The notes under the pieces are model-generated. The model was not told the origin of the DNA and did not search any database. It was given only the letters and a program-made list of their open reading frames with translations. A stretch of DNA of 46,231 bases from a virus, in the IMG/VR virus record IMGVR_UViG_3300042090_001045. The stretch is one strand, 5' to 3'. Each line of letters starts with the position of its first letter. Positions within the stretch are counted from its first letter, which is position 1. Both the position numbers and the translations under genes were made by a program. This document shows positions 1 through 46,231 of this stretch, piece after piece.

Positions 1-98
1 AAGAAGTAGATCACATTAACGGTGTGAGACTCGATAACCGAAAAAGCAATTTACGGTTTTGCGATAGGAAAGGAAATACCAGAAACACTACTTTACGA
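1..98. repeat. Terminal overlap identical to 46134-46231; contig closes into a 46133-bp unit
   Basis: Base-by-base identity of the first and last 98 nt of the window. The overlap lies inside a coding sequence that reads in frame through the junction. Confidence 0.95.
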
Positions 99-278
99 AA
101 AGACAGTGCTTCTGGGCGTAAAGGAGTTCGCGTACGGGAAGACGGCAGGATAACGGCGTATATCCGGCATAACGGCAAACAAAAGCATTTAGGAACTTTT
201 GACACCGTTGAAGACGCGCACGAGTTTTATTGTTTAGCCGCAGACTTGTTGTTTGGGGAATTTGCAAACTATGGCTAA
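1..278 (+). CDS. HNH endonuclease with AP2-type DNA-binding domain, 3' part (same gene as 45947-46231 across the circular junction)
   Basis: Frame is continuous with 45947-46231 through the overlap. HNH core EVDHINGVRLDNRKSNLR, then an AP2-like GVRVREDGRITAYIRHNGKQKHLGTFDTVEDAHEFY. Stop TAA at 276-278. Confidence 0.85.
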   Translation, partial: EVDHINGVRLDNRKSNLRFCDRKGNTRNTTLRKDSASGRKGVRVREDGRITAYIRHNGKQKHLGTFDTVEDAHEFYCLAADLLFGEFANYG

Positions 279-1794
279 GCAGCCTAAGGCAGCTATAGGC
301 GGACAAAAAGATACGAACAAGTTCGTACCGGTGACGCTGACGGCTACCATTATCGAGGGTTTCCAAAAAAGTTTTCTTTGGGATTCTTTAGACGGCGCGG
401 CGGAAACGGCCGAATTTCACAGAATTATGTGGGAAGACGCCTGTGATCTGACAAAAACTCATTGCGCGTGGGCTGCGCCGCGCGGCCACTCTAAATCAAC
501 TTCGATTACGTTCACCTATGCGTTGGCCGTAATCATGTTCCGTGTGCGTGATCATTTGATGATCGTGTCAGACTCGGAATCGCAAGCAGTGTCCCAGCTA
601 AAAGAAATAAAAAATGAGATTTACGAAAACGAGTCGCTAACATCAACTTTTGGTTTTCGACAATTTCTGAAAGACGCGGAAACGGAAATCATTCTTGAGT
701 TCACGGACGGGTACCAAGTTCGAGTGCTGGCCCGAGGCAGTGAACAGCGTTTGCGGGGCCTTAAATGGAGAAACAAACGTCCAAATCTAGTCCTTGGCGA
801 TGATTTAGAATTCGACGAAGTGATCTCAAACCCAGACCGCCTTCAGAAATTCAAAGCTTGGTTTAGAAAAGCACTTTTGCCGGTAGGCTCCCGCGAATGC
901 GTGTTTCGCATCGTGGGAACCATTCTCAGTTTTGATAGTATGCTGGCGGAACTGATTGAGAAAGGTATAGAGGGCGGTTGGCATACCCGGCAATGGTCGG
1001 CGCACGAATCGTATAGCGATTTTAGCAATATCCTGTGGCCTGCTCGATGGACTGAAGAAGGTTTGCGGGGCGAACAACTCCGATTAGGCCCCGACGCCTA
1101 TTCCCAAGAGTATTTGAACCGCCCCATTCCCGAAGGCCATTCGTTTTTTGACAAGTCAGACCTGCTGCGCATCCCGGACGAGACGATCTACGCCCGTGAC
1201 AACGGCCTGTCAGGCGGGGAATGCGCTTACTACGTATCCGTGGACTTAGCCGTATCGCAGAAGAAGCACGCCGACCGATCGGCGGTGACAGTCGGGGCTA
1301 TGACGCCGGACGGCTATCTGGACGTTGTAGAAGTTATCGCCGGGCGATTTGACCCCAAGACCCTCTTTGATATACTCTTCCAAGTGGACGAACGTTATAG
1401 CCCTGAGCTATTCCTAGTCGAAGCGGGCGTTATCCAGAAGTCAATCGGGCCTTTCCTGAATGAAGAGATGGGCCGCAGGCAACAGTTTTTGCGTCTGCAC
1501 TTGATGACCCCTGCCGTCGATAAGATCACGCGGGCGCGCTCGATTCAAGCTCGAATGCGGGCGGGGCGTGTGCGGTTTGATAAAAGTGCGTCGTGGTACC
1601 CCGATCTGGAAACCGAAATGCTTCAGTTTCCGCGCGGCAAGCACGACGACATTGTAGATACGATGAGCCAGTTCGGCTTGGCGCTCGACGATATCATTGT
1701 CCCGCCGTCGCAAGAGGAATTGGACGAAGAGGAATGGGCGCGCGAAGAGATGGAACACGTTGCCCACGGTCGTAACCCGGTAACAGGATACTGA
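271..1794 (+). CDS. terL: Terminase large subunit
   Basis: ORF 253-1794 trimmed to ATG 271 (MAKQPK). Walker-A-like PRGHSKST, acidic LVLGDDLE, C-terminal nuclease-type KHDDIVDT. Located between the terS-like gene and the portal gene. Confidence 0.85.
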   Translation: MAKQPKAAIGGQKDTNKFVPVTLTATIIEGFQKSFLWDSLDGAAETAEFHRIMWEDACDLTKTHCAWAAPRGHSKSTSITFTYALAVIMFRVRDHLMIVSDSESQAVSQLKEIKNEIYENESLTSTFGFRQFLKDAETEIILEFTDGYQVRVLARGSEQRLRGLKWRNKRPNLVLGDDLEFDEVISNPDRLQKFKAWFRKALLPVGSRECVFRIVGTILSFDSMLAELIEKGIEGGWHTRQWSAHESYSDFSNILWPARWTEEGLRGEQLRLGPDAYSQEYLNRPIPEGHSFFDKSDLLRIPDETIYARDNGLSGGECAYYVSVDLAVSQKKHADRSAVTVGAMTPDGYLDVVEVIAGRFDPKTLFDILFQVDERYSPELFLVEAGVIQKSIGPFLNEEMGRRQQFLRLHLMTPAVDKITRARSIQARMRAGRVRFDKSASWYPDLETEMLQFPRGKHDDIVDTMSQFGLALDDIIVPPSQEELDEEEWAREEMEHVAHGRNPVTGY

Positions 1795-1795
1795 C

Positions 1796-1984
1796 ATGAA
1801 ACTCATCTTTGAAGACGGCAATTATTTGGAAAAACCTGTGTTCGCCAAACTTCGCGGTGTGAAAAAGAACGGACAGCGCCCGGTAGAAGCCACGTTCACC
1901 CCCGAAGAACTTCGAGACATTGACCAAGAACGGTTTAAGGAATGGACTGAGAAGGTCGTGCTGCCCATTTTGAAAAGGTATTAA
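1796..1984 (+). CDS. Hypothetical small protein
   Basis: 62-aa ORF tightly packed between terL and portal. No recognisable motif. Confidence 0.5.
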   Translation: MKLIFEDGNYLEKPVFAKLRGVKKNGQRPVEATFTPEELRDIDQERFKEWTEKVVLPILKRY

Positions 1985-1985
1985 C

Positions 1986-4067
1986 ATGCAACTCCTAAAG
2001 CACTTGAATATCGATACCATCCTGTCGTCAGACAATTTGATGGCCCACATGGACGCGGACGATATCAAGTGCGTGGGCGAGCATGTGCTTCGCGGCTACC
2101 AAGCCGACAAGGATTCGCGCGCCGAGTGGGAAGCCGATTACGCCGACGCGCTTAAGCTGGCGATGCAACTACGGGAGGAGAAAACCTTCCCGTGGCAAGG
2201 CTCGTCAAACATCAAGTTCCCGCTTATCACTATCGCGGCCCTTCAATACCACGCCCGTGCTTACCCAGCGCTGGTGCGCGGCACCCGCCCGATTTCCTGC
2301 CGAACGGTTGGCGCTGATCCCACCGGCCAAAAGACGGCCCGCGCCAAGCGAATCTCTGAGCACATGTCCTTTCAGGTCATGGAAGAGGACTCCGGTTGGG
2401 AAGAGAATACAGACAAAGCGCAGATTGTCAAAGCGATTTTTGGCTGTTCTTTCAAAAAAATCTACTTCGACGGGGTTAAGAAGACCCCTATCAGCGAACT
2501 GGTGTTGCCGAGCGACTTGGTTATCAACTACTGGTCTAAGAGCTTCGACGCCACGCCGCGCATGACGCACGTCATCCCGTTTTGGCCGAACGACTTGGAA
2601 GAACGTAAGCGACGCGGGTTGTTCATGTGCCTGAACCCGGATACGGAAACGGTATCCGGCGCAAATGGCGCGGCGCGCTACCCGGAATCGACTTCAAACC
2701 CCAAGGGCGACGTGATCCGCAGTGCGGAGGACGATATCTCCGGCATGCGCCCCGGTTCGGCTGACGAAGCTACGCCGTTCAACTTACTGGAGCAGCACCT
2801 GTGGCTGGATATGGACGGCGACGGTTACGCGGAGCCGTACATCGCCTCGGTCAACGAGGAGACCGGGGAAATGTACCGCCTCGTCGCCCGGTTCGAAGCC
2901 GAACGCATCGAGCGAAATTCAGACGATCAGATCATCCGCATTGAGCCGGAGAAGTATTTCGCGCAAGACGTTTTCATCCCCTCCCCGGACGGCGGTATCT
3001 ATGGCATGGGCTTCGGGCGTTTGCTGGGCGCGACCAACCACGCCGTGGACACGGTTATCAACCAACTGACCGACGCCGGTACCATGTCGAACCTTGGTGG
3101 CGGTTTCCTCGCCCGAGGGATCCGCGTGCGCGGCGGGGAATATTCGTTCCGCCCGCAAGAGTGGAAGCGCACCGACACCACGCCGGAAGATTTGCAAAAG
3201 GGTATTTACCCCCTTCCGGTACGCGAACCGTCTAACGTCCTGTTCCAACTGCTGGGCCTTCTCATCGATTGGGGTTCGCGCATCGGCATGTCAACCGACT
3301 CGATGAGCGGCCAAAATCCGGGGCAGAACCAGAAAGTCGGGACGACGCAGGCAGTTATCGAGCAGGGCGAGAAGGTCTTTAACGGGATCTACAAGCGTTC
3401 GTACCGCGCCCTGAAGGAAGAATTCCGACTCATCTACCGGTTGAACTACCTGAACCCCCCGCCCGATGGTGTATTTCACTATACGGGAACGGACGGCCAA
3501 GGCGCGGATGCGCAGTGGACGGACTATCTGGAATCGGATAAGACCGTCATCCCCACCGCCGACCCCACTATCGCGTCAACCGAACAGCGGGTGCAGCGCT
3601 ATATGCTCGCCGCGCAACTGCCGGGCACCGACAAGCTGTATCTGTCGCGCAAGATTCTGGAAGAGATGGACATGCCGGAAATTGAGCGCGTCATGACGCA
3701 ACAGTCCATGCAACCGCAGAAGCCGAAGGAAGTCATGGTTCAGGAAATGAAGAACCAGCAGAAGAGCGCGGAAGTCCAAGGTCGTTTGCAGAACAAGGCG
3801 ATGGACATTATGGAAAAGGCAAAGAAAAACCGCGCTCAGATCATCCTCTTGGAAGCCCAAGCGGCCAAGATTATGTCCGAGATTCAAACCGCCGAAACGG
3901 CGCAAATGCTTCAGTTGATTCAAGCGGAAGTGGCACAGGCCAAAGCCTACCAAGACCATTTGGATCAGATCACGAAGTTAGCAGGCGCAGCACAACAAGC
4001 AAACCAACCGCAAGGAGAAGCAGATGGCAACAGTCAGCAAGGAGCAGTGGGCGGAATGGCTGGGTGA
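1986..4067 (+). CDS. Portal protein (probable)
   Basis: 693-aa ORF immediately after terL. Long Q/A/E-rich helical C-terminal tail like a podovirus portal barrel. Call rests on size and position, not motifs. Confidence 0.7.
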   Translation: MQLLKHLNIDTILSSDNLMAHMDADDIKCVGEHVLRGYQADKDSRAEWEADYADALKLAMQLREEKTFPWQGSSNIKFPLITIAALQYHARAYPALVRGTRPISCRTVGADPTGQKTARAKRISEHMSFQVMEEDSGWEENTDKAQIVKAIFGCSFKKIYFDGVKKTPISELVLPSDLVINYWSKSFDATPRMTHVIPFWPNDLEERKRRGLFMCLNPDTETVSGANGAARYPESTSNPKGDVIRSAEDDISGMRPGSADEATPFNLLEQHLWLDMDGDGYAEPYIASVNEETGEMYRLVARFEAERIERNSDDQIIRIEPEKYFAQDVFIPSPDGGIYGMGFGRLLGATNHAVDTVINQLTDAGTMSNLGGGFLARGIRVRGGEYSFRPQEWKRTDTTPEDLQKGIYPLPVREPSNVLFQLLGLLIDWGSRIGMSTDSMSGQNPGQNQKVGTTQAVIEQGEKVFNGIYKRSYRALKEEFRLIYRLNYLNPPPDGVFHYTGTDGQGADAQWTDYLESDKTVIPTADPTIASTEQRVQRYMLAAQLPGTDKLYLSRKILEEMDMPEIERVMTQQSMQPQKPKEVMVQEMKNQQKSAEVQGRLQNKAMDIMEKAKKNRAQIILLEAQAAKIMSEIQTAETAQMLQLIQAEVAQAKAYQDHLDQITKLAGAAQQANQPQGEADGNSQQGAVGGMAG

Positions 4068-4284
4068 TCCAGTAACCAAGGAGTTCCGGCGTTATATGAC
4101 ATCCCTTATCGCTGATGCGGCGAGCGCATGGACAAAAGGTGAATTTACGGAGGGCAGAACGCCCGAAATGATCGCGCTTTTGAACTACGCCGCCGTCGAG
4201 AAGATCAAGACGCTACACCGTGTGGCGGCGCTTGACCATCAGGAATACGTCGATTTTATTAGGGATATCGAAGATGACGAATGA
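4024..4284 (+). CDS. Hypothetical head-module protein
   Basis: 86-aa ORF with ATG start, overlapping the portal 3' end. Confidence 0.5.
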   Translation: MATVSKEQWAEWLGDPVTKEFRRYMTSLIADAASAWTKGEFTEGRTPEMIALLNYAAVEKIKTLHRVAALDHQEYVDFIRDIEDDE

Positions 4285-4585
4285 ATCGGGTTTCCATCCT
4301 GTAGGGTTCCGCGTGCTAGTTCTGCCAGATGCGGTTGACGAGAAGACCGCGGGGGGCATCATTATCGCCCGTGATACCAAAGGCCGCGAAGATATGGCGC
4401 AGGTCAAAGGTACTGTTGTCGAAGTTGGCCCTTGTTGTTGGGACAACCAGAGTACGTCGAACTGGGCAAAGGCGGGAGACCGCATTGTTTTCGGTAAGTA
4501 TTCCGGTTTGGCTTACAAAGGCAAAGACGGCAAAGACTATCGAATCATCAACGATACCGATGTCGTTGGCTTGGAGGACGCATAA
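4274..4585 (+). CDS. GroES/Cpn10-like co-chaperonin
   Basis: ORF 4220-4585 trimmed to ATG 4274. FRVLVLPDAVDEKTAGGIIIA...VKGTVVEVGP...KAGDRIVFGKYSG...IINDTDVVG aligns by eye with the GroES pattern (RVIVK..E.KSAGGIVL...G.V.AVG...VGD.V.F..Y.G......I..E.DIL). Confidence 0.75.
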   Translation: MTNESGFHPVGFRVLVLPDAVDEKTAGGIIIARDTKGREDMAQVKGTVVEVGPCCWDNQSTSNWAKAGDRIVFGKYSGLAYKGKDGKDYRIINDTDVVGLEDA

Positions 4586-5472
4586 TGGAACAAGAACTTG
4601 ACAATCTGGATAATCCGGAGTATGTTGCAGACAACGACAATAGTGAAATTACTATTGAAGCCGCAGACCCGATTGAGACACAAGCTCGTTCAATGGGCTG
4701 GGTTCCGCTGGAAGAGTTCCCCGGCGATCCTGAGAAGTGGTCTGAGGCCGAGGCTTTTGTAGAACGCCACACAAAGCATAATGGCGTTCTGAAGAAGTCG
4801 AACGATGCACTACTCAAGCAAGTTACCGAACTTCAAGAACAAGTTCGCGCCGTAGAAGCGATGAACAAAAGCGTATTCGACCTTCAAGTCAAGAAGATGA
4901 AGGAAGAATACGACAACCAAATCGCTTTTCTCAAAGCACAGAAGCGCCAAGCGCGCCAAGCAGGTGATCTCGACACCGCCGACGAAATTGAAGAGCAGAT
5001 TGACGCGCTTCAAGAACGTGGGCCGGAAACCATCGAGCCGCCGCCTGCACCAAAAACCCAAGATCCTAATGCATGGCGTAAAAACCCCACAATGGCTGCG
5101 TGGGCTGATCAAAATCCGTGGTTTGAAAAAGACCGTGCGATGTCAGCTTTTGCCGTAGTGGAAGGACAACGCCTGAAAGCTGAAAACCCAGATTGGTCGC
5201 TTGACGACATTCTGCCGGAAGTGAGCAAGGCGGTGCGAAAAGAATTCGCCCACAAGTTCACCAGCCGCCGAAACCCTGTCGAAGGGGCGGCAACCTCTGG
5301 CGGGGCGGTAACGTCAACCGGCGCGCGTCGCGGCTACAACACGCTCCCGATGGATGCGAAACGGCAATGCGACATGGAAGTGGCAAGTGGGGTTTTCGGT
5401 AAGGATGAGGGTAAGGCACGCACCCAATGGGCAGCTTTGTACTACGGCTATGAAGATCGGAGGAAGAAATGA
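4585..5472 (+). CDS. Scaffolding protein (probable)
   Basis: 295 aa, acidic N-terminus, long charged coiled-coil-like centre (LKQVTELQEQVRAVEAMNK...). Lies upstream of the capsid gene, with a TAATG overlap to the GroES-like gene. Confidence 0.55.
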   Translation: MEQELDNLDNPEYVADNDNSEITIEAADPIETQARSMGWVPLEEFPGDPEKWSEAEAFVERHTKHNGVLKKSNDALLKQVTELQEQVRAVEAMNKSVFDLQVKKMKEEYDNQIAFLKAQKRQARQAGDLDTADEIEEQIDALQERGPETIEPPPAPKTQDPNAWRKNPTMAAWADQNPWFEKDRAMSAFAVVEGQRLKAENPDWSLDDILPEVSKAVRKEFAHKFTSRRNPVEGAATSGGAVTSTGARRGYNTLPMDAKRQCDMEVASGVFGKDEGKARTQWAALYYGYEDRRKK

Positions 5473-6005
5473 GTGAAAAACTGACCGCAGCAGGAACGCC
5501 CGACCAACGCACCCGTGAGGCGCGTGCAACTCGGGACGGCGGCCGTGCTCCCCGTCGTGAACGCCAGCGAGGCGTTTTCAACGGGACGAATAAAAAGCTG
5601 GATGTGTTGACCGAAATTGCGGGCTACCACCTCCACATTCTAAACGACACGCCGGGGCGGATTGACCGCGCTTTGGCTGGTGGATACGAGTTCGTCATGC
5701 AAGGCGAAGTTGCTTTGGGCGAATCGAACAAGGTAGTGGACTCAAATTCTGCGGTGGACGGGAAAATCCGGTTCATCGTCGGGACGACAGACCAGAACGA
5801 ACCACTTTACGCGTATCTGATGAAGATCCCGCAAGAGTGGTTTGACGAAGACCAAGCGGAGATTGCTGCTCAAATCGCCGCAAAGGAAGCGCCGATTCGG
5901 AACGGCAAGGGCCTTCAAGCCGATATGGTTGGAGAATCTTACGTGCCGGATGGGCGTAAACAGGCCGTGACAATGAAACGCGGCCCTCTTGATATGAAGC
6001 AATAA
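5469..6005 (+). CDS. Hypothetical head-module protein
   Basis: 178-aa ORF, ATGA-coupled to the scaffold gene, with an Arg-rich N-terminus. Confidence 0.55.
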   Translation: MSEKLTAAGTPDQRTREARATRDGGRAPRRERQRGVFNGTNKKLDVLTEIAGYHLHILNDTPGRIDRALAGGYEFVMQGEVALGESNKVVDSNSAVDGKIRFIVGTTDQNEPLYAYLMKIPQEWFDEDQAEIAAQIAAKEAPIRNGKGLQADMVGESYVPDGRKQAVTMKRGPLDMKQ

Positions 6006-6028
6006 ACCGTTACTAGGGAGCTTTCGCT

Positions 6029-6679
6029 ATGGCGAACGTTGTTAACCCCAACGGCTTCTCTGTCCTGACTAGTCGGGTCGGTGGGGCTAACACGGGGCAA
6101 GATAATTGGTATTACATCCCCCAAACCGATACTTCGCAGTACGGTATTGGCGACATGGTGAAAGTTGCTGCTGGCGGTGACGCCAACGGCGTGCCCGCCG
6201 TTCAAAAGGCTATCGGTGGAAGTAATATCGAATGGCTGCGCGGTGTTATCGTCGGCGTTGCCCCGACCCCGAGCATCGGTACGCCGTCGCTGATCGGTAC
6301 GCCGTTGGCTCTGGAAATCACTAACATTCCGGCTACGAAGACGCAAGGCTATTACGTTCTGGTGAACGACGACCCGAATACGGTCTACGAAATTCAAGAC
6401 GATGGCCTCGCCGTGCTTACCGCAGCGGCGTGCAACAAGAACGCTCAGTTCACGGTGGTTAATCCGACCGCGCCGCTGCAAAATTCGGCTACGGTCATGC
6501 AAACCAGCGCAGCAGGCGGCGGTTCGGCACCCCAGCCGACGGCGACGTTCCCGCTCAAGATTCTCGGTCTTGTGCTGCGTCAAAGCCCGGCGGGCGGTAA
6601 TGGTTTCGGCGCTTACGCGCGCTGGATGGTCAAGATTAACACCCACGATCTCAGCGCCTCGGGCGTTGTCGGCGTCTAA
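6029..6679 (+). CDS. Hypothetical head-module protein (possible capsid accessory or decoration protein)
   Basis: 216-aa ORF directly upstream of the major capsid gene. RBS-like GGGAG lies upstream of the ATG. Confidence 0.55.
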   Translation: MANVVNPNGFSVLTSRVGGANTGQDNWYYIPQTDTSQYGIGDMVKVAAGGDANGVPAVQKAIGGSNIEWLRGVIVGVAPTPSIGTPSLIGTPLALEITNIPATKTQGYYVLVNDDPNTVYEIQDDGLAVLTAAACNKNAQFTVVNPTAPLQNSATVMQTSAAGGGSAPQPTATFPLKILGLVLRQSPAGGNGFGAYARWMVKINTHDLSASGVVGV

Positions 6680-6694
6680 TAAGGAGCAACGCAC

Positions 6695-7612
6695 ATGGCT
6701 GGCGGCGTAATCACAACTGGCTCGTCCCCCAAACTGCTGTGGCCGGGGTTGTTTGCAACCTTCGGTCGCAGCTACGACGAGACTAATCAAGAGTGGAAAC
6801 CTCTTGTTGATGTTTTCCAATCGCAGAAGCACTACGAAGAAATCGTACAGATCGTTGGCTACGGCACTGCTCCGCAGAAGCCGGAAGGTTCACCGACGCT
6901 GTATGATACCGAGTGGCAAGGCTTCGTAACGCGTTTCATCCACATCGCGTATGGCCTCGGCTATATCGTGACCAAGGAAGAAATTGACGACAACCTGTAT
7001 CCGCAGGTCGCCGCCGAACGCGCTACGGCTCTCGGCTTCTCCTTCCGTCAAACGAAGGAAACGGTAGTGGCGAACTTCTATAGCAACATGTTCACCACGA
7101 ACGGTTCGGACGGCACCCCCCTTATCAACGGCGCTCACCCGTTGCAAGGCGGCGGCACCGGCACGAACACGTTGGCCGTACAGGCCGACTTGTCTGAGGC
7201 TGCTTTGGAAGATATTTTCATCCAAATGCAACTGACGACCGATGATCGCGGCAACCGCATCGCTTTGATGCCCCGTATGCTCATCGTCCATCCGCAAGAG
7301 ATTTTCAATGCTCAGCGCATCCTGAAGTCGACGTTCCAAAGCGGTACCGCGAACAACGACATCAACGCGTTGAAGTATATGAACATCTTCCCGGAAGGTG
7401 TGAAGTCGAACCGTTACCTGACGGCACCGCACGCGTTCTTCATCCGCACGAACCTGATGGCGAAGCAAGGCCCGATCCTGTTCCAACGTAACGCAATTTC
7501 GTTTGCTGAAGACGGCGATTTCGATACGGGCAACATGAAGTACAAGGGCTACGAGCGCTATTCGGTCGGTATGGCTGACTGGCGCGGCGTGTTCGGCGTC
7601 AACGGGCCGTGA
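6695..7612 (+). CDS. Major capsid protein (probable, HK97-fold type)
   Basis: 305 aa with RBS AAGGAG upstream. Its position in the head module, followed by a strong GC hairpin terminator, is typical for a highly expressed capsid gene. Confidence 0.7.
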   Translation: MAGGVITTGSSPKLLWPGLFATFGRSYDETNQEWKPLVDVFQSQKHYEEIVQIVGYGTAPQKPEGSPTLYDTEWQGFVTRFIHIAYGLGYIVTKEEIDDNLYPQVAAERATALGFSFRQTKETVVANFYSNMFTTNGSDGTPLINGAHPLQGGGTGTNTLAVQADLSEAALEDIFIQMQLTTDDRGNRIALMPRMLIVHPQEIFNAQRILKSTFQSGTANNDINALKYMNIFPEGVKSNRYLTAPHAFFIRTNLMAKQGPILFQRNAISFAEDGDFDTGNMKYKGYERYSVGMADWRGVFGVNGP

Positions 7613-7618
7613 TAGGGC

Positions 7619-7642
7619 GCCGGGGCTTCGGCCCCGGCATTT
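7619..7642 (+). terminator. Intrinsic terminator/attenuator after the capsid gene
   Basis: Perfect stem GCCGGGGC-TTCG-GCCCCGGC followed by ATTT. Confidence 0.7.
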
Positions 7643-7659
7643 CCTGAAAGGATTTCGCC

Positions 7660-7842
7660 ATGCGAAATAACGCTAAGGTATCGGGCAAGAAAGCTAACAT
7701 CCTGACGCCGACCGATCATAAGCCTAAGAAGAAAATGCCTACCGCCATGGGCGCGGGCAACATGATGCTTGGGTTGTCGAAGGGCAAAGGCGCGGCGCGT
7801 AAAACGCCCAGCCGTAAGGTTAAGCACCGGAAAATGCCATGA
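7660..7842 (+). CDS. Small lysine-rich basic protein
   Basis: 60-aa ORF with ATG start and GAAAGGA upstream. Confidence 0.45.
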   Translation: MRNNAKVSGKKANILTPTDHKPKKKMPTAMGAGNMMLGLSKGKGAARKTPSRKVKHRKMP

Positions 7843-7997
7843 ACAAGAAAAATCGTCCTGACGTAATGGACAATGCGAATAGCATGATGCCCCGCGATAA
7901 AAGCGGTGTAGTCAACGACAAGTACGAACGTAGCTGCCCTGCCGAGAAAAGTGTTCCCGGCCAACAACCGACCTCGAAAGGTCAAGTCAAACACTAA
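7839..7997 (+). CDS. Small hypothetical protein (52 aa)
   Basis: ATGA overlap with the preceding ORF. Translated by hand (MNKKNRPDVMDNANSMMPRDKSGVV...). Below the ORF-track size cutoff. Confidence 0.4.
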   Translation: MNKKNRPDVMDNANSMMPRDKSGVVNDKYERSCPAEKSVPGQQPTSKGQVKH

Positions 7998-7998
7998 G

Positions 7999-8015
7999 AC
8001 GCGCCTCGTGCGCGT
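7999..8015 (+). terminator. GC hairpin (weak terminator or RNA-processing candidate)
   Basis: ACGCGC-CTCGT-GCGCGT, nested inside an outer CTAAGACG...CGTCTTAG inverted repeat. No clear U-tract. Confidence 0.3.
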
Positions 8016-8042
8016 TGCCTAGCAACGTCTTAGGAGCTTCAA

Positions 8043-8819
8043 ATGCCGACCCCGATGCGTATTCCCGCAGGTTTCACTCAGGATAACCCCACCCAACCGC
8101 TCGCCAATCTTGGCGTACCTGATCCGTTTTTCTGCCACACGTTCGCTACTGATTTTGATGCACTGCCTACTGGCGTGTGGACTACTTCAGGCACGGCAAC
8201 TATTGTTCCGCCTGCGCTCATCGCCGGGGATGGTGGCATTGTTCAATTTGCTACTGAAACTGGCTCACCGGCTGTGGGAGATTTTGTTTCCGCACAACTT
8301 TCTGCGGCCACATTTACCGCCCCCGCTTCCGCTAAGCGAATGTTTTTCTTGGTTCGTTTCGCAACGAACTTTGCCCAGCTTAACGCGCTTCGCTTAGGCA
8401 TGATGGCAATTTCTGCCACGCCGTTCACCGGTACGCCAGACGGTATTTACTTCACTAAGAGCCAAAACAGCCTTACTAGCCTTGCGCTGCAAGTGGTAGT
8501 AGGTGGCGTGGTTACAGGCACCGTGTCGGTTCCCACTACTGTCGTAGCGCTTGCCAACAATACCTATTTTGATTTGGGTTTCGAAATCACTGCTAGCGGC
8601 GAAATCAAAGTGTTCGGCGGCACGAATCTGGTTGGATTCCGCCCGCAATCGGGTACGGCTGCGCAAACGACGCCCCCGCCCGTTGGAGGCCCTGTGGCGC
8701 GGTTTAGGCCCAGTGCACTGCCCGTTGTCGCAATGAGCCCCACGTTGGGCGTACAAGCTGGCGCCGCTTCACAAGCCACGATGAACGTCGATTTCGTTTT
8801 GGCTTCGAAGGAGCGTTAA
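8043..8819 (+). CDS. Hypothetical virion protein
   Basis: 258-aa ORF with RBS AGGAG upstream, located in the structural operon. Confidence 0.6.
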   Translation: MPTPMRIPAGFTQDNPTQPLANLGVPDPFFCHTFATDFDALPTGVWTTSGTATIVPPALIAGDGGIVQFATETGSPAVGDFVSAQLSAATFTAPASAKRMFFLVRFATNFAQLNALRLGMMAISATPFTGTPDGIYFTKSQNSLTSLALQVVVGGVVTGTVSVPTTVVALANNTYFDLGFEITASGEIKVFGGTNLVGFRPQSGTAAQTTPPPVGGPVARFRPSALPVVAMSPTLGVQAGAASQATMNVDFVLASKER

Positions 8820-8820
8820 A

Positions 8821-9174
8821 ATGCTGATTAATATTACGCCCCCGACGACTACGGGGGTGTTTTTCACGGGCCAACAGCTTCGCGGCGACGCGAAATTGCA
8901 AATCTCTGGCAGCATGCCCGCAGCTTTTACGGGGGCGAGTATTGTTGTCGAAGTGTCTTTGGACGGGCAGAATTATTCAGCATTGTCTTCCAGCGGTGCG
9001 GGGTTTAACGCCACTAGCAACGGCCCTTACCCACTGAACGGTTCGGCTATTGGATTTTTATCGGCTTCGGATAGTTATATTCTTAATGCTGCTGGCGTTT
9101 ATCCGTGGTTTAGATTGAACTGTACAAGATTGGATTCCGGAGTGAATGTTTCTTCGGTTATTCTTCAGGGGTGA
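8821..9174 (+). CDS. Hypothetical virion protein
   Basis: 117-aa ORF tightly packed in the structural operon. Confidence 0.55.
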   Translation: MLINITPPTTTGVFFTGQQLRGDAKLQISGSMPAAFTGASIVVEVSLDGQNYSALSSSGAGFNATSNGPYPLNGSAIGFLSASDSYILNAAGVYPWFRLNCTRLDSGVNVSSVILQG

Positions 9175-9177
9175 CGC

Positions 9178-9624
9178 ATGGGCTTTTCATATCGTATTCA
9201 GGAAGACGGCCCGAGAAACGCAGTTTTGTGGATCGATGACGACGGGCAAACCAGCACAGGCGCTGTCACGCCGGTCCCGCCGGGCGTTTCGCTCATCACC
9301 CCAGGGCAATTAGGGTACGTAGATATTTCTCGTCTGCTCCGCGCGAAAAATTTGCGCATCGATAAGATCGAATGGGATATCAACGGCGAAGCTTCACAAT
9401 TTGTTGAGCTTATTTGGGTGGGTTCCGCCGGTAATGCTGTCGCCTACCACATGATCGGGCGTGCCAATAAGTATTTTAAAGATTTTGGGGGCCTGTACCC
9501 CCCGTCGTCTATTGGCACTTTGACGGGCATTAATATCGCTGCGGGGTCTGAAACTTCAGACCCTACCGTCGCGCCGTTTAACGGAACCTACACAATAATT
9601 CTGTATTTGGTGAAGTCTTACTGA
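9178..9624 (+). CDS. Hypothetical virion protein
   Basis: 148-aa ORF tightly packed in the structural operon. Confidence 0.55.
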   Translation: MGFSYRIQEDGPRNAVLWIDDDGQTSTGAVTPVPPGVSLITPGQLGYVDISRLLRAKNLRIDKIEWDINGEASQFVELIWVGSAGNAVAYHMIGRANKYFKDFGGLYPPSSIGTLTGINIAAGSETSDPTVAPFNGTYTIILYLVKSY

Positions 9625-9625
9625 C

Positions 9626-9898
9626 ATGGGCCGTCACGACTACTACAAAAAGGGTCAGTGGAAAGTCGTGTGCGACGTGTGCGGCTTCTTCTACCATTCC
9701 GGCGATATGAAACAGCGTTGGGACGGGCTGATGGTGTGCACCAAGGACTGGAACCCGCGCCAACCGCAGGATTTTGTGCGCGGCATTCCCGATCCGCAAG
9801 CGGTGCCGTGGAGCCGACCGGACTCGCAACCGCAGTTCGTACCCAACAATGCGCCGCCTGCCGAGCCTATTGGGCCGCTTAACCCGGAGTATGATTAA
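9626..9898 (+). CDS. Hypothetical protein with a Cys-x2-Cys ... Cys zinc-ribbon-like motif
   Basis: 90-aa ORF containing VCDVCGFFYHSGDMKQRWDGLMVC. Confidence 0.5.
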   Translation: MGRHDYYKKGQWKVVCDVCGFFYHSGDMKQRWDGLMVCTKDWNPRQPQDFVRGIPDPQAVPWSRPDSQPQFVPNNAPPAEPIGPLNPEYD

Positions 9899-10644
9899 TG
9901 GCCTACCAGTACACGAATAACGCGACGACTACGGTAGGCTCGACGATCTCCCCTACTGATACGCAGATTACACTTGCGGTGGGCGGCGCAGCGCTTTTCC
10001 CGATTCTGTCGTCTACCAGTGATAGCTTTTGGATCGACGTTACCAAAGCCGCTGATCCCATTGGCGACACTCTTGGCCGCGAGATTATGCGTGTCACGGC
10101 CACGGTCGGTAACGTCTATACGGTCGTCCGGGCGCAACAGGGGACTACGGCGGGCAGTTGGTCGACTGGTGATATCATTACGTTACGTGTAACGGCGCTT
10201 CAATACGCTGATTTCTTGTCGAAAACCTTCGGCGGTATTGTGCAAGCGCCGCTGACAGTGAACTCTAGCGTAACCGCGTTGCAGTTTAATGTGTTTTCCG
10301 ATGCGCGCATGAAGAGTGGTATCACCTCGGTAGAGGACGCACTGGGCAAACTCATGGCTGTGCGTCCGGTTCACTACTTTATGGGGCCGTCACAACGCCA
10401 TTCGTCCGGCTTTTTGGCGCAAGAAGTGCAACAAGTGCTGCCTGAAGCGGTTTCGCAAGACGAAAACGGCCATTTGAGCGTTGACTATGCGCAGTTTATC
10501 CCGATTTTAACGGCAGCAATGCAGGAATTACGCGCCGAAATGGAGAAAAACCGTGTCAAACACCGGTTCCATCCCGAAAACCTTATCCGGAGCGCGAAAA
10601 ATGCCTTTGAAAAGTGGAAAAAGCCGAAAGGTGGTATCCGATAA
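9898..10644 (+). CDS. Tail fibre/spike protein with C-terminal peptidase-S74-type intramolecular chaperone domain
   Basis: C-terminal [28 protein letters not shown]...[15 protein letters not shown]...[17 protein letters not shown] matches the endosialidase-chaperone (S74) pattern SD.R.K..I......L..L....Y......G..AQE...... Confidence 0.8.
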
Positions 10645-10744
10645 CATCCGCAAGGAAGTAAAAGCGGGCAAGCCGCAAAAACAAGCCGTAGCAATCGCCC
10701 TCTCGAAAGCCGGGAAGTCGAATAAACAGAAAAAGAGGAAGTAA
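10601..10744 (+). CDS. Small lysine-rich basic protein
   Basis: ORF 10553-10744 trimmed to ATG 10601 ([12 protein letters not shown]...[26 protein letters not shown]). Overlaps the fibre gene's 3' end. Start is uncertain. Confidence 0.4.
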
Positions 10745-11484
10745 TGGCAACGTCAGGTTCGTACACCTTCTCTCTGACACGGGACGCCCTGATTCAGCAG
10801 ACGTTTTCGCTGATGGGAACTTACGACGACGATAGCCCCCCGCCGCAAACAGCGATCAATACCGCCTCGGTGCAACTTAATCTGCTGATGAAGCAGATGA
10901 TGACGAAGAATTACAACTTGTGGTGCCTGACGGATGTCACGATCCCGCTTACTACGGGCAAAATTCAGTATCTGTTAGGCCCCGGTACACCGACAGATTT
11001 TGCGACATATAAACCGTTGCGCATTCAAATGGCGCGGCTTCAATACACCGATACCGGCCCTTATCCGTTGGAAGTCCCGCTAATCGAGCTATCCCGTCAA
11101 GAGTACAACATGTTGGGGCAAAAGACAGCCCCCGGAACGGTCAATAGCTGGTTCTACGATCCCCAGCGGTTGCAAGGCATTCTCAGCCTATATCTGTCAC
11201 CGGATGTTGTGCCGAATACGATTATTCTGACCGTACAGCGCCCGATTCAAGATGTGCTGACGGGGAGCGATGATTTTGACCTACCGATTGAATGGTTGAA
11301 TGCGCTTTCGTACAATCTCGCCGCCGCATTGTGCCTACACTTCGATGTGCCTGCCAATAAGACGAGTGTTATTATCCAATTGGCGCAGAAATATTTAGAC
11401 GAAATGCTCGATTTCGATCAGGAAACGGCGAGTACGTTCTTTTCCCCCAACATGCGCTTGATGGACAATAAAGGGGCGTACTAA
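10744..11484 (+). CDS. Tail tubular protein A-like (adaptor/gatekeeper)
   Basis: 246 aa. The N-terminal pattern (RDALIQQTFSLMG...A.N.ASVQLNLLMKQMMTKNYNLW) resembles T7 gp11 (VNDILASIG...[21 protein letters not shown]). Immediately precedes the nozzle-like gene. Confidence 0.6.
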   Translation: MATSGSYTFSLTRDALIQQTFSLMGTYDDDSPPPQTAINTASVQLNLLMKQMMTKNYNLWCLTDVTIPLTTGKIQYLLGPGTPTDFATYKPLRIQMARLQYTDTGPYPLEVPLIELSRQEYNMLGQKTAPGTVNSWFYDPQRLQGILSLYLSPDVVPNTIILTVQRPIQDVLTGSDDFDLPIEWLNALSYNLAAALCLHFDVPANKTSVIIQLAQKYLDEMLDFDQETASTFFSPNMRLMDNKGAY

Positions 11485-13409
11485 TGCCGTCAACTGACGC
11501 CATCCAGCGCATCCCGCTCGCCGGTACGATTACTTCCCGAGACGCATCGCTTAAAAAAGATGCGCTTCTGTTCAACTGCTACGCCGAACAAGGCGACGGC
11601 GGGAACTTGCGGGCTGTCCGGCGTTTCGGTATTGCCAAATACCAGACCTATACCGCCGGGCAAGGACTTGGGCTATTCAACTACAAAGAGCAACCGCTCT
11701 CGGTTATCGGCTCGACGGTTCGCTTAGGTGCTTCGGTGCTGTCTACTACGGTCGACACGGGAAGTGTGTACCAATACACACCGGGCACAAGCGAAAACGG
11801 GTTCTTGCTCAAAGATAATCTCTTTGGCTATACCTACGACGGCACGACATTCGCCAGTATTCCGCCTGCATCGGATGGCGTGAAAGTCCAATCAATCACT
11901 ATCACGAACGGCGGTTCCGGCTATTCAGCGCCGCCAACAGTGACAATCGCCAACGACGGAGGCGGAACGGGAGCTACCGCCGTTGCCGTAGTTCAGGGCG
12001 GTGTAGTTACGTCGGTGACGATTACGAACGGCGGCAACGGTTACACCAGCGCGCCGACGGTATCCTTCACCAACGCCGCCGGGGATACGACCGGCGCAGG
12101 TGCAGCGGGTTACGCCAATATCGGTGCAAATGCGTATCCCGACCAGACAGTGCCGGGCGTGGCTTTCATGGACGGCTATGCGTTCGTCATGGACGCGACC
12201 GGCAAGATTTGGAATAGCGCGCTAAATAACCTGAAACTGTGGGATCCGCTGTCCTATATTTCGTTGCAAATTCCGGACGTGGGCGTGGCTATTACACGCC
12301 ATTTGAACTACGTAATCGGCTTCGGCTCGTACACGACTAGTTTTTTCGGCCTGAACGGCGCTTTCACGCCGCCTGGTTCGCCGCTGATTATCAATGAATC
12401 GATCACCGCGAAAATCGGCTGTGCTTGCGCCACCAGCGTAGTCACCGCCGAGAATACGGTATTTTGGGTTGGGCAACATCCGAATCGCGGTCGCAGTGTG
12501 TACGCCTTCGACGGGCTTGTCCCGGTGCCGATCTCCGACCCTTACATTGACCGTATCTTGGCCCGCGACCCGCTTACGCAAGTCGCGGCATTCTACATTG
12601 AGATTGCCGGGCACAAACTTTACTACCTGACGCTGCCGACGAGTAACGTCACGCTGGTGTTTGATCTGACCACTAAAATGTGGCACGTATGGTCGGCTCT
12701 TGCCGCTAATGCTACGCAACTTAGCGGCACGATTATCGAAACGGATGGCTACACATTCACGGTTGTGTCCCCTGAACACGGCCTGACGAACGGCGATATC
12801 ATTACCGTGACGGGAACCGGAACTAACCCGTATTCTGAGAATGTTATCGTGTCGGTCATCGACCGTAACACGTTGACGTTCACCACCGAAAAAATCCCGT
12901 CCATGGGGGTGAATGCCGCCGTAGTGAATGAGTTTTCGGTGAACAGCGGGGCGCTTAACTATTTGCTCGATCCGTCTGTTACAATTACTACCTACAAACA
13001 AGTGTACTATCCTGTTAATTACTACGCCTTCATCAACAACACTGACTTGTTGCTGGGGCAGAGTAATGGCATAATTTACCAAATTAGTCCGGATTTCTGG
13101 ACGGATGACGGGACGCCTATCTACATGGGCATCCGCACTTCCGCCAAGGATTTCGGTTCCAACAAACGCAAGTTCTACCAGAAAGCGGAAGTTATCGGTG
13201 ACAAGGTGCAGGCATACGCCTACATCGGTTACAGCGATAACGATTTCCAATCCTTCGGGGCTTTTCGGGGCGTGAACCTTGCGGCATACCGCTCCCAACT
13301 CCGAAAATGCGCAGCCGCCCGCCGAAGGGCGTGGCAGATCCTGTACATTGACCAGCCTCCTATGCGGTTCTACGAACTGGAATTGGAGGTTCAGGAAGGG
13401 ATGCAATGA
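11484..13409 (+). CDS. Tail tubular protein B-like (nozzle) with inserted NGG(S/N)GY(S/T)(S/A)PPTV repeats
   Basis: 641 aa, ATGA-type tight coupling. Duplicated ITITNGGSGYSAPPTVTI / VTITNGGNGYTSAPTVSF motif. Call rests on position after the gp11-like gene and on size. Confidence 0.6.
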   Translation: MPSTDAIQRIPLAGTITSRDASLKKDALLFNCYAEQGDGGNLRAVRRFGIAKYQTYTAGQGLGLFNYKEQPLSVIGSTVRLGASVLSTTVDTGSVYQYTPGTSENGFLLKDNLFGYTYDGTTFASIPPASDGVKVQSITITNGGSGYSAPPTVTIANDGGGTGATAVAVVQGGVVTSVTITNGGNGYTSAPTVSFTNAAGDTTGAGAAGYANIGANAYPDQTVPGVAFMDGYAFVMDATGKIWNSALNNLKLWDPLSYISLQIPDVGVAITRHLNYVIGFGSYTTSFFGLNGAFTPPGSPLIINESITAKIGCACATSVVTAENTVFWVGQHPNRGRSVYAFDGLVPVPISDPYIDRILARDPLTQVAAFYIEIAGHKLYYLTLPTSNVTLVFDLTTKMWHVWSALAANATQLSGTIIETDGYTFTVVSPEHGLTNGDIITVTGTGTNPYSENVIVSVIDRNTLTFTTEKIPSMGVNAAVVNEFSVNSGALNYLLDPSVTITTYKQVYYPVNYYAFINNTDLLLGQSNGIIYQISPDFWTDDGTPIYMGIRTSAKDFGSNKRKFYQKAEVIGDKVQAYAYIGYSDNDFQSFGAFRGVNLAAYRSQLRKCAAARRRAWQILYIDQPPMRFYELELEVQEGMQ

Positions 13410-13756
13410 CGCAAATCGACACCAAAGTACTGGTACCGGACGATATCGAATTTCACAGCGCTGACGGCGTTTTCGTCAAGCAGATGTATTTGAAGGAAGC
13501 CGATATCCTTGTGGGGCAACATTCGCATACGTACGAGCATTTGTCGATGCTCGCGCGGGGTTCTGTTCGGGTCATTCAGAACGGGAAATTCATTGGGGAT
13601 TTTCATGCCCCCGCCGCTATCAATATCCCCGCGCATACGAAGCACATGTTTCTGAGCCTAGAACCAGAAACTATCGTGTATTGCATTCACAACGTAAGTC
13701 GTGACGGCGAAGTCAGTATTGCCGATCGTCACGACGTTTTTGATTTCGGAGTCTGA
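13406..13756 (+). CDS. Cupin-fold small protein
   Basis: 116 aa, ATGA-coupled to the nozzle gene. GQHSHTYEH...ARG and IPAHTKHMF resemble the two cupin His motifs. Confidence 0.6.
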   Translation: MTQIDTKVLVPDDIEFHSADGVFVKQMYLKEADILVGQHSHTYEHLSMLARGSVRVIQNGKFIGDFHAPAAINIPAHTKHMFLSLEPETIVYCIHNVSRDGEVSIADRHDVFDFGV

Positions 13757-13757
13757 T

Positions 13758-14540
13758 ATGCCTTGGGGAGCATTAGTTGGTGGGGGCATGAGCCTGCTGG
13801 GCGGATTGTTTGGCGGCGCTGGGGCATCCATGTCAGCCGACGACATGGTGAACATGTACAAGGAGTTGAACCCGTTCTTCGGCTACGAAGCGGGTTTTTC
13901 TCAACGCCTCAACGATCTGGTTAGCAATTCCAGCTACGCCAACACCTACACCGCGCTTGCGGGCACAGGACAGCAGTACGCCAATCTCCTTTCGAATCCC
14001 GACTCGATCTACAGTTCAAAAGTTTTCAATTCGATGATGGGGCAGGGCACTAACGCTGTGAATAGTGCAATGGCGGCGCAAGGTTTGAATGGCTCCGGCA
14101 ACCAGCTTGCAGCGTTGCAGAACTATGGGCAGTCGCTCGCCGGGAACTATTTCAATTCTTTAGCAAATACTTACAGCCAAGGGTACCAGAACGAATTGGC
14201 TGCGGGGAATACCTATTTCAATCAATTGGCTACCCTTTCTGGTGTGAACAATCAAGCCAGCGCGGCGGGCACCCTCAATAACATGCAAAATGCTCAGCAA
14301 CAAGGGATAAATTCCATGAGCCAAGGCATTACCGGTGCGCTATCTAGTTTATTTGGTGGCCTGGGTAGCAGCTATAACACCAATTCTCTTATGGGCAGTA
14401 TGGGAAATTCCATGATAGATAATTGGGGTAATTATGGGATGGCGTCCGGCGGCGGAAGCATGACTAGCATGTTCGGTCCGGGCGGCTATACCGGTAATTT
14501 TGGCGGCGGCTCTTTTGGTAGCGGCTTGTTCTCTCTGTAA
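13758..14540 (+). CDS. Internal virion protein (Gly/Asn/Gln/Ser-rich, hydrophobic N-terminus)
   Basis: ORF trimmed to ATG 13758 (MPWGALVGGGMSLLGGLFGG...). Position is equivalent to T7 gp14. Confidence 0.6.
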   Translation: MPWGALVGGGMSLLGGLFGGAGASMSADDMVNMYKELNPFFGYEAGFSQRLNDLVSNSSYANTYTALAGTGQQYANLLSNPDSIYSSKVFNSMMGQGTNAVNSAMAAQGLNGSGNQLAALQNYGQSLAGNYFNSLANTYSQGYQNELAAGNTYFNQLATLSGVNNQASAAGTLNNMQNAQQQGINSMSQGITGALSSLFGGLGSSYNTNSLMGSMGNSMIDNWGNYGMASGGGSMTSMFGPGGYTGNFGGGSFGSGLFSL

Positions 14541-14549
14541 GGAATTGAC

Positions 14550-16553
14550 ATGGCAAGCGGACTTGATTTTGGAGCCATGCTGACTTCGGCACTGGGGGAC
14601 GCACTTGTCAATTTCCCTCAGCGAAAAGCCGATATGGATTTCCAGCGCCAATATCGGCAGCAGGAGATTGAATCGCGCGATCTGAAGAATCAACAGCAGC
14701 AAATGCAGATGGAGTACATGCAGCGGCAAATGGCGGATCAGGACTTGATCCGCCAAGCCGCGCGTAGCGGCATGCAACCGTCTGACGACATGAGCCTCGG
14801 CAATGCGATGGGCGATCTCGGCGGCTCGGGCGGCGCGCAACCGCAATCGGCTGCGCCCGCATCGGCTAGCGCCGCCGCGCCTTCGGGTAGCGTCAAAGGC
14901 CCGTTGTCGATGGATCAACTTGCGCAACTGGATCAGCAGAACGGTCTGCCGGTGGGTACGTCCTACGGCATTATGATGGCCGAATCTGGGGGTAAGGTCG
15001 ATGCGGTATCCCCCAAGGGGGCGCAAGGGCCTTTTCAGGTCATGCCCGCAACGGCCCAAGACCCCGGTTACGGGTTGAAGTCGTTCAACCCGAAAGACCC
15101 GAATGGTGCGATGAGCTACTTCGGGGCGATGTACAAGAAAGCCGGGGGCGACATCAGCAAGGCGCTGGGCTTCTGGAACGCAGGCCCGGCGGGGAACCCG
15201 AACAACCCCGAGACGCAAGGGTTTATCCCCAAGGTGCAGAAGGGCATTCAAGAGTTCCAGCAAATGTACGGCTTGCGCAACCAAGCCGCGCAAGGAACCC
15301 CCGCGGGGGTCATCGATGCCGCTCAAGCCACGGGGGTGAACCCCGGCATGACGGTCTACGATCAAGCCGCCCGCGCCCAGCAAGGGCAAATCAAACAGGC
15401 GTTGGCGACGGCTCAAAATCTCACCAAAGCGGGTCGGCCCGACTTGGCCGCTCAGTATTATGACAGGGCCGCTGAACTGCAACAAGGGCAAGTAAAGTTG
15501 CAGAAGCAACAGCTTGACGCGCAAAAAGAAGCCAACACGGAAACGGCTAAGTTGGCGACCGGCGTCACCGATCAGGCGAGCTATGACAATTTTCTAGGGC
15601 AACTCCGCTCTAATCCTGCTATGGGGGCCGCTACTCGCGGTCTCAATCTCACTGGCGATTACGCACAAGATCGCAATAAAATTGAATCGCTGGCGCAGCG
15701 CACGATGACGCTCAAAGATCAGGCGGATATCCGCCTGAAACAAGCGACTCTGGCGCTCAAACAGCAAGAAGAGCAGCGCAAACAGGATAAAGAAGACCGC
15801 ATCGCAATGGCCCCCGCAAAAGCGGCTGCGGATACGGCTGCGCGGATGGAAGTCAACCGAAAGGCTGGTATCCCGACCGCGCAAACGTCTTCGGAACTGT
15901 ATGGCGATCCGAAGATGGCTCAAGCGGCGCAGGCCAAGATCAATACGGCTAACGCGGCGCAGCTTCGCAGCGATACAGCGGTGCGCGGTACGATTTCAAA
16001 AGCGGGTGAAACTCTTACCCGCATGCAAGAACTGATCGATAAAGGCGCGGTTACAGGATCTTTTGCGGCTTCGTTAGGTGAACCGGGGCAAGGCGGCTCA
16101 GGGCAGTCAACGGGCGGGATGCTTCAAAAATTTGCGTACACAACTATGCTGGACGCAAAGCAGCAAGAATTTGCTAAGTTGAGTAATGATCTGGTATTGG
16201 GGCTTCAGGACTTGAAGTCAGCCCAACAAGGCAGCGGTCGTTCGGCGCAAACGGCGGCGATGGCGCGTATTATTCAATCTACTAAACCGTCATTATCCAT
16301 GAGTAAAGACGCTAATGAGCGTATCATCGGCTCTCTTAAAGCCGAGGTAACAGACCAATTAAATTTGTTGGCCTTTACCGATGAATATGCTCGGGCAAAT
16401 CCCACCGCAGACCGCAACTTGGCTAGATCAGAGTGGGCGGCATACCGGCAAGCGGTGCCGCTTTATCGCAATGGTGAGCCAAATCCGCAAGCTATCCCCG
16501 GCAAACCCGAATACATAGATTATCACGATTGGTTCCGGGAGCATCGTTACTAA
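14550..16553 (+). CDS. Internal virion protein with soluble lytic transglycosylase domain
   Basis: 667 aa. SLT motif GIMMAESGGKVDAVSPKGAQGPFQVMPATA. Long coiled-coil remainder. Confidence 0.8.
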   Translation: MASGLDFGAMLTSALGDALVNFPQRKADMDFQRQYRQQEIESRDLKNQQQQMQMEYMQRQMADQDLIRQAARSGMQPSDDMSLGNAMGDLGGSGGAQPQSAAPASASAAAPSGSVKGPLSMDQLAQLDQQNGLPVGTSYGIMMAESGGKVDAVSPKGAQGPFQVMPATAQDPGYGLKSFNPKDPNGAMSYFGAMYKKAGGDISKALGFWNAGPAGNPNNPETQGFIPKVQKGIQEFQQMYGLRNQAAQGTPAGVIDAAQATGVNPGMTVYDQAARAQQGQIKQALATAQNLTKAGRPDLAAQYYDRAAELQQGQVKLQKQQLDAQKEANTETAKLATGVTDQASYDNFLGQLRSNPAMGAATRGLNLTGDYAQDRNKIESLAQRTMTLKDQADIRLKQATLALKQQEEQRKQDKEDRIAMAPAKAAADTAARMEVNRKAGIPTAQTSSELYGDPKMAQAAQAKINTANAAQLRSDTAVRGTISKAGETLTRMQELIDKGAVTGSFAASLGEPGQGGSGQSTGGMLQKFAYTTMLDAKQQEFAKLSNDLVLGLQDLKSAQQGSGRSAQTAAMARIIQSTKPSLSMSKDANERIIGSLKAEVTDQLNLLAFTDEYARANPTADRNLARSEWAAYRQAVPLYRNGEPNPQAIPGKPEYIDYHDWFREHRY

Positions 16554-16554
16554 T

Positions 16555-18402
16555 ATGGCCGAATATCAAAATCCGTTTGAAGGCTATAAGACCGAGCCCG
16601 AGAAAACACCGGAAGCCGCAAAAAGCGATTCCGGCGTGCTTGACATGGCGATGAAGTTGACGCCACAAGGGATGTTGCCGACCAAAGAAGAAGCCGCCAA
16701 AGTTTTACAGTCCGCTACCTTTGGCTTCGGCGCAGATGTTGCGGGTGCGATCGTTCCCGGCGCGGATAAAAAGATTCGCGGCCTAGCCGACATGTACGAT
16801 CAAAAACACCCTCTTGCCGGTCTTGGATTAGATCTGGCGGTGGGGGCCGCGCAAGGGTTCGCGTTGCCCGGAGCAGGGACGGCGGGCGCAGTTGGCAAAG
16901 TTCTTAGCAATCCGCTTGTGCGCAGCGCCGCTACCGGTGCAGCATACGGTGGTTTGTCGGGGCTTGGCTCCGGCGGCTCAATGGAACAGCGCATGAGCGC
17001 CGCCCAACGGGGGGCGACTACCGGCGCGGTTCTCGGCCCGCTGGTTCACGGCGTGGCGAGCGCTGCCGGGCCTGTCCTGTCCCGTGCCGCGCAAGCAATG
17101 GGGTTGACCTCAGCCGAAGAAAAAGCTAAACAACGGATCGCCCAAGCGCTTCAGAAAGAAGGCAATTTGCCCCCCGCTAACGCAGCCCCCGATGCTCGCG
17201 TCGCGGACGTATCGCCGGGCGTTACGGAACTCACCAAGCGCGCCACCCGAGTTTCGGGCGATGTACGCCGCCAAGCGCAAGAAGCGGCGCAAAAAGATGT
17301 GGAAGGAGCGCAAGGGCGCATTCAGGGAGAAAAGGCGGCGGCGGAAGCCCAACCGCCGTTTGCGCAGCAGAAACAAAAGTTGGAAAGCGACATGGCGAAG
17401 TTGGAGGCCGACAAGAACGCGGCCTACGACAAGCTCAAAATGCAAGTCATGCCGATGTCGCCTGAACTGCAAAAGATCATGGAATTGCCGTCCGTAAAAG
17501 AAGCCGCAAAAACGGCATCGGCGCAATGGAACGAAGCGGTGCAAGCGGGTTTGTTGCCCAAACCGCAATGGACACCGGGCAAAGATCTGCCCATGTCTGG
17601 CATGGATAAGCTGCAACGTGAACTTGCACGCATGCGGGAAGACGCTTTCAAAAATAAAAACAACGATCTCGGCAAACAACTCTCGGACATCCACGAGCAG
17701 TTGATCGGTCAAATGAAAAAAGGTGGTTACAGCTTCAAGTCTGCTTATGATTTGTCCGCAGAAGTAGGAGCCATCAACCGCGCAAAAAACGATGCTTATG
17801 ACTGGGGCACACAGTTCTCTAAAGGGCTGGCGATGGCTGATCGGGCCAAATTCAACGCCATGTCGCCGTTGGAACAGCAGCACGCGCGCTTGGGCTTTGT
17901 CAACGGCATGGAAGAGTTCCTTACGAACCCCCGCCCGCTGACAAAAGCGCAGCTAGACACAGCGGCAAAGGCGTTGGAAAGCCCGGAGATCCGCGCGGTA
18001 GCCGGTAACGACTACGCCCGGGCAATGGCTCGGCGTTTCCGCGCCGAAGCCCAGCGGCAGAAAACGTCGTCGGAATTCGCTAGCCCGGTCATTCAACGCG
18101 AGGAAGCCGAAGCAGGCCGCGAGGCGACTATGGGCGCCTACGCCGTTAATAAAGCGACCGGCGGCATTGCTGGTACGATGCTGGGCCTCGCTTCTAAAAT
18201 GGGCATGAGCGAAAAAGAAGCCAAAGCGATTGTAAGCATCGCTACGCAACCGGGCGGTGCGCAAAAGCTATCCCAAATGGGAGTCGACAAAAAACTTGTT
18301 GACAAAGCTAAGGCTTTGGCACGCGCCCAGCAGTTTGCGGAATCGGCGTTTAGCAATAGAATAATGGGTGTGACTAAAACCCCTTCTAACGCTAAAGAAT
18401 GA
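16555..18402 (+). CDS. Internal virion protein (large, Ala/Lys/Gln-rich)
   Basis: 615 aa, contiguous with the SLT protein gene. Confidence 0.6.
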   Translation: MAEYQNPFEGYKTEPEKTPEAAKSDSGVLDMAMKLTPQGMLPTKEEAAKVLQSATFGFGADVAGAIVPGADKKIRGLADMYDQKHPLAGLGLDLAVGAAQGFALPGAGTAGAVGKVLSNPLVRSAATGAAYGGLSGLGSGGSMEQRMSAAQRGATTGAVLGPLVHGVASAAGPVLSRAAQAMGLTSAEEKAKQRIAQALQKEGNLPPANAAPDARVADVSPGVTELTKRATRVSGDVRRQAQEAAQKDVEGAQGRIQGEKAAAEAQPPFAQQKQKLESDMAKLEADKNAAYDKLKMQVMPMSPELQKIMELPSVKEAAKTASAQWNEAVQAGLLPKPQWTPGKDLPMSGMDKLQRELARMREDAFKNKNNDLGKQLSDIHEQLIGQMKKGGYSFKSAYDLSAEVGAINRAKNDAYDWGTQFSKGLAMADRAKFNAMSPLEQQHARLGFVNGMEEFLTNPRPLTKAQLDTAAKALESPEIRAVAGNDYARAMARRFRAEAQRQKTSSEFASPVIQREEAEAGREATMGAYAVNKATGGIAGTMLGLASKMGMSEKEAKAIVSIATQPGGAQKLSQMGVDKKLVDKAKALARAQQFAESAFSNRIMGVTKTPSNAKE

Positions 18403-19712
18403 AAATCCTTGTCATCGATCAGATCGGTCTCGCGCTTGACTTTTGCATGCAATGCGAAGAGTCGGGCCACGATGTCCGTTTGTGGGTAAAGCCTAAAAAG
18501 GGCAAAACCCGCAGCGCCGTTGGCGATGGCTTTGTGCGTAAAGTTCCCGATTGGAAACCGCACATGGCGTGGGCGGATTTGATCGTAACGACCGACAATT
18601 CATCCATGATGGAAGACCTCGCGCCGTTCCAAAAGCGCGGGTTCCCCATTTTCGGTAGCAACGTTGCGGGCGCAGAACTTGAACTAAACCGACAGAAAGG
18701 CCAAGACCTGTTTAAGAAAGTCGGTATGAAAGTCATGGAAGGCGTTGAGTTTAAAGACTACGACAAGGCTATCGAGTACGTCAAGAAAAACATGGAGCGT
18801 TTCGTCTCGAAGCCGAACGGCGACGTAGACAAAGCGCTTTCCTACGTTTCAAAGTCGCCCGCCGATATGGTGTTCATGCTGGAACGCTGGAAAGCGAAAA
18901 ACCCGAAGAATGAAGGTTTTATCTTGCAGAAGTTCCAAGGCGGTATTGAGATGGCAGTGGGCGGATGGTTCGGCAAGAACGGCTGGTCACGCCATTTTCT
19001 TGAAAACTTCGAGCACAAGAAGCTAATGGCCGGGGATAACGGCGTCAATACCGGCGAGCAGGGCACCTGCATGCGCTATACCGAAAAGTCGCAGCTTGCC
19101 GAAGAATTGCTTCTTCCCCTGACGGATCACCTCAAAAAGATCAACTATCGGGGCTTCTTCGATATGGCGTGCATTATCGACAAGGAAGGCACGCCGTGGC
19201 CGCTGGAAGCCACGAGCCGCCCCGGCTGGCCTTGTAACATCATCCAGTCCGCGTTGATCGTATCCGATCCGGCAGAGTGGATGCTTGACGCACTTGAAGG
19301 GCGGGATACGCTTCAGGTCGCCAACGAGGTCGCAACCGGCGTCGTCGTAGCAATTCCGGATTACCCTTTTACCGAGTACACCGGGCGCGACGTAGAAGGC
19401 TTCCCGGTTTATCATTCTGAACCGATGTGGATGGAAGACATTCACTTGTGCGATGTCAAGCTGGGGAAAGCCCCAGTTGAAGAAGACGGCGAAATCGTAG
19501 AAAAGCCCATGCCTGTCACAACAGGCGATTACGTATGCGTTGCTACGGGCACAGATTTTACGGTATCCGGCAGCGCTAATCGCGCCTATCGTGCTATTAA
19601 GAAGATAGAAATTCCCAACAGCCCGATGTGGCGTATCGATATCGGCAAGCGTCTGGAAAAGCAACTTCCTGAGTTGCAAGACCTAGGCTTCGCCGAAGGA
19701 TGGGAGTATTAA
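18399..19712 (+). CDS. ATP-grasp enzyme, PurD (glycinamide ribonucleotide synthetase)-like
   Basis: 437 aa, ATGA-coupled to the internal virion protein gene. FEHKKLMAGDNGVNTGEQGT compares with PurD DHKR..DGD.GPNTGGMG. YRGFFDMACIIDKEGTPWPLEATSRPGWP compares with GVLYAGLM....GP.VLEFN.RFGDPE. The N-terminal GGREHA loop is not conserved. Confidence 0.7.
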   Translation: MKILVIDQIGLALDFCMQCEESGHDVRLWVKPKKGKTRSAVGDGFVRKVPDWKPHMAWADLIVTTDNSSMMEDLAPFQKRGFPIFGSNVAGAELELNRQKGQDLFKKVGMKVMEGVEFKDYDKAIEYVKKNMERFVSKPNGDVDKALSYVSKSPADMVFMLERWKAKNPKNEGFILQKFQGGIEMAVGGWFGKNGWSRHFLENFEHKKLMAGDNGVNTGEQGTCMRYTEKSQLAEELLLPLTDHLKKINYRGFFDMACIIDKEGTPWPLEATSRPGWPCNIIQSALIVSDPAEWMLDALEGRDTLQVANEVATGVVVAIPDYPFTEYTGRDVEGFPVYHSEPMWMEDIHLCDVKLGKAPVEEDGEIVEKPMPVTTGDYVCVATGTDFTVSGSANRAYRAIKKIEIPNSPMWRIDIGKRLEKQLPELQDLGFAEGWEY

Positions 19713-19714
19713 CA

Positions 19715-20086
19715 ATGGCCTTGCCACGCCGCCGACTGGAGCAACCGCCAGACCCGAAAACGCCGATGAACAGCTACGGCTGGCAGACTTGGCTTTGGAA
19801 ACTCTGGCGTTATCTTCAAGATTATGCTTTCGGCGGTACGGTAACGGGCGCGGCCAGCACGGGAACCGGCGTTTCCATTGTTAATACTGGCGCTTCGACA
19901 GGCACAACACTGGCGTTCAAATCGCTGATAGCAGGTGCTAACATTACCATCGTGGACAATGGCGTCGGGGGGATTGTGATATCCTCTACGGGAGGAACCG
20001 GCAGCGGAGTCACAGGTGTTGACGGCGGCAGCGCCGCCCCGCCGGTGGAAGAGTGCCGCTTCATTATTAATTTCGGGGGCGCTTGA
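19715..20086 (+). CDS. Small tail-fibre-associated protein
   Basis: ORF trimmed to ATG 19715. Gly/Thr/Ser-rich, ATGA-coupled to the large fibre gene. Confidence 0.5.
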   Translation: MALPRRRLEQPPDPKTPMNSYGWQTWLWKLWRYLQDYAFGGTVTGAASTGTGVSIVNTGASTGTTLAFKSLIAGANITIVDNGVGGIVISSTGGTGSGVTGVDGGSAAPPVEECRFIINFGGA

Positions 20087-22974
20087 TGGCAACCACGCTG
20101 TGGACTTATCAGTTTCGCGGAGACACCGCCGCTAACTGGACATCTGTCAATCCGGTTTTGCTCGCGAAAGAACTCGGACTGGAAACCGACACGAATAAGT
20201 TCAAATTCGGTGACGGCGTAACCGCATGGACGGGTTTGCCTTACGCAGGAGGCGGTGGCGGTGGGGGTGGCGTCTCTAGCGTTGCGCTTACGCTCCCCTC
20301 GTCAGTGTTCACCGTTACGGGTTCACCGATTACGTCTTCCGGCACGCTCACCGGTTCGTTTAACCCTCAGCCCGTTAATACTGTATTCGCTGGCCCCGCT
20401 TCCGGCGGCGCTGGTACGCCAACTTTCCGTGCACTGACTATTGCCGACCTACCCGGCGGCACGGGAACTGGGACAGTCACGAGCGTTGGGCTTTCTCTGC
20501 CTGCTATCTTTAACGTGTCCGGTACGCCAGTTACGACTTCGGGCACTCTTACCGCTTCCCTTGCTTCGCAAACGCAGAATATGGTGTGGGCGTCGCCTAA
20601 CGGCGTTGCGGGCGCGCCTACTTTCCGTTCTATCGTCGGCGCTGACTTGCCTATTTTTGGCGCTTCCGGTTCTTCGCACGCACCGGGCGCGGTGCCCGAT
20701 CCCGGTGCGACCGCAGGAACTACACGTTTCCTCCGCGAAGACGCGACGTGGGCCGTTCCGCCCGGCGGGGGCGGTTCGGGCACTGTCACTAGCGTGGGCC
20801 TCGCGCTCCCTTCGTCAGTCTTTACGATTACGGGTTCGCCGGTAACGGGTTCGGGCACACTGACCGGTACGTTCGCAACCCAGACGGCGGCAACGGTATT
20901 CGCAGCCCCTGCCGGTAGTACTGGCGCGCCTTCTTTCCGCCCGCTCGTGGGTACTGACGTGCCCGTGTTTGGCGCTTCAGGTAGTTCCCATTCGCAAGGC
21001 GCTGTCCCTGACCCCGGTGCGACCGCAGGAACTACACGTTTCCTCCGCGAAGACGCGACATGGGCGGTGGCTACCGGCACAGACCCCATTCTAACTTCGT
21101 TGGTGAACGGATACGCGATCACCGACCAGTTAACCGCGCCACCTGCCGGGGGGCAGGGGTTCGATCAAAGTACGTCGCCGGGGGGCGTGACGGTTAGCGC
21201 GGGTAACACAACGGTTACTACGTCGTCTTCTACCCCGACCGGGGTTCTTGGTGTGGCCCCGCTGACAGGTAATGTGTATTTTGAATACAAATTGCTTTCC
21301 GGCACGCCGAATATTGGGGCGCAAATAGGGGTCGCGCCGCTAGGCACCAACCTCACGACCAAAATAGGGGTTACAGACGGCGGGGGGTCGGCAGGGATCG
21401 TCCCTACGAATAACGGGACGGCTTACGGCAATAACGGGTCAGTTTTTTTTAACTTCATACTCTGGGGCGCTGCTGTTGGCGACGTAGTATGCATAGCCTA
21501 CAACTCCACTACCCGACAGTTTTGGGCCAATATTAACGGGGGGCAATGGTACAACAATACCCCAAGCAACAACCCCGTTACTAATTTAGGCGGCATTACC
21601 ATCAGTGGTACTTCGCCGTTGTATTTGGGCATTACGACCCAAGCGGCGGTGTCGTTTCAGGCTAATTTGACTTCGGCCACGTTTGCGTATTCGCCTCCTA
21701 GCGGGTATGTCGCCCCGACCGGTGGGCCTCCCAACAACGGCGATACCTACATTGTGGCCCCCGGCGCTACCGGCGCATGGGCGGGGCAGGACAATAACCT
21801 CGCCGTTTGGTATAACAGCCAGTGGAATTTTGTTGTACCGAAGCAGGGATTTGAGATTTATGTCGGTAATCGCGGGGTTTCACGCTGGTGGACTGGCACT
21901 GCGTGGGCGGACGGTCTGCCAATCAATGCCGCTGATACTTTGGTCGGCGCGGTGCCAATTGCAAACGGCGGCACGAACGCCACTACCGCAACCGCTGCGC
22001 GTACGAATCTCGGTGCAGCGGCTTCCGGAGCAAACAGCGATATCACTTCGCTTTCGGGTCTGACTACCGCGTTGTCGGTCGCACAAGGTGGCACAGGCGC
22101 AACGACTGCGGCGGCGGCGCGCACGAATCTCGGCGCGGGCACAGTAAGCAGTGTCGGGCTGTCTTTGCCGTCTATCATTACCGTCAGCGGTTCGCCGGTT
22201 GCCGGCTCCGGTACGCTTACCGGTACGTTGGCTACACAATCGGCGAATACCGTTTTCGCGGGGCCGACTACTGGCGCAGCAGCCGCGCCGACGTTCCGGG
22301 CTCTTGTGGCAGCGGATGTACCTAGCCAATCAGGACGCTTGCTGAACGTACAAATATTTACTTCAAGCGGTACATACACACCCACGACAGGTACGAATAG
22401 TGTAATAGTAGAAATACAAGGTGCTGGCGGTGGCGGCGGCGGGGCCCCAGCGGTTACTACGGCGCAAGGTTCCGCAGGCGGTGGTGGGGGCGCGGGGGGA
22501 TACGTGTTGCATAGGATGACGAGCGGTTTCTCCGGGGCCTCTGTAGTCGTCGGCGCGGGTGGTAGCGCGGCTTCGGGTGCTTCGGGGGGAAACGGTGGCA
22601 GTTCGTCATTCGCAGGGATTACCGCTGGCGGGGGTGGGGGAGGAGGCAATGCCGGTCCTAATACGGGTTTGACTATCAGCGGGGGCGGTTCGGGGGGCTC
22701 GGCTACCGGCGGCTCCATTCTATCGCTCGTTGGCGGCCTCGGCCCTCTCAATATGAGTAATAATACTTCGGGTTTTTTCACCAATATGCCTCCCCCTGCT
22801 GGGCATTTGGGAGCGGGAAGTTCGGCTCCAAATGTAGGGGCGGCAGGCTTGTCGGGGGTGGGCTACGGAAGCGGCGGATCTGGCACAGTTAACTTGGGCT
22901 TGTTCGGGGCCAATCCCGCGCTGTCTGGTGGGGCCGGTGGGGCCGGGGTAGTCATTGTGTGGGAATACTCATAA
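20083..22974 (+). CDS. Large mosaic tail fibre (repeat modules, SPRY-like domain, DUF2793-like domain, C-terminal glycine-rich domain)
   Basis: 963 aa. Four SVGLSLPS..T(V/I)(T/S)GSP(V/I)T.SGTLTG...TVFAGP....APTFR.L...D(L/V)P modules. GNVYFEYKLL...IGV...GDVVCIAYNSTTRQFWANINGG...PLYLGI is SPRY-like. GDTYIVAPGATGAWAGQDNNLAVWYNSQWNFVVPKQGFEIYV is DUF2793-like. Poly-Gly C-terminus. Confidence 0.8.
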   Translation: MMATTLWTYQFRGDTAANWTSVNPVLLAKELGLETDTNKFKFGDGVTAWTGLPYAGGGGGGGGVSSVALTLPSSVFTVTGSPITSSGTLTGSFNPQPVNTVFAGPASGGAGTPTFRALTIADLPGGTGTGTVTSVGLSLPAIFNVSGTPVTTSGTLTASLASQTQNMVWASPNGVAGAPTFRSIVGADLPIFGASGSSHAPGAVPDPGATAGTTRFLREDATWAVPPGGGGSGTVTSVGLALPSSVFTITGSPVTGSGTLTGTFATQTAATVFAAPAGSTGAPSFRPLVGTDVPVFGASGSSHSQGAVPDPGATAGTTRFLREDATWAVATGTDPILTSLVNGYAITDQLTAPPAGGQGFDQSTSPGGVTVSAGNTTVTTSSSTPTGVLGVAPLTGNVYFEYKLLSGTPNIGAQIGVAPLGTNLTTKIGVTDGGGSAGIVPTNNGTAYGNNGSVFFNFILWGAAVGDVVCIAYNSTTRQFWANINGGQWYNNTPSNNPVTNLGGITISGTSPLYLGITTQAAVSFQANLTSATFAYSPPSGYVAPTGGPPNNGDTYIVAPGATGAWAGQDNNLAVWYNSQWNFVVPKQGFEIYVGNRGVSRWWTGTAWADGLPINAADTLVGAVPIANGGTNATTATAARTNLGAAASGANSDITSLSGLTTALSVAQGGTGATTAAAARTNLGAGTVSSVGLSLPSIITVSGSPVAGSGTLTGTLATQSANTVFAGPTTGAAAAPTFRALVAADVPSQSGRLLNVQIFTSSGTYTPTTGTNSVIVEIQGAGGGGGGAPAVTTAQGSAGGGGGAGGYVLHRMTSGFSGASVVVGAGGSAASGASGGNGGSSSFAGITAGGGGGGGNAGPNTGLTISGGGSGGSATGGSILSLVGGLGPLNMSNNTSGFFTNMPPPAGHLGAGSSAPNVGAAGLSGVGYGSGGSGTVNLGLFGANPALSGGAGGAGVVIVWEYS
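20701..20747 (+). repeat. Intragenic direct repeat, copy 1 (47 bp identical to 21013-21059)
   Basis: cccggtgcgaccgcaggaactacacgtttcctccgcgaagacgcgac occurs twice and encodes PGATAGTTRFLREDAT in both modules. Confidence 0.9.
21013..21059 (+). repeat. Intragenic direct repeat, copy 2
   Basis: Identical 47-mer to 20701-20747. Confidence 0.9.
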
Positions 22975-23168
22975 TGCAAAGATATGCGATATTAGAAAAT
23001 AATTTCGTCTTAAATGTGGTGTTGTGGGACGGGGAAACTGAATGCGCGGCCATTCCGCAAACTGCCGTCGCTCTCCCGGATGATTCTCCCGTTGGCCCCG
23101 GCTATACGTACGATGGCACGACGTTCACCGCGCCCCCGGAACCGCCTAACCCTTTCCCTTTTGCCTAA
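22974..23168 (+). CDS. Small hypothetical protein downstream of the fibre gene
   Basis: ORF trimmed to ATG 22974 (TAATG overlap). Begins MQRYAILENNFVLNVVLWDG.... Confidence 0.5.
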   Translation: MQRYAILENNFVLNVVLWDGETECAAIPQTAVALPDDSPVGPGYTYDGTTFTAPPEPPNPFPFA

Positions 23169-23174
23169 AACAAA

Positions 23175-23345
23175 ATGGCCGATAACGACCTCTCAGAGAA
23201 AGAGCGGGCTTTTGCCCGACAAGTTGCTAAAGAGATGATGAGTCTTATTAGCGAGGAAGTCGGGCGCTCCGTCATCCAAAAGGTGATGTGGGCTATTATT
23301 TTGGCCGTACTCGGGGGCGCAGCAGTCTACGTCAAATTGAAATGA
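23175..23345 (+). CDS. Small protein with C-terminal transmembrane helix (56 aa)
   Basis: Hand-translated: MADNDLSEKERAFARQVAKEMMSLISEEVGRSVIQKVMWAIILAVLGGAAVYVKLK. ATGA-coupled to the next gene. Confidence 0.5.
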   Translation: MADNDLSEKERAFARQVAKEMMSLISEEVGRSVIQKVMWAIILAVLGGAAVYVKLK

Positions 23346-24730
23346 GTTCAGGCTACTTCAATCAATTCGGTGTCGATCTTGACGGCTGGTTCGGACCGTT
23401 GGGTGGGGGCATTTCGACGCACAAGGTAGGCTACCAAGTAGCGGGGCAAGACCTTAACTTGCGCTATTGGCCGCTAAGTCTTGGGGGGATTCAAGTGCCG
23501 CCGACGGGCTTCTACTGGCATGGTCAGGATCTGAATACGATTTTCGGCTGGCCCCCGATTACGGCGGTGAATCTGGAAGTTTTTTTGATTCAATCCCAAC
23601 CGTTGGACGGCGCGATAGTTTCTACTTTTGACGCCCAAGGCGCAGTAACACAAAATAAATATTACGCGACCGGCGGCATCGGAACCTTATTTGGCGACAA
23701 TATCCCCGCCGGGGCGGTTATACAACCCTCGCTCCCGGTTACGATTGTAAATCTTACGGGGCCTTACGGTATCGCCCCGGCAATGCCGACAAATGCGCAG
23801 ACGGGTACCGCATTAGGTTTCAGAATTAATAACGGGGACGGTACTTATAGTACTTTATTGGAAAAATACCCAACAGCGGTATTTACAGTAACCGCTAGCA
23901 CCCCCGGCGCGTCTGCCGCGTTGGGGGGCGACCTACCGGGGCTGGGCGTAACCGTAGTCGTTGGGGCTGTTCAAGTACTGGAAAATAACAGCGGCGCTAG
24001 TTTCAAGATAGAAGTTCCCTCAGCAACCCCCGGAAACCCGCCCACCCTGTTGTACTTTGCCAGCATTTGCCGCAAGCCGCCGACAGAAATAGTACCCATA
24101 GCTAACGTGACTAGCGCAATCGCGCACGTCGGTCTTCCGCTCTCGACACCTGCTAGTGGTCTGCAAGACCCTATCGCCGCTACGTCTAGCGCGATTTGGC
24201 AACCGGGAACCAACATAATAGCGCTGTCGGTGAACGCGACGGCGGCCAATAGAGTGCCATTGCCCCCAACAACTGACCCCGCCACAGCCGCCGCAACTAT
24301 AGCGGTTGTTTACACCGGGGGCGGCGGGAGTGGGGTCGATTATTGGGGCATCGACCCCACTAACTTATTTACCGAAGAAACCGTAGTAGTGAACCGAACA
24401 GGCAGCACCCTATCCGGCGTGCCCTTATGGGCCGCTAACGGGCCGGGGGTCGGCGTTTTCTCTAGGGGCGGGTTCACTGGCGACTCCCACAGCCCTGTGT
24501 GGGTGGCGGGCACGACAACCAATGATTCTAACCCAAATCTACCCCCGATAAACGGCGACCCGTCAGACGGACTCAACGGCTTGCTAAACCGAGTTTTGCT
24601 GTGTCAGTCTAAATTAGCTTTTGAAGGCGATAAACTTGACATCCTTGGGGATTATTATATAGTCGACACGTCCGCGATGAATAGATTCGTGTACACAAAT
24701 TCCGGTACTCTCCAATACACAGGATCATGA
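23342..24730 (+). CDS. Hypothetical large protein (possible second receptor-binding or tail-associated protein)
   Basis: ORF trimmed to ATG 23342 (MSSGYFNQ...), 462 aa, between the fibre genes and the lysis cassette. No motif recognised. Confidence 0.55.
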   Translation: MSSGYFNQFGVDLDGWFGPLGGGISTHKVGYQVAGQDLNLRYWPLSLGGIQVPPTGFYWHGQDLNTIFGWPPITAVNLEVFLIQSQPLDGAIVSTFDAQGAVTQNKYYATGGIGTLFGDNIPAGAVIQPSLPVTIVNLTGPYGIAPAMPTNAQTGTALGFRINNGDGTYSTLLEKYPTAVFTVTASTPGASAALGGDLPGLGVTVVVGAVQVLENNSGASFKIEVPSATPGNPPTLLYFASICRKPPTEIVPIANVTSAIAHVGLPLSTPASGLQDPIAATSSAIWQPGTNIIALSVNATAANRVPLPPTTDPATAAATIAVVYTGGGGSGVDYWGIDPTNLFTEETVVVNRTGSTLSGVPLWAANGPGVGVFSRGGFTGDSHSPVWVAGTTTNDSNPNLPPINGDPSDGLNGLLNRVLLCQSKLAFEGDKLDILGDYYIVDTSAMNRFVYTNSGTLQYTGS

Positions 24731-25176
24731 ACGAAATCGACTTTGAAACGCTCATCACCGAACTGCGGCGGGATGAAGGCGTGCGCTACAGCCGCTACAC
24801 CGATCACCTTGGCAACTGGACTATTGGCGTCGGGCACAACATCGACGCCGATGCCAAATACCCTTTCACAAAGCAACAAGAACCCCTTAACGACAATCAA
24901 GTGAATAAGCTATTAGCGGATGACATTGATAGCGTTATGAATGATCTGAACCGCAACGTACCGTGGTGGACAGAGCTGTCCGGCACGCGGCAACGTGTAT
25001 TGGCTAACATGTGTTTCAACATGGGCTGGCCTACGCTAGCGACCTTCACCAACACGTTGAAATGCATTCAAACGGGCGATTATTCGCAAGCGGCGATCAA
25101 TATGCTGGCTTCGAAATGGGCTAAACAGGTTGGCGGGCGCGCCGTTCGTTTGGCCGACATGATGAAGGTGGGCTGA
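24727..25176 (+). CDS. Endolysin, T4-lysozyme-like (GH24)
   Basis: LRRDEGVRYSRYTDHLGNWTIGVGHNI matches the E-x8-D-x5-T catalytic pattern of T4 lysozyme ([22 protein letters not shown]). Confidence 0.85.
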   Translation: MNEIDFETLITELRRDEGVRYSRYTDHLGNWTIGVGHNIDADAKYPFTKQQEPLNDNQVNKLLADDIDSVMNDLNRNVPWWTELSGTRQRVLANMCFNMGWPTLATFTNTLKCIQTGDYSQAAINMLASKWAKQVGGRAVRLADMMKVG

Positions 25177-25177
25177 C

Positions 25178-25411
25178 ATGAACTTGGGAGAATGGTTCAA
25201 ACAAATCGTTACCGAAGCAGATGGGGAAACCCACAGCATGCAGCGGTGGATGGGTTTGTACGCCTTCTTCCATTTTCACGTCATGCAAATCGTAAATGTG
25301 TTCCACTTACACCAGCCTTTTGACTCAGCCGCCTACGGTGGCGGTTTAGCGGCGATGATGGCGGCTACGGCTGTCATGCTCGGCCTTGCGCCGGGGGAGA
25401 AGAAAGAATGA
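25178..25411 (+). CDS. Holin candidate
   Basis: 77 aa with two hydrophobic segments and a charged C-terminus, between the endolysin and spanin genes. Confidence 0.5.
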   Translation: MNLGEWFKQIVTEADGETHSMQRWMGLYAFFHFHVMQIVNVFHLHQPFDSAAYGGGLAAMMAATAVMLGLAPGEKKE

Positions 25412-25932
25412 TTCTTGAATTTCTAAAAGCGTACTGGAAATGGATCGCGGCGGCTTTGGCCGTCGTTTTCTTTTACGTGCTGGCCTATGAACGTGGGGCG
25501 TCTCATGTAGAAAAACTATGGGACGCGCAGAAGGCTAAAGACGCGCAAGCTATCGCCAAGCTCGTAGAGAAGCAAACGGTCGTCACTACGCAAGTGGTGA
25601 CGCAATACGTTGACCGCGTGCAAGTCGTTCACGAGAAAGCACAGGTCATTACTAAAGAGGTGCCGGTCTATGTCACTCAATCGGATGACGCTCGTTGTAC
25701 TATCAACAATGGCTTTGTCAGCGTGTGGAACGCCGCAAACGCTAATGTGCCCCTTCCCGCAACCGCCGACGGAACTAATGAAGCCGCCAGCGGGGTTAAG
25801 CTCTCAGACGTTGCAGCCCAGCACAGCAACGAAGCCGAATACGCCCACCAACTCGAAGAGCAACTAATCGCCCTGCAAGCTTGGGTAAAAGCGCAACAGG
25901 AGGCCGCTAATGCCGCGCAAGCCAGCCGCTAA
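25408..25932 (+). CDS. i-spanin (Rz-like)
   Basis: 174 aa with an N-terminal TM helix (WKWIAAALAVVFFYVLAY), a charged helical periplasmic part, and an embedded lipoprotein ORF. Confidence 0.7.
   Translation: MILEFLKAYWKWIAAALAVVFFYVLAYERGASHVEKLWDAQKAKDAQAIAKLVEKQTVVTTQVVTQYVDRVQVVHEKAQVITKEVPVYVTQSDDARCTINNGFVSVWNAANANVPLPATADGTNEAASGVKLSDVAAQHSNEAEYAHQLEEQLIALQAWVKAQQEAANAAQASR
25670..25867 (+). CDS. o-spanin (Rz1-like lipoprotein) embedded in the +1 frame of the i-spanin gene
   Basis: MSLNRMTLVVLSTMALSAC lipobox followed by a Pro-rich mature part (PFPQPPTELMKPP). ORF 25610-25867 trimmed to ATG 25670. Confidence 0.7.
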   Translation: MSLNRMTLVVLSTMALSACGTPQTLMCPFPQPPTELMKPPAGLSSQTLQPSTATKPNTPTNSKSN

Positions 25933-26122
25933 AGTCATTCCGGTATTCCCGGCAGAAACGTGTGCGCAGTGCAAGTTTTTTGATGCAGAAGAAGATGGCA
26001 ATACGTGGTGTTATGTAGACCCGCCTGTCGTTGTTGATGAAACGGGGACAACTTCGCGCGGCCTTTTTACTAGCCCGGAAGGGTTGGCTTGTCGTCATTT
26101 CAGAGGGAAGGTCAACGCATGA
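25910..26122 (+). CDS. Small Cys-containing hypothetical protein
   Basis: 70-aa ORF, ATGA-coupled to the downstream gene. Confidence 0.45.
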   Translation: MPRKPAAKVIPVFPAETCAQCKFFDAEEDGNTWCYVDPPVVVDETGTTSRGLFTSPEGLACRHFRGKVNA

Positions 26123-27282
26123 AAATCGATGAACGTTATAAAGAATGGGCTACGGATCGACAGCGTGAAGTGATCGACGCCGTCAATACTACCGGCGGGA
26201 TCCGCTCGGCTGCCCGACTGCTTGGTTACTCTTCCGAAGGTAGTGTGCGCAACCAACTCAAGCTGGTAGTTCGCAAAGCTGGCATCCACGGGTTCTCGCC
26301 GGATTACGATCTGGACAAACCGACACCTCCGGGGCAGCTTCTCAAAGGCGCGTCTACGCTGTATAAGGACGGCAAGCCCGTCATGCAGTGGGTTAAGACA
26401 ACACTCGATCTTCAGGAAGTGGAACGCGCGACCCGTGAAGCGGTGGCCGCGCTGGCTGAAGACGTTAAACGCGAGAAGCCCGTCAAAGCGCCCAAGCACA
26501 CCGAAGACGCACTGTGCAATCTGTACACGTTCACGGATTGCCACGTCGGCATGATGGCATGGGCACCCGAATCTGGCGAAGATTGGGATTTGAAGATTGC
26601 CGAAGAAACCCTCATGGGCGCGTTCGAGCATCTTATTGCCGCCTCACCCAAAGCCCAGACGTGCGTCGTGGCCCAGCTTGGCGACTTCCTGCACTACGAT
26701 AGCCTAGCGCCGGTCACGCCAACGAGCGGGCACATTGTAGACGCTGACGGTCGTTACAGCAAGGTTATTCGTGTCGCCGTTCGCGTTCTGCGAGCCATCA
26801 TCACGAAAGCCCTTTCACGGCACGAGAAGGTTATCGTATTGATGGCCGAAGGAAACCACGACATGGCGTCGTCGGTCTGGCTGCGCCATCTGTTCGGGCT
26901 GCTGTACGAGAATGAGCCGCGCGTATCCGTTATCGATTCCGAAATGCCCTACTACGTGCACCAGCATGGGCAGACGATGCTAGGCTTCCATCACGGCCAC
27001 CTCAAGAAGAACGAAGCGCTGCCGCTACTGTTCGCCGCTCAATTTGCGAAAACGTGGGGCGCGACGACGAAACGTTATGCGCATACGGGGCACCGTCACC
27101 ACGTCGAAGAGAAAGAACATTCGGGAATGACCGTCGTGCAGCACGCTACACTGGCGGCGCGGGATGCGTATGCAGCACGCGGGGGTTGGATTTCAGACCG
27201 TCAGATTACTTCCATCACCTACCACGACCGGTACGGGCAAGTCGCCCGTAACACGGTCGTGCCTGAAATGCTCACTTCTTGA
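26119..27282 (+). CDS. Calcineurin-like metallophosphoesterase with N-terminal HTH-like region
   Basis: ORF trimmed to ATG 26119. Motifs FTDCHVG (DxH), LGDFLHYD (GDxxH), AEGNHD (GNHD), GFHHGH and HTGHRHH. N-terminal TTGGIRSAARLLGYSSEGSVRNQL looks like an HTH. Confidence 0.75.
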   Translation: MKIDERYKEWATDRQREVIDAVNTTGGIRSAARLLGYSSEGSVRNQLKLVVRKAGIHGFSPDYDLDKPTPPGQLLKGASTLYKDGKPVMQWVKTTLDLQEVERATREAVAALAEDVKREKPVKAPKHTEDALCNLYTFTDCHVGMMAWAPESGEDWDLKIAEETLMGAFEHLIAASPKAQTCVVAQLGDFLHYDSLAPVTPTSGHIVDADGRYSKVIRVAVRVLRAIITKALSRHEKVIVLMAEGNHDMASSVWLRHLFGLLYENEPRVSVIDSEMPYYVHQHGQTMLGFHHGHLKKNEALPLLFAAQFAKTWGATTKRYAHTGHRHHVEEKEHSGMTVVQHATLAARDAYAARGGWISDRQITSITYHDRYGQVARNTVVPEMLTS

Positions 27283-27436
27283 CCTCATCGCCGAGAAGTC
27301 TACGGGCTTCTCGGCGCACCCCTTCCGACACTTCTAGATACCAAACGTCTCTGTCTAAAAGTGCCCGTAAAAAATCCCGCGTTTGCAGGATGAAGGCGGT
27401 ATCTGTAGTAGGTGTCATGCCTTTAGCTTCGCTCAT
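27272..27436 (-). CDS. Small hypothetical protein (54 aa), last gene of the minus arm
   Basis: Hand-translated MSEAKGMTPTTDTAFILQTRDFLRALLDRDVWYLEVSEGVRREARRLLGDEVKK. ATGA-coupled to the SNF2 gene. Its 3' end overlaps the 3' end of the plus-strand gene by 11 nt (27272-27282). Confidence 0.45.
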   Translation of the reverse strand: MSEAKGMTPTTDTAFILQTRDFLRALLDRDVWYLEVSEGVRREARRLLGDEVKK

Positions 27437-28824
27437 TTCATTCTCCTTTTCATGCCTTCTTTCAAGGCGTCTTGCACCGTAATTTTCTGCTTGTAGCTCT
27501 CGATAACATCTTCGTCTACGGTGCTTCGGGCGATGATATTATATACAAAAACCGGTCTGTCATACCCGGCTTGCAACTGGCGTGTCGGGCCGATACGTTC
27601 GAGAATCTGCGCCCGCTCTTCGGCATTCCACCAATGCGAGAAGTAGACCATGATGTTTGAACCGTCTTGCAGACTCAGACCATGGCCTGCGCTTGCCGGG
27701 TGCGCGAACAACACGGGGATTTTCCCGGCGTTCCAGTCCCGTAGCGTCTGCGGTTCCTTATCCAGTTCGCGCCCTTTCGGGAACGCCCGCCTGAGCCGAA
27801 CCAAATCGCTCTTGAACTGATACGCTACAAGCACCGGCATGCCGCCCGCTTCTTCGACAATCTCGTCCAGCACTTGCAGCTTCAAATCGTGGACTTCAGA
27901 GAAGTTCTTTTCTTCGTCAGTATAGAGCGCGCCGTTTGCGAGTTGCAAGAGCTTTATCGTTTTGCTTGCAGCATTGAAAGCCTCAACTTCCTTGCCGTCA
28001 ATCTCTAGGAATAATTCGCGCTCCATCTTGCGATATGCATCACGCGCCTTATAGGGAAGGTCAATGAAAATATCGTTGACGATAGGTTCGCGTAGGTCAA
28101 ACCAATCTTTGGCGTTAACCGAGATGCAAATTTCGCGCAGTAGTGCTTGAATTTCCTTCTCAGCGTGTGGCAACGGCTTCGTGACGCTGAAGTTACCGCT
28201 AGTGCGCAAGCTTTGGAACCAGCGTTGTTCGTAAGCAGTGTATGTGCGGCCGAGGCGCTGCCCGCCGTCGATGAACCACGTTTGCCCCCACAAATCCTCT
28301 AGACCGTTAGGCGCGGGCGTGCCCGTCAGATTATTCCAGAACTTGACCTTCTTATGCGCCACTTCCGCGAGCGCCTTGGAACGCTTCGTGCCTTGACGAG
28401 TGCGGTAGCCTTTTAGTTTAGTAGACTCATCGGCTACGACGCGTTCGAACGGCCATTTGTTCCTGTTGTGCTTAAACCATTCTACAAGCCAAGGGATGTT
28501 CTCGTAATTCGTCGTGAACACGGATGCATTGCGGTTGTTGAGCGCGAGAATGCGTTGCGCTTCAGTGCCGACGATAGGCTGCACTTCGATGTTGCGGAAC
28601 TTCCATTTCTCTTGTTCGTCCGGCCAAGTGGATTGCGCAACGCGTAACGGCGCGGTGACGAGTGTCGGCCCTGTCTGATTGCCAAAAGCTAATTCCGAAT
28701 CGATAGCGGCGAGAAGTGAAGAACTCTTGCCCATGCCCATGCCTGCGAGTACGCCGCACCGCTCATGTTCATAGACAAAATCCATGATGAGTTTCTGATA
28801 ATCGCGCGGGGCGAATTTAGGCAT
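27433..28824 (-). CDS. SNF2-family helicase/ATPase
   Basis: 463 aa. Walker A GMGMGKS, motif II VVADESTKLK, LTGTPAPNGLEDLW, C-terminal helicase lobe ...AGHGLSLQ.... Confidence 0.85.
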   Translation of the reverse strand: MPKFAPRDYQKLIMDFVYEHERCGVLAGMGMGKSSSLLAAIDSELAFGNQTGPTLVTAPLRVAQSTWPDEQEKWKFRNIEVQPIVGTEAQRILALNNRNASVFTTNYENIPWLVEWFKHNRNKWPFERVVADESTKLKGYRTRQGTKRSKALAEVAHKKVKFWNNLTGTPAPNGLEDLWGQTWFIDGGQRLGRTYTAYEQRWFQSLRTSGNFSVTKPLPHAEKEIQALLREICISVNAKDWFDLREPIVNDIFIDLPYKARDAYRKMERELFLEIDGKEVEAFNAASKTIKLLQLANGALYTDEEKNFSEVHDLKLQVLDEIVEEAGGMPVLVAYQFKSDLVRLRRAFPKGRELDKEPQTLRDWNAGKIPVLFAHPASAGHGLSLQDGSNIMVYFSHWWNAEERAQILERIGPTRQLQAGYDRPVFVYNIIARSTVDEDVIESYKQKITVQDALKEGMKRRMK

Positions 28825-29092
28825 ACCATTTTATGAAGTTGTCAACATCTTCTTTGCTGGCGATTACAAGCACAATGCAGCCCATCGCTTGGAGCCGCCG
28901 ATGCTCACGGATTTGCGCTTGTGTAGGGGTCTGGTCTGTGGCTTTGATTTCGCACAGGTAGTAGCGTGCCTCGGGGTATATGAGAATCCTATCCGGCACG
29001 CCTCGGCGGCTGGGGCTAGTCCACTTATACGAAATGCCGCCCGTCTCGCGGACGCGTTTCGTAAGATACCGTTCGATCTCGGATTCTCTCAT
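28817..29092 (-). CDS. VRR-NUC nuclease
   Basis: 91 aa. GVPDRILIY...YLCEIK PD-(D/E)xK pattern, followed by QIREHRRLQAMGCIVLVI. Confidence 0.8.
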   Translation of the reverse strand: MRESEIERYLTKRVRETGGISYKWTSPSRRGVPDRILIYPEARYYLCEIKATDQTPTQAQIREHRRLQAMGCIVLVIASKEDVDNFIKWYA

Positions 29093-31227
29093 AGTTCCTT
29101 ATAGTAGCGATACGTCTCGAACCCCGCCGCCGATAGCGGTAGGTCTGGTGCCCATGGCGGGTTTGTAGCCATCAACGTCCCCAAACCTTCGGCGGAATAG
29201 TCGTCAGTATCCGGCGTTTCAGTTAGCAATTCGTCGTGGATCGGGATAAGGATTTTATACCCTGCGGCTTCGGCCAATTCTTCGCCGTGCTTCAATACGT
29301 CTCGCGCAATGGCCTGGGTAAAGTTCTCTACAAACTTCCCGCCGTAGGAGTTTATGCGCCCCCACTGCCGCGAGTATTGATTAACGCCCGCATACGAAAT
29401 TTTACCCTCTTCCACTCGCGGGGAAGGATAGCACAGCGAGCGTCCACTGGGCAGTACAACACGCAGCCAAGCGCCTTTACGCACAATGCGAACATGATTT
29501 ACCGTTATCACTGTGCCCGTGCTGTTGATAGCCTGCATCACGGCGTTCTTTACATTGAACCAATACGCTTCGGTCGCCGGATGCGCGGCGCGCCAAACGC
29601 GTTTGAGAATATCGAAAGCGATAAAAATATCCCGTTCTAGCCCCAATGTACGTTTATTCTGTTCGGCCCATTTCCAAAACCGTTGCGAACCTTCTTTAAT
29701 TTCTTCGTCTATTTTGTTCAGCGCGGCGAACACATCGCGTTTCAATTCTTCGATGTCGATCCCGAGAGTCAAAGACATAGTCAGGTAAGCACCTACGCCG
29801 CCTTCAAACCCTCCGGCCAAGTCCATCACCTTACCCTGTTTGCGAAAGGCTTTATCGCTCAAAGCTTCTTCAATCGATACGCCGAAGCCCCGCGCGTAGG
29901 TCATTACGTACAGGTCAGGGCCAGTTCCCGCATCGTATTCCCGAAATGCCTTAAGCTTCCACTTTTCACCAGCCTGCCACGCCAGTACGCGCCCTTCAAT
30001 ATTGGATAGATCGGCGACAGGCATCTTCTTGCCTTTCGGTACGATAATCGTGCTGCGGACAAGGTTTGCCGTAAGACCCATCACATTTGAGAATTCAAGA
30101 TCAGCGGTTCCTGCTTTGAGGGCGTCTACTCCGGTTTCTATGTACCTGCGTTGTACTTCTTTATTTACCTTTTCCGCCCCCATTTCAGCCGCCATAAGCG
30201 CACCGTCCGGCGACTTCATGTTCTGTGGCTGAAACAAGCGGGCGGCATCGCGGCCTGTTCGCTGCGCGCCCAAGTGCTGGATAGTGCCTCTCAAACGCCC
30301 GTCTGAAGATACGCTATTGAGCAACGCGGTGTATTTGCTCACACTCGTCATGCTACTTTCTAGGCGCATTTGAAGCAAAAAGCGAAGAGAACTAGGCAAA
30401 GATGGGTCGTTAGCGCGGCGTTCAATGGTCGATTTCTTCATGTCCGGCAAAGAAACGCCATATTCTGCCAAAATATGCGCTAGCAATTTGTCTCGTTGCG
30501 TCGCCGCTTCAACATCCCCGTTCGTCGCTTCGCTGACCTGATCCGCGAGACTTTCCTTAGCTTTTTCAGAGGCCACCACCGCCGCTCGGGCGAGGTCTGT
30601 GTCGACCAAAAATCCTCGGTAGTTGAAGGCGAGATTACGCCGCCAGTGAGATAGTTCGAGTTCATTGTTTGGATAGTTCCATTTCGGAAGTTTTTTGTGG
30701 ACTTCGCGCATCGCCACAATGTCTTGCTTCGCGTACTCGATAAATTCCGCCCACTTCTCGGGGTGGGTTTCGTGGGTCGCGCGGCGCAGTTTGTTGTTCT
30801 TCGGCAGCGGTTTGCAAAAAAGATTGATCAGCGCTTTACCTTCCTTTAACTTCTGCGCATTCGTATCCAGCTTGAGAATTTCACCGAGCTTATCCAGACT
30901 CCCCGGCAAGCCATGCGCGAACGCCTGCACCATTGTGTCGCGAAGGCGCGGTAGCAGGTCGATAGAGAAGATGCCAGTCTTAACTAGCACTGGCATATCA
31001 AAACCCCCACCGTTGTGCGTCCAGATTTCGTATTCCGGATCGGCAAGCGCGGATTGCAGATCGTCAGGAAACCGTTCTCCCGCCGTTAAATCGACGCACC
31101 CTACTGGCCCATCGGCGATGGCGTACGCAAAGAGCATGACTTCGGCCTCTTCGGCGTAGCGATGGGAGCCAAATTTGATCGGGACGGGGCTAAAAGTCTC
31201 TGTGTCAATCCAGAGTTGTTTGTTCAT
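29089..31227 (-). CDS. Family-A DNA polymerase with 3'-5' exonuclease domain
   Basis: ORF trimmed to ATG 31227 (MNKQLWIDTETFS, ExoI DxE; ATGA-coupled to the upstream gene). Motif A-like VADLSNIEGRVLAW, motif C-like IPIHDELLTE. Confidence 0.9.
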   Translation of the reverse strand: MNKQLWIDTETFSPVPIKFGSHRYAEEAEVMLFAYAIADGPVGCVDLTAGERFPDDLQSALADPEYEIWTHNGGGFDMPVLVKTGIFSIDLLPRLRDTMVQAFAHGLPGSLDKLGEILKLDTNAQKLKEGKALINLFCKPLPKNNKLRRATHETHPEKWAEFIEYAKQDIVAMREVHKKLPKWNYPNNELELSHWRRNLAFNYRGFLVDTDLARAAVVASEKAKESLADQVSEATNGDVEAATQRDKLLAHILAEYGVSLPDMKKSTIERRANDPSLPSSLRFLLQMRLESSMTSVSKYTALLNSVSSDGRLRGTIQHLGAQRTGRDAARLFQPQNMKSPDGALMAAEMGAEKVNKEVQRRYIETGVDALKAGTADLEFSNVMGLTANLVRSTIIVPKGKKMPVADLSNIEGRVLAWQAGEKWKLKAFREYDAGTGPDLYVMTYARGFGVSIEEALSDKAFRKQGKVMDLAGGFEGGVGAYLTMSLTLGIDIEELKRDVFAALNKIDEEIKEGSQRFWKWAEQNKRTLGLERDIFIAFDILKRVWRAAHPATEAYWFNVKNAVMQAINSTGTVITVNHVRIVRKGAWLRVVLPSGRSLCYPSPRVEEGKISYAGVNQYSRQWGRINSYGGKFVENFTQAIARDVLKHGEELAEAAGYKILIPIHDELLTETPDTDDYSAEGLGTLMATNPPWAPDLPLSAAGFETYRYYKEL

Positions 31228-31457
31228 CGGTCGTGTTCGTCTTCGCAAGATTCCCATCCCGCTTGATATCCCGCCTCGTGCCCCTCCGCATAACCATCTT
31301 CATACGCATTTTCTAATCGCTGCGCAACATCCGTTTGAGAGGTAATATTTTGGAGGCGAGCTAGGCACTCCACATAAAGCGGGTCGCCGTCGTTATTAAC
31401 CCAAAATTCTAATTCCCGAATGAATTCCTCATCCGTCAGCGTTTGATATTTGCTCAT
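31224..31457 (-). CDS. Hypothetical acidic protein
   Basis: 77-aa ORF with ATG start. Confidence 0.5.
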   Translation of the reverse strand: MSKYQTLTDEEFIRELEFWVNNDGDPLYVECLARLQNITSQTDVAQRLENAYEDGYAEGHEAGYQAGWESCEDEHDR

Positions 31458-31469
31458 GATTTCACCTCG

Positions 31470-31494
31470 GTAAAATGCCCCGCTTGCGCGGGGC
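31470..31494 (-). terminator. Intrinsic terminator/attenuator downstream of the SSB gene
   Basis: Perfect stem GCCCCGC-GCAA-GCGGGGC (minus sense) followed by ATTTTA. Confidence 0.55.
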
Positions 31495-31501
31495 GGTTTG
31501 C

Positions 31502-32047
31502 TTAGTCCAAATCGTCGTCCGCGCCGTCGCCAAGGTCTTCAAAGTCATCGACCGCAGCCGCCTTCGCACCGCCCGCGAAGGGATCGCCATCGCGAAAGAA
31601 TTGCAGGCCCTTCAAGCTAGTATTCACGCGCTTGCCCCACTCCTTACTGTCTTGAGGCCACACCTCAACGATAGCGTTGACGTAACAGCCAGAGTAAAGC
31701 ACGCCATCCCCTTCCGTAACCGGATTGCGCTTGCGGTCAATGAGCGTGGGGCGCTTCGCGTTCGAAGGATGGATATACACCATTCCCTCGAAGCCGTCGT
31801 ATTCGGCCTTGTTGTCTCCGTCATGAACGGCGGCTTCGTCCTTGTTCCGCAACGTCTTCAAGACGTTATCCGCTTTGTCCTTCCATTGCTCCTTGGCTAC
31901 GGCTTCCTCCGCCGCTAGCAACGCCTTGTGGTTTGCGCTGTTCTTTTCAATCAACAAGCTCACCGAATACTTGCCGAACTTATCCGTCTGGAAGACGTTA
32001 AGGAACGAAGTGCGCACATCTTTGAGAATAACTTCTTTGCCTGCCAT
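31502..32047 (-). CDS. Single-stranded DNA-binding protein, DUF2815 type
   Basis: 181 aa. N-terminal VILKDVRTSFLNVF pattern and an acidic C-terminal tail FEDLGDGADDDLD. Strong RBS AAGGAG. Confidence 0.7.
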   Translation of the reverse strand: MAGKEVILKDVRTSFLNVFQTDKFGKYSVSLLIEKNSANHKALLAAEEAVAKEQWKDKADNVLKTLRNKDEAAVHDGDNKAEYDGFEGMVYIHPSNAKRPTLIDRKRNPVTEGDGVLYSGCYVNAIVEVWPQDSKEWGKRVNTSLKGLQFFRDGDPFAGGAKAAAVDDFEDLGDGADDDLD

Positions 32048-32057
32048 TGCTTTCTCC

Positions 32058-32219
32058 TTAAAGCGCGTCAGCGCGGAAATAATGCGGGTACAACTGCTTT
32101 ACCTTCTCGATTGCGGTGTTGAGAATGGTTTCTTTGATTTCTTCGTTCTGTGTGCGCACGGATTCGAGCGCAGCATCGCTCAAAATCAAGCGCGCCATTT
32201 CAGGAAGGATGTAAGACAT
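32058..32219 (-). CDS. Small hypothetical protein (53 aa)
   Basis: Hand-translated MSYILPEMARLILSDAALESVRTQNEEIKETILNTAIEKVKQLYPHYFRADAL. Fills the gap between the nuclease and SSB genes. Confidence 0.45.
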   Translation of the reverse strand: MSYILPEMARLILSDAALESVRTQNEEIKETILNTAIEKVKQLYPHYFRADAL

Positions 32220-32221
32220 GC

Positions 32222-33427
32222 TCATTCCATATCTCCTAGGTCATCAAACTTAGCCGCAACCGGTGTTATTTCAATCGCCGGGCGCGGATCGCTATCGGCA
32301 ACCAACGATGGCTTGCCTTCTTCTTGAACGATCAGCGTAGCAAGTTTCTTCCATTTACGCGGGTTATCTTTCAGGGCTTTTTCCATCGTACTAGGCGATT
32401 TGAGACTCTTGTCGTACATCTCATCGACCTTGAGCCGCATCGCTTTCATCTCTTCCTCTGCTTCCTCTGCGCTCTGCCACTTGCGGTGCCCGCGCTTGCC
32501 CGCAACCATCTTCGTGCCGCTAATCGGGTGCCCATTTTCAGCGGCCTGATAGGCGGCGCTGCTGACCGCTTTAACCCATCGCTCAATAAACGGCAACGCG
32601 TGCCACGCCGCAGCAAGTTCCTCCTGCGACAAAACATGACTCTCATCGGGCAGCGCGTCAAACTTCTCGCCGATGATCTTTTCAGCGTGTCGCTTCGCGG
32701 GGCCGCAATTGCCGAAGTGCTTACACCAGTGACATTGCTTATCCCCCGGGTTGAAGTCGGAATCTGAAAAAGGAGCAACATCGCGGGTTTCGTAGTATAG
32801 CAATGCCTGTTGGGCGGCGGGGGCTAAAGTATTTTCAACCCAATGCTCCAATGCGGTGCCCACCCATTTATCAGTTCGAATTTGTGGTTGCAATCTCGGT
32901 TGAAAGATGTGCAAATGCACAATTCCTATTTCGGCGTCCAATGCGAAATGATCCCGTACTGCCGCGCCGTACATCATTAGCTGAGGATTGTCTTTCGCCT
33001 CTACGGAATTATGGCCGTATTTAAGATCAATAACCGTAGCTTCAGCCCAACCGTCTTTCCATACGGCAAACAATACGACATCGCTAGTTCCTTTTGCGAG
33101 CGGTTCCCCGGTTAGCTGAGCGATGGCCAAGCTCATTTCCGTATATACCTCAACCTCCGCTCCCGCCGCGCGGTAAGCTTCTATTTGGGCCTTTACGTAG
33201 TCAACGTATTGTTGTACGTAATCCACCATTTCCCAAGGCCATTCTCGATCCGAAGCACCGACAACTTTTCCTTGCAGCATTTCCGCCGCCAACTCGTGCG
33301 CCCGCGTCCCCTCATCTGCGGCGGCGCTTGACGTATCAGGGTAATCCGCCTCCATCGCAACGCTAGGCGCGCACAGCAGCCAGCGATGTGCAGAAGAGGG
33401 CGAAAGCAATGCGTGACCGGTGCTCAC
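32222..33427 (-). CDS. PD-(D/E)xK exonuclease, DUF2800/Cas4-RecB-like
   Basis: 401 aa. N-terminal [16 protein letters not shown] signature and a C-terminal Cys cluster [10 protein letters not shown]. Confidence 0.75.
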
Positions 33428-33765
33428 TTCGTTGCCTCTGCATAGGCTTCTTGCCAGACTTCCGGCTTGCCTTCAAGTTGGCTAATCTTGCTTACATCAA
33501 ATTTCGCCAACAGCGCTTCGGCGGCGGGGCGGTCTGCGGCGGCGAGTTTGCGGATCGCATCGCGTACCATTTCAAAAGTGAGGATGCTTTCTTCAGCGGC
33601 TTCGATTTTCTCGGTGCGTTGGATCGTCGTGCCGGTTGTTGGAATAGCGGCCTCCCCAACAGCATTCGCAACGCATTCTACGTAATTGCTGTTAGCAGCA
33701 CGAATCTCTGCTGTATTTTCCTTCAGGGCGATAATAAGATCGGTCAGCAACTGTTCAATCGTCAT
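33424..33765 (-). CDS. Hypothetical protein, first gene of a minus-strand operon
   Basis: ORF trimmed to ATG 33765 (MTIEQLL...) preceded by CAGGAGAA. ATGA-coupled to the nuclease gene. Confidence 0.55.
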
Positions 33766-33800
33766 GATGTTCTCCTGTGAAAGTGGACACTGCGGGTTGC

Positions 33801-33830
33801 AATATAGGCGCGCTGCGCACGGCTTGTCAA
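33801..33830 (-). promoter_or_regulatory. Sigma70-type promoter (minus strand)
   Basis: TTGACA, 18-nt spacer, TATATT, read on the minus strand about 35 nt upstream of the 33765 start. Confidence 0.65.
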
Positions 33831-33846
33831 GTACTTTTAACGCAAT

Positions 33847-33875
33847 TTGCATGACCGCTTCGAATGGGCTATAGT
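33847..33875 (+). promoter_or_regulatory. Sigma70-type promoter (plus strand) for the HTH/primase island
   Basis: TTGCAT, 17-nt spacer, TATAGT, then RBS TAAGGAGG and ATG 33900. Confidence 0.65.
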
Positions 33876-33899
33876 GCAAACTCGGTTTAAGGAGGCAGC

Positions 33900-34184
33900 A
33901 TGTCAGCGAAATACAAAGAGTGGATGAAGGCGTCTACGGCCAATGAGAAGCGCGAGTTGGCACGGCAGGTCGATCAGGCGGTGGGCACACTGTATCAGTA
34001 TGGCTATGATGACCCCGTTGGGGGTCGCGTGCCGACTGTTGAGACGGCGCGCAAGATCGAAGAGGCCACGCGCAAGATCCATCGCGTAACCAAAGGCAAA
34101 TTGCCTATCGTCTCGTGCGGCTCGTTTGATAAGCTGCCGTGCAGCGAGTGCCGCTACTATAAAGCTCACAAAGGCAATAAATAA
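33900..34184 (+). CDS. Small DNA-binding protein (HTH-like) with C-terminal Cys pair
   Basis: 94 aa, strong RBS. ELARQVDQAVGTLYQYGY is an HTH-like segment. Confidence 0.5.
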   Translation: MSAKYKEWMKASTANEKRELARQVDQAVGTLYQYGYDDPVGGRVPTVETARKIEEATRKIHRVTKGKLPIVSCGSFDKLPCSECRYYKAHKGNK

Positions 34185-34189
34185 CGTCT

Positions 34190-36388
34190 ATGGACAACAG
34201 CGTCTTCATTGACGCGCTCGCGCCTATTCTTACGCGCGTTGCGCCTGAATCATGCTGGATCAAAAAAGACGGGCAAGCGCCGAAGCACATCAAGTCAGGG
34301 CTTACGCGCGCTCGTCTCCTTCAACACTTCGGCAACGGCCCGTACTTTGGCGCGGCTCCTATGTCGCCCGGGTCAAGCACGACGCAGATTGCCTTACTGG
34401 ATATTGACGATCATGACGGCTCAGTGGGTTGGGAAGGAATCGTTAGAAGCGTTTCTCTACTATTTGAACACGCGCGAACGCGCGGCCTTCATGCGATTCC
34501 TTTCCGATCTTCCGGCGGATCAGGCGCGCACATTTACTTTATATGGAACGGAACTCAGGATGGATACTCCGTCCGCCAGTTACTTATTTCAACCCTCCAG
34601 CATTGCGGCTACGCATCTGGAAGTAAAGGTCTTGCTTCCGGTGAAATCGAAATTTTCCCGAAGCAAGACGTAGTTCCGGAAGACGGCTGGGGCAACATGT
34701 TCATCCTGCCTCTTGCCAAAGCTTCTTTGCCGCTCGACCCGTTGGAGTTTGACCCGCTTGACCGCGAGACGGTACTAACAATGGCGTGGCCGGTCTCCGA
34801 TCCGGTTCCCGTCGTAGAGCGCGAAATCATTCAGCGAAATACCGACATTGTAGATACCTGTCTAGACGACCTTCGCGCGGCGCTCAACGCTATCCCCAAT
34901 ACCGGCGATAGCGAGTTGTCTTATGACGACTGGCGAAACGTTATTTTTGGTTTGCACAACGCCACCGGCGGCTCAGACGATGGGCTTGCATTGGCGCATG
35001 AATTTTCGGCCAAGTCCGGTAAGTACGACGCTGACTTCTTAGAATCACGCGTTTGGCCGTACATCAAGGAAGATCACGGCACCGAGCGTGGGGCGATCAC
35101 CGCGAATACCATCTTTGCGATGGCACGTGAGTATGGTTTCGTTGAAGACGTGAGCGCTAAATTTGACATCATTGAAGCGCCCGCTACTGAAGACACCATT
35201 GAACTCCCAAAGTTCGAGCGCCGCAAAGACGGCGCGATTCTCGCTAACATCTCCAATCTTGCCTACGCTTTGTCCGATCCGAACGTTTGCGCCATGCGCA
35301 TCCGGTACGATGAATTCAAAGACGAGGTGATGCTCGCCCGTCAGGGCACGGAAGAGTGGCGAGCGATTCGCGACAAAGACATTACCGACATGCGCATCTA
35401 TCTTGAACGCAACGGCTTCCTGTCGCTTGGCAAAGAGATGACGCGTGATGTATTCGGCAGCGTGGCGGAAGAGAACAGTTTCGACTCGGCGATTTTTTGG
35501 CTTGAGAATCTGCCCAAATGGGACGGCAAGCCACGCGTGGCTAAGTTCCTGACTCGCTACTTCAAGACCGAAGACACGCCCTATGCAGACGCCGTATCTA
35601 GGTATATCTGGACTGCGCTTGCGGGACGAGTGATGGAGCCGGGCGTGAAGTGCGACATGGCCCCTATTCTGGTTGGCGAACAGGGTAGCGGCAAAACGGA
35701 CGGTATCAAAGCGATGGTGCCTTCCGAAGAGTTCTATGGCGAACTGGATCTATCGGACAAGGATGACGACTTGGCCCGTGTAATGCGCGGCAAGCTGGTG
35801 TGCGAACTGGAAGAACTGCGCGGTATGTCCAGCCGTGAACAGAAAGGCATCAAAGCGTTCATTACGCGCACGCATGAGGAATGGGTACCGAAGTTCAAGG
35901 AGTTTGCCACCAAATACCCGCGTCGTTGCCTGCTGATCGGTTCGACCAACGAAGAAGAGAATCTAGACGACGAGACGGGTGCACGGCGCTATCTGCCGAT
36001 CAAAGTCGGCCCTACCGATCTGGCGGCGCTCAGGGCCGACCGCGATCAGCTTTGGGCGGAAGGCTTGGCGATGTTTCGCAAGAAGGGTGTCATGTGGCAA
36101 GACGCGATGCGCTTGGCCCGCAACGAACACGCGGCGTTCACCGTGCGGGACGCATGGGAAGAATCGGTGCAATGCTGGCTGGAAGAGTGCGACTTGGACG
36201 AGATGACGCCGCGTGGAGAAATCTACTTCACGACCCGCAGCGTATTGACCGGCGCGCTCGGCTTTGAAATGCGGCATGTCCGCCGTTCGGAAGATATGCG
36301 CATGAACAAACTGCTGGTGAAAATGGGCTACACGCGCAAATCAAAACGGACCCCGGAGGGCCCGCGTTGGGTGTGGGGGAAGGATTAA
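34190..36388 (+). CDS. Primase-polymerase (AEP) / PriCT / D5-VirE-type P-loop NTPase fusion
   Basis: 732 aa. LLDIDDHDG (DxD) and GAHIYFIW (AEP His motif). SYDDWRNVIFGLHNATGGSDDGLALAHEFSAKSGKYD is PriCT-like. Walker A GEQGSGKT. Confidence 0.85.
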   Translation: MDNSVFIDALAPILTRVAPESCWIKKDGQAPKHIKSGLTRARLLQHFGNGPYFGAAPMSPGSSTTQIALLDIDDHDGSVGWEGIVRSVSLLFEHARTRGLHAIPFRSSGGSGAHIYFIWNGTQDGYSVRQLLISTLQHCGYASGSKGLASGEIEIFPKQDVVPEDGWGNMFILPLAKASLPLDPLEFDPLDRETVLTMAWPVSDPVPVVEREIIQRNTDIVDTCLDDLRAALNAIPNTGDSELSYDDWRNVIFGLHNATGGSDDGLALAHEFSAKSGKYDADFLESRVWPYIKEDHGTERGAITANTIFAMAREYGFVEDVSAKFDIIEAPATEDTIELPKFERRKDGAILANISNLAYALSDPNVCAMRIRYDEFKDEVMLARQGTEEWRAIRDKDITDMRIYLERNGFLSLGKEMTRDVFGSVAEENSFDSAIFWLENLPKWDGKPRVAKFLTRYFKTEDTPYADAVSRYIWTALAGRVMEPGVKCDMAPILVGEQGSGKTDGIKAMVPSEEFYGELDLSDKDDDLARVMRGKLVCELEELRGMSSREQKGIKAFITRTHEEWVPKFKEFATKYPRRCLLIGSTNEEENLDDETGARRYLPIKVGPTDLAALRADRDQLWAEGLAMFRKKGVMWQDAMRLARNEHAAFTVRDAWEESVQCWLEECDLDEMTPRGEIYFTTRSVLTGALGFEMRHVRRSEDMRMNKLLVKMGYTRKSKRTPEGPRWVWGKD

Positions 36389-36781
36389 TTAGCAAGGCCC
36401 TCCCACGATTTGTTCATGGCGATTATTTTTCTCATGGAAACCAAATGTATTGGTAAATGTAAAAATACAACGAGAATATTTTTCTTTATTCCCTTCGCTG
36501 TAATAAAACCGTTGGCGCATTTCCGGAAAACCGCCAAAACTTGTCCACATAACGAAAGTTATGGTTTCTCCTACTCTATGCATATAACTTTTTGAGACGC
36601 CTCCCGTTTTCTGCGACGCCAGATTAATGTCTCTGAACTGTACGCGAGAATCTATAATTTTGTGCGGTTTCATAGTAATTTCTATTCGAGCGCGTTCCGG
36701 GATAGGTCGGATTCTGGTAATTACACCGTGTATTTCGACTTCAGTAGAAATGTGTTTTTGTAATATTTTTGTGCTAGCCAT
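36389..36781 (-). CDS. Hypothetical protein in a low-GC island
   Basis: 130-aa ORF, visibly AT-rich compared with all neighbours. Its stop abuts the primase stop with no gap. Confidence 0.55.
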   Translation of the reverse strand: MASTKILQKHISTEVEIHGVITRIRPIPERARIEITMKPHKIIDSRVQFRDINLASQKTGGVSKSYMHRVGETITFVMWTSFGGFPEMRQRFYYSEGNKEKYSRCIFTFTNTFGFHEKNNRHEQIVGGPC

Positions 36782-36790
36782 AATTCACCT

Positions 36791-37000
36791 CTAGATATTA
36801 GGCTCAGACGGTGCCCAATTGACTGAGCATTTTACCGTCAAATTTGACATGCCGGGCGGCAGTTCAGGCGTCAAGAGCGCCGCCCGCATCGTTTCGCAGG
36901 TCTCGTAATCCTTTAAGAAAATGAACTTGTGCATCGGTTCGCCATGATACGACCATGCCGCCGACAACACCCAAAATATAATTGCGTTGACCGGCGGCAT
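36791..37000 (-). CDS. Hypothetical protein with hydrophobic N-terminus
   Basis: 69-aa ORF. N-terminal MPPVNAIIFWVLSAAWS looks like a signal or TM segment. Confidence 0.45.
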   Translation of the reverse strand: MPPVNAIIFWVLSAAWSYHGEPMHKFIFLKDYETCETMRAALLTPELPPGMSNLTVKCSVNWAPSEPNI

Positions 37001-37009
37001 GGTTGACCC

Positions 37010-37123
37010 CTACTTATAGAAAATCGAAATAACCCAAGCACGGAACTTTTCGCCAAAGGTCTTAAAGCCTTCCCAGCCCGCGCCTAGCAGAAGGCCAATA
37101 GCGAAGCATATAACGTATTTCAT
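37010..37123 (-). CDS. Hydrophobic mini-protein (37 aa)
   Basis: Hand-translated MKYVICFAIGLLLGAGWEGFKTFGEKFRAWVISIFYK. RBS AAGGAG 7 nt upstream. Confidence 0.45.
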   Translation of the reverse strand: MKYVICFAIGLLLGAGWEGFKTFGEKFRAWVISIFYK

Positions 37124-37125
37124 TT

Positions 37126-37221
37126 CTATTCTCCTTCAAACTCTACCCAGCCGGTGAGCAGACAAATGGCCGTCCACAGCGCCGCCCCTGCAATCATAGA
37201 GAGCACGATAATCATGTTCAT
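37126..37221 (-). CDS. Hydrophobic mini-protein (31 aa)
   Basis: Hand-translated MNMIIVLSMIAGAALWTAICLLTGWVEFEGE, with GGAGA upstream. Confidence 0.4.
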   Translation of the reverse strand: MNMIIVLSMIAGAALWTAICLLTGWVEFEGE

Positions 37222-37298
37222 TCTCCGAGACAAAGAAGGGCCAGAAGCCCGAAAGCGCCGAGCGCCATACCTGCAATGAAGAAAAGACCTTCAATCAT
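37218..37298 (-). CDS. Hydrophobic mini-protein (26 aa)
   Basis: Hand-translated MIEGLFFIAGMALGAFGLLALLCLGE. ATGA-coupled to the next mini-ORF. Confidence 0.35.
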   Translation of the reverse strand: MIEGLFFIAGMALGAFGLLALLCLGE

Positions 37299-37301
37299 GA
37301 T

Positions 37302-37766
37302 TCATCTCCCGAATAGGGCTGCTGTGAGTTGATCCATCGCCGGAGCGATATTTTGCGTTTTTACCTTTTTACTCTTTGCTACTCTACGCTGAACAGGTTC
37401 GTAAACTTCACCGTCAACTCGACCGTAAAAAGTGCGGTCTGCGACTTTTTTAATAGTGATTTCGGTTGCATGCCGCATAAGCGTTGCGCGGGCCAGTTCG
37501 TAACTCATACCGTCAAACATTTTGTGTATCTGGCCTGGAGTATAGAACTGATTCGGGTGCTCGTCTAAGAATGTTACAATTTTCTGCCAAGTAGAAATTT
37601 TGTTTTCTGGGCCTTTCGGGCCGAGTTTGTCTTTATACGCACGTTTAGCGATGGCGAAGTCTGTGCGGCTAGGGAACACGGCTTTAAGAGCTTCACTTGA
37701 CGCGTTATCACGCCACATCTTTTCAAGCAGCGCACGCTCTTGTAAAGACCAGTTAGGGGCTTTCAT
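37302..37766 (-). CDS. Hypothetical protein
   Basis: ORF 37302-37790 trimmed to the ATG preceded by GAGGAG (MKAPNWSLQE...). Confidence 0.55.
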   Translation of the reverse strand: MKAPNWSLQERALLEKMWRDNASSEALKAVFPSRTDFAIAKRAYKDKLGPKGPENKISTWQKIVTFLDEHPNQFYTPGQIHKMFDGMSYELARATLMRHATEITIKKVADRTFYGRVDGEVYEPVQRRVAKSKKVKTQNIAPAMDQLTAALFGR

Positions 37767-37848
37767 CGGTTTGCTCCTCGCAGGGGGCAATGATTAGCAC
37801 TGTGGCCTGATTGACCACACCACGTACATACTTGTCGGGTTGCGTAAG

Positions 37849-38259
37849 TCATTTTGCTTTTCCGTTGGCGGCAATGGCGGCGTACTCGTCCAGCAGCGTA
37901 TCGAGCATTTCTGCCGACAGCGCGCCGCGTGCTTGCCAGCCAGCGTAGAAGTTTTCAAAAGCATCGTTGCCGTACTGCCAACCTTTAAGGGCGAGCCACT
38001 GCTTCGCCACCTCCCGCTCATCCCCGCCCATTTTCGCGGGAGACGTGAGGGCTGGATAATCGCGTTGAACATCCGGCGTAAATTTTTCGATCACGAAACG
38101 CCGTGCAGCTTCCCCGTCGGCGCCCACCTGCGGCACATCTGCGGCGCGTTCGGCGTAGATTCCCGTGCGCTTGTCCGGGTCGCCATAGTGTTCACGCTCA
38201 AGCGCGGCGTAGTCAGGCTGCTGCGCATCTGCCATACCGCCGTTGTTGATCTCGCTCAT
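37849..38259 (-). CDS. Hypothetical protein
   Basis: 136-aa ORF, ATGA-coupled to the upstream gene. Confidence 0.55.
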   Translation of the reverse strand: MSEINNGGMADAQQPDYAALEREHYGDPDKRTGIYAERAADVPQVGADGEAARRFVIEKFTPDVQRDYPALTSPAKMGGDEREVAKQWLALKGWQYGNDAFENFYAGWQARGALSAEMLDTLLDEYAAIAANGKAK

Positions 38260-38510
38260 ACTTGTTGACCTCGCGTTTTGGAGAGAGCTGACGGATAAAC
38301 TGCGTAGAGCTCTTCATGGGCGCGCGGATTCTTGTATCCGGGGGCAGTCCAGCCCCAAATCATTCGCGCTTTTGTTTCCCAAGTTGTGAACTCGGGGTTC
38401 TCGTTATTCGGCATGATGTCGCGCGGGTCAGCAAATAGCGCAGCGAAGAACTGATCTTTGCTAACCGTAATCATTCCGTTCGGGATACCCGGTGTGCATT
38501 TATCAGTCAT
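38256..38510 (-). CDS. Hypothetical protein
   Basis: ORF trimmed to ATG 38510 (MTDKCTPG...) with AAGGGGG upstream. Confidence 0.5.
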   Translation of the reverse strand: MTDKCTPGIPNGMITVSKDQFFAALFADPRDIMPNNENPEFTTWETKARMIWGWTAPGYKNPRAHEELYAVYPSALSKTRGQQV

Positions 38511-38883
38511 GATGTACCCCCTTTGCCTTTTCGATGGCGGTGCGGGCATGAAACAAGCCGTCTAACTGTTTATCTGTAACTTCAATGCCCAGCGCGTCCA
38601 ACCATTCGATGACGGTTTCTCGGCTCACGCGCTCGCCTGTGAGGAACGACGAACCCTCTTCGGGATATTCGGCGTCCCATGCGTACAGCCCAGAGCCGCT
38701 ATGGCCACTTTCGTCGCCCATCTGCAATGCGATCTCGCCGTCGAGTTGATCGGTGTCGGTCGCACGATCCGGTGCGATGAGGTCGAGCGCTTCAAGCAAC
38801 TGCCAGCCGGTGAGAGTCAGCGGTGCAGGTTTCTCGCGCTCGCCGCCATTCACGGGTGCGGCGTTGGTGTAAGTATCTTTCAT
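38503..38883 (-). CDS. Hypothetical acidic protein
   Basis: 126-aa ORF with ATG start. Confidence 0.55.
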   Translation of the reverse strand: MKDTYTNAAPVNGGEREKPAPLTLTGWQLLEALDLIAPDRATDTDQLDGEIALQMGDESGHSGSGLYAWDAEYPEEGSSFLTGERVSRETVIEWLDALGIEVTDKQLDGLFHARTAIEKAKGVHHD

Positions 38884-38886
38884 GAT

Positions 38887-39078
38887 TTATCTCTCCTTCA
38901 AATTAGCCGCGCCGTAACGATCAACGTATTGGGCAAGCAGCACAATGGGTTTAGGAACGGGGCGTCTGCCGTATTCGTATTGCTTGAAACTTTGCAGTTC
39001 CACCCCTAACAGTTTAGCGGCGGCGGGTTGGGTTAGCGCATTCCGCAATCGCCATTCGCGGATTTGTTTAGGGGTCAT
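38887..39078 (-). CDS. Xre/Cro-type helix-turn-helix protein
   Basis: 63 aa. LTQPAAAKLLGVELQSFKQYEYGRRPVP is a classic HTH_3 pattern. Confidence 0.7.
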   Translation of the reverse strand: MTPKQIREWRLRNALTQPAAAKLLGVELQSFKQYEYGRRPVPKPIVLLAQYVDRYGAANLKER

Positions 39079-39087
39079 TTTATGTGC

Positions 39088-39185
39088 CTACCAGAAAAAT
39101 GCGATCAGGATTAACCCTAATACCGGCAACCAAGCTGGGGTTAGCGCGCACAAAATTAAAATTGCCGATTCAACTTTATAGTATT

Positions 39186-39189
<4 letters not shown>
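39088..39189 (-). CDS. Hydrophobic mini-protein (33 aa) ATGA-coupled to the last GY-repeat gene
   Basis: Hand-translated MKYYKVESAILILCALTPAWLPVLGLILIAFFW. Its start shares the conserved CGATGAAATAC junction. Confidence 0.45.
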
Positions 39190-39487
<298 letters not shown>

Positions 39488-39491
<4 letters not shown>

Positions 39492-39733
39492 CGCGTCACC
39501 ATTCGATAAGGGTACGCACCCCAGCCGTTGCCGTAGCCGTAGCCGTAGCCGTAGCCGTGGCCGTCGCCGTAGCCGTAGCCGTAGCCGTCGCCGTAGCCGT
39601 CGCCGTTGCCGTTGCCGTTGCCGTAGCCGTAGCCGTAGCCGTAGCCGTCGCCGTAGCCGTTGCCGTCGCCGTGGCCGTGGCCGTGGCCGTGGCCGTGGCC
39701 GTTGCCGTGGCCGTGGCCGTCTGGGTATTTCAT
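39488..39733 (-). CDS. (Gly-X)n GY-repeat protein A2 (81 aa), with N-terminal Gly-His tract
   Basis: MKYPDGHGHGNGHGHGHGHGHGDG...GWGAYPYRMVTR. ATGA overlaps at both ends. Confidence 0.75.
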
Positions 39734-40005
39734 CGCGTCACCATTCGGTAAGGGTAAGCGCCCCAGCCGTAGCCGCTGCCGTTGCCGCTGCCGTTGCCGT
39801 CGCCGTTGCCGTAGCCGTAGCCGTAGCCGTAGCCGTCGCCGTAGCCGTTGCCGTAGCCGTAGCCGTCGCCGTAGCCGTAGCAGTAGCCGTAGCCGCTGCC
39901 GTTGCCGTAGCCGTCGCCGTAGCCGTCGCCGTAGCCGTTGCCGTAGCCGTTGCCGTAGCAGTAGCCGCTGCCGTTGCCGTCGCCGTAGCCCTTTGGGTAT
40001 TTCAT
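39730..40005 (-). CDS. (Gly-X)n GY-repeat protein A3 (91 aa)
   Basis: ORF 39730-40074 trimmed to ATG 40005 (MKYPKGYGDGNG...GWGAYPYRMVTR). That ATG overlaps the TGA of the vWA gene (ATGA). Confidence 0.75.
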   Translation of the reverse strand: MKYPKGYGDGNGSGYCYGNGYGNGYGDGYGDGYGNGSGYGYCYGYGDGYGYGNGYGDGYGYGYGYGNGDGNGSGNGSGYGWGAYPYRMVTR

Positions 40006-41057
40006 CGAGTCACCACATCTACGCCGCCGAGCGCCGCCGCCAATTTGGTAGCCCCGCAACCTATCGGCACACACAGGACTTTGCTTTTTTGTTTGTGGAC
40101 TCCTTCCGGCACCGGGTCACCGTCCGTAATGACAATGGCAAGTTTCGGTGTGGTTTTTTGCAGATGTTGAGAAATCAAATGATAAGGCGTATCACCTCCG
40201 CCGCCCGGGTCTTTGGCTACGAGTTTCCCGTTGCCAAAAAACCACACATCAGCGCGGATGGTCGCGCCGTACCGTTGCAAGAGCGCACGCAATTGGCTTT
40301 CTGCATGCGCGGTTTTCTCGGCGGTGAACGAACCGCTGCGGTCAACGAATATCTCTACGAGTGGCGGACGTGGTGTTGAGACCGCGCCCGCCGCCAAGAT
40401 ACTGCTATCCTGGTGGCGACGCGACGGGCGGCGGTAAGACTTTTCCCGGGTTACGCGCGAACGGAGCGCAGCATCCACTTCGTCGGTAAGCGTAGGCGGG
40501 CGGTTCTTTGCCAAAGCATAGGCACTAGCAGCCGCAGCTTGAGCCTCTTTTGCGTTTTCTTCCGCGTCCAGCTTCTCCCGCACCGCTTGGAGCACGCCGA
40601 TATCAGCAGGGGCGGCGCTTTCTCCCCCTTGCCCGTCGCCCGAGCAGCAACTGCAACACATTTTAGCCGTCTGCGGTTGTTGCTCGGGGTTGTCGAGAAG
40701 CCACTGATAAATATCTTCGGCCAACACAACATCGGGCGGCAAGCCCTCGTAAGTGTCAGGGAGATAGCCGCCCGTCAGCCGTGAGCGGGGCGCAGTGATA
40801 TTTTGAATATCTTGCTCATCGTAAATCGTGCGAGCAATTTCCATTTCACACGCCGCCGCCCACACGTCGTGGCGGCAGTCCTTGGGCGTACGCGCGTTGT
40901 GCCGCGCCCACACATGCGCTTGTTCGTGGCGCAGTGTCGTGCGGTATTCGGGCTTGTTGAGTTCGGACGCGATATAGATGCGCGTAAAATCCGTCATACC
41001 CGGCGCGCCGATCTCTTCCAAGGGCTTGCGTACAACAGGGGCGGCGGTGAGTTCCAT
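40002..41057 (-). CDS. vWA-domain protein with N-terminal HExxH metallopeptidase-like domain (DUF2201-type architecture)
   Basis: 351 aa. HEQAHV zinc motif, a central Cys cluster (MCCSCCSGDG), MIDAS-like VDRSGS and VITDGD in the C-terminal half. Confidence 0.8.
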   Translation of the reverse strand: MELTAAPVVRKPLEEIGAPGMTDFTRIYIASELNKPEYRTTLRHEQAHVWARHNARTPKDCRHDVWAAACEMEIARTIYDEQDIQNITAPRSRLTGGYLPDTYEGLPPDVVLAEDIYQWLLDNPEQQPQTAKMCCSCCSGDGQGGESAAPADIGVLQAVREKLDAEENAKEAQAAAASAYALAKNRPPTLTDEVDAALRSRVTREKSYRRPSRRHQDSSILAAGAVSTPRPPLVEIFVDRSGSFTAEKTAHAESQLRALLQRYGATIRADVWFFGNGKLVAKDPGGGGDTPYHLISQHLQKTTPKLAIVITDGDPVPEGVHKQKSKVLCVPIGCGATKLAAALGGVDVVTR

Positions 41058-41840
41058 TTAGACCCTCAGAATTTTGGCGGTTTTGGCGGCAACGCCGGAA
41101 CGGCGAACCGAAGACGTAGCCTTACTCAACACCTCATTATCCGCTTTGCGGATGAAGTGCATGATTTGGCTGGCGGTAGCGGGCGTCAGCAGGCCGCGAA
41201 CCAACGTATCGACGCTATCTTCTTCGGCACCGCGTTGGATCGCCTGAAGGGCCATTGCCAGTGTGCGGGGCGTGGTGATACGACGATCGAGCCCTTCGCC
41301 AGTCATATCAAATACCGGCATCTCGCCATTGCGCACGCTTTCGATCACACGGTTAGCCGCGGGCGTATTGAACTTCGTCTTCGCCCATGCTGCCCACTTA
41401 CCCACGTCCGGTACGTAATCGATCACTGCGAACCGGGAAAGCATGGCGTCGCCAATCCCGTCGCCCCCGCCGAATTCGGGCGGGTTAGCGGCCGCAACGA
41501 TACAAGTATCCTCGGGCAGCGCCGCCGAGCCGACTTGCCGAGATGCGACGAGCGTGAGCAAAGTGTCGGCTACCGAGCGGCGAGCCTTGTCCAGTTCGTC
41601 AAGAAAGAGCACCGTAGTCTTCCCGGCGGCGCTCGCCTCGTGCAGACGGCGAAAGATGCTTGGCACGGTGCGGTAATCGTAATCCCCCTCGCGGTACGGA
41701 AGGCCTGCGATATCTTCCTCAACCAAGGTGGAAGTCAATACGATTTCTGCGTGTTCGAAATGGGCGCGCACACTTGCGGTTTTGCCCACGCCCGGCGCGC
41801 CTACCAACAGCACAGGAATTTCCGGCGAAAACAGGTTCAT
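41058..41840 (-). CDS. MoxR-like AAA+ ATPase
   Basis: 260 aa. Walker A LLVGAPGVGKT, Walker B VLFLDELD. Directly precedes the vWA partner gene. Confidence 0.8.
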   Translation of the reverse strand: MNLFSPEIPVLLVGAPGVGKTASVRAHFEHAEIVLTSTLVEEDIAGLPYREGDYDYRTVPSIFRRLHEASAAGKTTVLFLDELDKARRSVADTLLTLVASRQVGSAALPEDTCIVAAANPPEFGGGDGIGDAMLSRFAVIDYVPDVGKWAAWAKTKFNTPAANRVIESVRNGEMPVFDMTGEGLDRRITTPRTLAMALQAIQRGAEEDSVDTLVRGLLTPATASQIMHFIRKADNEVLSKATSSVRRSGVAAKTAKILRV

Positions 41841-42337
41841 GATGGGTTCCTCAAATTAAGTAAATATTGTTCACGAGCATCGCGGGCTTCTTCCGGGGTG
41901 CGATAAGTGCCTATATGTTTCGAAATACCGTTTATGCATACTTGGGCGCGGAATCCAGTCCCGTTACGACTTACTCCTATGTAAGGTATTTCTCCGTAAG
42001 CAACGTGCATGTTTTGCATATTGATCGTTTGAGGTACGTCGCGAAGGTTAATAAACCGGTTATCGTTTTTTACTCCGTTGATGTGGTCTATGTGGAATTT
42101 AGGCCAATTACCGGTTTGCAGCGCCCAAGCTACCCGGTGCGCAAAATACTCTTTGCGTTTCAAGATTACCTTCACATATCCGCCAACTGTTATTTTCCCA
42201 GCGGGTCGGTCTAAATACCTCCCGCTTCCAGAAAACCGCCACCATAAATCGCCGGTGGCGGGGTCGTAACGCATATGCTCACGGAAAACGTTTAACGTTT
42301 CTTCGGTTTCTTTTGCCGCCCGCTGTTCAAACGTCAT
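41837..42337 (-). CDS. HNH endonuclease with AP2 domain (second copy in the genome)
   Basis: ORF trimmed to ATG 42337. HIDHINGVKNDNRFINLRDV HNH core and an AP2-like YIGVSRNGTGFRAQVCINGISKHIGTYRTPEEARDAREQY. ATGA-coupled to the AAA+ gene. Confidence 0.8.
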   Translation of the reverse strand: MTFEQRAAKETEETLNVFREHMRYDPATGDLWWRFSGSGRYLDRPAGKITVGGYVKVILKRKEYFAHRVAWALQTGNWPKFHIDHINGVKNDNRFINLRDVPQTINMQNMHVAYGEIPYIGVSRNGTGFRAQVCINGISKHIGTYRTPEEARDAREQYLLNLRNPS

Positions 42338-42385
42338 TTTCCTGTCCAAGATGTTTAAAGGATCAGGATATCACAATTCAAGGGA

Positions 42386-42661
42386 TCAGCGCAAGGTGGA
42401 GCCTTTGAAGGCGTACAGATCAACTGAGTCCGCGATTGCATACACCGCCGAGATCGGAAACAGCACTTCGGTTTCCGGATCGAAACGGTCAAGATTGACC
42501 GTCATGTCTTTGTCGCCGCGTGCGAGGCCGGGCATGCCTTTGCCCCCGGAGAAGCCACCAAACATAGCGGCGTTCTTGAGCGCCACATAGCCTTCCGGCG
42601 CGGTCACCTCAGTGCCGAAGTAGTAGAAGCCACCGGCAACCGTTACGATTTTCGTGTTCAT
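42386..42661 (-). CDS. Hypothetical protein
   Basis: 91-aa ORF with ATG start and GAGGAA upstream. Confidence 0.55.
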   Translation of the reverse strand: MNTKIVTVAGGFYYFGTEVTAPEGYVALKNAAMFGGFSGGKGMPGLARGDKDMTVNLDRFDPETEVLFPISAVYAIADSVDLYAFKGSTLR

Positions 42662-42719
42662 TTTGATTTCCTCAGAAAGTTAGGTACTACAGGGTTTTGG
42701 GCTTTGCGGCCCGGTTAGG

Positions 42720-42803
42720 TTACTTACTAAGCCACAACGCCAACCCTACGACAACGGCTAAAGCTGTAGCGTGGATCAAACCGGCGATTAGGGGAATCAG
42801 CAT
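42720..42803 (-). CDS. Hydrophobic mini-protein (27 aa)
   Basis: Hand-translated MLIPLIAGLIHATALAVVVGLALWLSK. RBS AAGGAG 7 nt upstream. Confidence 0.4.
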   Translation of the reverse strand: MLIPLIAGLIHATALAVVVGLALWLSK

Positions 42804-42839
42804 TTCGTTTGCTCCTTGCGGTTGGCTTGTTTGCTTACT

Positions 42840-43270
42840 GTGAGTCTATGGTAGTCTATGACTACTTTTTGATGCTAATTGATTTTAGCTATGTGATTTT
42901 AGGATTGATCGTTGATCGCTATGCGAATGCGTAATTCTTGCGAGTTTGTAGTCAGTAGCCAAGCTTTTGGACGTTTGTAGCATACCGGTCTGCTACGCGG
43001 AAACCCTTGCGGCGTGGGCGTTTGCGGGAGTGTAGCTAACGTAGTCAACCTATTACTATTAATTTGATTATATATAGGGAGAGGGGGGTACATAGCTACG
43101 CCGTAGACAGTGCATAAATATGTGTAGGGGTAATTAATAGGGTTTTTGCGACTACATTGACTACAAATCGCTGGAACCCCTTATGCGGCGCGGGTTTCGG
43201 CGTAGTTGTCCGGTACGACTACATTCAGCTACTACAACTACATTGACTACAATGCGTAATTTTTGCGGGT
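42840..43270. promoter_or_regulatory. Non-coding block rich in GACTAC/GTAGTC iterons and palindromes, with an AT-rich core (origin and/or operator cluster candidate)
   Basis: GTAGTCtatGACTAC (42851-42865); tandem TTGATCG x2 (42904-42917); AT-rich tattactattaatttgattatatatag (43051-43078); GACTACAttGACTACAA (43150-43166); GACTACAttcagctACTACAACTACAttGACTACAA (43217-43252); ATGCGTAATTyTTGCGrGTTT twice (about 42925 and about 43251). Confidence 0.6.
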
Positions 43271-43285
43271 TTCGCAAGGGGAGCG

Positions 43286-43315
43286 TGAAAAGAGAAACGG
43301 CCCTTGCGGGCCGTT
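43286..43315 (-). terminator. Rho-independent terminator ending the second GY-array operon
   Basis: Minus sense: AACGGCCC-GCAA-GGGCCGTT followed by TCTCTTTTC. Lies about 15 nt after the stop of the 35-aa ORF. Confidence 0.75.
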
Positions 43316-43331
43316 AGGGGTTGGGGCGGTG

Positions 43332-43439
43332 TTAGAAGAACATTTTGGATATAGCTAACGCAGCGAACGCTATCATGAAAATACTGGCGCTCAGCACAAA
43401 CACGCAGAAACAAAAACGTTCAAATTTACCCATTTTCAT
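43332..43439 (-). CDS. Hydrophobic mini-protein (35 aa)
   Basis: Hand-translated MKMGKFERFCFCVFVLSASIFMIAFAALAISKMFF. ATGA-coupled to the upstream mini-ORF. Confidence 0.4.
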   Translation of the reverse strand: MKMGKFERFCFCVFVLSASIFMIAFAALAISKMFF

Positions 43440-43573
43440 TCTCCGTAATTGGTTTCCCACCAAGCGCTCAGCAGGCTGGCTATGCCGCATGCGATAGCCC
43501 ACTGGATAAGGATTGAGCCGTCGTACAACAGACCGCAGCCCAAACTGATACAGAAAATTGCTACGTAATGCAT
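43436..43573 (-). CDS. Hydrophobic mini-protein (45 aa)
   Basis: Hand-translated MHYVAIFCISLGCGLLYDGSILIQWAIACGIASLLSAWWETNYGE. GAGGAA 7 nt upstream. Confidence 0.4.
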   Translation of the reverse strand: MHYVAIFCISLGCGLLYDGSILIQWAIACGIASLLSAWWETNYGE

Positions 43574-43583
43574 TTTGTGTTCC

Positions 43584-43640
43584 TCATCGCGTTATTAAAT
43601 GGTAGGGGTAACGGACCCAGCCGCCGTCTGGGTAGTTCAT
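43584..43640 (-). CDS. Cap-only mini-ORF of the GY family (18 aa; possibly a repeat-collapsed remnant)
   Basis: MNYPDG-GWVRYPYHLITR: N-cap joined directly to a diverged C-cap with no repeat body. ATGA-coupled to B2 through the same 55-nt junction used between B1 and B2. Confidence 0.4.
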   Translation of the reverse strand: MNYPDGGWVRYPYHLITR

Positions 43641-43918
43641 CTCGTCACCATTCGGTAAGGGTACGCACCCCAGCCGTCGCCGCCGCCGTAGCCGTAGCCG
43701 TAGCTGTAGCCGTAGCTGTAGCCGTAGCCGTTGCCGTAGCCGTAGCTGTAGCCGTAGCTGTAGCCGTAGCCGTTGCCGTCGCCGTAGCCGTCGCCGTAGC
43801 CGTAGCCGTCGCCGTCGCCGTAGCCGTAGCCGTCGCCGTCGCCGTCGCCGCCGCCGTCGCCGCCGCCGTCGCCGTAGCCGTTGCCGTTGCCGTCGCCGTA
43901 GCCGTCTGGGTAGTTCAT
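43637..43918 (-). CDS. (Gly-X)n GY-repeat protein B2 (93 aa)
   Basis: MNYPDGYGDGNGNGYGDGGGDGGGDGDGDGYGYG...YSYGYSYGYGYGGGDGWGAYPYRMVTR. ATGA overlaps at both ends. Confidence 0.75.
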   Translation of the reverse strand: MNYPDGYGDGNGNGYGDGGGDGGGDGDGDGYGYGDGDGYGYGDGYGDGNGYGYSYGYSYGYGNGYGYSYGYSYGYGYGGGDGWGAYPYRMVTR

Positions 43919-44154
43919 CTCGTCACCATTCGGTAAGGGTACGCACCCCAGCCGTAGCCGTAGCCGCCGCAGATCGCCCCGCCGCCGCCGTAGCTGTCGC
44001 CGTCGCCGTCGCCGTCGCCGTAGCCGTAGCCGGTGCCGTAGCCGTCGCCGTAGCCGTCGCCGTAGCCGTAGCCGTAGCCGCAGCCGTAGCCGTAGCCGTC
44101 GCCGTAGCCGTTGCCGTAGCCGTTGCCGTAGCCGTTGCCCTTTGGGTATTTCAT
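43915..44154 (-). CDS. (Gly-X)n GY-repeat protein B1 (79 aa)
   Basis: ORF trimmed to ATG 44154 (MKYPKGNGYGNG...GGGGAICGGYGYGWGAYPYRMVTR). That ATG overlaps the TGA of the upstream membrane-protein gene. Confidence 0.75.
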   Translation of the reverse strand: MKYPKGNGYGNGYGNGYGDGYGYGCGYGYGYGDGYGDGYGTGYGYGDGDGDGDSYGGGGAICGGYGYGWGAYPYRMVTR

Positions 44155-44432
44155 CTTTCCATATCCCAAGGTTGCGTTGAGTCGAGTCGCATGCTGTAGC
44201 GTTCGTAGGAGGGTTTATCGGCGGCGCTTATCGGCCCGCGCATCGCGCTCGCTTCCGCCTCGGCGAGCCCGTCGTACATACGTTTGGCATGATCCTGTTC
44301 GCGCAACCGGAGCCACTTGTCAGCGTGCCGCGTGTAGAGTTTGTTGGTGATTTTGATATCGATGAGAGCGATAGCGCCGACCAGCACCGCCGCCGCTAAG
44401 ATGAAAGCAATTACGCATAGCGTAAATGTCAT
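44151..44432 (-). CDS. Single-pass membrane protein (93 aa), first gene of the minus arm
   Basis: ORF 44151-44615 trimmed to ATG 44432 preceded by AAGGAGAA. N-terminal TM helix MTFTLCVIAFILAAAVLVGAIALI followed by a charged tail. Confidence 0.6.
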   Translation of the reverse strand: MTFTLCVIAFILAAAVLVGAIALIDIKITNKLYTRHADKWLRLREQDHAKRMYDGLAEAEASAMRGPISAADKPSYERYSMRLDSTQPWDMER

Positions 44433-44514
44433 GATGGTTCTCCTTAAAAGTTGTCGCTGACTACTATTGTAGACTTTGCCTATTTTTTGTGCACTAGTAT
44501 TTACCCTAAGCTGT

Positions 44515-44545
44515 ACTTGTATATACAAGTGTTCGCTGTGCGAAC
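44515..44545. promoter_or_regulatory. Two adjacent perfect palindromes upstream of the early arm (operator candidates)
   Basis: ACTTGTATATACAAGT (44515-44530), immediately followed by GTTCGCtgtGCGAAC (44531-44545). Confidence 0.5.
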
Positions 44546-44848
44546 ATGGGTCTTTTCGTCCCTTATATAGCGCTCTATACAACGCGCATAGAACACCACG
44601 TAATCCACCCCGCAAACCGCACTGCTCAATAATGCATCAGGCTGTGCATAACTTCGCTAAGTCATTGATTACAAAGCATTCACGATTTAACATAATGCAC
44701 GTTATGCGAAGTCGATTGTTAGAGTGGTTTCTCGCTGATCGCGCTGAGAGATATGATTGGCGCGGGTTTGCGCCTAGAGTGCGCGTGTTGCAGGATGCGG
44801 TTGGGTTTGGCCGAAAATGGTGGCCCCCGGGGGTAAATTAAGGATTGT

Positions 44849-44862
44849 TAGTACCGGTACTA
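44849..44862. promoter_or_regulatory. 14-bp perfect palindrome TAGTACCGGTACTA (operator candidate)
   Basis: Self-complementary. Related to the CCGG-centred GTAG...CTAC palindromes at 42977-42996 and 43202-43222. Confidence 0.45.
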
Positions 44863-44940
44863 CCCTGTTTCCGACGGCGCTAGGGGTTTAAAAAGACCCC
44901 AAAACCCATTCCGCATTATGAAATTTTCAGAAAGGTTTCA

Positions 44941-44978
44941 TCCAAAAGAAAAGGCCCGCAACCGTTAAGCTGCGAGCC
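44941..44978 (-). terminator. Orphan rho-independent terminator (minus strand) in the arm-divergence region
   Basis: Minus sense: GGCTCGCA-loop-TGCGGGCC (7 of 8 pairs) followed by TTTTCTTTTGG. No annotated gene lies upstream. Confidence 0.5.
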
Positions 44979-45319
44979 TGAAAAATTCCTTGCCGTATTA
45001 TTACGAACGTTGCGGACGCCCCCGTCGCGCATTTAGCCCGTTCATGTCCGGGCGGAGGAGGCTTACATTTCGTGGCGTCCTGCCGGTGTTTTTACCCACC
45101 TCCGGCTGGGGCATGAAAACGAACTACGCTAATTTTACAATGCGAAACCGCCCCTTGTTCGCAAACTTCCAAGCATGGTAAGCGACCGAAGGCGTATTGC
45201 CTATGCCGGTCAAGCCGTCGAGATGACAGCGCCACAAGCCTTGTGTGAACCAGATTCGAGGTTTCGGCAATTCCATTGTATAATCCTTTTCAAGCAAATG
45301 ACAGTTGAGCCCTCAAACC

Positions 45320-45943
45320 ATGGCCGACGAAATTGTAAGCAATGAATTTCCGGATACCGACTACGCGGGCCGAGAGGCTTTCGTGTTGGCATTCTACCAC
45401 TCGGGCGGCAAGATGGAGGCCGCTATCAAAGCGTCCGACACGACGCGCTCGCTCGCCTATCTGTGGCGGGATCAGGAATGGTTCAAGCAGCGGCTCAAGG
45501 AAGTCAAGATCGCCGCCGATAGGGTCATGGAACGCAAGATGACGACGATCATCGACAAGGCGTTCAACGTGATCGAGAACCGGCTTGACGAAGGCGACCC
45601 CCGTTACGTACCCGCAAAATACGACCGCAATGGCGAATTGATCGACCCGGAAAAGACAATCCGCGTCGGCGTCTCCGCCCACACCGCCGTTATCGTAGCG
45701 GGAACCCTATTCGATAAAAGAGATAAGCTACGCGCAACCGACGAAGGGCGCGGGCAGTCTGCCGAGGCTAACCAGCTTCAGAACATCGCCAGTAAGCTAG
45801 AGGCGGTCATGAACCGCCAACTCAAGAAGGAAGAAGCGAATACGATTGACGTAGAGGTTAAACCCATCGGCGACTTTGCGGACAAGGGTAAAAAGCCCGG
45901 TCGCAAAAAGAAAACCGAAGCCCCACCGTGCGATTTGGACTAA
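45320..45943 (+). CDS. terS: Terminase small subunit (probable)
   Basis: ORF trimmed to ATG 45320 (MADEIVSNE...), 207 aa. First gene of the late arm, upstream of terL apart from the inserted HNH gene. Lys-rich C-terminus. Call is positional. Confidence 0.6.
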   Translation: MADEIVSNEFPDTDYAGREAFVLAFYHSGGKMEAAIKASDTTRSLAYLWRDQEWFKQRLKEVKIAADRVMERKMTTIIDKAFNVIENRLDEGDPRYVPAKYDRNGELIDPEKTIRVGVSAHTAVIVAGTLFDKRDKLRATDEGRGQSAEANQLQNIASKLEAVMNRQLKKEEANTIDVEVKPIGDFADKGKKPGRKKKTEAPPCDLD

Positions 45944-45946
45944 ATC

Positions 45947-46231
45947 ATGACCGAAATCTATACACGTAAGGGCATAGCCATTCTTGTTGACGATGAGGAT
46001 TACGATAGACTGAATGCGTATACTTGGCGGCTCGACAGAAACGGTTACGCAATGCGCAGTTTGAAAATTGGCGAAAGGTACACCAACCAATACATGGCAC
46101 GTGAGATTGCGGGGACGTGTATTGGCGACGGGAAAGAAGTAGATCACATTAACGGTGTGAGACTCGATAACCGAAAAAGCAATTTACGGTTTTGCGATAG
46201 GAAAGGAAATACCAGAAACACTACTTTACGA
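45947..46231 (+). CDS. HNH/AP2 endonuclease, 5' part (continues at 99-278 after the circular junction)
   Basis: ATG 45947 (MTEIYTRKGIAILVDDEDYDRLNAYTWRLDRNGYAMR...). Open to the window end, in frame with 1-278. Confidence 0.85.
   Translation, partial: MTEIYTRKGIAILVDDEDYDRLNAYTWRLDRNGYAMRSLKIGERYTNQYMAREIAGTCIGDGKEVDHINGVRLDNRKSNLRFCDRKGNTRNTTLR
46134..46231. repeat. Terminal overlap, second copy of 1-98
   Basis: Identical to bases 1-98. Confidence 0.95.

Follow-up and report, generated by a model that had tools for sequence, protein, structure and literature searches.

The end of a phage vWA/metallopeptidase gene carries the junction sequence of the GY gene array that follows it

The vWA/metallopeptidase gene of the window (the whole stretch of viral DNA analysed, 46,231 nt) ends in the junction that links the GY genes of the adjacent tandem array to each other. 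Comparison with related phages and prophages demonstrated sequence identity between vWA and GY tails, lineage-specific breakpoints, a nucleotide constraint on GGTGA/ATGA and a conserved vWA-GY adjacency. The shared sequence is best explained, as far as such comparisons reach, by recombination at the array boundary: the vWA tail is probably a partial first copy of the array and the junction an initiation cassette. The novelty lies in the GY gene family and its recurrent grafting, while the initiation mechanism is textbook.

The vWA-to-GY junction in the window

The genes and junctions considered here, with their coordinates in the window, are:

41058..41840, minus strand: MoxR-like AAA+ ATPase gene (AAA_5, phrog_1297); its stop abuts the vWA start (TAAATG)
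40002..41057, minus strand: vWA/metallopeptidase gene, 351 aa, with HEQAH and a DRSGS MIDAS-like motif; ends ...GGVDVVTR-stop
39995..40014, minus strand: vWA to GY-A1 junction, reading GGTGACTCGATGAAATACCC
40014..40010, 40005..40003 and 40004..40002, minus strand: parts of that junction, respectively GGTGA (SD-like), ATG and TGA
39730..40005, minus strand: GY-A1 gene, 91 aa, MKYPKGYG...GWGAYPYRMVTR-stop
39723..39742, minus strand: GY-A1 to GY-A2 junction, GGTGACGCGATGAAATACCC
39488..39733, minus strand: GY-A2 gene, 81 aa, His-rich variant, MKYPDGHGHG...
39481..39500, minus strand: GY-A2 to GY-A3 junction, GGTGACGCGATGAACTATCC
39186..39491, minus strand: GY-A3 gene, 101 aa, MNYPDGNG...GWGGYPYRMVTR-stop
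39179..39198, minus strand: GY-A3 to membrane-ORF junction, GGTGACGCGATGAAATACTA; partial repeat unit at the distal side of the array
39088..39189, minus strand: hydrophobic/membrane ORF, 33 aa, MKYYKVESAILILCALTPAWLPVLGLILIAFFW; first 9 nt are the GY N-cap
44151..44432, minus strand: membrane-protein gene upstream of array B, 93 aa, ending ...PWDMER-stop; GAAAGATGAAATACCC (ATGA overlap)
43915..44154, minus strand: GY-B1 gene, 79 aa
43637..43918, minus strand: GY-B2 gene, 93 aa; the junction on either side is GGTGACGAGATGAACTACCC
43584..43640, minus strand: coreless GY remnant of array B, MNYPDGGWVRYPYHLITR-stop; GGTGA lost (TTAATAACGCGATGA)

The vWA gene ends in GTGGTGACTCGATGAAATACCC (minus strand), where its TGA stop overlaps the GY-A1 ATG. 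The GY-to-GY junctions have the consensus GGTGACGCGATGAA[A/C]TA[C/T]CC, and the ATGA stop/start overlap was present at 4/4 junctions of array A and 3/3 of array B. Allowing up to two mismatches, GGTGACKCGATGAA had seven matches in the window (0.5 expected). Exact matches, four in number, lie at 40001-40014, 39729-39742, 39487-39500 and 39185-39198, and array B has two with one mismatch (GGTGACGAGATGAA); ATGAAATACCC was found exactly at 39995, 39723 and 44144. Of the 11 junction nt inside the vWA gene (TGGTGACTCGA), 10 are the same in the GY tail (TGGTGACGCGA), and the downstream half matches entirely. This confirmed the claim of the earlier note that the GY junction is carried by the end of the vWA gene. 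Its description of the junction from the membrane-protein gene into array B (GGAAAGATGAAATACCC) as only half shared also agrees with our reading; this junction has the AGA Arg codon in common with array B's own junctions.

The sharing is not due to chance. Apart from the shortness of the motif, nothing speaks for a chance resemblance at one junction, and this explanation is refuted: a 10/11-nt match at a fixed position has a probability of about 8e-6 in random sequence (our calculation), and the same phenomenon occurs, with other sequences, in seven further genomes.

TRF located tandem arrays at 39221-39990 and 43672-44139, with three GY genes in array A and two in array B. Partial repeat copies were present at both borders of array A, in the vWA 3' end (10/11 nt) and in the downstream ORF, where a fourth copy of the junction joins GY-A3 to the 33-aa membrane ORF starting ATGAAATAC (MKY; 9 nt shared). 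The repeat unit appears to be out of phase with the gene borders, running from the last 3-4 vWA codons to the MKY of the membrane ORF. The cap GWGAYPYRMVTR was restricted to the window and present in both of its arrays. GY copies resemble each other more within a genome than between genomes, and the caps common to a genome's copies (MIYPKGNGYG in L019, YPTAAVIA in L052, QYPYRMVTR in L044) argue for concerted evolution of the copies. Like other tandem arrays under concerted evolution, the GY arrays have head-to-tail units, partial border copies, coreless remnants and variable copy number. Unlike in the usual arrays, each unit is a complete protein gene of very small size, internally built on a 6-nt repeat, and one border copy lies inside a functional neighbour gene whose C-terminus it alters. 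The finding is a natural example of a tandem array overwriting the 3' end of an enzyme gene beside it.

Adjacency and tail sequences among relatives

We compared about 30 related phage and prophage lineages. The GY gene directly follows the vWA gene in about 25 of the 30 (spacing -4, -1 or +2 nt), down to 39% vWA identity, so the adjacency on which the earlier note had staked its interpretation is kept in nearly all relatives. The number of GY genes varied from 2 to 8, L044 having five and L052 eight. The contigs of most relatives come from short-read metagenomes and break in the array, so that copy numbers and some tails may be mis-assembled. GY arrays disrupt short-read assemblies of this phage group. 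Isolated-phage relatives were not found by blastn or tblastn, and a scan of viral contigs for the AVIA-type pattern gave zero matches. Second arrays were not detected in the relatives, the extra pattern matches being the same post-vWA array at contig ends.

The last 12 nt of each vWA tail were compared with the GY tail of the same genome. The match was 9-12 of 12 nt in 8 genomes and 2-4 of 12 in 7 genomes; between clades it was 5.7-6.6 of 12. In the seven genomes with a match besides the window, the matching suffix was 9-19 nt long. The tail types differ (VVTR, DVTR, VIA, VSAVIA and TAVIA), as do their breakpoints. The matching tail is TGGTGACGCGA in L006 and L031 (TGGTGACTCGA in the window), GTGACGCGA in L019 and L044, and GTGATCGCA-TGA-AG-ATG in L020. 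In L051, 19 nt are identical and both the vWA and the GY tail read VSAVIA, while in L052 the conserved vWA DV is replaced by TAVIA. About half of the lineages had unrelated vWA tails without an SD (DVA, DVAA, AQT, VASS, DCV, EPC), retaining an ATGA, TAATG or TGATG overlap or a 2-nt gap; L003 (...GACGTTGCATGA) is an example. The GY junction on the vWA stop, as claimed for the window, therefore holds there but is not a general feature of vWA-GY pairs. As the SD-less, ungrafted lineages retain the array, the graft is not required.

The adjacency, the partial tail matching with varied breakpoints and the frozen GGTGA/ATGA together suggest that the vWA tail is a partial first copy of the array. The dispensable, variable-length vWA tail after the conserved ...DV would have been replaced by the tail of the GY C-cap, most likely by an in-frame deletion or a one-sided homologous recombination removing a leading GY gene. 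The vWA-GY1 junction would then be part of the array and be homogenised by exchange with the other junctions. Two remnants, read as possible intermediates, support the graft as a product of deletion: the coreless mini-ORF of array B and, in a Luteibacter prophage, a start-less remnant (...WKFPYSLVTR-stop) between the vWA stop and GY1. The estimate of how many grafts were independent relies on breakpoints, the vWA tree being a crude NJ tree rather than a robust phylogeny.

Transfer in the opposite direction was also considered. Here, the vWA C-terminus would have been VTR ancestrally and would have passed to the GY C-cap when the first duplication unit began in the vWA tail. A large vWA clade has DVVTR throughout, apparently as its ancestral state, and the 19 nt shared in L051 include a Val codon aligned with the conserved vWA DV. 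However, deep-branching GY caps (L025, L034, L057) already have YPYx[LM][VM] next to unrelated vWA tails, the sister clade combines LVTR in its GY tails with DVA, DVAA and AQT in its vWA tails, and in L052 the vWA DV is overwritten by the GY-type TAVIA. This origin is unlikely, and the deep caps with their unrelated vWA tails favour transfer from GY to vWA. The Val codon of L051 could derive from the vWA gene, and transfer may run both ways.

A further proposal, that VTR-COOH or AVIA-COOH is a shared peptide tag for a common partner (e.g. the MoxR ATPase or the metallopeptidase domain), would account for the co-variation of vWA and GY protein tails across clades, and the MoxR, vWA and GY genes always travel together in the relatives compared. 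Against it, the match is absent in seven lineages, terminal GY copies frequently end in other residues (LTTKSAQP, LVTRENL, LVTRP), the identity reaches synonymous sites, and from clade to clade the nucleotides GGTGA stay constant while the residues change (T or I; R, A or Q). We regard such a tag as very improbable. Conservation of C-terminal residues (V-T-R or A-V-I-x) can reflect the following gene's ribosome-binding site rather than protein function, and the VTR tail of these vWA proteins is not to be read as a functional motif.

The GGTGA and ATGA signals

At six junctions of the window, 4 nt separate GGTGA from the ATG, and not 6-7 nt as first described. The pattern GGTGANNNNATG had seven matches (0.84 expected), six at these junctions and one at a free-standing gene start. 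GGUGA pairs with UCACC near the 3' end of the 16S rRNA; in terms of GGAGG, its 4-nt spacing is equivalent to about 7 nt. GGTGA is also found in the position of a ribosome-binding site at free-standing starts (GAGGTGAaatcATG at 31457, GAGGTGAattATG at 36781), and probably acts as one at the junctions. The exact 17-mer GGTGACGCGATGAAATA also occurs in L010 and L008, at the starts of unrelated genes; its count in unrelated phages (L007, L008, L010) is about that expected by chance for a collection of this size, so it adds little to the case for such a use.

When 13 junctions of distinct lineages were compared, GGTGA and ATGA alone were invariant across the VTR and AVIA types; GGTGA-N4-ATGA is the sole block invariant over LVTR, MVTR and AVIA tails, and GGTGA-N4-ATG is retained even in the tail variants AVIQ (L022) and MVKV (L025). 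Every VTR-type junction uses GTG for Val and ACG for Thr, while the neighbouring Y-P-Y codons drift synonymously (Pro as ccc, cct, cca or ccg). In this genome GTG makes up 29% of Val codons and CGA has a background usage of 11%. The suggestion that C-cap conservation is partly enforced at the nucleotide level was borne out by the invariant block and by the constant GTG. Judged from these patterns, the junction appears to be a Shine-Dalgarno plus overlap cassette under nucleotide-level selection. ATGA overlaps are found at least 12 times elsewhere in this genome, and the habit extends to the operons of relatives.

The same invariance could be read as pure convergence, the vWA and GY tails having independently evolved an SD and an ATGA overlap with no common ancestry, since no block but GGTGA and ATGA is universally invariant and the 17-mer stands at unrelated gene starts. 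Selection for SD and overlap fixes about 6 nt, however, and the observed matches of 9-19 nt include the spacer and tail codons. The spacer and tail codons differ by clade (ACGCGA vs. TCGCA), with the vWA tail tracking its own clade, and the remnants in array B and in the Luteibacter prophage show deletion in progress. Convergence is disfavoured and improbable.

Under the array-spreading explanation, the 14-20 nt junction would be a compact initiation cassette, made up of the SD-like GGTGA, a 4-nt spacer and an ATG overlapping the upstream TGA. As this cassette lies within the last codons of each GY gene, each GY start falls at the preceding stop. Against this explanation stands that the Thr ACG codon and the CGCG spacer are frozen as well, beyond what SD and overlap account for. 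The geometry makes translational coupling, as proposed in the earlier note, plausible, with ribosomes re-initiating after the upstream cistron; an SD at optimal spacing is equally compatible with independent initiation of the GY genes. The graft would be expected to boost GY1 translation. Coupled overlapping cistrons (ATGA/TGATG, with the SD inside the upstream gene) are known from pairs of the E. coli trp operon and from many phage operons. The GY junctions resemble them in their same-strand arrangement, the 4-nt ATGA overlap and the GGTGA within the upstream coding sequence at optimal aligned spacing; -4 and -1 overlaps are also operon-wide here. They differ in that the cassette repeats head to tail, in that an unrelated enzyme gene has acquired a copy of it at its 3' end, and in that coupling is putative.

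We tentatively consider an adaptive reading, which is possible although not the favoured one: a portable, selected cassette would have been repeatedly captured by the vWA tail in an undescribed, widely conserved phage module (a 91-aa protein, MoxR ATPase, vWA/metallopeptidase and GY array). If so, capture would make a strong re-initiation site out of one that was weak and SD-less, raising the dose of the first GY protein, and would have happened at least four times, with differing breakpoints and two tail types.

An SD-masking UACC/GGUGA hairpin enforcing coupling was seen in single-sequence folds and rejected: the consensus of 13 lineages (4 bp, -0.64 kcal/mol) showed neither compensatory changes nor a conserved SD-masking structure, and z-scores ran from -0.7 to +3.0. 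A programmed -1 frameshift joining vWA to GY was rejected as well: in the upstream direction the GY frame stays open over 23 codons, but no slippery heptamer was seen by eye near the stop. Searches for known RNA families and tRNAs found none.

The encoded proteins

The predicted GY proteins alternate Gly-X and are rich in Tyr, Asn, Asp and His. Their AF2 model was uninformative (mean pLDDT 31.7, no predicted fold), and searches returned only low-complexity matches to proteins with other N-terminal domains. Gly/Tyr-rich low-complexity proteins include silk-like (GX)n blocks, nematode GY-rich peptides and FUS-like [G/S]Y[G/S] regions; GY proteins share the Gly-X alternation and the Tyr richness, a likeness that may be one of composition alone. 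The MKYP... N-cap and ...YPYxLVTR C-cap are, unlike anything in those proteins, specific to this phage family. In the literature we found no paper on GY arrays, nor on DUF2201 with MoxR in phages.

MoxR AAA+ and vWA proteins form known pairs (RavA-ViaA, CbbQ-CbbO, NorQ-NorD). As in these, the gene for a vWA-like protein with a MIDAS-like DxSxS directly follows an AAA_5-type ATPase gene. Unlike them, the vWA protein has an N-terminal HExxH metallopeptidase-like domain (DUF2201_N type, below cut-off), and the pair is phage-borne and followed by GY genes. Pfam scores of the vWA protein were below the cut-offs (DUF2201_N 20.2 bits, cut-off 23.2; DUF2201 19.3, cut-off 26.4); it matches phrog_1314 (E = 2.7e-21) and has no solved relative by sequence. 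A search gave 81 homologues of the vWA protein; HEQAH and DRSGS were invariant in the homologues. The ATPase scored 39.1 bits against AAA_5 (PF07728; cut-off 22) and matches phrog_1297 at E = 4.8e-27. MoxR, vWA/peptidase and GY genes form an unstudied conserved module in Burkholderiales and Xanthomonadales prophages, for which the Cupriavidus oxalaticus prophage (L044, CP196448.1) is a possible experimental handle.

Genome and layout of the GY arrays

The two ends of the window are identical over 98 nt (1-98 = 46134-46231), an overlap left by assembly; the window is therefore a complete, circularly assembled phage genome, 46,133 bp in length. It encodes terminase, portal, tail fibre, DNA polymerase, helicases and exonuclease; no relatives were found among isolated phages. 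GC content is 54.6% in the genome and 69% in the GY arrays (tandem arrays of tiny glycine-tyrosine-rich genes). Array A is a single tightly packed minus-strand operon, with an ATGA stop/start overlap at each junction from the vWA gene onward.

Genes in and around the two GY arrays
41840..41058, minus: MoxR-like AAA ATPase, array A operon
41057..40002, minus: vWA/metallopeptidase, 351 aa, C-terminus ...GGVDVVTR
40005..39730, minus: GY-A1, array A
39733..39488, minus: GY-A2, array A, His-rich variant (GHGHGNGHGHGHGHGHG)
39491..39186, minus: GY-A3, array A
39189..39088, minus: 33-aa hydrophobic ORF, end of array A
44432..44151, minus: membrane protein, 93 aa, preceding array B
44154..43915, minus: GY-B1, array B
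43918..43637, minus: GY-B2, array B
43640..43584, minus: coreless GY remnant, 18 aa, N-cap and C-cap only (MNYPDGGWVRYPYHLITR, then stop), end of array B

The vWA protein was matched weakly by Pfam DUF2201_N (metallopeptidase) and DUF2201 (VWA-like), both below curated cut-offs, and solidly by phrog_1314; its HExxH and DxSxS motifs are invariant. The gene upstream encodes an AAA_5 MoxR-type ATPase. GY proteins (79-101 aa) are of (G-X)n low complexity, with a conserved N-cap (M-K/N-Y-P-D/K-G) and C-cap (G-W-G-A-Y-P-Y-R-M-V-T-R). Protein searches gave no family match and no named homologue for them, and no confident fold was predicted (pLDDT 31.7). Sequence comparison marks the GY ORFs as real genes, because caps, frame and stop/start linkage are kept in relatives with vWA proteins 39-90% identical, the cap codons show synonymous variation, no change in length breaks the frame and public gene calls include these ORFs. 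Long plus-strand ORFs across the arrays (AVAVAV..., RSRSRC...; 39084-39509, 39557-39751, 39660-40379 and 43568-43936) were rejected as artefacts of the 6-nt repeat, read antisense or out of frame; a crude caller picked them, and they could mislead other gene callers.

Both arrays are followed by small single-helix ORFs of hydrophobic sequence (33-52 aa), with several more further downstream (39088-39189, 43436-43573, 43332-43413 and 37010-37300, all minus), and a membrane-protein gene also lies upstream of array B. A 91-aa protein (MNTKIVTVAGGFYYFG...GGFSGGKG...; 42386-42661, minus) with no Pfam or PHROG family is a constant companion of the MoxR, vWA and GY genes. Its gene immediately precedes that of the ATPase in L044, L047, L049 and L051-L056 (L numbers denote phage or prophage lineages used for comparison); in L033 and L021, which are distant relatives, it is found after the vWA gene, not before the ATPase gene. 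In the window, an HNH endonuclease gene (HNH_3; 41837-42349, minus) that looks like a homing-endonuclease insertion lies between the 91-aa gene and the ATPase gene. The (GYGDGNG)n core was also seen behind an unrelated conserved N-terminal domain (...TV.D.L.AGAC.DGV...) in other metagenomic proteins (P0082, P0083, P0085, P0086, P0090 and P0093), so GY cores occur in at least one other protein family. A hint of metal binding in the His-rich GY-A2, the Asp/Asn-rich cores and the MoxR/vWA context is pure speculation.

The shared junction and its nucleotide-level signal

Junction sequences
vWA to A1: GTGGTGACTCGATGAAATACCC
A1 to A2: ATGGTGACGCGATGAAATACCC
A2 to A3: ATGGTGACGCGATGAACTATCC
A3 to membrane ORF: ATGGTGACGCGATGAAATACTA
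array B, internal: ATGGTGACGAGATGAACTACCC

The earlier note had described the vWA stop as carrying the junction that links the GY genes to each other, and this was confirmed. The GY tail (the last GY codons) is identical at 10/11 nt to a stretch inside the vWA gene, and scans of the window gave 7 matches to GGTGACKCGATGAA with up to 2 mismatches (0.5 expected) and 7 to GGTGANNNNATG (0.84 expected). The proposal that the last C-cap codons double as the initiation signal of the next cistron was also supported, including a nucleotide-level signal in those codons; the sole correction concerns spacing, as GGTGA ends 4 nt, not 6-7 nt, before the ATG.

When 13 GY-to-GY junctions, each from a distinct lineage, were aligned, only GGTGA and ATGA were invariant across the LVTR, MVTR and AVIA types, Gly/Tyr/Pro codon positions aside; the MVKV tail of L025 likewise reads GGTGA-AGGT-ATGA. 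All VTR-type junctions use GTG for Val and ACG for Thr (29% and 39% of the respective codons in the genome, with CGA at 11% of Arg codons), and Leu is only CTG or TTG, so that the G is kept; Pro, in contrast, is encoded by all four of its codons and Tyr by both within these sequences. The vWA tails of proteins differing by 30-40% read GTG ACG CGA in 5/6 lineages (in the window the Thr codon is ACT). At the 16S rRNA 3' end, UCACC is the pairing partner of GGUGA, for which 4 nt of spacing is equivalent to the ~7 nt that is optimal for GGAGG. Free-standing genes of this genome at 31457 and 36781 carry GGTGA 3-4 nt before the ATG, and terminal GY copies without a tightly coupled next gene often lose the motif (ending ...LTTKSAQP, ...LVTRENL or ...LVTRP). 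Taken together, the GGTGA/ATGA invariance, the codon freeze, the free-standing GGTGA starts and the loss at array ends support the dual role of the C-cap; the ACG codon and the CGCG spacer are also frozen, which a GGTGA plus an overlap does not explain.

The exact 17-mer GGTGACGCGATGAAATA was also present in an overlap between two unrelated phage genes (...SEVTR-stop/MKYTNKY...; L010, 10340-10356) and as an intergenic RBS (L008, 6461-6477); the number of such matches is close to the chance prediction.

Adjacency and vWA tails in relatives

The comparison covered 81 vWA homologues and, from viral contigs, metagenomes and genomes, ~30 distinct genomic lineages (including Cupriavidus oxalaticus, Burkholderia cepacia, Dyella and Luteibacter prophages and a Paraburkholderia MAG). 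A general lack of vWA-GY adjacency, which the earlier note had considered as an objection to coupling, was not observed: a GY gene directly follows the vWA stop in ~25/30 lineages, down to 39% vWA identity, through an ATGA, TAATG or TGATG overlap or a 2-nt gap. The exceptions are L002 (array lost), Luteibacter (40-nt remnant between vWA and GY1), L033 (the conserved 91-aa gene intervenes), and L021 and L026 (contig ends or no GY gene seen). The vWA gene was present in 7/7 full-length IMG/VR contigs with a VTR-type GY cap (an eighth contig is a 4.3-kb fragment). GY arrays can also sit away from it, as array B does.

In many phage contigs of 35-40 kb the sequence stops within the GY array, 100-500 nt past the vWA gene (L001/L035, L012, L017, L019, L022, L031, L036, L038, L041, L043 and others), and L009 and L062 begin inside one. 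Short-read assembly appears to break at the arrays, which makes copy numbers from metagenome contigs unreliable. In bog-metagenome contigs L003, L016, L017, L018 and L027 the vWA 3' ends are identical and the first GY gene encodes 95, 95, 95, 133 and 87 aa, reflecting either rapid in-frame 6-nt repeat expansion/contraction in one phage population or assembly collapse.

Within each genome, the vWA gene and the GY genes were compared over the 12 nt that precede the stop. Eight genomes matched at 9-12/12 nt, with exact matching suffixes of 9-19 nt (in the window, 3 matching nt and 7 more after a single mismatch), and seven at 2-4/12 nt, which is the chance level; cross-clade comparisons gave ~6/12. 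Judged from these tails, the graft (a vWA tail carrying a copy of the GY tail) is a discrete, recurring state. Matching tails differ in kind and in breakpoint relative to the conserved ...DV of vWA.

Breakpoints of the grafted vWA tails
DV/VTR: window, L006, L031, L044, L055
D/VTR: L019
D/VIA: L020 (GTGATCGCATGAAGATG in both vWA and GY genes)
D/VSAVIA: L051 (19 identical nt)
DV itself replaced by GY-type TAVIA: L052

In an NJ tree of vWA built without the tail, DVVTR was found throughout one large clade including the window and scattered elsewhere, and AVIx tails formed a separate clade. A sister clade has vWA tails DVA, DVAA, AQA or ASS, although its GY genes end LVTR. DVVTR looks ancestral in its large clade, with VSR, RT, ESR, EPC and MAR derived.

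The membrane-protein gene upstream of array B ends GAA AGA TGA (44151-44160 compared with 43915-43927, minus). The rare Arg codon AGA (3% of Arg codons) is common to this gene and the junctions of array B, while array A and the vWA gene use CGA instead; the membrane-gene end may be a degraded graft too. The array B remnant, which is followed by no GY gene, has lost GGTGA and has CGA where the other array B junctions have AGA.

Proposed coupling and origin of the graft

The interpretation in the earlier note, with the array translationally coupled to the vWA gene, was supported in part; the coupling is suggested by the geometry of the junctions. No conserved RNA structure masking the start sites was found in folds or in the junction alignment, and a good Shine-Dalgarno sequence (SD) would equally allow independent initiation. 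Most ungrafted lineages lack an SD in front of GY1 yet retain the overlap; in these, GY1 is most likely reached by re-initiation once vWA translation has terminated, and the graft would add an SD to this site. Since ATGA overlaps are common genome-wide (at least 12 others in this genome) and continue through non-GY genes in the Cupriavidus operon, the overlap arrangement is the local norm.

Between the vWA stop and GY1, the Luteibacter prophage harbours a ...WKFPYSLVTR remnant that lacks a start, and array ends elsewhere have truncated N-caps or fusions (MKYLKGNPI in L006, MKYPNGTGDEI... in L005). Together with the array B mini-ORF, these indicate that GY deletions removing the core and sparing the caps do occur; if one of these had its endpoint in the vWA tail and kept the frame, precisely this graft would result. 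Deep-branching GY caps (L025, L034 and L057) read YPYx[LM][VM], whereas the vWA tails of those lineages show no relation to it; the V of VTR therefore belongs originally to the GY cap. By contrast, the shared Val codon of L051 aligns with the DV of the vWA gene; genes that already have a junction in common probably exchange sequence in either direction. The data are best explained by an SD-plus-overlap cassette under selection, together with recombination where the array meets its neighbour.

The GY module is a more novel object than the junction: its context (91-aa protein, MoxR ATPase, vWA/metallopeptidase and GY array) is conserved across many uncultivated phages and prophages, and no description of it was found in the searchable literature. 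The proposed mechanism is the one known from classical cistrons that overlap and are translationally coupled, their SD lying inside the upstream gene; in its evolution the array follows the pattern of tandem arrays that evolve in concert and have partial copies at their borders. Less usual here are the border copy inside a functional neighbouring gene, the graft with several different breakpoints and two different tail types, and an array made of whole mini-genes.

What the first reader, a model, noticed from the sequence alone, without database searches (positions are those of the whole stretch)
40002..41840. MoxR-like AAA+ ATPase plus vWA/HExxH-peptidase pair as the likely partner module of the GY proteins
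The AAA+ gene (Walker A GAPGVGKT, Walker B LFLDELD) is followed by a protein combining an HEQAH zinc-peptidase-like N-domain, a Cys cluster and a MIDAS-bearing vWA domain (VDRSGS ... ITDGD).

MoxR-family ATPases are known to work with vWA partners as remodelling or metal-insertion chaperones (CbbQ/CbbO, NorQ/NorD, CobS/CobT, RavA/ViaA).

Here the pair is co-transcribed with, and translationally coupled to, three low-complexity GY proteins. The inference is a three-part system in which the GY proteins are clients, substrates (processed by the peptidase) or effectors delivered by the pair. An HNH homing endonuclease is inserted directly upstream.
Basis: partly seen in the sequence, partly recalled or inferred. 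Interest (0 to 1): 0.75.

Follow-up and report, generated by a model that had tools for sequence, protein, structure and literature searches.

The report
Phage ATPase/vWA pair with Gly-Tyr proteins
A temperate Burkholderia-type phage carries a conserved four-part gene cassette (a small Sm-like protein, an AAA+ ATPase, a zinc-peptidase/vWA protein and several glycine-tyrosine repeat proteins) of unknown function. The Sm-like protein, not the ATPase pair, is the near-universal partner of such Gly-Tyr proteins across phages.

Summary
On the minus strand, 41058-41840 encodes an AAA+ ATPase and 40002-41057 encodes an HExxH-peptidase/MIDAS-vWA protein. Three Gly-Tyr (GY) genes follow, joined by ATGA overlaps, and an HNH gene lies upstream. 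Both enzymes are divergent homologues of the phage N4 gp24/gp25 core pair.

GY genes follow the vWA gene in 17 of 18 related loci and in a Cupriavidus prophage, even where vWA identity is only 31%.

It has a confidently predicted Sm-like fold and is related to Pfam DUF6948. Surveys of viral contigs show three things:
- DUF6948-like plus GY is a widespread and almost obligate two-gene cassette (63 of 69 loci).
- Most GY genes have no AAA+/vWA pair nearby.
- Most N4-type pairs have no GY genes nearby.

The AAA+/vWA pair is therefore an add-on, joined to the Sm-like/GY core in a few lineages. In this window it is inserted between the two core genes.

The function is unknown. My best inference is that the GY proteins are self-associating, low-complexity proteins that work with the Sm-like protein, and that the ATPase/vWA-peptidase remodels or trims them.

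The parts
42386..42661 (-). orf91: 91-aa Sm-like protein, a distant relative of DUF6948. It is the most conserved gene of the cassette (motifs GGFYYFG and MFGGFSGGKGxPGxARGD).
   Evidence: It lies next to the AAA+/vWA genes in all 18 related loci at 56-72% identity. The AlphaFold2 model built on 29 homologues has pLDDT 96.3. Foldseek finds Sm/LSm proteins (3by7, E 9e-4) and phage DUF6948 proteins (TM 0.62-0.71). hhalign against the GY-adjacent DUF6948 proteins gives 96.2% probability, E 2e-9.
41837..42349 (-). HNH homing endonuclease inserted between orf91 and the AAA+ gene. It is not part of the conserved cassette.
   Evidence: HNH_3 2.4e-13 and phrog_99 1e-45. No HNH match lies at this position in the related loci.
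41058..41840 (-). AAA+ ATPase of the AAA_5 / MoxR-midasin type, homologous to phage N4 gp24.
   Evidence: AAA_5 9.5e-10 and phrog_1297 5e-27. K20, D81, E82, N119 and R136 are invariant. The closest solved relative is a midasin AAA domain, 6e-11. hhalign to JWAlpha gp33 gives 98.2% probability, E 4.5e-14.
40002..41057 (-). Zincin-like peptidase (HExxH plus a downstream acidic residue) fused to a MIDAS-bearing vWA-like domain. It is a divergent DUF2201_N/DUF2201 protein homologous to N4 gp25.
39730..40005 (-). GY1: 91 aa, MKYPKG-(G-Y/D/N)n-WGAYPYRMVTR. Its start overlaps the vWA stop codon (ATGA).
39488..39733 (-). GY2: 81 aa, with a Gly-His stretch followed by Gly-Tyr repeats. ATGA-coupled to GY1.
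39186..39491 (-). GY3: 101 aa, rich in Gly-Tyr and Gly-Thr. ATGA-coupled to GY2.
43915..44154 (-). GY5: 79 aa, with the same caps. It belongs to a second, separate GY operon and is ATGA-coupled to an upstream membrane-protein gene.
43637..43918 (-). GY4: 93 aa, with the same caps. ATGA-coupled to GY5.
43584..43640 (-). 'Zero-repeat' GY ORF of 18 aa, MNYPDGGWVRYPYHLITR. It consists only of the N- and C-terminal caps and is ATGA-coupled to GY4.

Best explanation
What it is (shown). The window holds a conserved accessory cassette of four kinds of genes in the early region of a temperate BcepC6B/BPP-1-like phage:
- an Sm-like DUF6948-related protein (orf91);
- an AAA+ ATPase homologous to N4 gp24;
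- a zincin-peptidase/vWA protein homologous to N4 gp25;
- one to six tandem, hypervariable, acidic Gly-Tyr repeat proteins with conserved short caps (an N-terminal hydrophobic-Pro-x-Gly motif and a C-terminal YPY plus hydrophobic tail).

The ancestral and widespread core is the two-gene pair of Sm-like protein plus GY protein. The AAA+/vWA pair is a separable module recruited to that core in a few lineages. In this window it was inserted between the two core genes, and an HNH gene was later inserted as well.

How it most likely works (inferred):
- The GY proteins are disordered, self-associating, low-complexity proteins. Synthetic GYGYGYG peptides form amyloid-like, metal-binding fibrils.
- They act together with the presumably ring-forming Sm-like protein, as an assembly, gel or condensate, or as a complex that sequesters a host factor early in infection.
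- The vWA MIDAS site engages an acidic side chain, either Asp in the G-D-G repeats or the RGD-type loop of orf91.
- The AAA+ ring supplies ATP-driven remodelling.
- The fused zincin trims the caps, so the pair controls assembly, solubility or turnover of the GY/Sm-like complex.
For: Linkage within this family:
- GY genes follow the vWA gene in 17 of 18 loci and in a complete Cupriavidus prophage that has five tandem GY genes.
- orf91 is present in every locus.
- The genes stay contiguous although their order differs (orf91-AAA-vWA-GY; AAA-orf91-vWA-GY; AAA-vWA-orf91-GY), and none of the window's flanking genes used as queries was found in these loci.
- N4-type AAA+/vWA pairs lie next to GY genes in three further arrangements.

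The GY ORFs are real genes:
- The amino-acid pattern is kept while the repeated codons differ between lineages: GGC/NAC in the window, GGC/NAT in Luteibacter, GGG/NAT in L012.
- The caps, the start codons and the ATGA coupling are conserved.
- They are annotated as CDS in the cultured phages RcapNL and Barba.

The enzymes look active:
- The Walker A/B, sensor-1 and Arg-finger positions are invariant.
- The HExxH, acidic and MIDAS residues are invariant.

The core pair:
- 63 of 69 DUF6948-like loci have a GY gene directly downstream.
- In 55 GY loci a DUF6948-like gene ends 6-237 nt upstream of the GY repeats.
- Sm-like subfamilies go with particular cap types.

Self-assembly of GY sequences: PMC10510724 and PMC8163036.

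Precedent for the MoxR-vWA chaperone concept and for phage pairs with a fused metallopeptidase: PMC7824862 and PMC7159879.

Position in an early operon next to the CI-like repressor and recombination genes.
Against: - There is no experimental or structural evidence of any interaction.
- Most Sm-like/GY cassettes have no AAA+/vWA pair.
- Most N4-type pairs have no GY genes. Each module therefore works without the other.
- One relative, L007, has the three other genes but no GY gene.
- The caps could be read by the Sm-like protein rather than by the vWA-peptidase.
- Co-location could partly reflect a shared early accessory region.
- The self-assembly argument is extrapolated from 7-residue synthetic peptides. 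The natural proteins carry many Asp residues, which could keep them soluble.
Confidence: 0.4

Rival explanations
1. These are two independent accessory modules that are merely neighbours. The AAA+/vWA-peptidase pair does whatever N4 gp24/gp25 do, for example maturation of a replication or virion component. The Sm-like/GY pair has an unrelated role, and there is no direct interaction.
For: The modules occur separately in most phages. gp24/gp25 are core genes of N4-like phages, and the JWAlpha locus examined shows no GY gene. L007 keeps orf91, AAA+ and vWA without a GY gene. Iyer et al. proposed a virion-assembly role for such pairs.
Against: The genes stay contiguous down to 31% vWA identity despite internal rearrangement and differing flanks. 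ATGA coupling of the vWA gene to the first GY gene is seen throughout the close clade. At least four different arrangements place such pairs next to GY genes. The pair is inserted between the two otherwise adjacent core genes.
Confidence: 0.22
2. The GY proteins are precursors that the zincin cuts into short peptides, such as signals, toxins or metal-binding peptides. This would resemble a RiPP or propeptide system, with the caps acting as leader and follower recognition sequences.
For: The precursor-like genes are small, tandem and hypervariable, with conserved termini, and they sit directly downstream of a peptidase and are translationally coupled to it. A caps-only mini ORF exists.
Against: No modifying enzyme, exporter or signal peptide was found in the cassette. 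Most GY genes in phages have no peptidase nearby. The caps differ completely in families without the AAA+/vWA pair.
Confidence: 0.12
3. The cassette is a conflict system, either prophage-encoded defence or anti-defence. The acidic Tyr/Asp-rich GY proteins would act as decoys, for example nucleic-acid or substrate mimics that titrate a host or competitor factor. The MoxR-vWA pair would act as the thresholding switch, as in the MoxR-vWA ternary systems.
For: The components are hypervariable, which is typical of conflict systems. The cassette lies downstream of, and on the same strand as, the CI-like repressor, next to a lipoprotein gene. There is a conceptual precedent in PMC7159879. The GY proteins are acidic, with pI about 4.
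Against: No PADLOC family matches beyond generic AAA noise. No recognisable effector domain is present. The Barba-type phages carry the pair near their DNA polymerase and exonuclease genes.
Confidence: 0.15
4. The GY 'genes' are not translated. The (GGCNAC)n arrays would be DNA or RNA repeats with a nucleic-acid-level role, or none at all.
For: Codon use inside the arrays is almost monotonous: GGC and NAC at about 98-100%, against 48% and 57-65% in other genes of the window. All three sense frames are open. Metagenome assemblies often break at the arrays.
Against: Different lineages use different codons for the same amino-acid pattern. The start codon, the caps and the stop codon are conserved in one frame only. 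A Shine-Dalgarno-like GGTGA lies before each ATGA start. GY regions are also fused in frame to globular domains in other phages.
Confidence: 0.04

Closest known systems
Phage N4 gp24 (AAA+ ATPase) and gp25 (DUF2201_N/DUF2201), the core gene pair of Schitoviridae
   Same: Both genes are homologous to this pair: hhalign gives 98.2% probability for the ATPase and 96.5% for the vWA protein. The domain order is the same (zincin then vWA), the catalytic and MIDAS motifs are the same, the genes are adjacent, and they sit in an early or replication region.
   Different: Identity is only about 25-30%. The ATPase is about 85 residues shorter (260 against 345 aa). The window proteins fall below the Pfam gathering scores. 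The pair here is embedded in an Sm-like/GY cassette, which JWAlpha lacks. I found no functional study of gp24/gp25 in the papers searched.
MoxR-vWA chaperone/co-chaperone pairs: CbbQ/CbbO, NorQ/NorD, RavA/ViaA, ATV p618/p892 and the jumbo-phage MoxR plus metallopeptidase-vWA pair (Iyer et al. 2021, PMC7824862)
   Same: An AAA_5-type ATPase is encoded next to a MIDAS vWA protein. The jumbo-phage version also has an N-terminal metallopeptidase on the vWA protein.
   Different: The score for MoxR proper (Pfam AAA_3) falls just below its cut-off. No solved MoxR structure was retrieved by sequence; only midasin was. The candidate clients here are low-complexity GY proteins and an Sm-like protein, not a metalloenzyme or a virion part.
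MoxR-vWA 'ternary' conflict systems (Kaur, Burroughs et al. 2020, PMC7159879)
   Same: A MoxR-vWA couple is combined with additional linked and partly hypervariable components, and peptidase processing is proposed.
   Different: None of the defining third components (VMAP, iSTAND, FtsH, beta-propeller) is present, there is no effector domain, and the system is phage-borne.
Pfam DUF6948 phage proteins and Sm/LSm proteins with low-complexity tails (Hfq C-terminal tail, SmB/D1/D3, LSm4)
   Same: orf91 has the Sm-like barrel and is homologous to DUF6948-positive proteins. A low-complexity partner accompanies the Sm-like core.
   Different: The low-complexity part is a separate gene and is never fused (0 of 187 GY ORFs). 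It is acidic and Gly-Tyr rich rather than RG-rich. RNA binding and ring formation are untested. No paper in the library mentions DUF6948.
[G/S]Y[G/S] low-complexity domains (FUS-type) and prion-inspired GYGYGYG peptides
   Same: The composition is Gly about 41-46% and Tyr about 19-25%, with Asp, Asn and Ser. GY7 peptides self-assemble into amyloid-like fibrils that bind Cu, Ni, Co and Zn.
   Different: The resemblance is in composition only and does not imply homology. The natural proteins are 40-120 aa, acidic and capped. No assembly data exist for them.

Membership tests
AAA+ ATPase, AAA_5 / MoxR-midasin type | Walker A GxxGxGK[ST] and Walker B hhhhDE | tested here: met
   GAPGVGKT and VLFLDELD are present. 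G14, G17, G19, K20, T21, D81 and E82 are invariant in 12 homologues.
AAA+ ATPase, AAA_5 / MoxR-midasin type | Pfam AAA_5 score above the gathering score | tested here: met
   39.1 bits against 22. The homologue profile hits midasin AAA domains at 6e-11.
AAA+ ATPase, AAA_5 / MoxR-midasin type | Sensor-1 Asn and Arg finger in the AANP...SRF segment | tested here: met
   N119 and R136 are invariant. The roles of these residues are assigned by analogy with known AAA+ proteins.
MoxR proper (Pfam AAA_3) | Score above the AAA_3 gathering score | tested here: inconclusive
   26.4 bits against 27. No solved MoxR, CbbQ or RavA chain was retrieved.
MoxR-vWA pair | ATPase gene adjacent to a MIDAS vWA gene | tested here: met
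   The genes abut at 41057/41058. The adjacency, or separation only by orf91, holds in all relatives.
MoxR-vWA pair | Hexameric ATPase that binds the vWA partner and remodels a client | not testable with these tools
   This needs biochemistry.
DUF2201_N / DUF2201 (N4 gp25-like) | Pfam gathering scores reached | tested here: not met
   The window protein scores 20.2 against 23.2 bits and 19.3 against 26.4 bits. Of 19 homologues, 12 match DUF2201_N and 7 match DUF2201 at E<=0.01.
DUF2201_N / DUF2201 (N4 gp25-like) | Profile-level homology to a bona fide member | tested here: met
   hhalign gives 96.5% probability, E 9e-10, over 280 columns to JWAlpha gp36. That protein itself scores 6.5e-54 for DUF2201_N and 1.9e-34 for DUF2201. 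The window protein also matches phrog_1314 at 2.7e-21.
DUF2201_N / DUF2201 (N4 gp25-like) | HExxH plus a downstream acidic ligand | tested here: met
   H44, E45, H48 and E73 are invariant. Position 71 is E or D and aligns with the invariant Asp of the N4-type proteins.
vWA domain | MIDAS motif DxSxS...T...D | tested here: met
   D239, S241, S243, T311, D312 and D314 are invariant. T290 in GGGDT is nearly invariant.
vWA domain | The alpha/beta vWA fold | not tested
Sm/LSm-like fold, DUF6948 | Five-stranded bent beta-barrel similar to Sm proteins | tested here: met
   The model has pLDDT 96.3. Foldseek gives 3by7 at E 9e-4 with TM 0.57-0.64, and LSm/SmAP chains at E 2e-3 to 1e-2. BFVD DUF6948 proteins give TM 0.62-0.71.
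Sm/LSm-like fold, DUF6948 | Pfam DUF6948 hit | tested here: not met
   orf91 has no hit at E<=1. Its GY-adjacent relatives match DUF6948 at up to 1.4e-23, and hhalign of orf91 homologues against them gives 96.2% probability, E 2e-9.
Sm/LSm-like fold, DUF6948 | Ring oligomer and RNA binding | not testable with these tools
   No multimer prediction or assay was available.
MoxR-vWA ternary conflict systems | Third component VMAP, iSTAND, FtsH or beta-propeller, plus an effector domain | tested here: not met
   There are no such Pfam hits and no PADLOC family matches.
RiPP-like precursor/peptidase system | A modifying enzyme and/or an exporter next to the precursor genes | tested here: not met
   None was found in the operon or in the relatives.

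The most novel reading that the evidence does not exclude
Sm-like (DUF6948) proteins plus hypervariable Gly-Tyr repeat proteins form a widespread, so far undescribed class of phage self-assembling or condensate-forming systems. The multivalent Sm-like ring would be a hub cross-linked by two-capped, FUS-like GY linkers, deployed early in infection. In this lineage the system would have acquired its own ATP-driven remodeller and trimming protease, derived from the N4 gp24/gp25 pair. That would also give the first clue to what this enigmatic core pair of N4-like phages does.
Probability: 0.2. Interest if true: 0.85.

Novelty: new variant of a known kind. Interest (0 to 1): 0.68.

Why it matters
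The AAA+/zincin-vWA pair is a core gene pair of N4-like phages and also occurs in jumbo phages, yet I found no report of a function or a client for it. Here it is locked into an operon with concrete candidate partners.

The work also exposes a two-gene cassette, Sm-like DUF6948 plus Gly-Tyr repeat protein. It occurs in hundreds of viral contigs and in cultured phages (RcapNL, Rheinheimera Barba phages). It is annotated only as hypothetical, and no paper in the library mentions DUF6948.

FUS-like Gly-Tyr proteins encoded by phages would be a new entry point into protein self-assembly or condensates in infected bacteria.

The repeats also explain why many metagenomic phage contigs break at this locus.

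Tried and rejected
- Megablast of 39000-44300 and tblastn of the vWA protein and of orf91 against 50,697 phage records found nothing. The cassette is absent from the closest cultured phages, BcepC6B and BPP-1.
- Sequence searches of the PDB with the vWA profile gave nothing useful.
- A single-sequence AlphaFold run on orf91 was poor (pLDDT 58) and had to be repeated with an alignment.
- JWAlpha gp35, the small ORF between gp33 and gp36, is not related to orf91.
- The homologue search with a GY protein was dominated by composition effects. It gave only weak hits, although it revealed DUF7666-GY fusions.
- Pfam TrAA12 and NCBIfam 'serine-rich' hits to the GY proteins are composition artefacts below the cut-offs.
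- Rfam found no RNA family in 36000-46231.
- PADLOC found no defence family.
- The globular domains fused to GY regions elsewhere have no Pfam or PHROG match.
- No Sm-like/GY fusion protein was found among 187 GY ORFs.
- The long alternative-frame ORFs across the arrays (RLRLRQ..., AVAVAV...) were rejected as by-products of the hexamer repeat.
Full report
**1. The observation.**

All of these genes lie on the minus strand.
- The stretch 41058-41840 encodes a 260-aa AAA+ protein with GAPGVGKT and VLFLDELD.
- The stretch 40002-41057 encodes a 351-aa protein with LRHEQAHVW, a cysteine cluster (KMCCSCCSG), FVDRSGSF and VITDGD.
- Three Gly-Tyr (GY) ORFs follow at 39730-40005, 39488-39733 and 39186-39491. 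Each overlaps its upstream neighbour by ATGA and is preceded by GGTGA inside the upstream C-terminal codons.
- An HNH gene (41837-42349) overlaps the AAA+ start. It matches HNH_3 at 2.4e-13 and phrog_99 at 1e-45.

No convincing terminator lies between these genes. The only terminator-like site inside this stretch is a weak 6-bp stem within the vWA gene.

**2. Identity of the two enzymes.**

The ATPase:
- It passes Pfam AAA_5 (39 bits against a cut-off of 22).
- It just misses AAA_3, the MoxR-proper model (26.4 against 27 bits).
- It matches phrog_1297 at 5e-27.
- A profile of 12 homologues finds midasin AAA domains as the closest solved relatives (6e-11).
- The Walker A/B, sensor-1 and Arg-finger positions are invariant in that profile.

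The second protein:
- Its Pfam DUF2201_N and DUF2201 hits are below the cut-offs.
- It matches phrog_1314 at 2.7e-21.
- In 19 homologues H44, E45, H48, E73, D239, S241, S243, T311, D312 and D314 are invariant.
- The family profile aligns over 280 columns with Achromobacter phage JWAlpha gp36 at 96.5% probability (E 9e-10), with the HExxH and MIDAS motifs in register. JWAlpha gp36 is a bona fide DUF2201_N/DUF2201 protein (6.5e-54 and 1.9e-34) annotated as similar to N4 gp25.

The ATPase profile aligns with JWAlpha gp33, which is N4 gp24-like, at 98.2% probability (E 4.5e-14). The pair is therefore a divergent version of the N4 gp24/gp25 pair. These two proteins are listed among the core proteins of N4-like viruses (PMC7650795), and I found no functional study of them. 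Iyer et al. noted MoxR plus metallopeptidase-vWA pairs in jumbo phages and guessed at a role in virion assembly (PMC7824862).

**3. Relatives and gene neighbourhood.**

The vWA protein has 81 homologues, from Cupriavidus, Burkholderia, Dyella and Luteibacter genomes and from 35-45 kb metagenomic contigs. I fetched eighteen loci.

GY ORFs lie directly downstream of the vWA gene in 17 of these 18 loci. This includes loci where the vWA protein is only 31-39% identical. One locus (L014) has six tandem GY genes. Many contigs end inside the GY array. A complete Cupriavidus oxalaticus prophage has five ATGA-coupled GY genes. Only L007 lacks a GY gene.

It is present in every locus at 56-72% identity, so it is better conserved than either enzyme. 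The gene order varies:
- orf91-AAA-vWA-GY in most loci;
- AAA-orf91-vWA-GY in L012 and L014;
- AAA-vWA-orf91-GY in L017.

The four genes nevertheless stay contiguous, and none of the window's other flanking genes used as queries was found in these loci. The window's HNH gene is an insertion between orf91 and the AAA+ gene.

**4. What orf91 is.**

It has no Pfam or PHROG hit. An AlphaFold2 model built on 29 homologues is confident (pLDDT 96.3). Foldseek places the model with Sm/LSm proteins: the best match is 3by7 (E 9e-4), followed by many LSm and SmAP chains. It also matches phage DUF6948 proteins at TM 0.62-0.71. This subfamily is rare, with 26 representatives among 1.84 billion proteins.

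**5. Are the GY ORFs genes?**

Within one locus the arrays are almost monotonous at the DNA level. In the window GGC and NAC make up about 98-100% of the relevant codons, against 48% GGC and 57-65% NAC in other genes of the window. Between lineages, however, the repeated codons differ (GGC/NAT in Luteibacter, GGG/NAT in L012) while the amino-acid pattern G-[Y/D/N...] is kept. The caps are kept as well:
- at the N-terminus, M-(K/N/E)-(Y/L)-P-x-G;
- at the C-terminus, YPY followed by a hydrophobic tail.

This points to selection on the protein, together with concerted, slippage-driven evolution of the repeat. Near-identical phages differ in their repeat tracts (L003 against L004; L254/L258 against L255/L257).

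The proteins are acidic, with pI about 4, except the His-rich GY2 at 6.2. They contain 41-46% Gly and 19-25% Tyr.

**6. The wider picture.**

I scanned IMG/VR for DNA encoding GYGYGYGYG. Nearly all of these loci lack the AAA+/vWA pair.

An iterated profile that started from orf91 found orf91-like ORFs ending 6-237 nt upstream of the GY repeats in 55 loci. These ORFs match Pfam DUF6948 at up to 1.4e-23. They are homologous to orf91 by hhalign (96.2% probability, E 2e-9).

I then searched in the opposite direction, starting from a DUF6948-like subfamily alone. That search gave 336 confirmed matches in IMG/VR, of which the best 80 loci were fetched. In 63 of the 69 loci I could examine, a GY gene lies directly downstream. 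Four of the other six end less than 50 nt after the Sm-like gene.

Cultured phages carry the pair too: RcapNL gp47/gp46, downstream of the CI-like repressor, and Rheinheimera Barba gp018/gp017.

The type of Sm-like protein and the type of GY cap go together. For example, Sm-like proteins with DRGFVYVG...WGTTKGLG pair with GY proteins starting LTLDG. Sm-like proteins with RGWIFAGDV...WESIGF pair with GY proteins that have RPVGYG...GTVSTxxRR caps. The two are never fused.

By contrast, of 80 N4-type vWA loci only 3-4, all from one lineage, have Sm-like and GY genes. Even so, N4-type pairs lie directly beside GY genes in three further arrangements (L087, L102, L113), two of which also contain an Sm-like gene.

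**7. Synthesis.**

The ancestral, nearly obligate unit is the Sm-like protein plus the GY protein or proteins. The AAA+/zincin-vWA pair is a separable module that became associated with that unit in a few lineages. In the window's family the association is stable, and the pair is inserted between the two core genes.

The cassette lies in the early region. In the Cupriavidus prophage it sits between the CI-like repressor and the RecT/YqaJ/xis genes. In the window it is next to an HTH gene and the replication genes of a BcepC6B/BPP-1-like phage.

**8. Mechanism (inferred).**

Synthetic GYGYGYG peptides self-assemble into amyloid-like fibrils that bind divalent metals (PMC10510724 and PMC8163036). 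vWA MIDAS sites bind acidic side chains of their ligands; this rests on established knowledge of integrin, CbbO and midasin MIDAS domains. MoxR-type ATPases remodel the bound client (PMC7159879).

The most economical model is that the GY proteins and the Sm-like protein form an assembly or complex. The AAA+/vWA-zincin would then regulate its formation, solubility or turnover, possibly by trimming the caps. I hold the functional coupling at about 0.6 and this specific mechanism at about 0.4 or lower.

The rivals are listed separately with the evidence for and against each:
- independent neighbouring modules;
- peptide-precursor processing;
- a decoy or conflict role;
- non-coding repeats.

No known defence family matches, and no RNA family was found.

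**9. Verdict.**

The composite cassette is a new variant of the known MoxR-type AAA+/vWA theme. The Sm-like/GY core appears undescribed: no paper in the library mentions DUF6948, and my full-text searches for phage Gly-Tyr repeat proteins found nothing relevant.

Noticed in passing
window 43584-43640 (-): An 18-aa 'zero-repeat' GY ORF, MNYPDGGWVRYPYHLITR. It consists only of the two caps and is ATGA-coupled to GY4. It could be a collapsed array or a caps-only competitor.
   Followed up: partly
window 43296-44493 (-): A second, separate GY operon. In order it has a promoter-like site (44493-44466), a 93-aa membrane protein (44151-44432), GY5, GY4, the mini ORF, two tiny hydrophobic ORFs (43436-43573 and one following it) and a hairpin terminator (43315-43296). 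None of the fetched relatives shows GY genes upstream of the cassette.
   Followed up: partly
window 39088-39189 (-) and 42720-42803 (-): Two tiny hydrophobic ORFs flank the cassette: a 33-aa ORF (MKYYKVESAILILCALTPAWLPVLGLILIAFFW), ATGA-coupled to GY3, and a 27-aa ORF just upstream of orf91. They do not appear to be conserved in the Cupriavidus prophage.
   Followed up: no
window 42850-43290: An intergenic region of about 450 nt upstream of the orf91 operon. It has two exact copies of ACTACATTGACTACAA, four GACTACATT-like copies and other direct repeats. These are candidate operator or regulatory sites.
   Followed up: partly
window 42236-42261 (-): A strong terminator-like hairpin (9 bp stem, 7 GC pairs, followed by a T run) inside the 5' part of the HNH gene. 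It might limit read-through or HNH expression.
   Followed up: no
L001, L002, L004, L009, L015, L018 and many of L225-L304: Metagenomic viral contigs very often end within or just after the GY array. The (GGCNAC)n repeats act as assembly breakpoints, so GY genes are probably under-counted in databases.
   Followed up: partly
L024, L052, L097, L068 (and others); L039, L056, L105; P0165, P0178, P0207: GY tracts also occur fused in frame to uncharacterised globular domains. Examples are an N-terminal GY tract followed by a '...FAHGxTLxEA...WHHxLTGSC...' domain, a GY tract followed by a '...KEYWLATID...LHAT...' domain, and Pfam DUF7666 followed by a GY tract and a hydrophobic tail. The first two types still follow a DUF6948-like gene. 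None of the fused domains tested has a Pfam or PHROG match.
   Followed up: partly
L102 (about 11844-12395, -) and L144 4787-5240: HNH-type homing endonuclease genes also sit inside or beside the AAA+/vWA or Sm-like/GY loci of unrelated phages, as in the window. These conserved early genes may be recurrent homing targets.
   Followed up: no
H31/H32 (MW202613, MW202748): In two GenBank 'Caudoviricetes sp.' records the feature next to the DUF6948-like gene is annotated 'lamprin', a lamprey cartilage protein. This is presumably a compositional mis-annotation of a GY gene.
   Followed up: no
P0139 (orf91 homologue): One orf91 homologue cluster is reported on 71 contigs, including one of 23 Mb, which is far larger than a bacterial replicon. 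It could be contamination or an integrated copy in a eukaryotic assembly.
   Followed up: no
window 39186-40116 and 43637-44227, other frames and the opposite strand: Long ORFs reading RLRLRQ... (sense strand, another frame) and AVAVAV... (opposite strand) span the GY arrays. They are by-products of the hexamer repeat and have no conserved starts or ends.
   Followed up: yes

What the first reader, a model, noticed from the sequence alone, without database searches (positions are those of the whole stretch)
43584..44154. Second GY-repeat array 3.6 kb away, headed by a membrane-protein gene and closed by a terminator
Two more full-length family members (79 and 93 aa) plus a cap-only mini-ORF form a separate operon: a 93-aa single-pass membrane protein, B1, B2, the mini-ORF, a 45-aa and a 35-aa hydrophobic peptide, then a rho-independent terminator.

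This is the first transcription unit of the early arm, which suggests very early expression. The B1/B2 junction and the B2/mini junction are identical over 55 nt (43901-43955 and 43623-43677), which indicates recent duplication or gene conversion. Keeping two dispersed arrays in a 46-kb genome argues for selection rather than a chance microsatellite.
Basis: seen in the sequence. Interest (0 to 1): 0.85.

Follow-up and report, generated by a model that had tools for sequence, protein, structure and literature searches.

The report
Phage Gly-Tyr miniprotein gene array
A second, recombining cluster of tiny glycine-tyrosine repeat protein genes in a complete, uncultured phage genome belongs to an unannotated protein family that sits beside a conserved chaperone-protease gene pair in many related phages, so it is real and selected, but its function is still unknown.

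Summary
On the minus strand, 44432..43296 carries a 93-aa membrane-anchored protein, B1 (79 aa), B2 (93 aa), an 18-aa caps-only ORF, two hydrophobic peptides and a terminator. The two junctions are identical over exactly 55 nt.

The repeats are protein-coding in the G-X frame. Related phages change the synonymous positions (GGC to GGA, NAC to NAT) but keep Gly-[Tyr/Asp/Asn]. The opposite-strand (Ala-Val)n reading is not conserved.

The proteins form an unannotated family: an MKYPxG cap, a (G-X)n core and a YPYxLVTR cap. They occur as 1 to at least 6 tandem, translationally coupled genes. In about 20 phages and prophages of Burkholderiales and Xanthomonadales the array sits beside a module of p91, a MoxR AAA+ ATPase and an HExxH-peptidase/VWA protein, down to 37% VWA identity.

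The membrane-protein-headed array B was found in only one close relative. Another assembly of the same phage lacks exactly B2. This fits unequal recombination at the 55-nt junctions.

My best mechanism is inferred, not shown: these are disordered, acidic, self-associating Gly/Tyr miniproteins that serve as dedicated substrates or clients of the MoxR-VWA-peptidase. Early expression is only a positional inference.

The parts
44151..44432 (-). TM93: a 93-aa protein with an N-terminal membrane anchor. It is the first gene of the B operon and its stop overlaps the B1 start (ATGA).
   Evidence: AAGGAG ribosome-binding site; hydropathy 3.04 over residues 6-24. One search found an identical protein and a 62%-identical 130-aa homologue. 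No Pfam, PHROG, NCBIfam or PADLOC family matched.
43915..44154 (-). B1: a 79-aa GY miniprotein (MKYPKG cap, (G-X)n core, GWGAYPYRMVTR cap).
43637..43918 (-). B2: a 93-aa GY miniprotein with net charge about -10. It is absent from a second assembly of the same phage.
   Evidence: AlphaFold2 gave pLDDT 34.
43584..43640 (-). Caps-only mini-ORF, MNYPDGGWVRYPYHLITR (18 aa). It is most likely a decayed terminal copy. Its C-cap resembles the RYPYHLVTR form found in relatives.
   Evidence: Truncated or degenerate terminal members also occur in L004, L007, L009 and L013.
43901..43955 (.). 55-nt junction repeat, copy 1 (B1/B2 junction).
   Evidence: exact identity with 43623-43677.
43623..43677 (.). 55-nt junction repeat, copy 2 (B2/mini junction). 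It is the probable substrate for the unit deletion or duplication.
43436..43573 (-). 45-aa hydrophobic peptide.
43332..43439 (-). 35-aa hydrophobic peptide (33 aa if it starts at the second ATG). The upstream start overlaps the preceding stop (ATGA).
43286..43315 (-). Intrinsic-terminator-like hairpin with a T-rich tail that closes the operon.
44466..44493 (-). Sigma-70-like promoter candidate (TGCACA-16-TACAAT) upstream of TM93. The evidence is weak.
   Evidence: 9 of 12 matches; the number of sites found is no higher than in shuffled sequence.
39186..40005 (-). Array A: A3 (40005..39730, 91 aa), A2 (39733..39488, 81 aa) and A1 (39491..39186, 101 aa). All belong to the same family.
39088..39189 (-). 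33-aa hydrophobic peptide that follows array A through an ATGA overlap. It starts MKY, like the N-cap.
40002..41057 (-). 351-aa protein with an N-terminal HExxH domain and a C-terminal VWA domain. Its stop overlaps the A3 start.
   Evidence: weak DUF2201_N and DUF2201 matches. H44, E45, H48, D239, S241 and S243 are invariant in 29 homologues; pLDDT 83.7, and the top structural matches are VWA domains.
41058..41840 (-). 260-aa MoxR-type AAA+ ATPase.
   Evidence: AAA_5 at 39.1 bits against a cut-off of 22; phrog_1297.
42386..42661 (-). p91: a 91-aa protein of unknown function. It is the fourth conserved member of the module.
   Evidence: homologues lie next to the AAA/VWA genes in most of the relatives examined, including the most distant ones (VWA 37-42% identity).

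Best explanation
SHOWN:
- 43584-44154 holds two full genes and one decayed gene of a real, translated protein family. Each member has an N-cap M-K/N-Y-P-x-G, a core of alternating Gly and Tyr/Asp/Asn, and a C-cap Y-P-Y-x-L/M-V-T-R.
- The genes lie head to tail with ATGA stop/start overlaps. They evolve in concert, through slippage and unequal recombination at the conserved junctions.
- This explains the 55-nt identity, the B2-less variant and the wide range of copy number and length among relatives.
- In related phages the family lies beside a module of p91, a MoxR AAA+ ATPase and an HExxH-metallopeptidase/VWA protein.

INFERRED:
- The GY proteins are disordered, acidic, Tyr-'sticker'/Gly-'spacer' polypeptides that self-associate.
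- They are the dedicated substrates or clients of that machine. The VWA metal site would bind their Asp residues or their caps. The AAA+ ring would remodel them and the HExxH domain would cut them.
- Array B is a second, promoter-proximal source of the same substrate. It arose by copying array A units (the B1 head equals the A3 head, and the B2 head is close to the A1 head). It is co-translated with small membrane proteins, probably early in infection.
- What the processed or assembled product does to the host is unknown.
For: Coding frame:
- In this window the repeat uses GGC/TAC/GAC/AAC almost exclusively.
- L007 uses GGC with TAT/GAT/AAT. L011 uses mostly GGA.
- G-[Y/D/N] is kept in every lineage, while the alternative frames change: (AV)n becomes (AI)n and (AT)n becomes (AM)n.

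Caps:
- Y-P-Y and M-x-Y-P are invariant while their codons vary freely (TAC/TAT, all four CCN codons).

Residue choice at the X position:
- Counts are Y 291, N 152, D 132, against H 9, F 9 and C 3.
- His and Cys are the transition neighbours of TAC, so the excess of Asp and Asn points to selection on chemistry.

Family and synteny:
- Arrays were found in 9 viral, 8 metagenome and 3 genome loci.
- Wherever enough flanking sequence was available, the array lay directly after the VWA gene.
- The link persists at VWA identities of 37-44%, with diverged caps: MKVLPxG...YPHNLIVKVG, MKRLPNG and MKKLPKG...KYPHSLMV.
- A complete Cupriavidus oxalaticus chromosome carries five tandem members.

The machine looks active:
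- HExxH and the DxSxS metal site are invariant in 29 homologues.
- The fold is VWA and the ATPase matches AAA_5.

Array dynamics:
- The junction identity is exactly 55 nt.
- B2 is precisely absent from ENA k141_5347.
- The first member after TM93 is 29 aa in L024 and 79 aa here.
- Near-identical peat-bog contigs carry 3 or at least 6 copies, and one member is 133 aa.

Precedents in the literature:
- Phage MoxR-vWA chaperone pairs with an N-terminal metallopeptidase have been described (PMC7824862).
- vWA-MoxR systems have been linked to a zincin peptidase and a small, rapidly diverging protein with a conserved C-terminus (PMC7159879).
- GYGYGYG heptapeptides self-assemble into amyloid-like fibrils (PMC8163036).
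- AlphaFold2 gave pLDDT 34 with no secondary structure, which is consistent with disorder.
Against: - There is no expression, interaction or cleavage data of any kind.
- Array B is 3.6 kb from the machine, in another operon, next to membrane proteins that the relatives lack.
- L002 keeps p91, AAA and VWA but has no array at that position, so the machine may have other or additional substrates.
- Member length ranges from 18 to 133 aa, which argues against a precise structural role.
- GY repeats of the same composition occur in other phage early proteins with no MoxR/VWA neighbour. The repeat itself may therefore act independently of the machine.
- The low pLDDT came from a 5-sequence alignment and cannot separate disorder from an unpredictable assembly.
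- The nearly invariant GTG-ACG-CGA-TGA at the C-terminus may be conserved as the next gene's ribosome-binding site and start rather than as protein.
Confidence: 0.4

Rival explanations
1. Peptide-precursor reading. The GY genes are precursors of a released peptide, either a toxin or a signal. The HExxH domain cuts at the caps, and the small hydrophobic proteins of the B operon act as immunity or export helpers, as in glycine-rich microcin clusters.
For: - The genes are small, tandem and hypervariable, with short conserved ends.
- An invariant HExxH lies next door.
- PMC7159879 gives a precedent for a zincin peptidase paired with a small variable protein in vWA-MoxR systems.
- In this genome hydrophobic peptides follow both arrays.
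Against: - The proteins have no leader peptide; the repeat starts at residue 7.
- No exporter, radical-SAM or other modifying enzyme was found among the ORFs that were scanned.
- In relatives the arrays are not followed by membrane peptides.
- No defence or toxin model matched.
Confidence: 0.15
2. Host-directed decoy reading. These are early, acidic, Gly-rich 'slippery' polypeptides that jam or titrate a host factor, such as an AAA+ protease, a defence sensor or a DNA-binding enzyme. They would act independently of the phage MoxR-VWA pair.
For: - The operon sits at the promoter-proximal end of the replication arm.
- The proteins are small and acidic, with net charge -3 to -10.
- Similar GY repeats occur in early regions of unrelated phages that lack the module.
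Against: - This reading does not explain the deep, conserved adjacency and translational coupling to the VWA gene.
- No target is known.
- There is no homology to any known anti-defence protein.
Confidence: 0.15
3. Nucleic-acid-level reading. The (GGCNAC)n tracts act as DNA or RNA, for example as a recombination hotspot, a contingency locus, or a sink for tRNA and amino acids, and the peptides are incidental.
For: - Codon use within a genome is extremely uniform: 179 of 183 Gly codons are GGC, against 48% GGC genome-wide.
- Many assemblies break inside the arrays.
- The X codons are almost all NAY.
Against: - Lineages differ at the synonymous positions but keep the amino acids.
- The caps show protein-level conservation with synonymous change.
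- Distant members such as those in L033 are barely repetitive, yet they keep the caps and the genomic position.
- There are no Rfam matches and no tRNA genes.
Confidence: 0.04
4. Opposite-strand reading. The real genes are the plus-strand (Ala-Val)n ORFs, for example 43568..43936 (122 aa).
For: - These ORFs are listed.
- In this genome the variable base falls at the Val wobble position.
Against: - B1 has no plus-strand ORF with a start codon.
- In L007 the same frame reads (Ala-Ile)n, so it is not conserved.
- The ribosome-binding sites, ATGA overlaps, caps and all neighbouring genes are on the minus strand.
Confidence: 0.01

Closest known systems
MoxR AAA+ / VWA chaperone-cochaperone pairs with dedicated clients. 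Examples I recall are CbbQ-CbbO, NorQ-NorD and RavA-ViaA. PMC7824862 describes the ATV tail system and the phage MoxR-vWA pairs that carry an N-terminal metallopeptidase.
   Same: An AAA_5-type ATPase gene sits next to a VWA protein with an intact DxSxS metal site and an N-terminal HExxH domain. The architecture matches the one described for phages.
   Different: No small Gly-Tyr repeat partner has been reported for those pairs, and their clients are large enzymes or virion proteins. Here the candidate client is a tandem array of miniproteins plus a conserved 91-aa protein. Client status is inferred from synteny only.
vWA-MoxR-associated peptide-processing systems: a zincin metallopeptidase with a small, rapidly diverging protein that has a conserved C-terminal motif, such as FxSxx-COOH (PMC7159879).
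   Same: A zincin-type HExxH peptidase is linked to vWA and MoxR, together with small, fast-diverging proteins whose ends are the conserved part.
   Different: This system is in phages rather than actinobacterial conflict systems. No radical-SAM enzyme or AP-ATPase effector was seen. The peptidase is fused to the VWA protein. The small proteins are Gly-Tyr repeats in multi-copy arrays. Cleavage has not been tested.
Prion-like / FUS-type [G/S]Y[G/S] low-complexity domains, and synthetic GYGYGYG 'prion-inspired' peptides (PMC8163036, PMC10510724).
   Same: The composition is about 42% Gly and 20-25% Tyr with Asn and Asp, and the proteins are predicted to be unstructured. (X-Tyr)n peptides are known to self-assemble.
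   Different: These are free-standing 18-133-aa proteins with conserved caps and a strict period of 2. They are acidic and encoded in tandem gene arrays. Self-assembly has not been shown.
Period-2 (Gly-X)n fibrous proteins, namely silk fibroin and the high-glycine-tyrosine keratin-associated proteins.
   Same: Gly alternates with X, and the proteins are rich in Tyr. Other GY hits reach Pfam KRTAP.
   Different: This is compositional resemblance only. B1 and B2 score below every Pfam threshold. They are intracellular phage proteins and there is no homology.
Collagen-like or polyglycine-II repeat proteins of phages (Gly every third residue).
   Same: They are glycine-rich repeats in phage genomes. 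VWA domains are classic collagen binders (structural matches to vWF A3 and integrin I domains).
   Different: The period here is 2 residues (6 nt), not 3. The genes are also not in the tail-fibre module.

Membership tests
GY-cap miniprotein family (defined here from about 20 loci) | N-cap M-[KNRI]-Y-P-x-G directly followed by the repeat | tested here: met
   B1 has MKYPKG; B2 and the mini-ORF have MNYPDG. Across relatives there are 22 distinct N-cap sequences with invariant M, Y, P and G.
GY-cap miniprotein family (defined here from about 20 loci) | Core of alternating Gly and Tyr/Asp/Asn | tested here: met
   B1 and B2 meet this; the mini-ORF has no core.
GY-cap miniprotein family (defined here from about 20 loci) | C-cap Y-P-Y-x-[LM]-V-T-R at the C-terminus | tested here: met
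   B1 and B2 end in GWGAYPYRMVTR. The mini-ORF ends in RYPYHLITR, a near match.
GY-cap miniprotein family (defined here from about 20 loci) | Located directly downstream of the VWA/HExxH gene | tested here: not met
   Array A meets this. Array B instead follows TM93, an arrangement shared only with L024.
Pfam TrAA12-like (PF22807) / KRTAP (PF11759) | Score at or above the curated gathering threshold | tested here: not met
   B1 scores 21.9 bits and B2 15.6 bits against a cut-off of 30.9. The match is to a low-complexity stretch of the profile.
Any PHROG, NCBIfam or PADLOC family | A significant profile match | tested here: not met
   There was no PHROG match and no PADLOC match. NCBIfam gave only a compositional match to a serine-rich model, 19 bits against a cut-off of 650.
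MoxR-VWA chaperone pair (neighbouring genes) | AAA_5/MoxR-type ATPase domain | tested here: met
   PF07728 scores 39.1 bits against a cut-off of 22.
MoxR-VWA chaperone pair (neighbouring genes) | VWA fold with a DxSxS metal site | tested here: met
   D239, S241 and S243 are invariant in 29 homologues. Foldseek's top matches are VWA domains with probability 1.00 and E-values from 4e-4. The Pfam DUF2201 score is below its cut-off (19.3 against 26.4).
vWA-MoxR-linked peptide-processing system (PMC7159879) | Zincin-type HExxH metallopeptidase | tested here: inconclusive
   H44, E45 and H48 are invariant. However, DUF2201_N scores 20.2 bits, below its cut-off of 23.2, and no solved peptidase matched.
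vWA-MoxR-linked peptide-processing system (PMC7159879) | Small, rapidly diverging protein with a conserved C-terminal motif that is cleaved off | not testable with these tools
   The sequence pattern fits. Cleavage needs biochemistry.
vWA-MoxR-linked peptide-processing system (PMC7159879) | Associated radical-SAM enzyme or AP-ATPase effector | tested here: not met
   None was found among the neighbours or the larger ORFs scanned.
Prion-like / FUS-type low-complexity domain | Dense [G/S]Y[G/S] motifs and disorder | tested here: inconclusive
   The motif density is obvious from the sequence. pLDDT was 34 from a shallow alignment. Phase separation or fibril formation cannot be tested here.
Class II microcin / glycine-rich bacteriocin cluster | Double-glycine leader peptide and a dedicated exporter | tested here: not met
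   The repeat begins at residue 7 and there is no leader. No exporter was found among the ORFs scanned.
Collagen-like / polyglycine-II repeat | Gly every third residue | tested here: not met
   The period is 6 nt, which is 2 residues.
Intrinsic (rho-independent) terminator | G+C-rich hairpin followed by a T run | tested here: met
   43315..43296 has 8 pairs, 6 of them G-C, and a TCTCTTTT tail. Function has not been tested.

The most novel reading that the evidence does not exclude
A previously unrecognised four-part phage system may be widespread in phages of Burkholderiales and Xanthomonadales. It would comprise p91, a MoxR AAA+ ATPase, an HExxH-peptidase/VWA protein, and hypervariable tandem arrays of prion-like Gly-Tyr miniproteins. 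In this reading the ATPase-peptidase machine controls the assembly or processing of self-associating Gly-Tyr polypeptides, as a condensate or amyloid-like material, inside the infected cell. The array copy number would be tuned by recombination at the conserved junctions.
Probability: 0.2. Interest if true: 0.85.

Novelty: new variant of a known kind. Interest (0 to 1): 0.62.

Why it matters
If the linkage is functional, the orphan phage MoxR-VWA-metallopeptidase pairs gain a concrete candidate substrate. It is small, easy to synthesise and easy to test. It would also be a natural case of virus-encoded, copy-number-variable, prion-like Gly/Tyr polypeptides in bacteria.

The locus is also a clean example of concerted evolution in a tandem gene family. 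Synonymous changes have swept through whole arrays, which gives an internal proof of the reading frame.

On the practical side, these arrays break short-read assemblies and are missed by annotation. The family has no match in Pfam, PHROGs, NCBIfam or PADLOC. A search of 1.84 billion protein representatives found only one protein with the caps.

Tried and rejected
Searches that found nothing useful:
- Megablast of the region and of the whole genome against 50,697 phage records gave no relatives.
- tblastn of the VWA protein against the same records gave no match.
- A protein search with B2 and a profile search of 1.84 billion representatives returned only generic GY low-complexity proteins fused to unrelated domains such as DUF7666. 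Only P0092 carries the caps.
- My first cap pattern was too strict and gave 0 matches.
- TM93 has no relatives in IMG/VR. A pattern for the TM93/B1 junction gave 0 matches there.
- Pfam, PHROGs, NCBIfam and PADLOC do not recognise the GY proteins, TM93, the hydrophobic peptides or p91.
- Rfam gave no match and there are no tRNA genes.
- Solved-structure sequence searches gave only generic AAA matches for the ATPase and nothing for the VWA protein.
- Literature searches found no description of this family.

Prediction that did not help:
- AlphaFold2 on B2 gave no confident structure.

Readings considered and rejected:
- Opposite-strand (Ala-Val)n and shifted (Ala-Thr)n frames.
- A collagen-like or polyglycine-II fold, because the period is wrong.
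- A role for the hydrophobic peptides in the lysis cassette, because the endolysin and spanin genes lie at 24727-25932.
- An idea based on queuosine-decoded NAY codons. His is rare, and L007 switches from NAC to NAT with no change in the protein.

Full report
**What is there**

The window is a complete, circularly closed phage genome. Its first and last 98 nt are identical, so the unique length is 46,133 bp. It has no close relative among 50,697 deposited phage records.
- The plus arm carries terminase, portal, capsid, tail, endolysin and spanin genes.
- The minus arm carries helicase, DNA polymerase, a gp2.5-like SSB, exonuclease and primase-helicase genes.
  - TM93 at 44432..44151
  - B1 at 44154..43915
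  - B2 at 43918..43637
  - an 18-aa caps-only ORF at 43640..43584
  - a 45-aa hydrophobic peptide and a 35-aa one (33 aa from its second ATG)
  - a hairpin with a T tail at 43315..43296
- The GY genes start at ATGA stop/start overlaps.
- The two junctions, 43901-43955 and 43623-43677, are identical over exactly 55 nt.

**Is it a gene, and in which frame**

- An open frame through (GGCNAC)n proves nothing, since five of the six frames cannot contain a stop.
- In this genome every Gly is GGC and every Tyr, Asp and Asn codon is NAC. The variable base therefore also falls at the wobble position of an opposite-strand (Ala-Val)n reading and of a shifted (Ala-Thr)n reading.
- Relatives settle the question.
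  - L007, a Luteibacter prophage, uses GGC with TAT/GAT/AAT.
  - L011 uses mostly GGA with TAC/GAC/AAC.
  - Gly-[Tyr/Asp/Asn] is preserved in all of them, while the other frames change meaning.
- In the caps, Y-P-Y and M-x-Y-P are invariant while their codons vary freely.
- At the X positions, Tyr (291), Asn (152) and Asp (132) dominate. His (9) and Cys (3), the transition neighbours of TAC, are rare. This points to selection on chemistry.
- The final GTG-ACG-CGA-TGA is nearly invariant even at the DNA level. It doubles as the next gene's GGTGA ribosome-binding site and ATGA start.

**The family**

- A pattern built on the junction recovered arrays in 9 viral, 8 metagenome and 3 genome loci. 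These include a Luteibacter chromosome and a Paraburkholderia MAG contig.
- Members are 18-133 aa long and occur in 1 to at least 6 tandem copies. A complete Cupriavidus oxalaticus chromosome has five.
- Terminal copies are often truncated or degenerate. The mini-ORF is therefore best read as a decayed end copy. Its C-cap, RYPYHLITR, resembles the form seen in relatives rather than this genome's homogenised GWGAYPYRMVTR.
- No Pfam, PHROG, NCBIfam or PADLOC family recognises these proteins.
- A profile search of 1.84 billion representatives found only generic GY low-complexity proteins and one capped relative.

**Array dynamics**

- Within a genome, the codons and caps are homogeneous. Between genomes they differ. 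This is concerted evolution.
- The B1 head matches the A3 head, and the B2 head differs from the A1 head by one base. Array B therefore looks like a copy of array A units.
- Another assembly of the same phage (ENA k141_5347) joins B1 straight to the mini-ORF. It lacks exactly the unit between the two 55-nt repeats.
- In a relative that looks about 88% identical by eye over the TM93 gene (L024), the TM93 homologue is also followed, through an ATGA overlap, by a GY gene. That gene is only 29 aa, and a second one follows it.
- The TM93-headed array is therefore conserved in at least two phages. Six more distant relatives have no second array within 3-5 kb upstream of p91.
- Many contigs end inside arrays, so copy numbers from short-read assemblies are uncertain.

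**Linkage**

- In relatives the array directly follows a 351-aa protein, and in this window that gene's stop overlaps the A3 start. That protein is preceded by a MoxR-type AAA+ ATPase and a conserved 91-aa protein.
- The 351-aa protein has an invariant HExxH motif and an invariant DxSxS metal site across 29 homologues. Its confident model (pLDDT 83.7) matches VWA domains.
- The association persists at VWA identities of 37-44%. There the small proteins have diverged caps (MKVLPxG...YPHNLIVKVG, MKRLPNG, MKKLPKG...KYPHSLMV) and some are barely repetitive. The gene order also varies.
- L002 keeps the three other genes but has no array at that position.
- The conserved unit is therefore p91, a MoxR ATPase, an HExxH/VWA protein and GY genes.

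**How it most likely works**

Shown: a translated, selected, recombining gene family tied by synteny to an apparently active ATPase/peptidase-VWA pair.

Inferred: the GY proteins are disordered, acidic Tyr/Gly polypeptides (pLDDT 34; net charge -3 to -10) that self-associate, as synthetic (X-Tyr)n peptides do. I propose that they are the dedicated substrates or clients of the machine.

Two published parallels support this:
- Phage MoxR-vWA pairs with an N-terminal metallopeptidase.
- vWA-MoxR systems coupled to a zincin peptidase and a small, fast-diverging protein with a conserved C-terminus.

Array B would supply the same substrate from the first operon of the replication arm, together with small membrane proteins. 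I put this explanation at 0.4.

Rivals:
- A released toxin or signal peptide with immunity-like membrane partners (0.15).
- A host-directed decoy that acts independently of the machine (0.15).
- A nucleic-acid-level role (0.04).
- Opposite-strand genes (0.01).

**Verdict**

Selection and recent recombination are supported, early timing is untested, and the key genomic linkage was missed.
- The family is unannotated, and its pairing with a MoxR-VWA-peptidase module appears undescribed. I rate it a new variant of a known kind.
- The function remains unknown. Interest: 0.62.

Noticed in passing
window 1-98 and 46134-46231: The first and last 98 nt of the window are identical. The sequence is therefore a circularly closed assembly with a unique length of 46,133 bp. 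An HNH-type gene between the two terminase subunit genes spans the join.
   Followed up: partly
window 41837-42349 (-): A 170-aa HNH endonuclease (phrog_99, E 1e-45) sits between p91 and the AAA+ gene. In relatives such as L031, L032 and L033, p91 lies directly next to the AAA+ gene. This looks like a homing-endonuclease insertion into the module.
   Followed up: partly
window 42900-43330: The 430-nt gap after the B terminator holds two exact copies of ACTACATTGACTACAA (43151-43166 and 43237-43252) plus weaker copies. There were 4 matches with up to 3 mismatches, against 0.36 expected. They may be regulator or promoter sites for the next minus-strand operon.
   Followed up: partly
window 44952-44979 (-): A strong terminator-like hairpin (12 pairs followed by TTTCTTTT) lies inside the 870-nt divergent control region upstream of the B operon. 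Its role is unknown.
   Followed up: no
window about 4220-4585 (+); L027 3715-4026: The structural arm encodes a 103-aa Cpn10/GroES-like protein (PF00166 in the gene table of the identical ENA contig). This is a phage-encoded co-chaperonin.
   Followed up: no
window 39088-39189 (-), 42720-42803 (-), 43332-43573 (-): At least four very small hydrophobic peptide genes (27-45 aa) are scattered through the early arm. Both GY arrays are immediately followed by one. The peptide after array A starts MKY, like the N-cap.
   Followed up: partly
P0002, P0010, P0019, P0024; L037, L038: The same GYGDGYG-type repeat is fused to unrelated domains in other phage early-region proteins. Examples are DUF7666 and a recurrent C-terminal 'IGC...W' domain. 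These proteins have no MoxR/VWA neighbour. GY repeats may be a recurrent module of phage proteins.
   Followed up: partly
L001, L003, L024, L026, L030, L034 and other contig ends: Many metagenome contigs end inside GY arrays. Several 'complete' viral contigs are linearised there. The arrays are systematic breakpoints for short-read assemblies, so their copy numbers are unreliable.
   Followed up: partly
window 43568-43936 (+), 39084-39509 (+), 39660-40379 (+): Long plus-strand ORFs that read (Ala-Val)n or (Arg-Ser/Cys)n are by-products of the repeat. They could be mis-called as genes.
   Followed up: yes
L032 3785-3883: A distant relative has a 32-aa mini GY gene (MKRLPNGDGYGNGYGYGYGYYPYSMMVSYAVT) between its AAA+ and VWA genes, as well as a 78-aa member after the VWA gene. 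Very short members are therefore not unique to this window.
   Followed up: no
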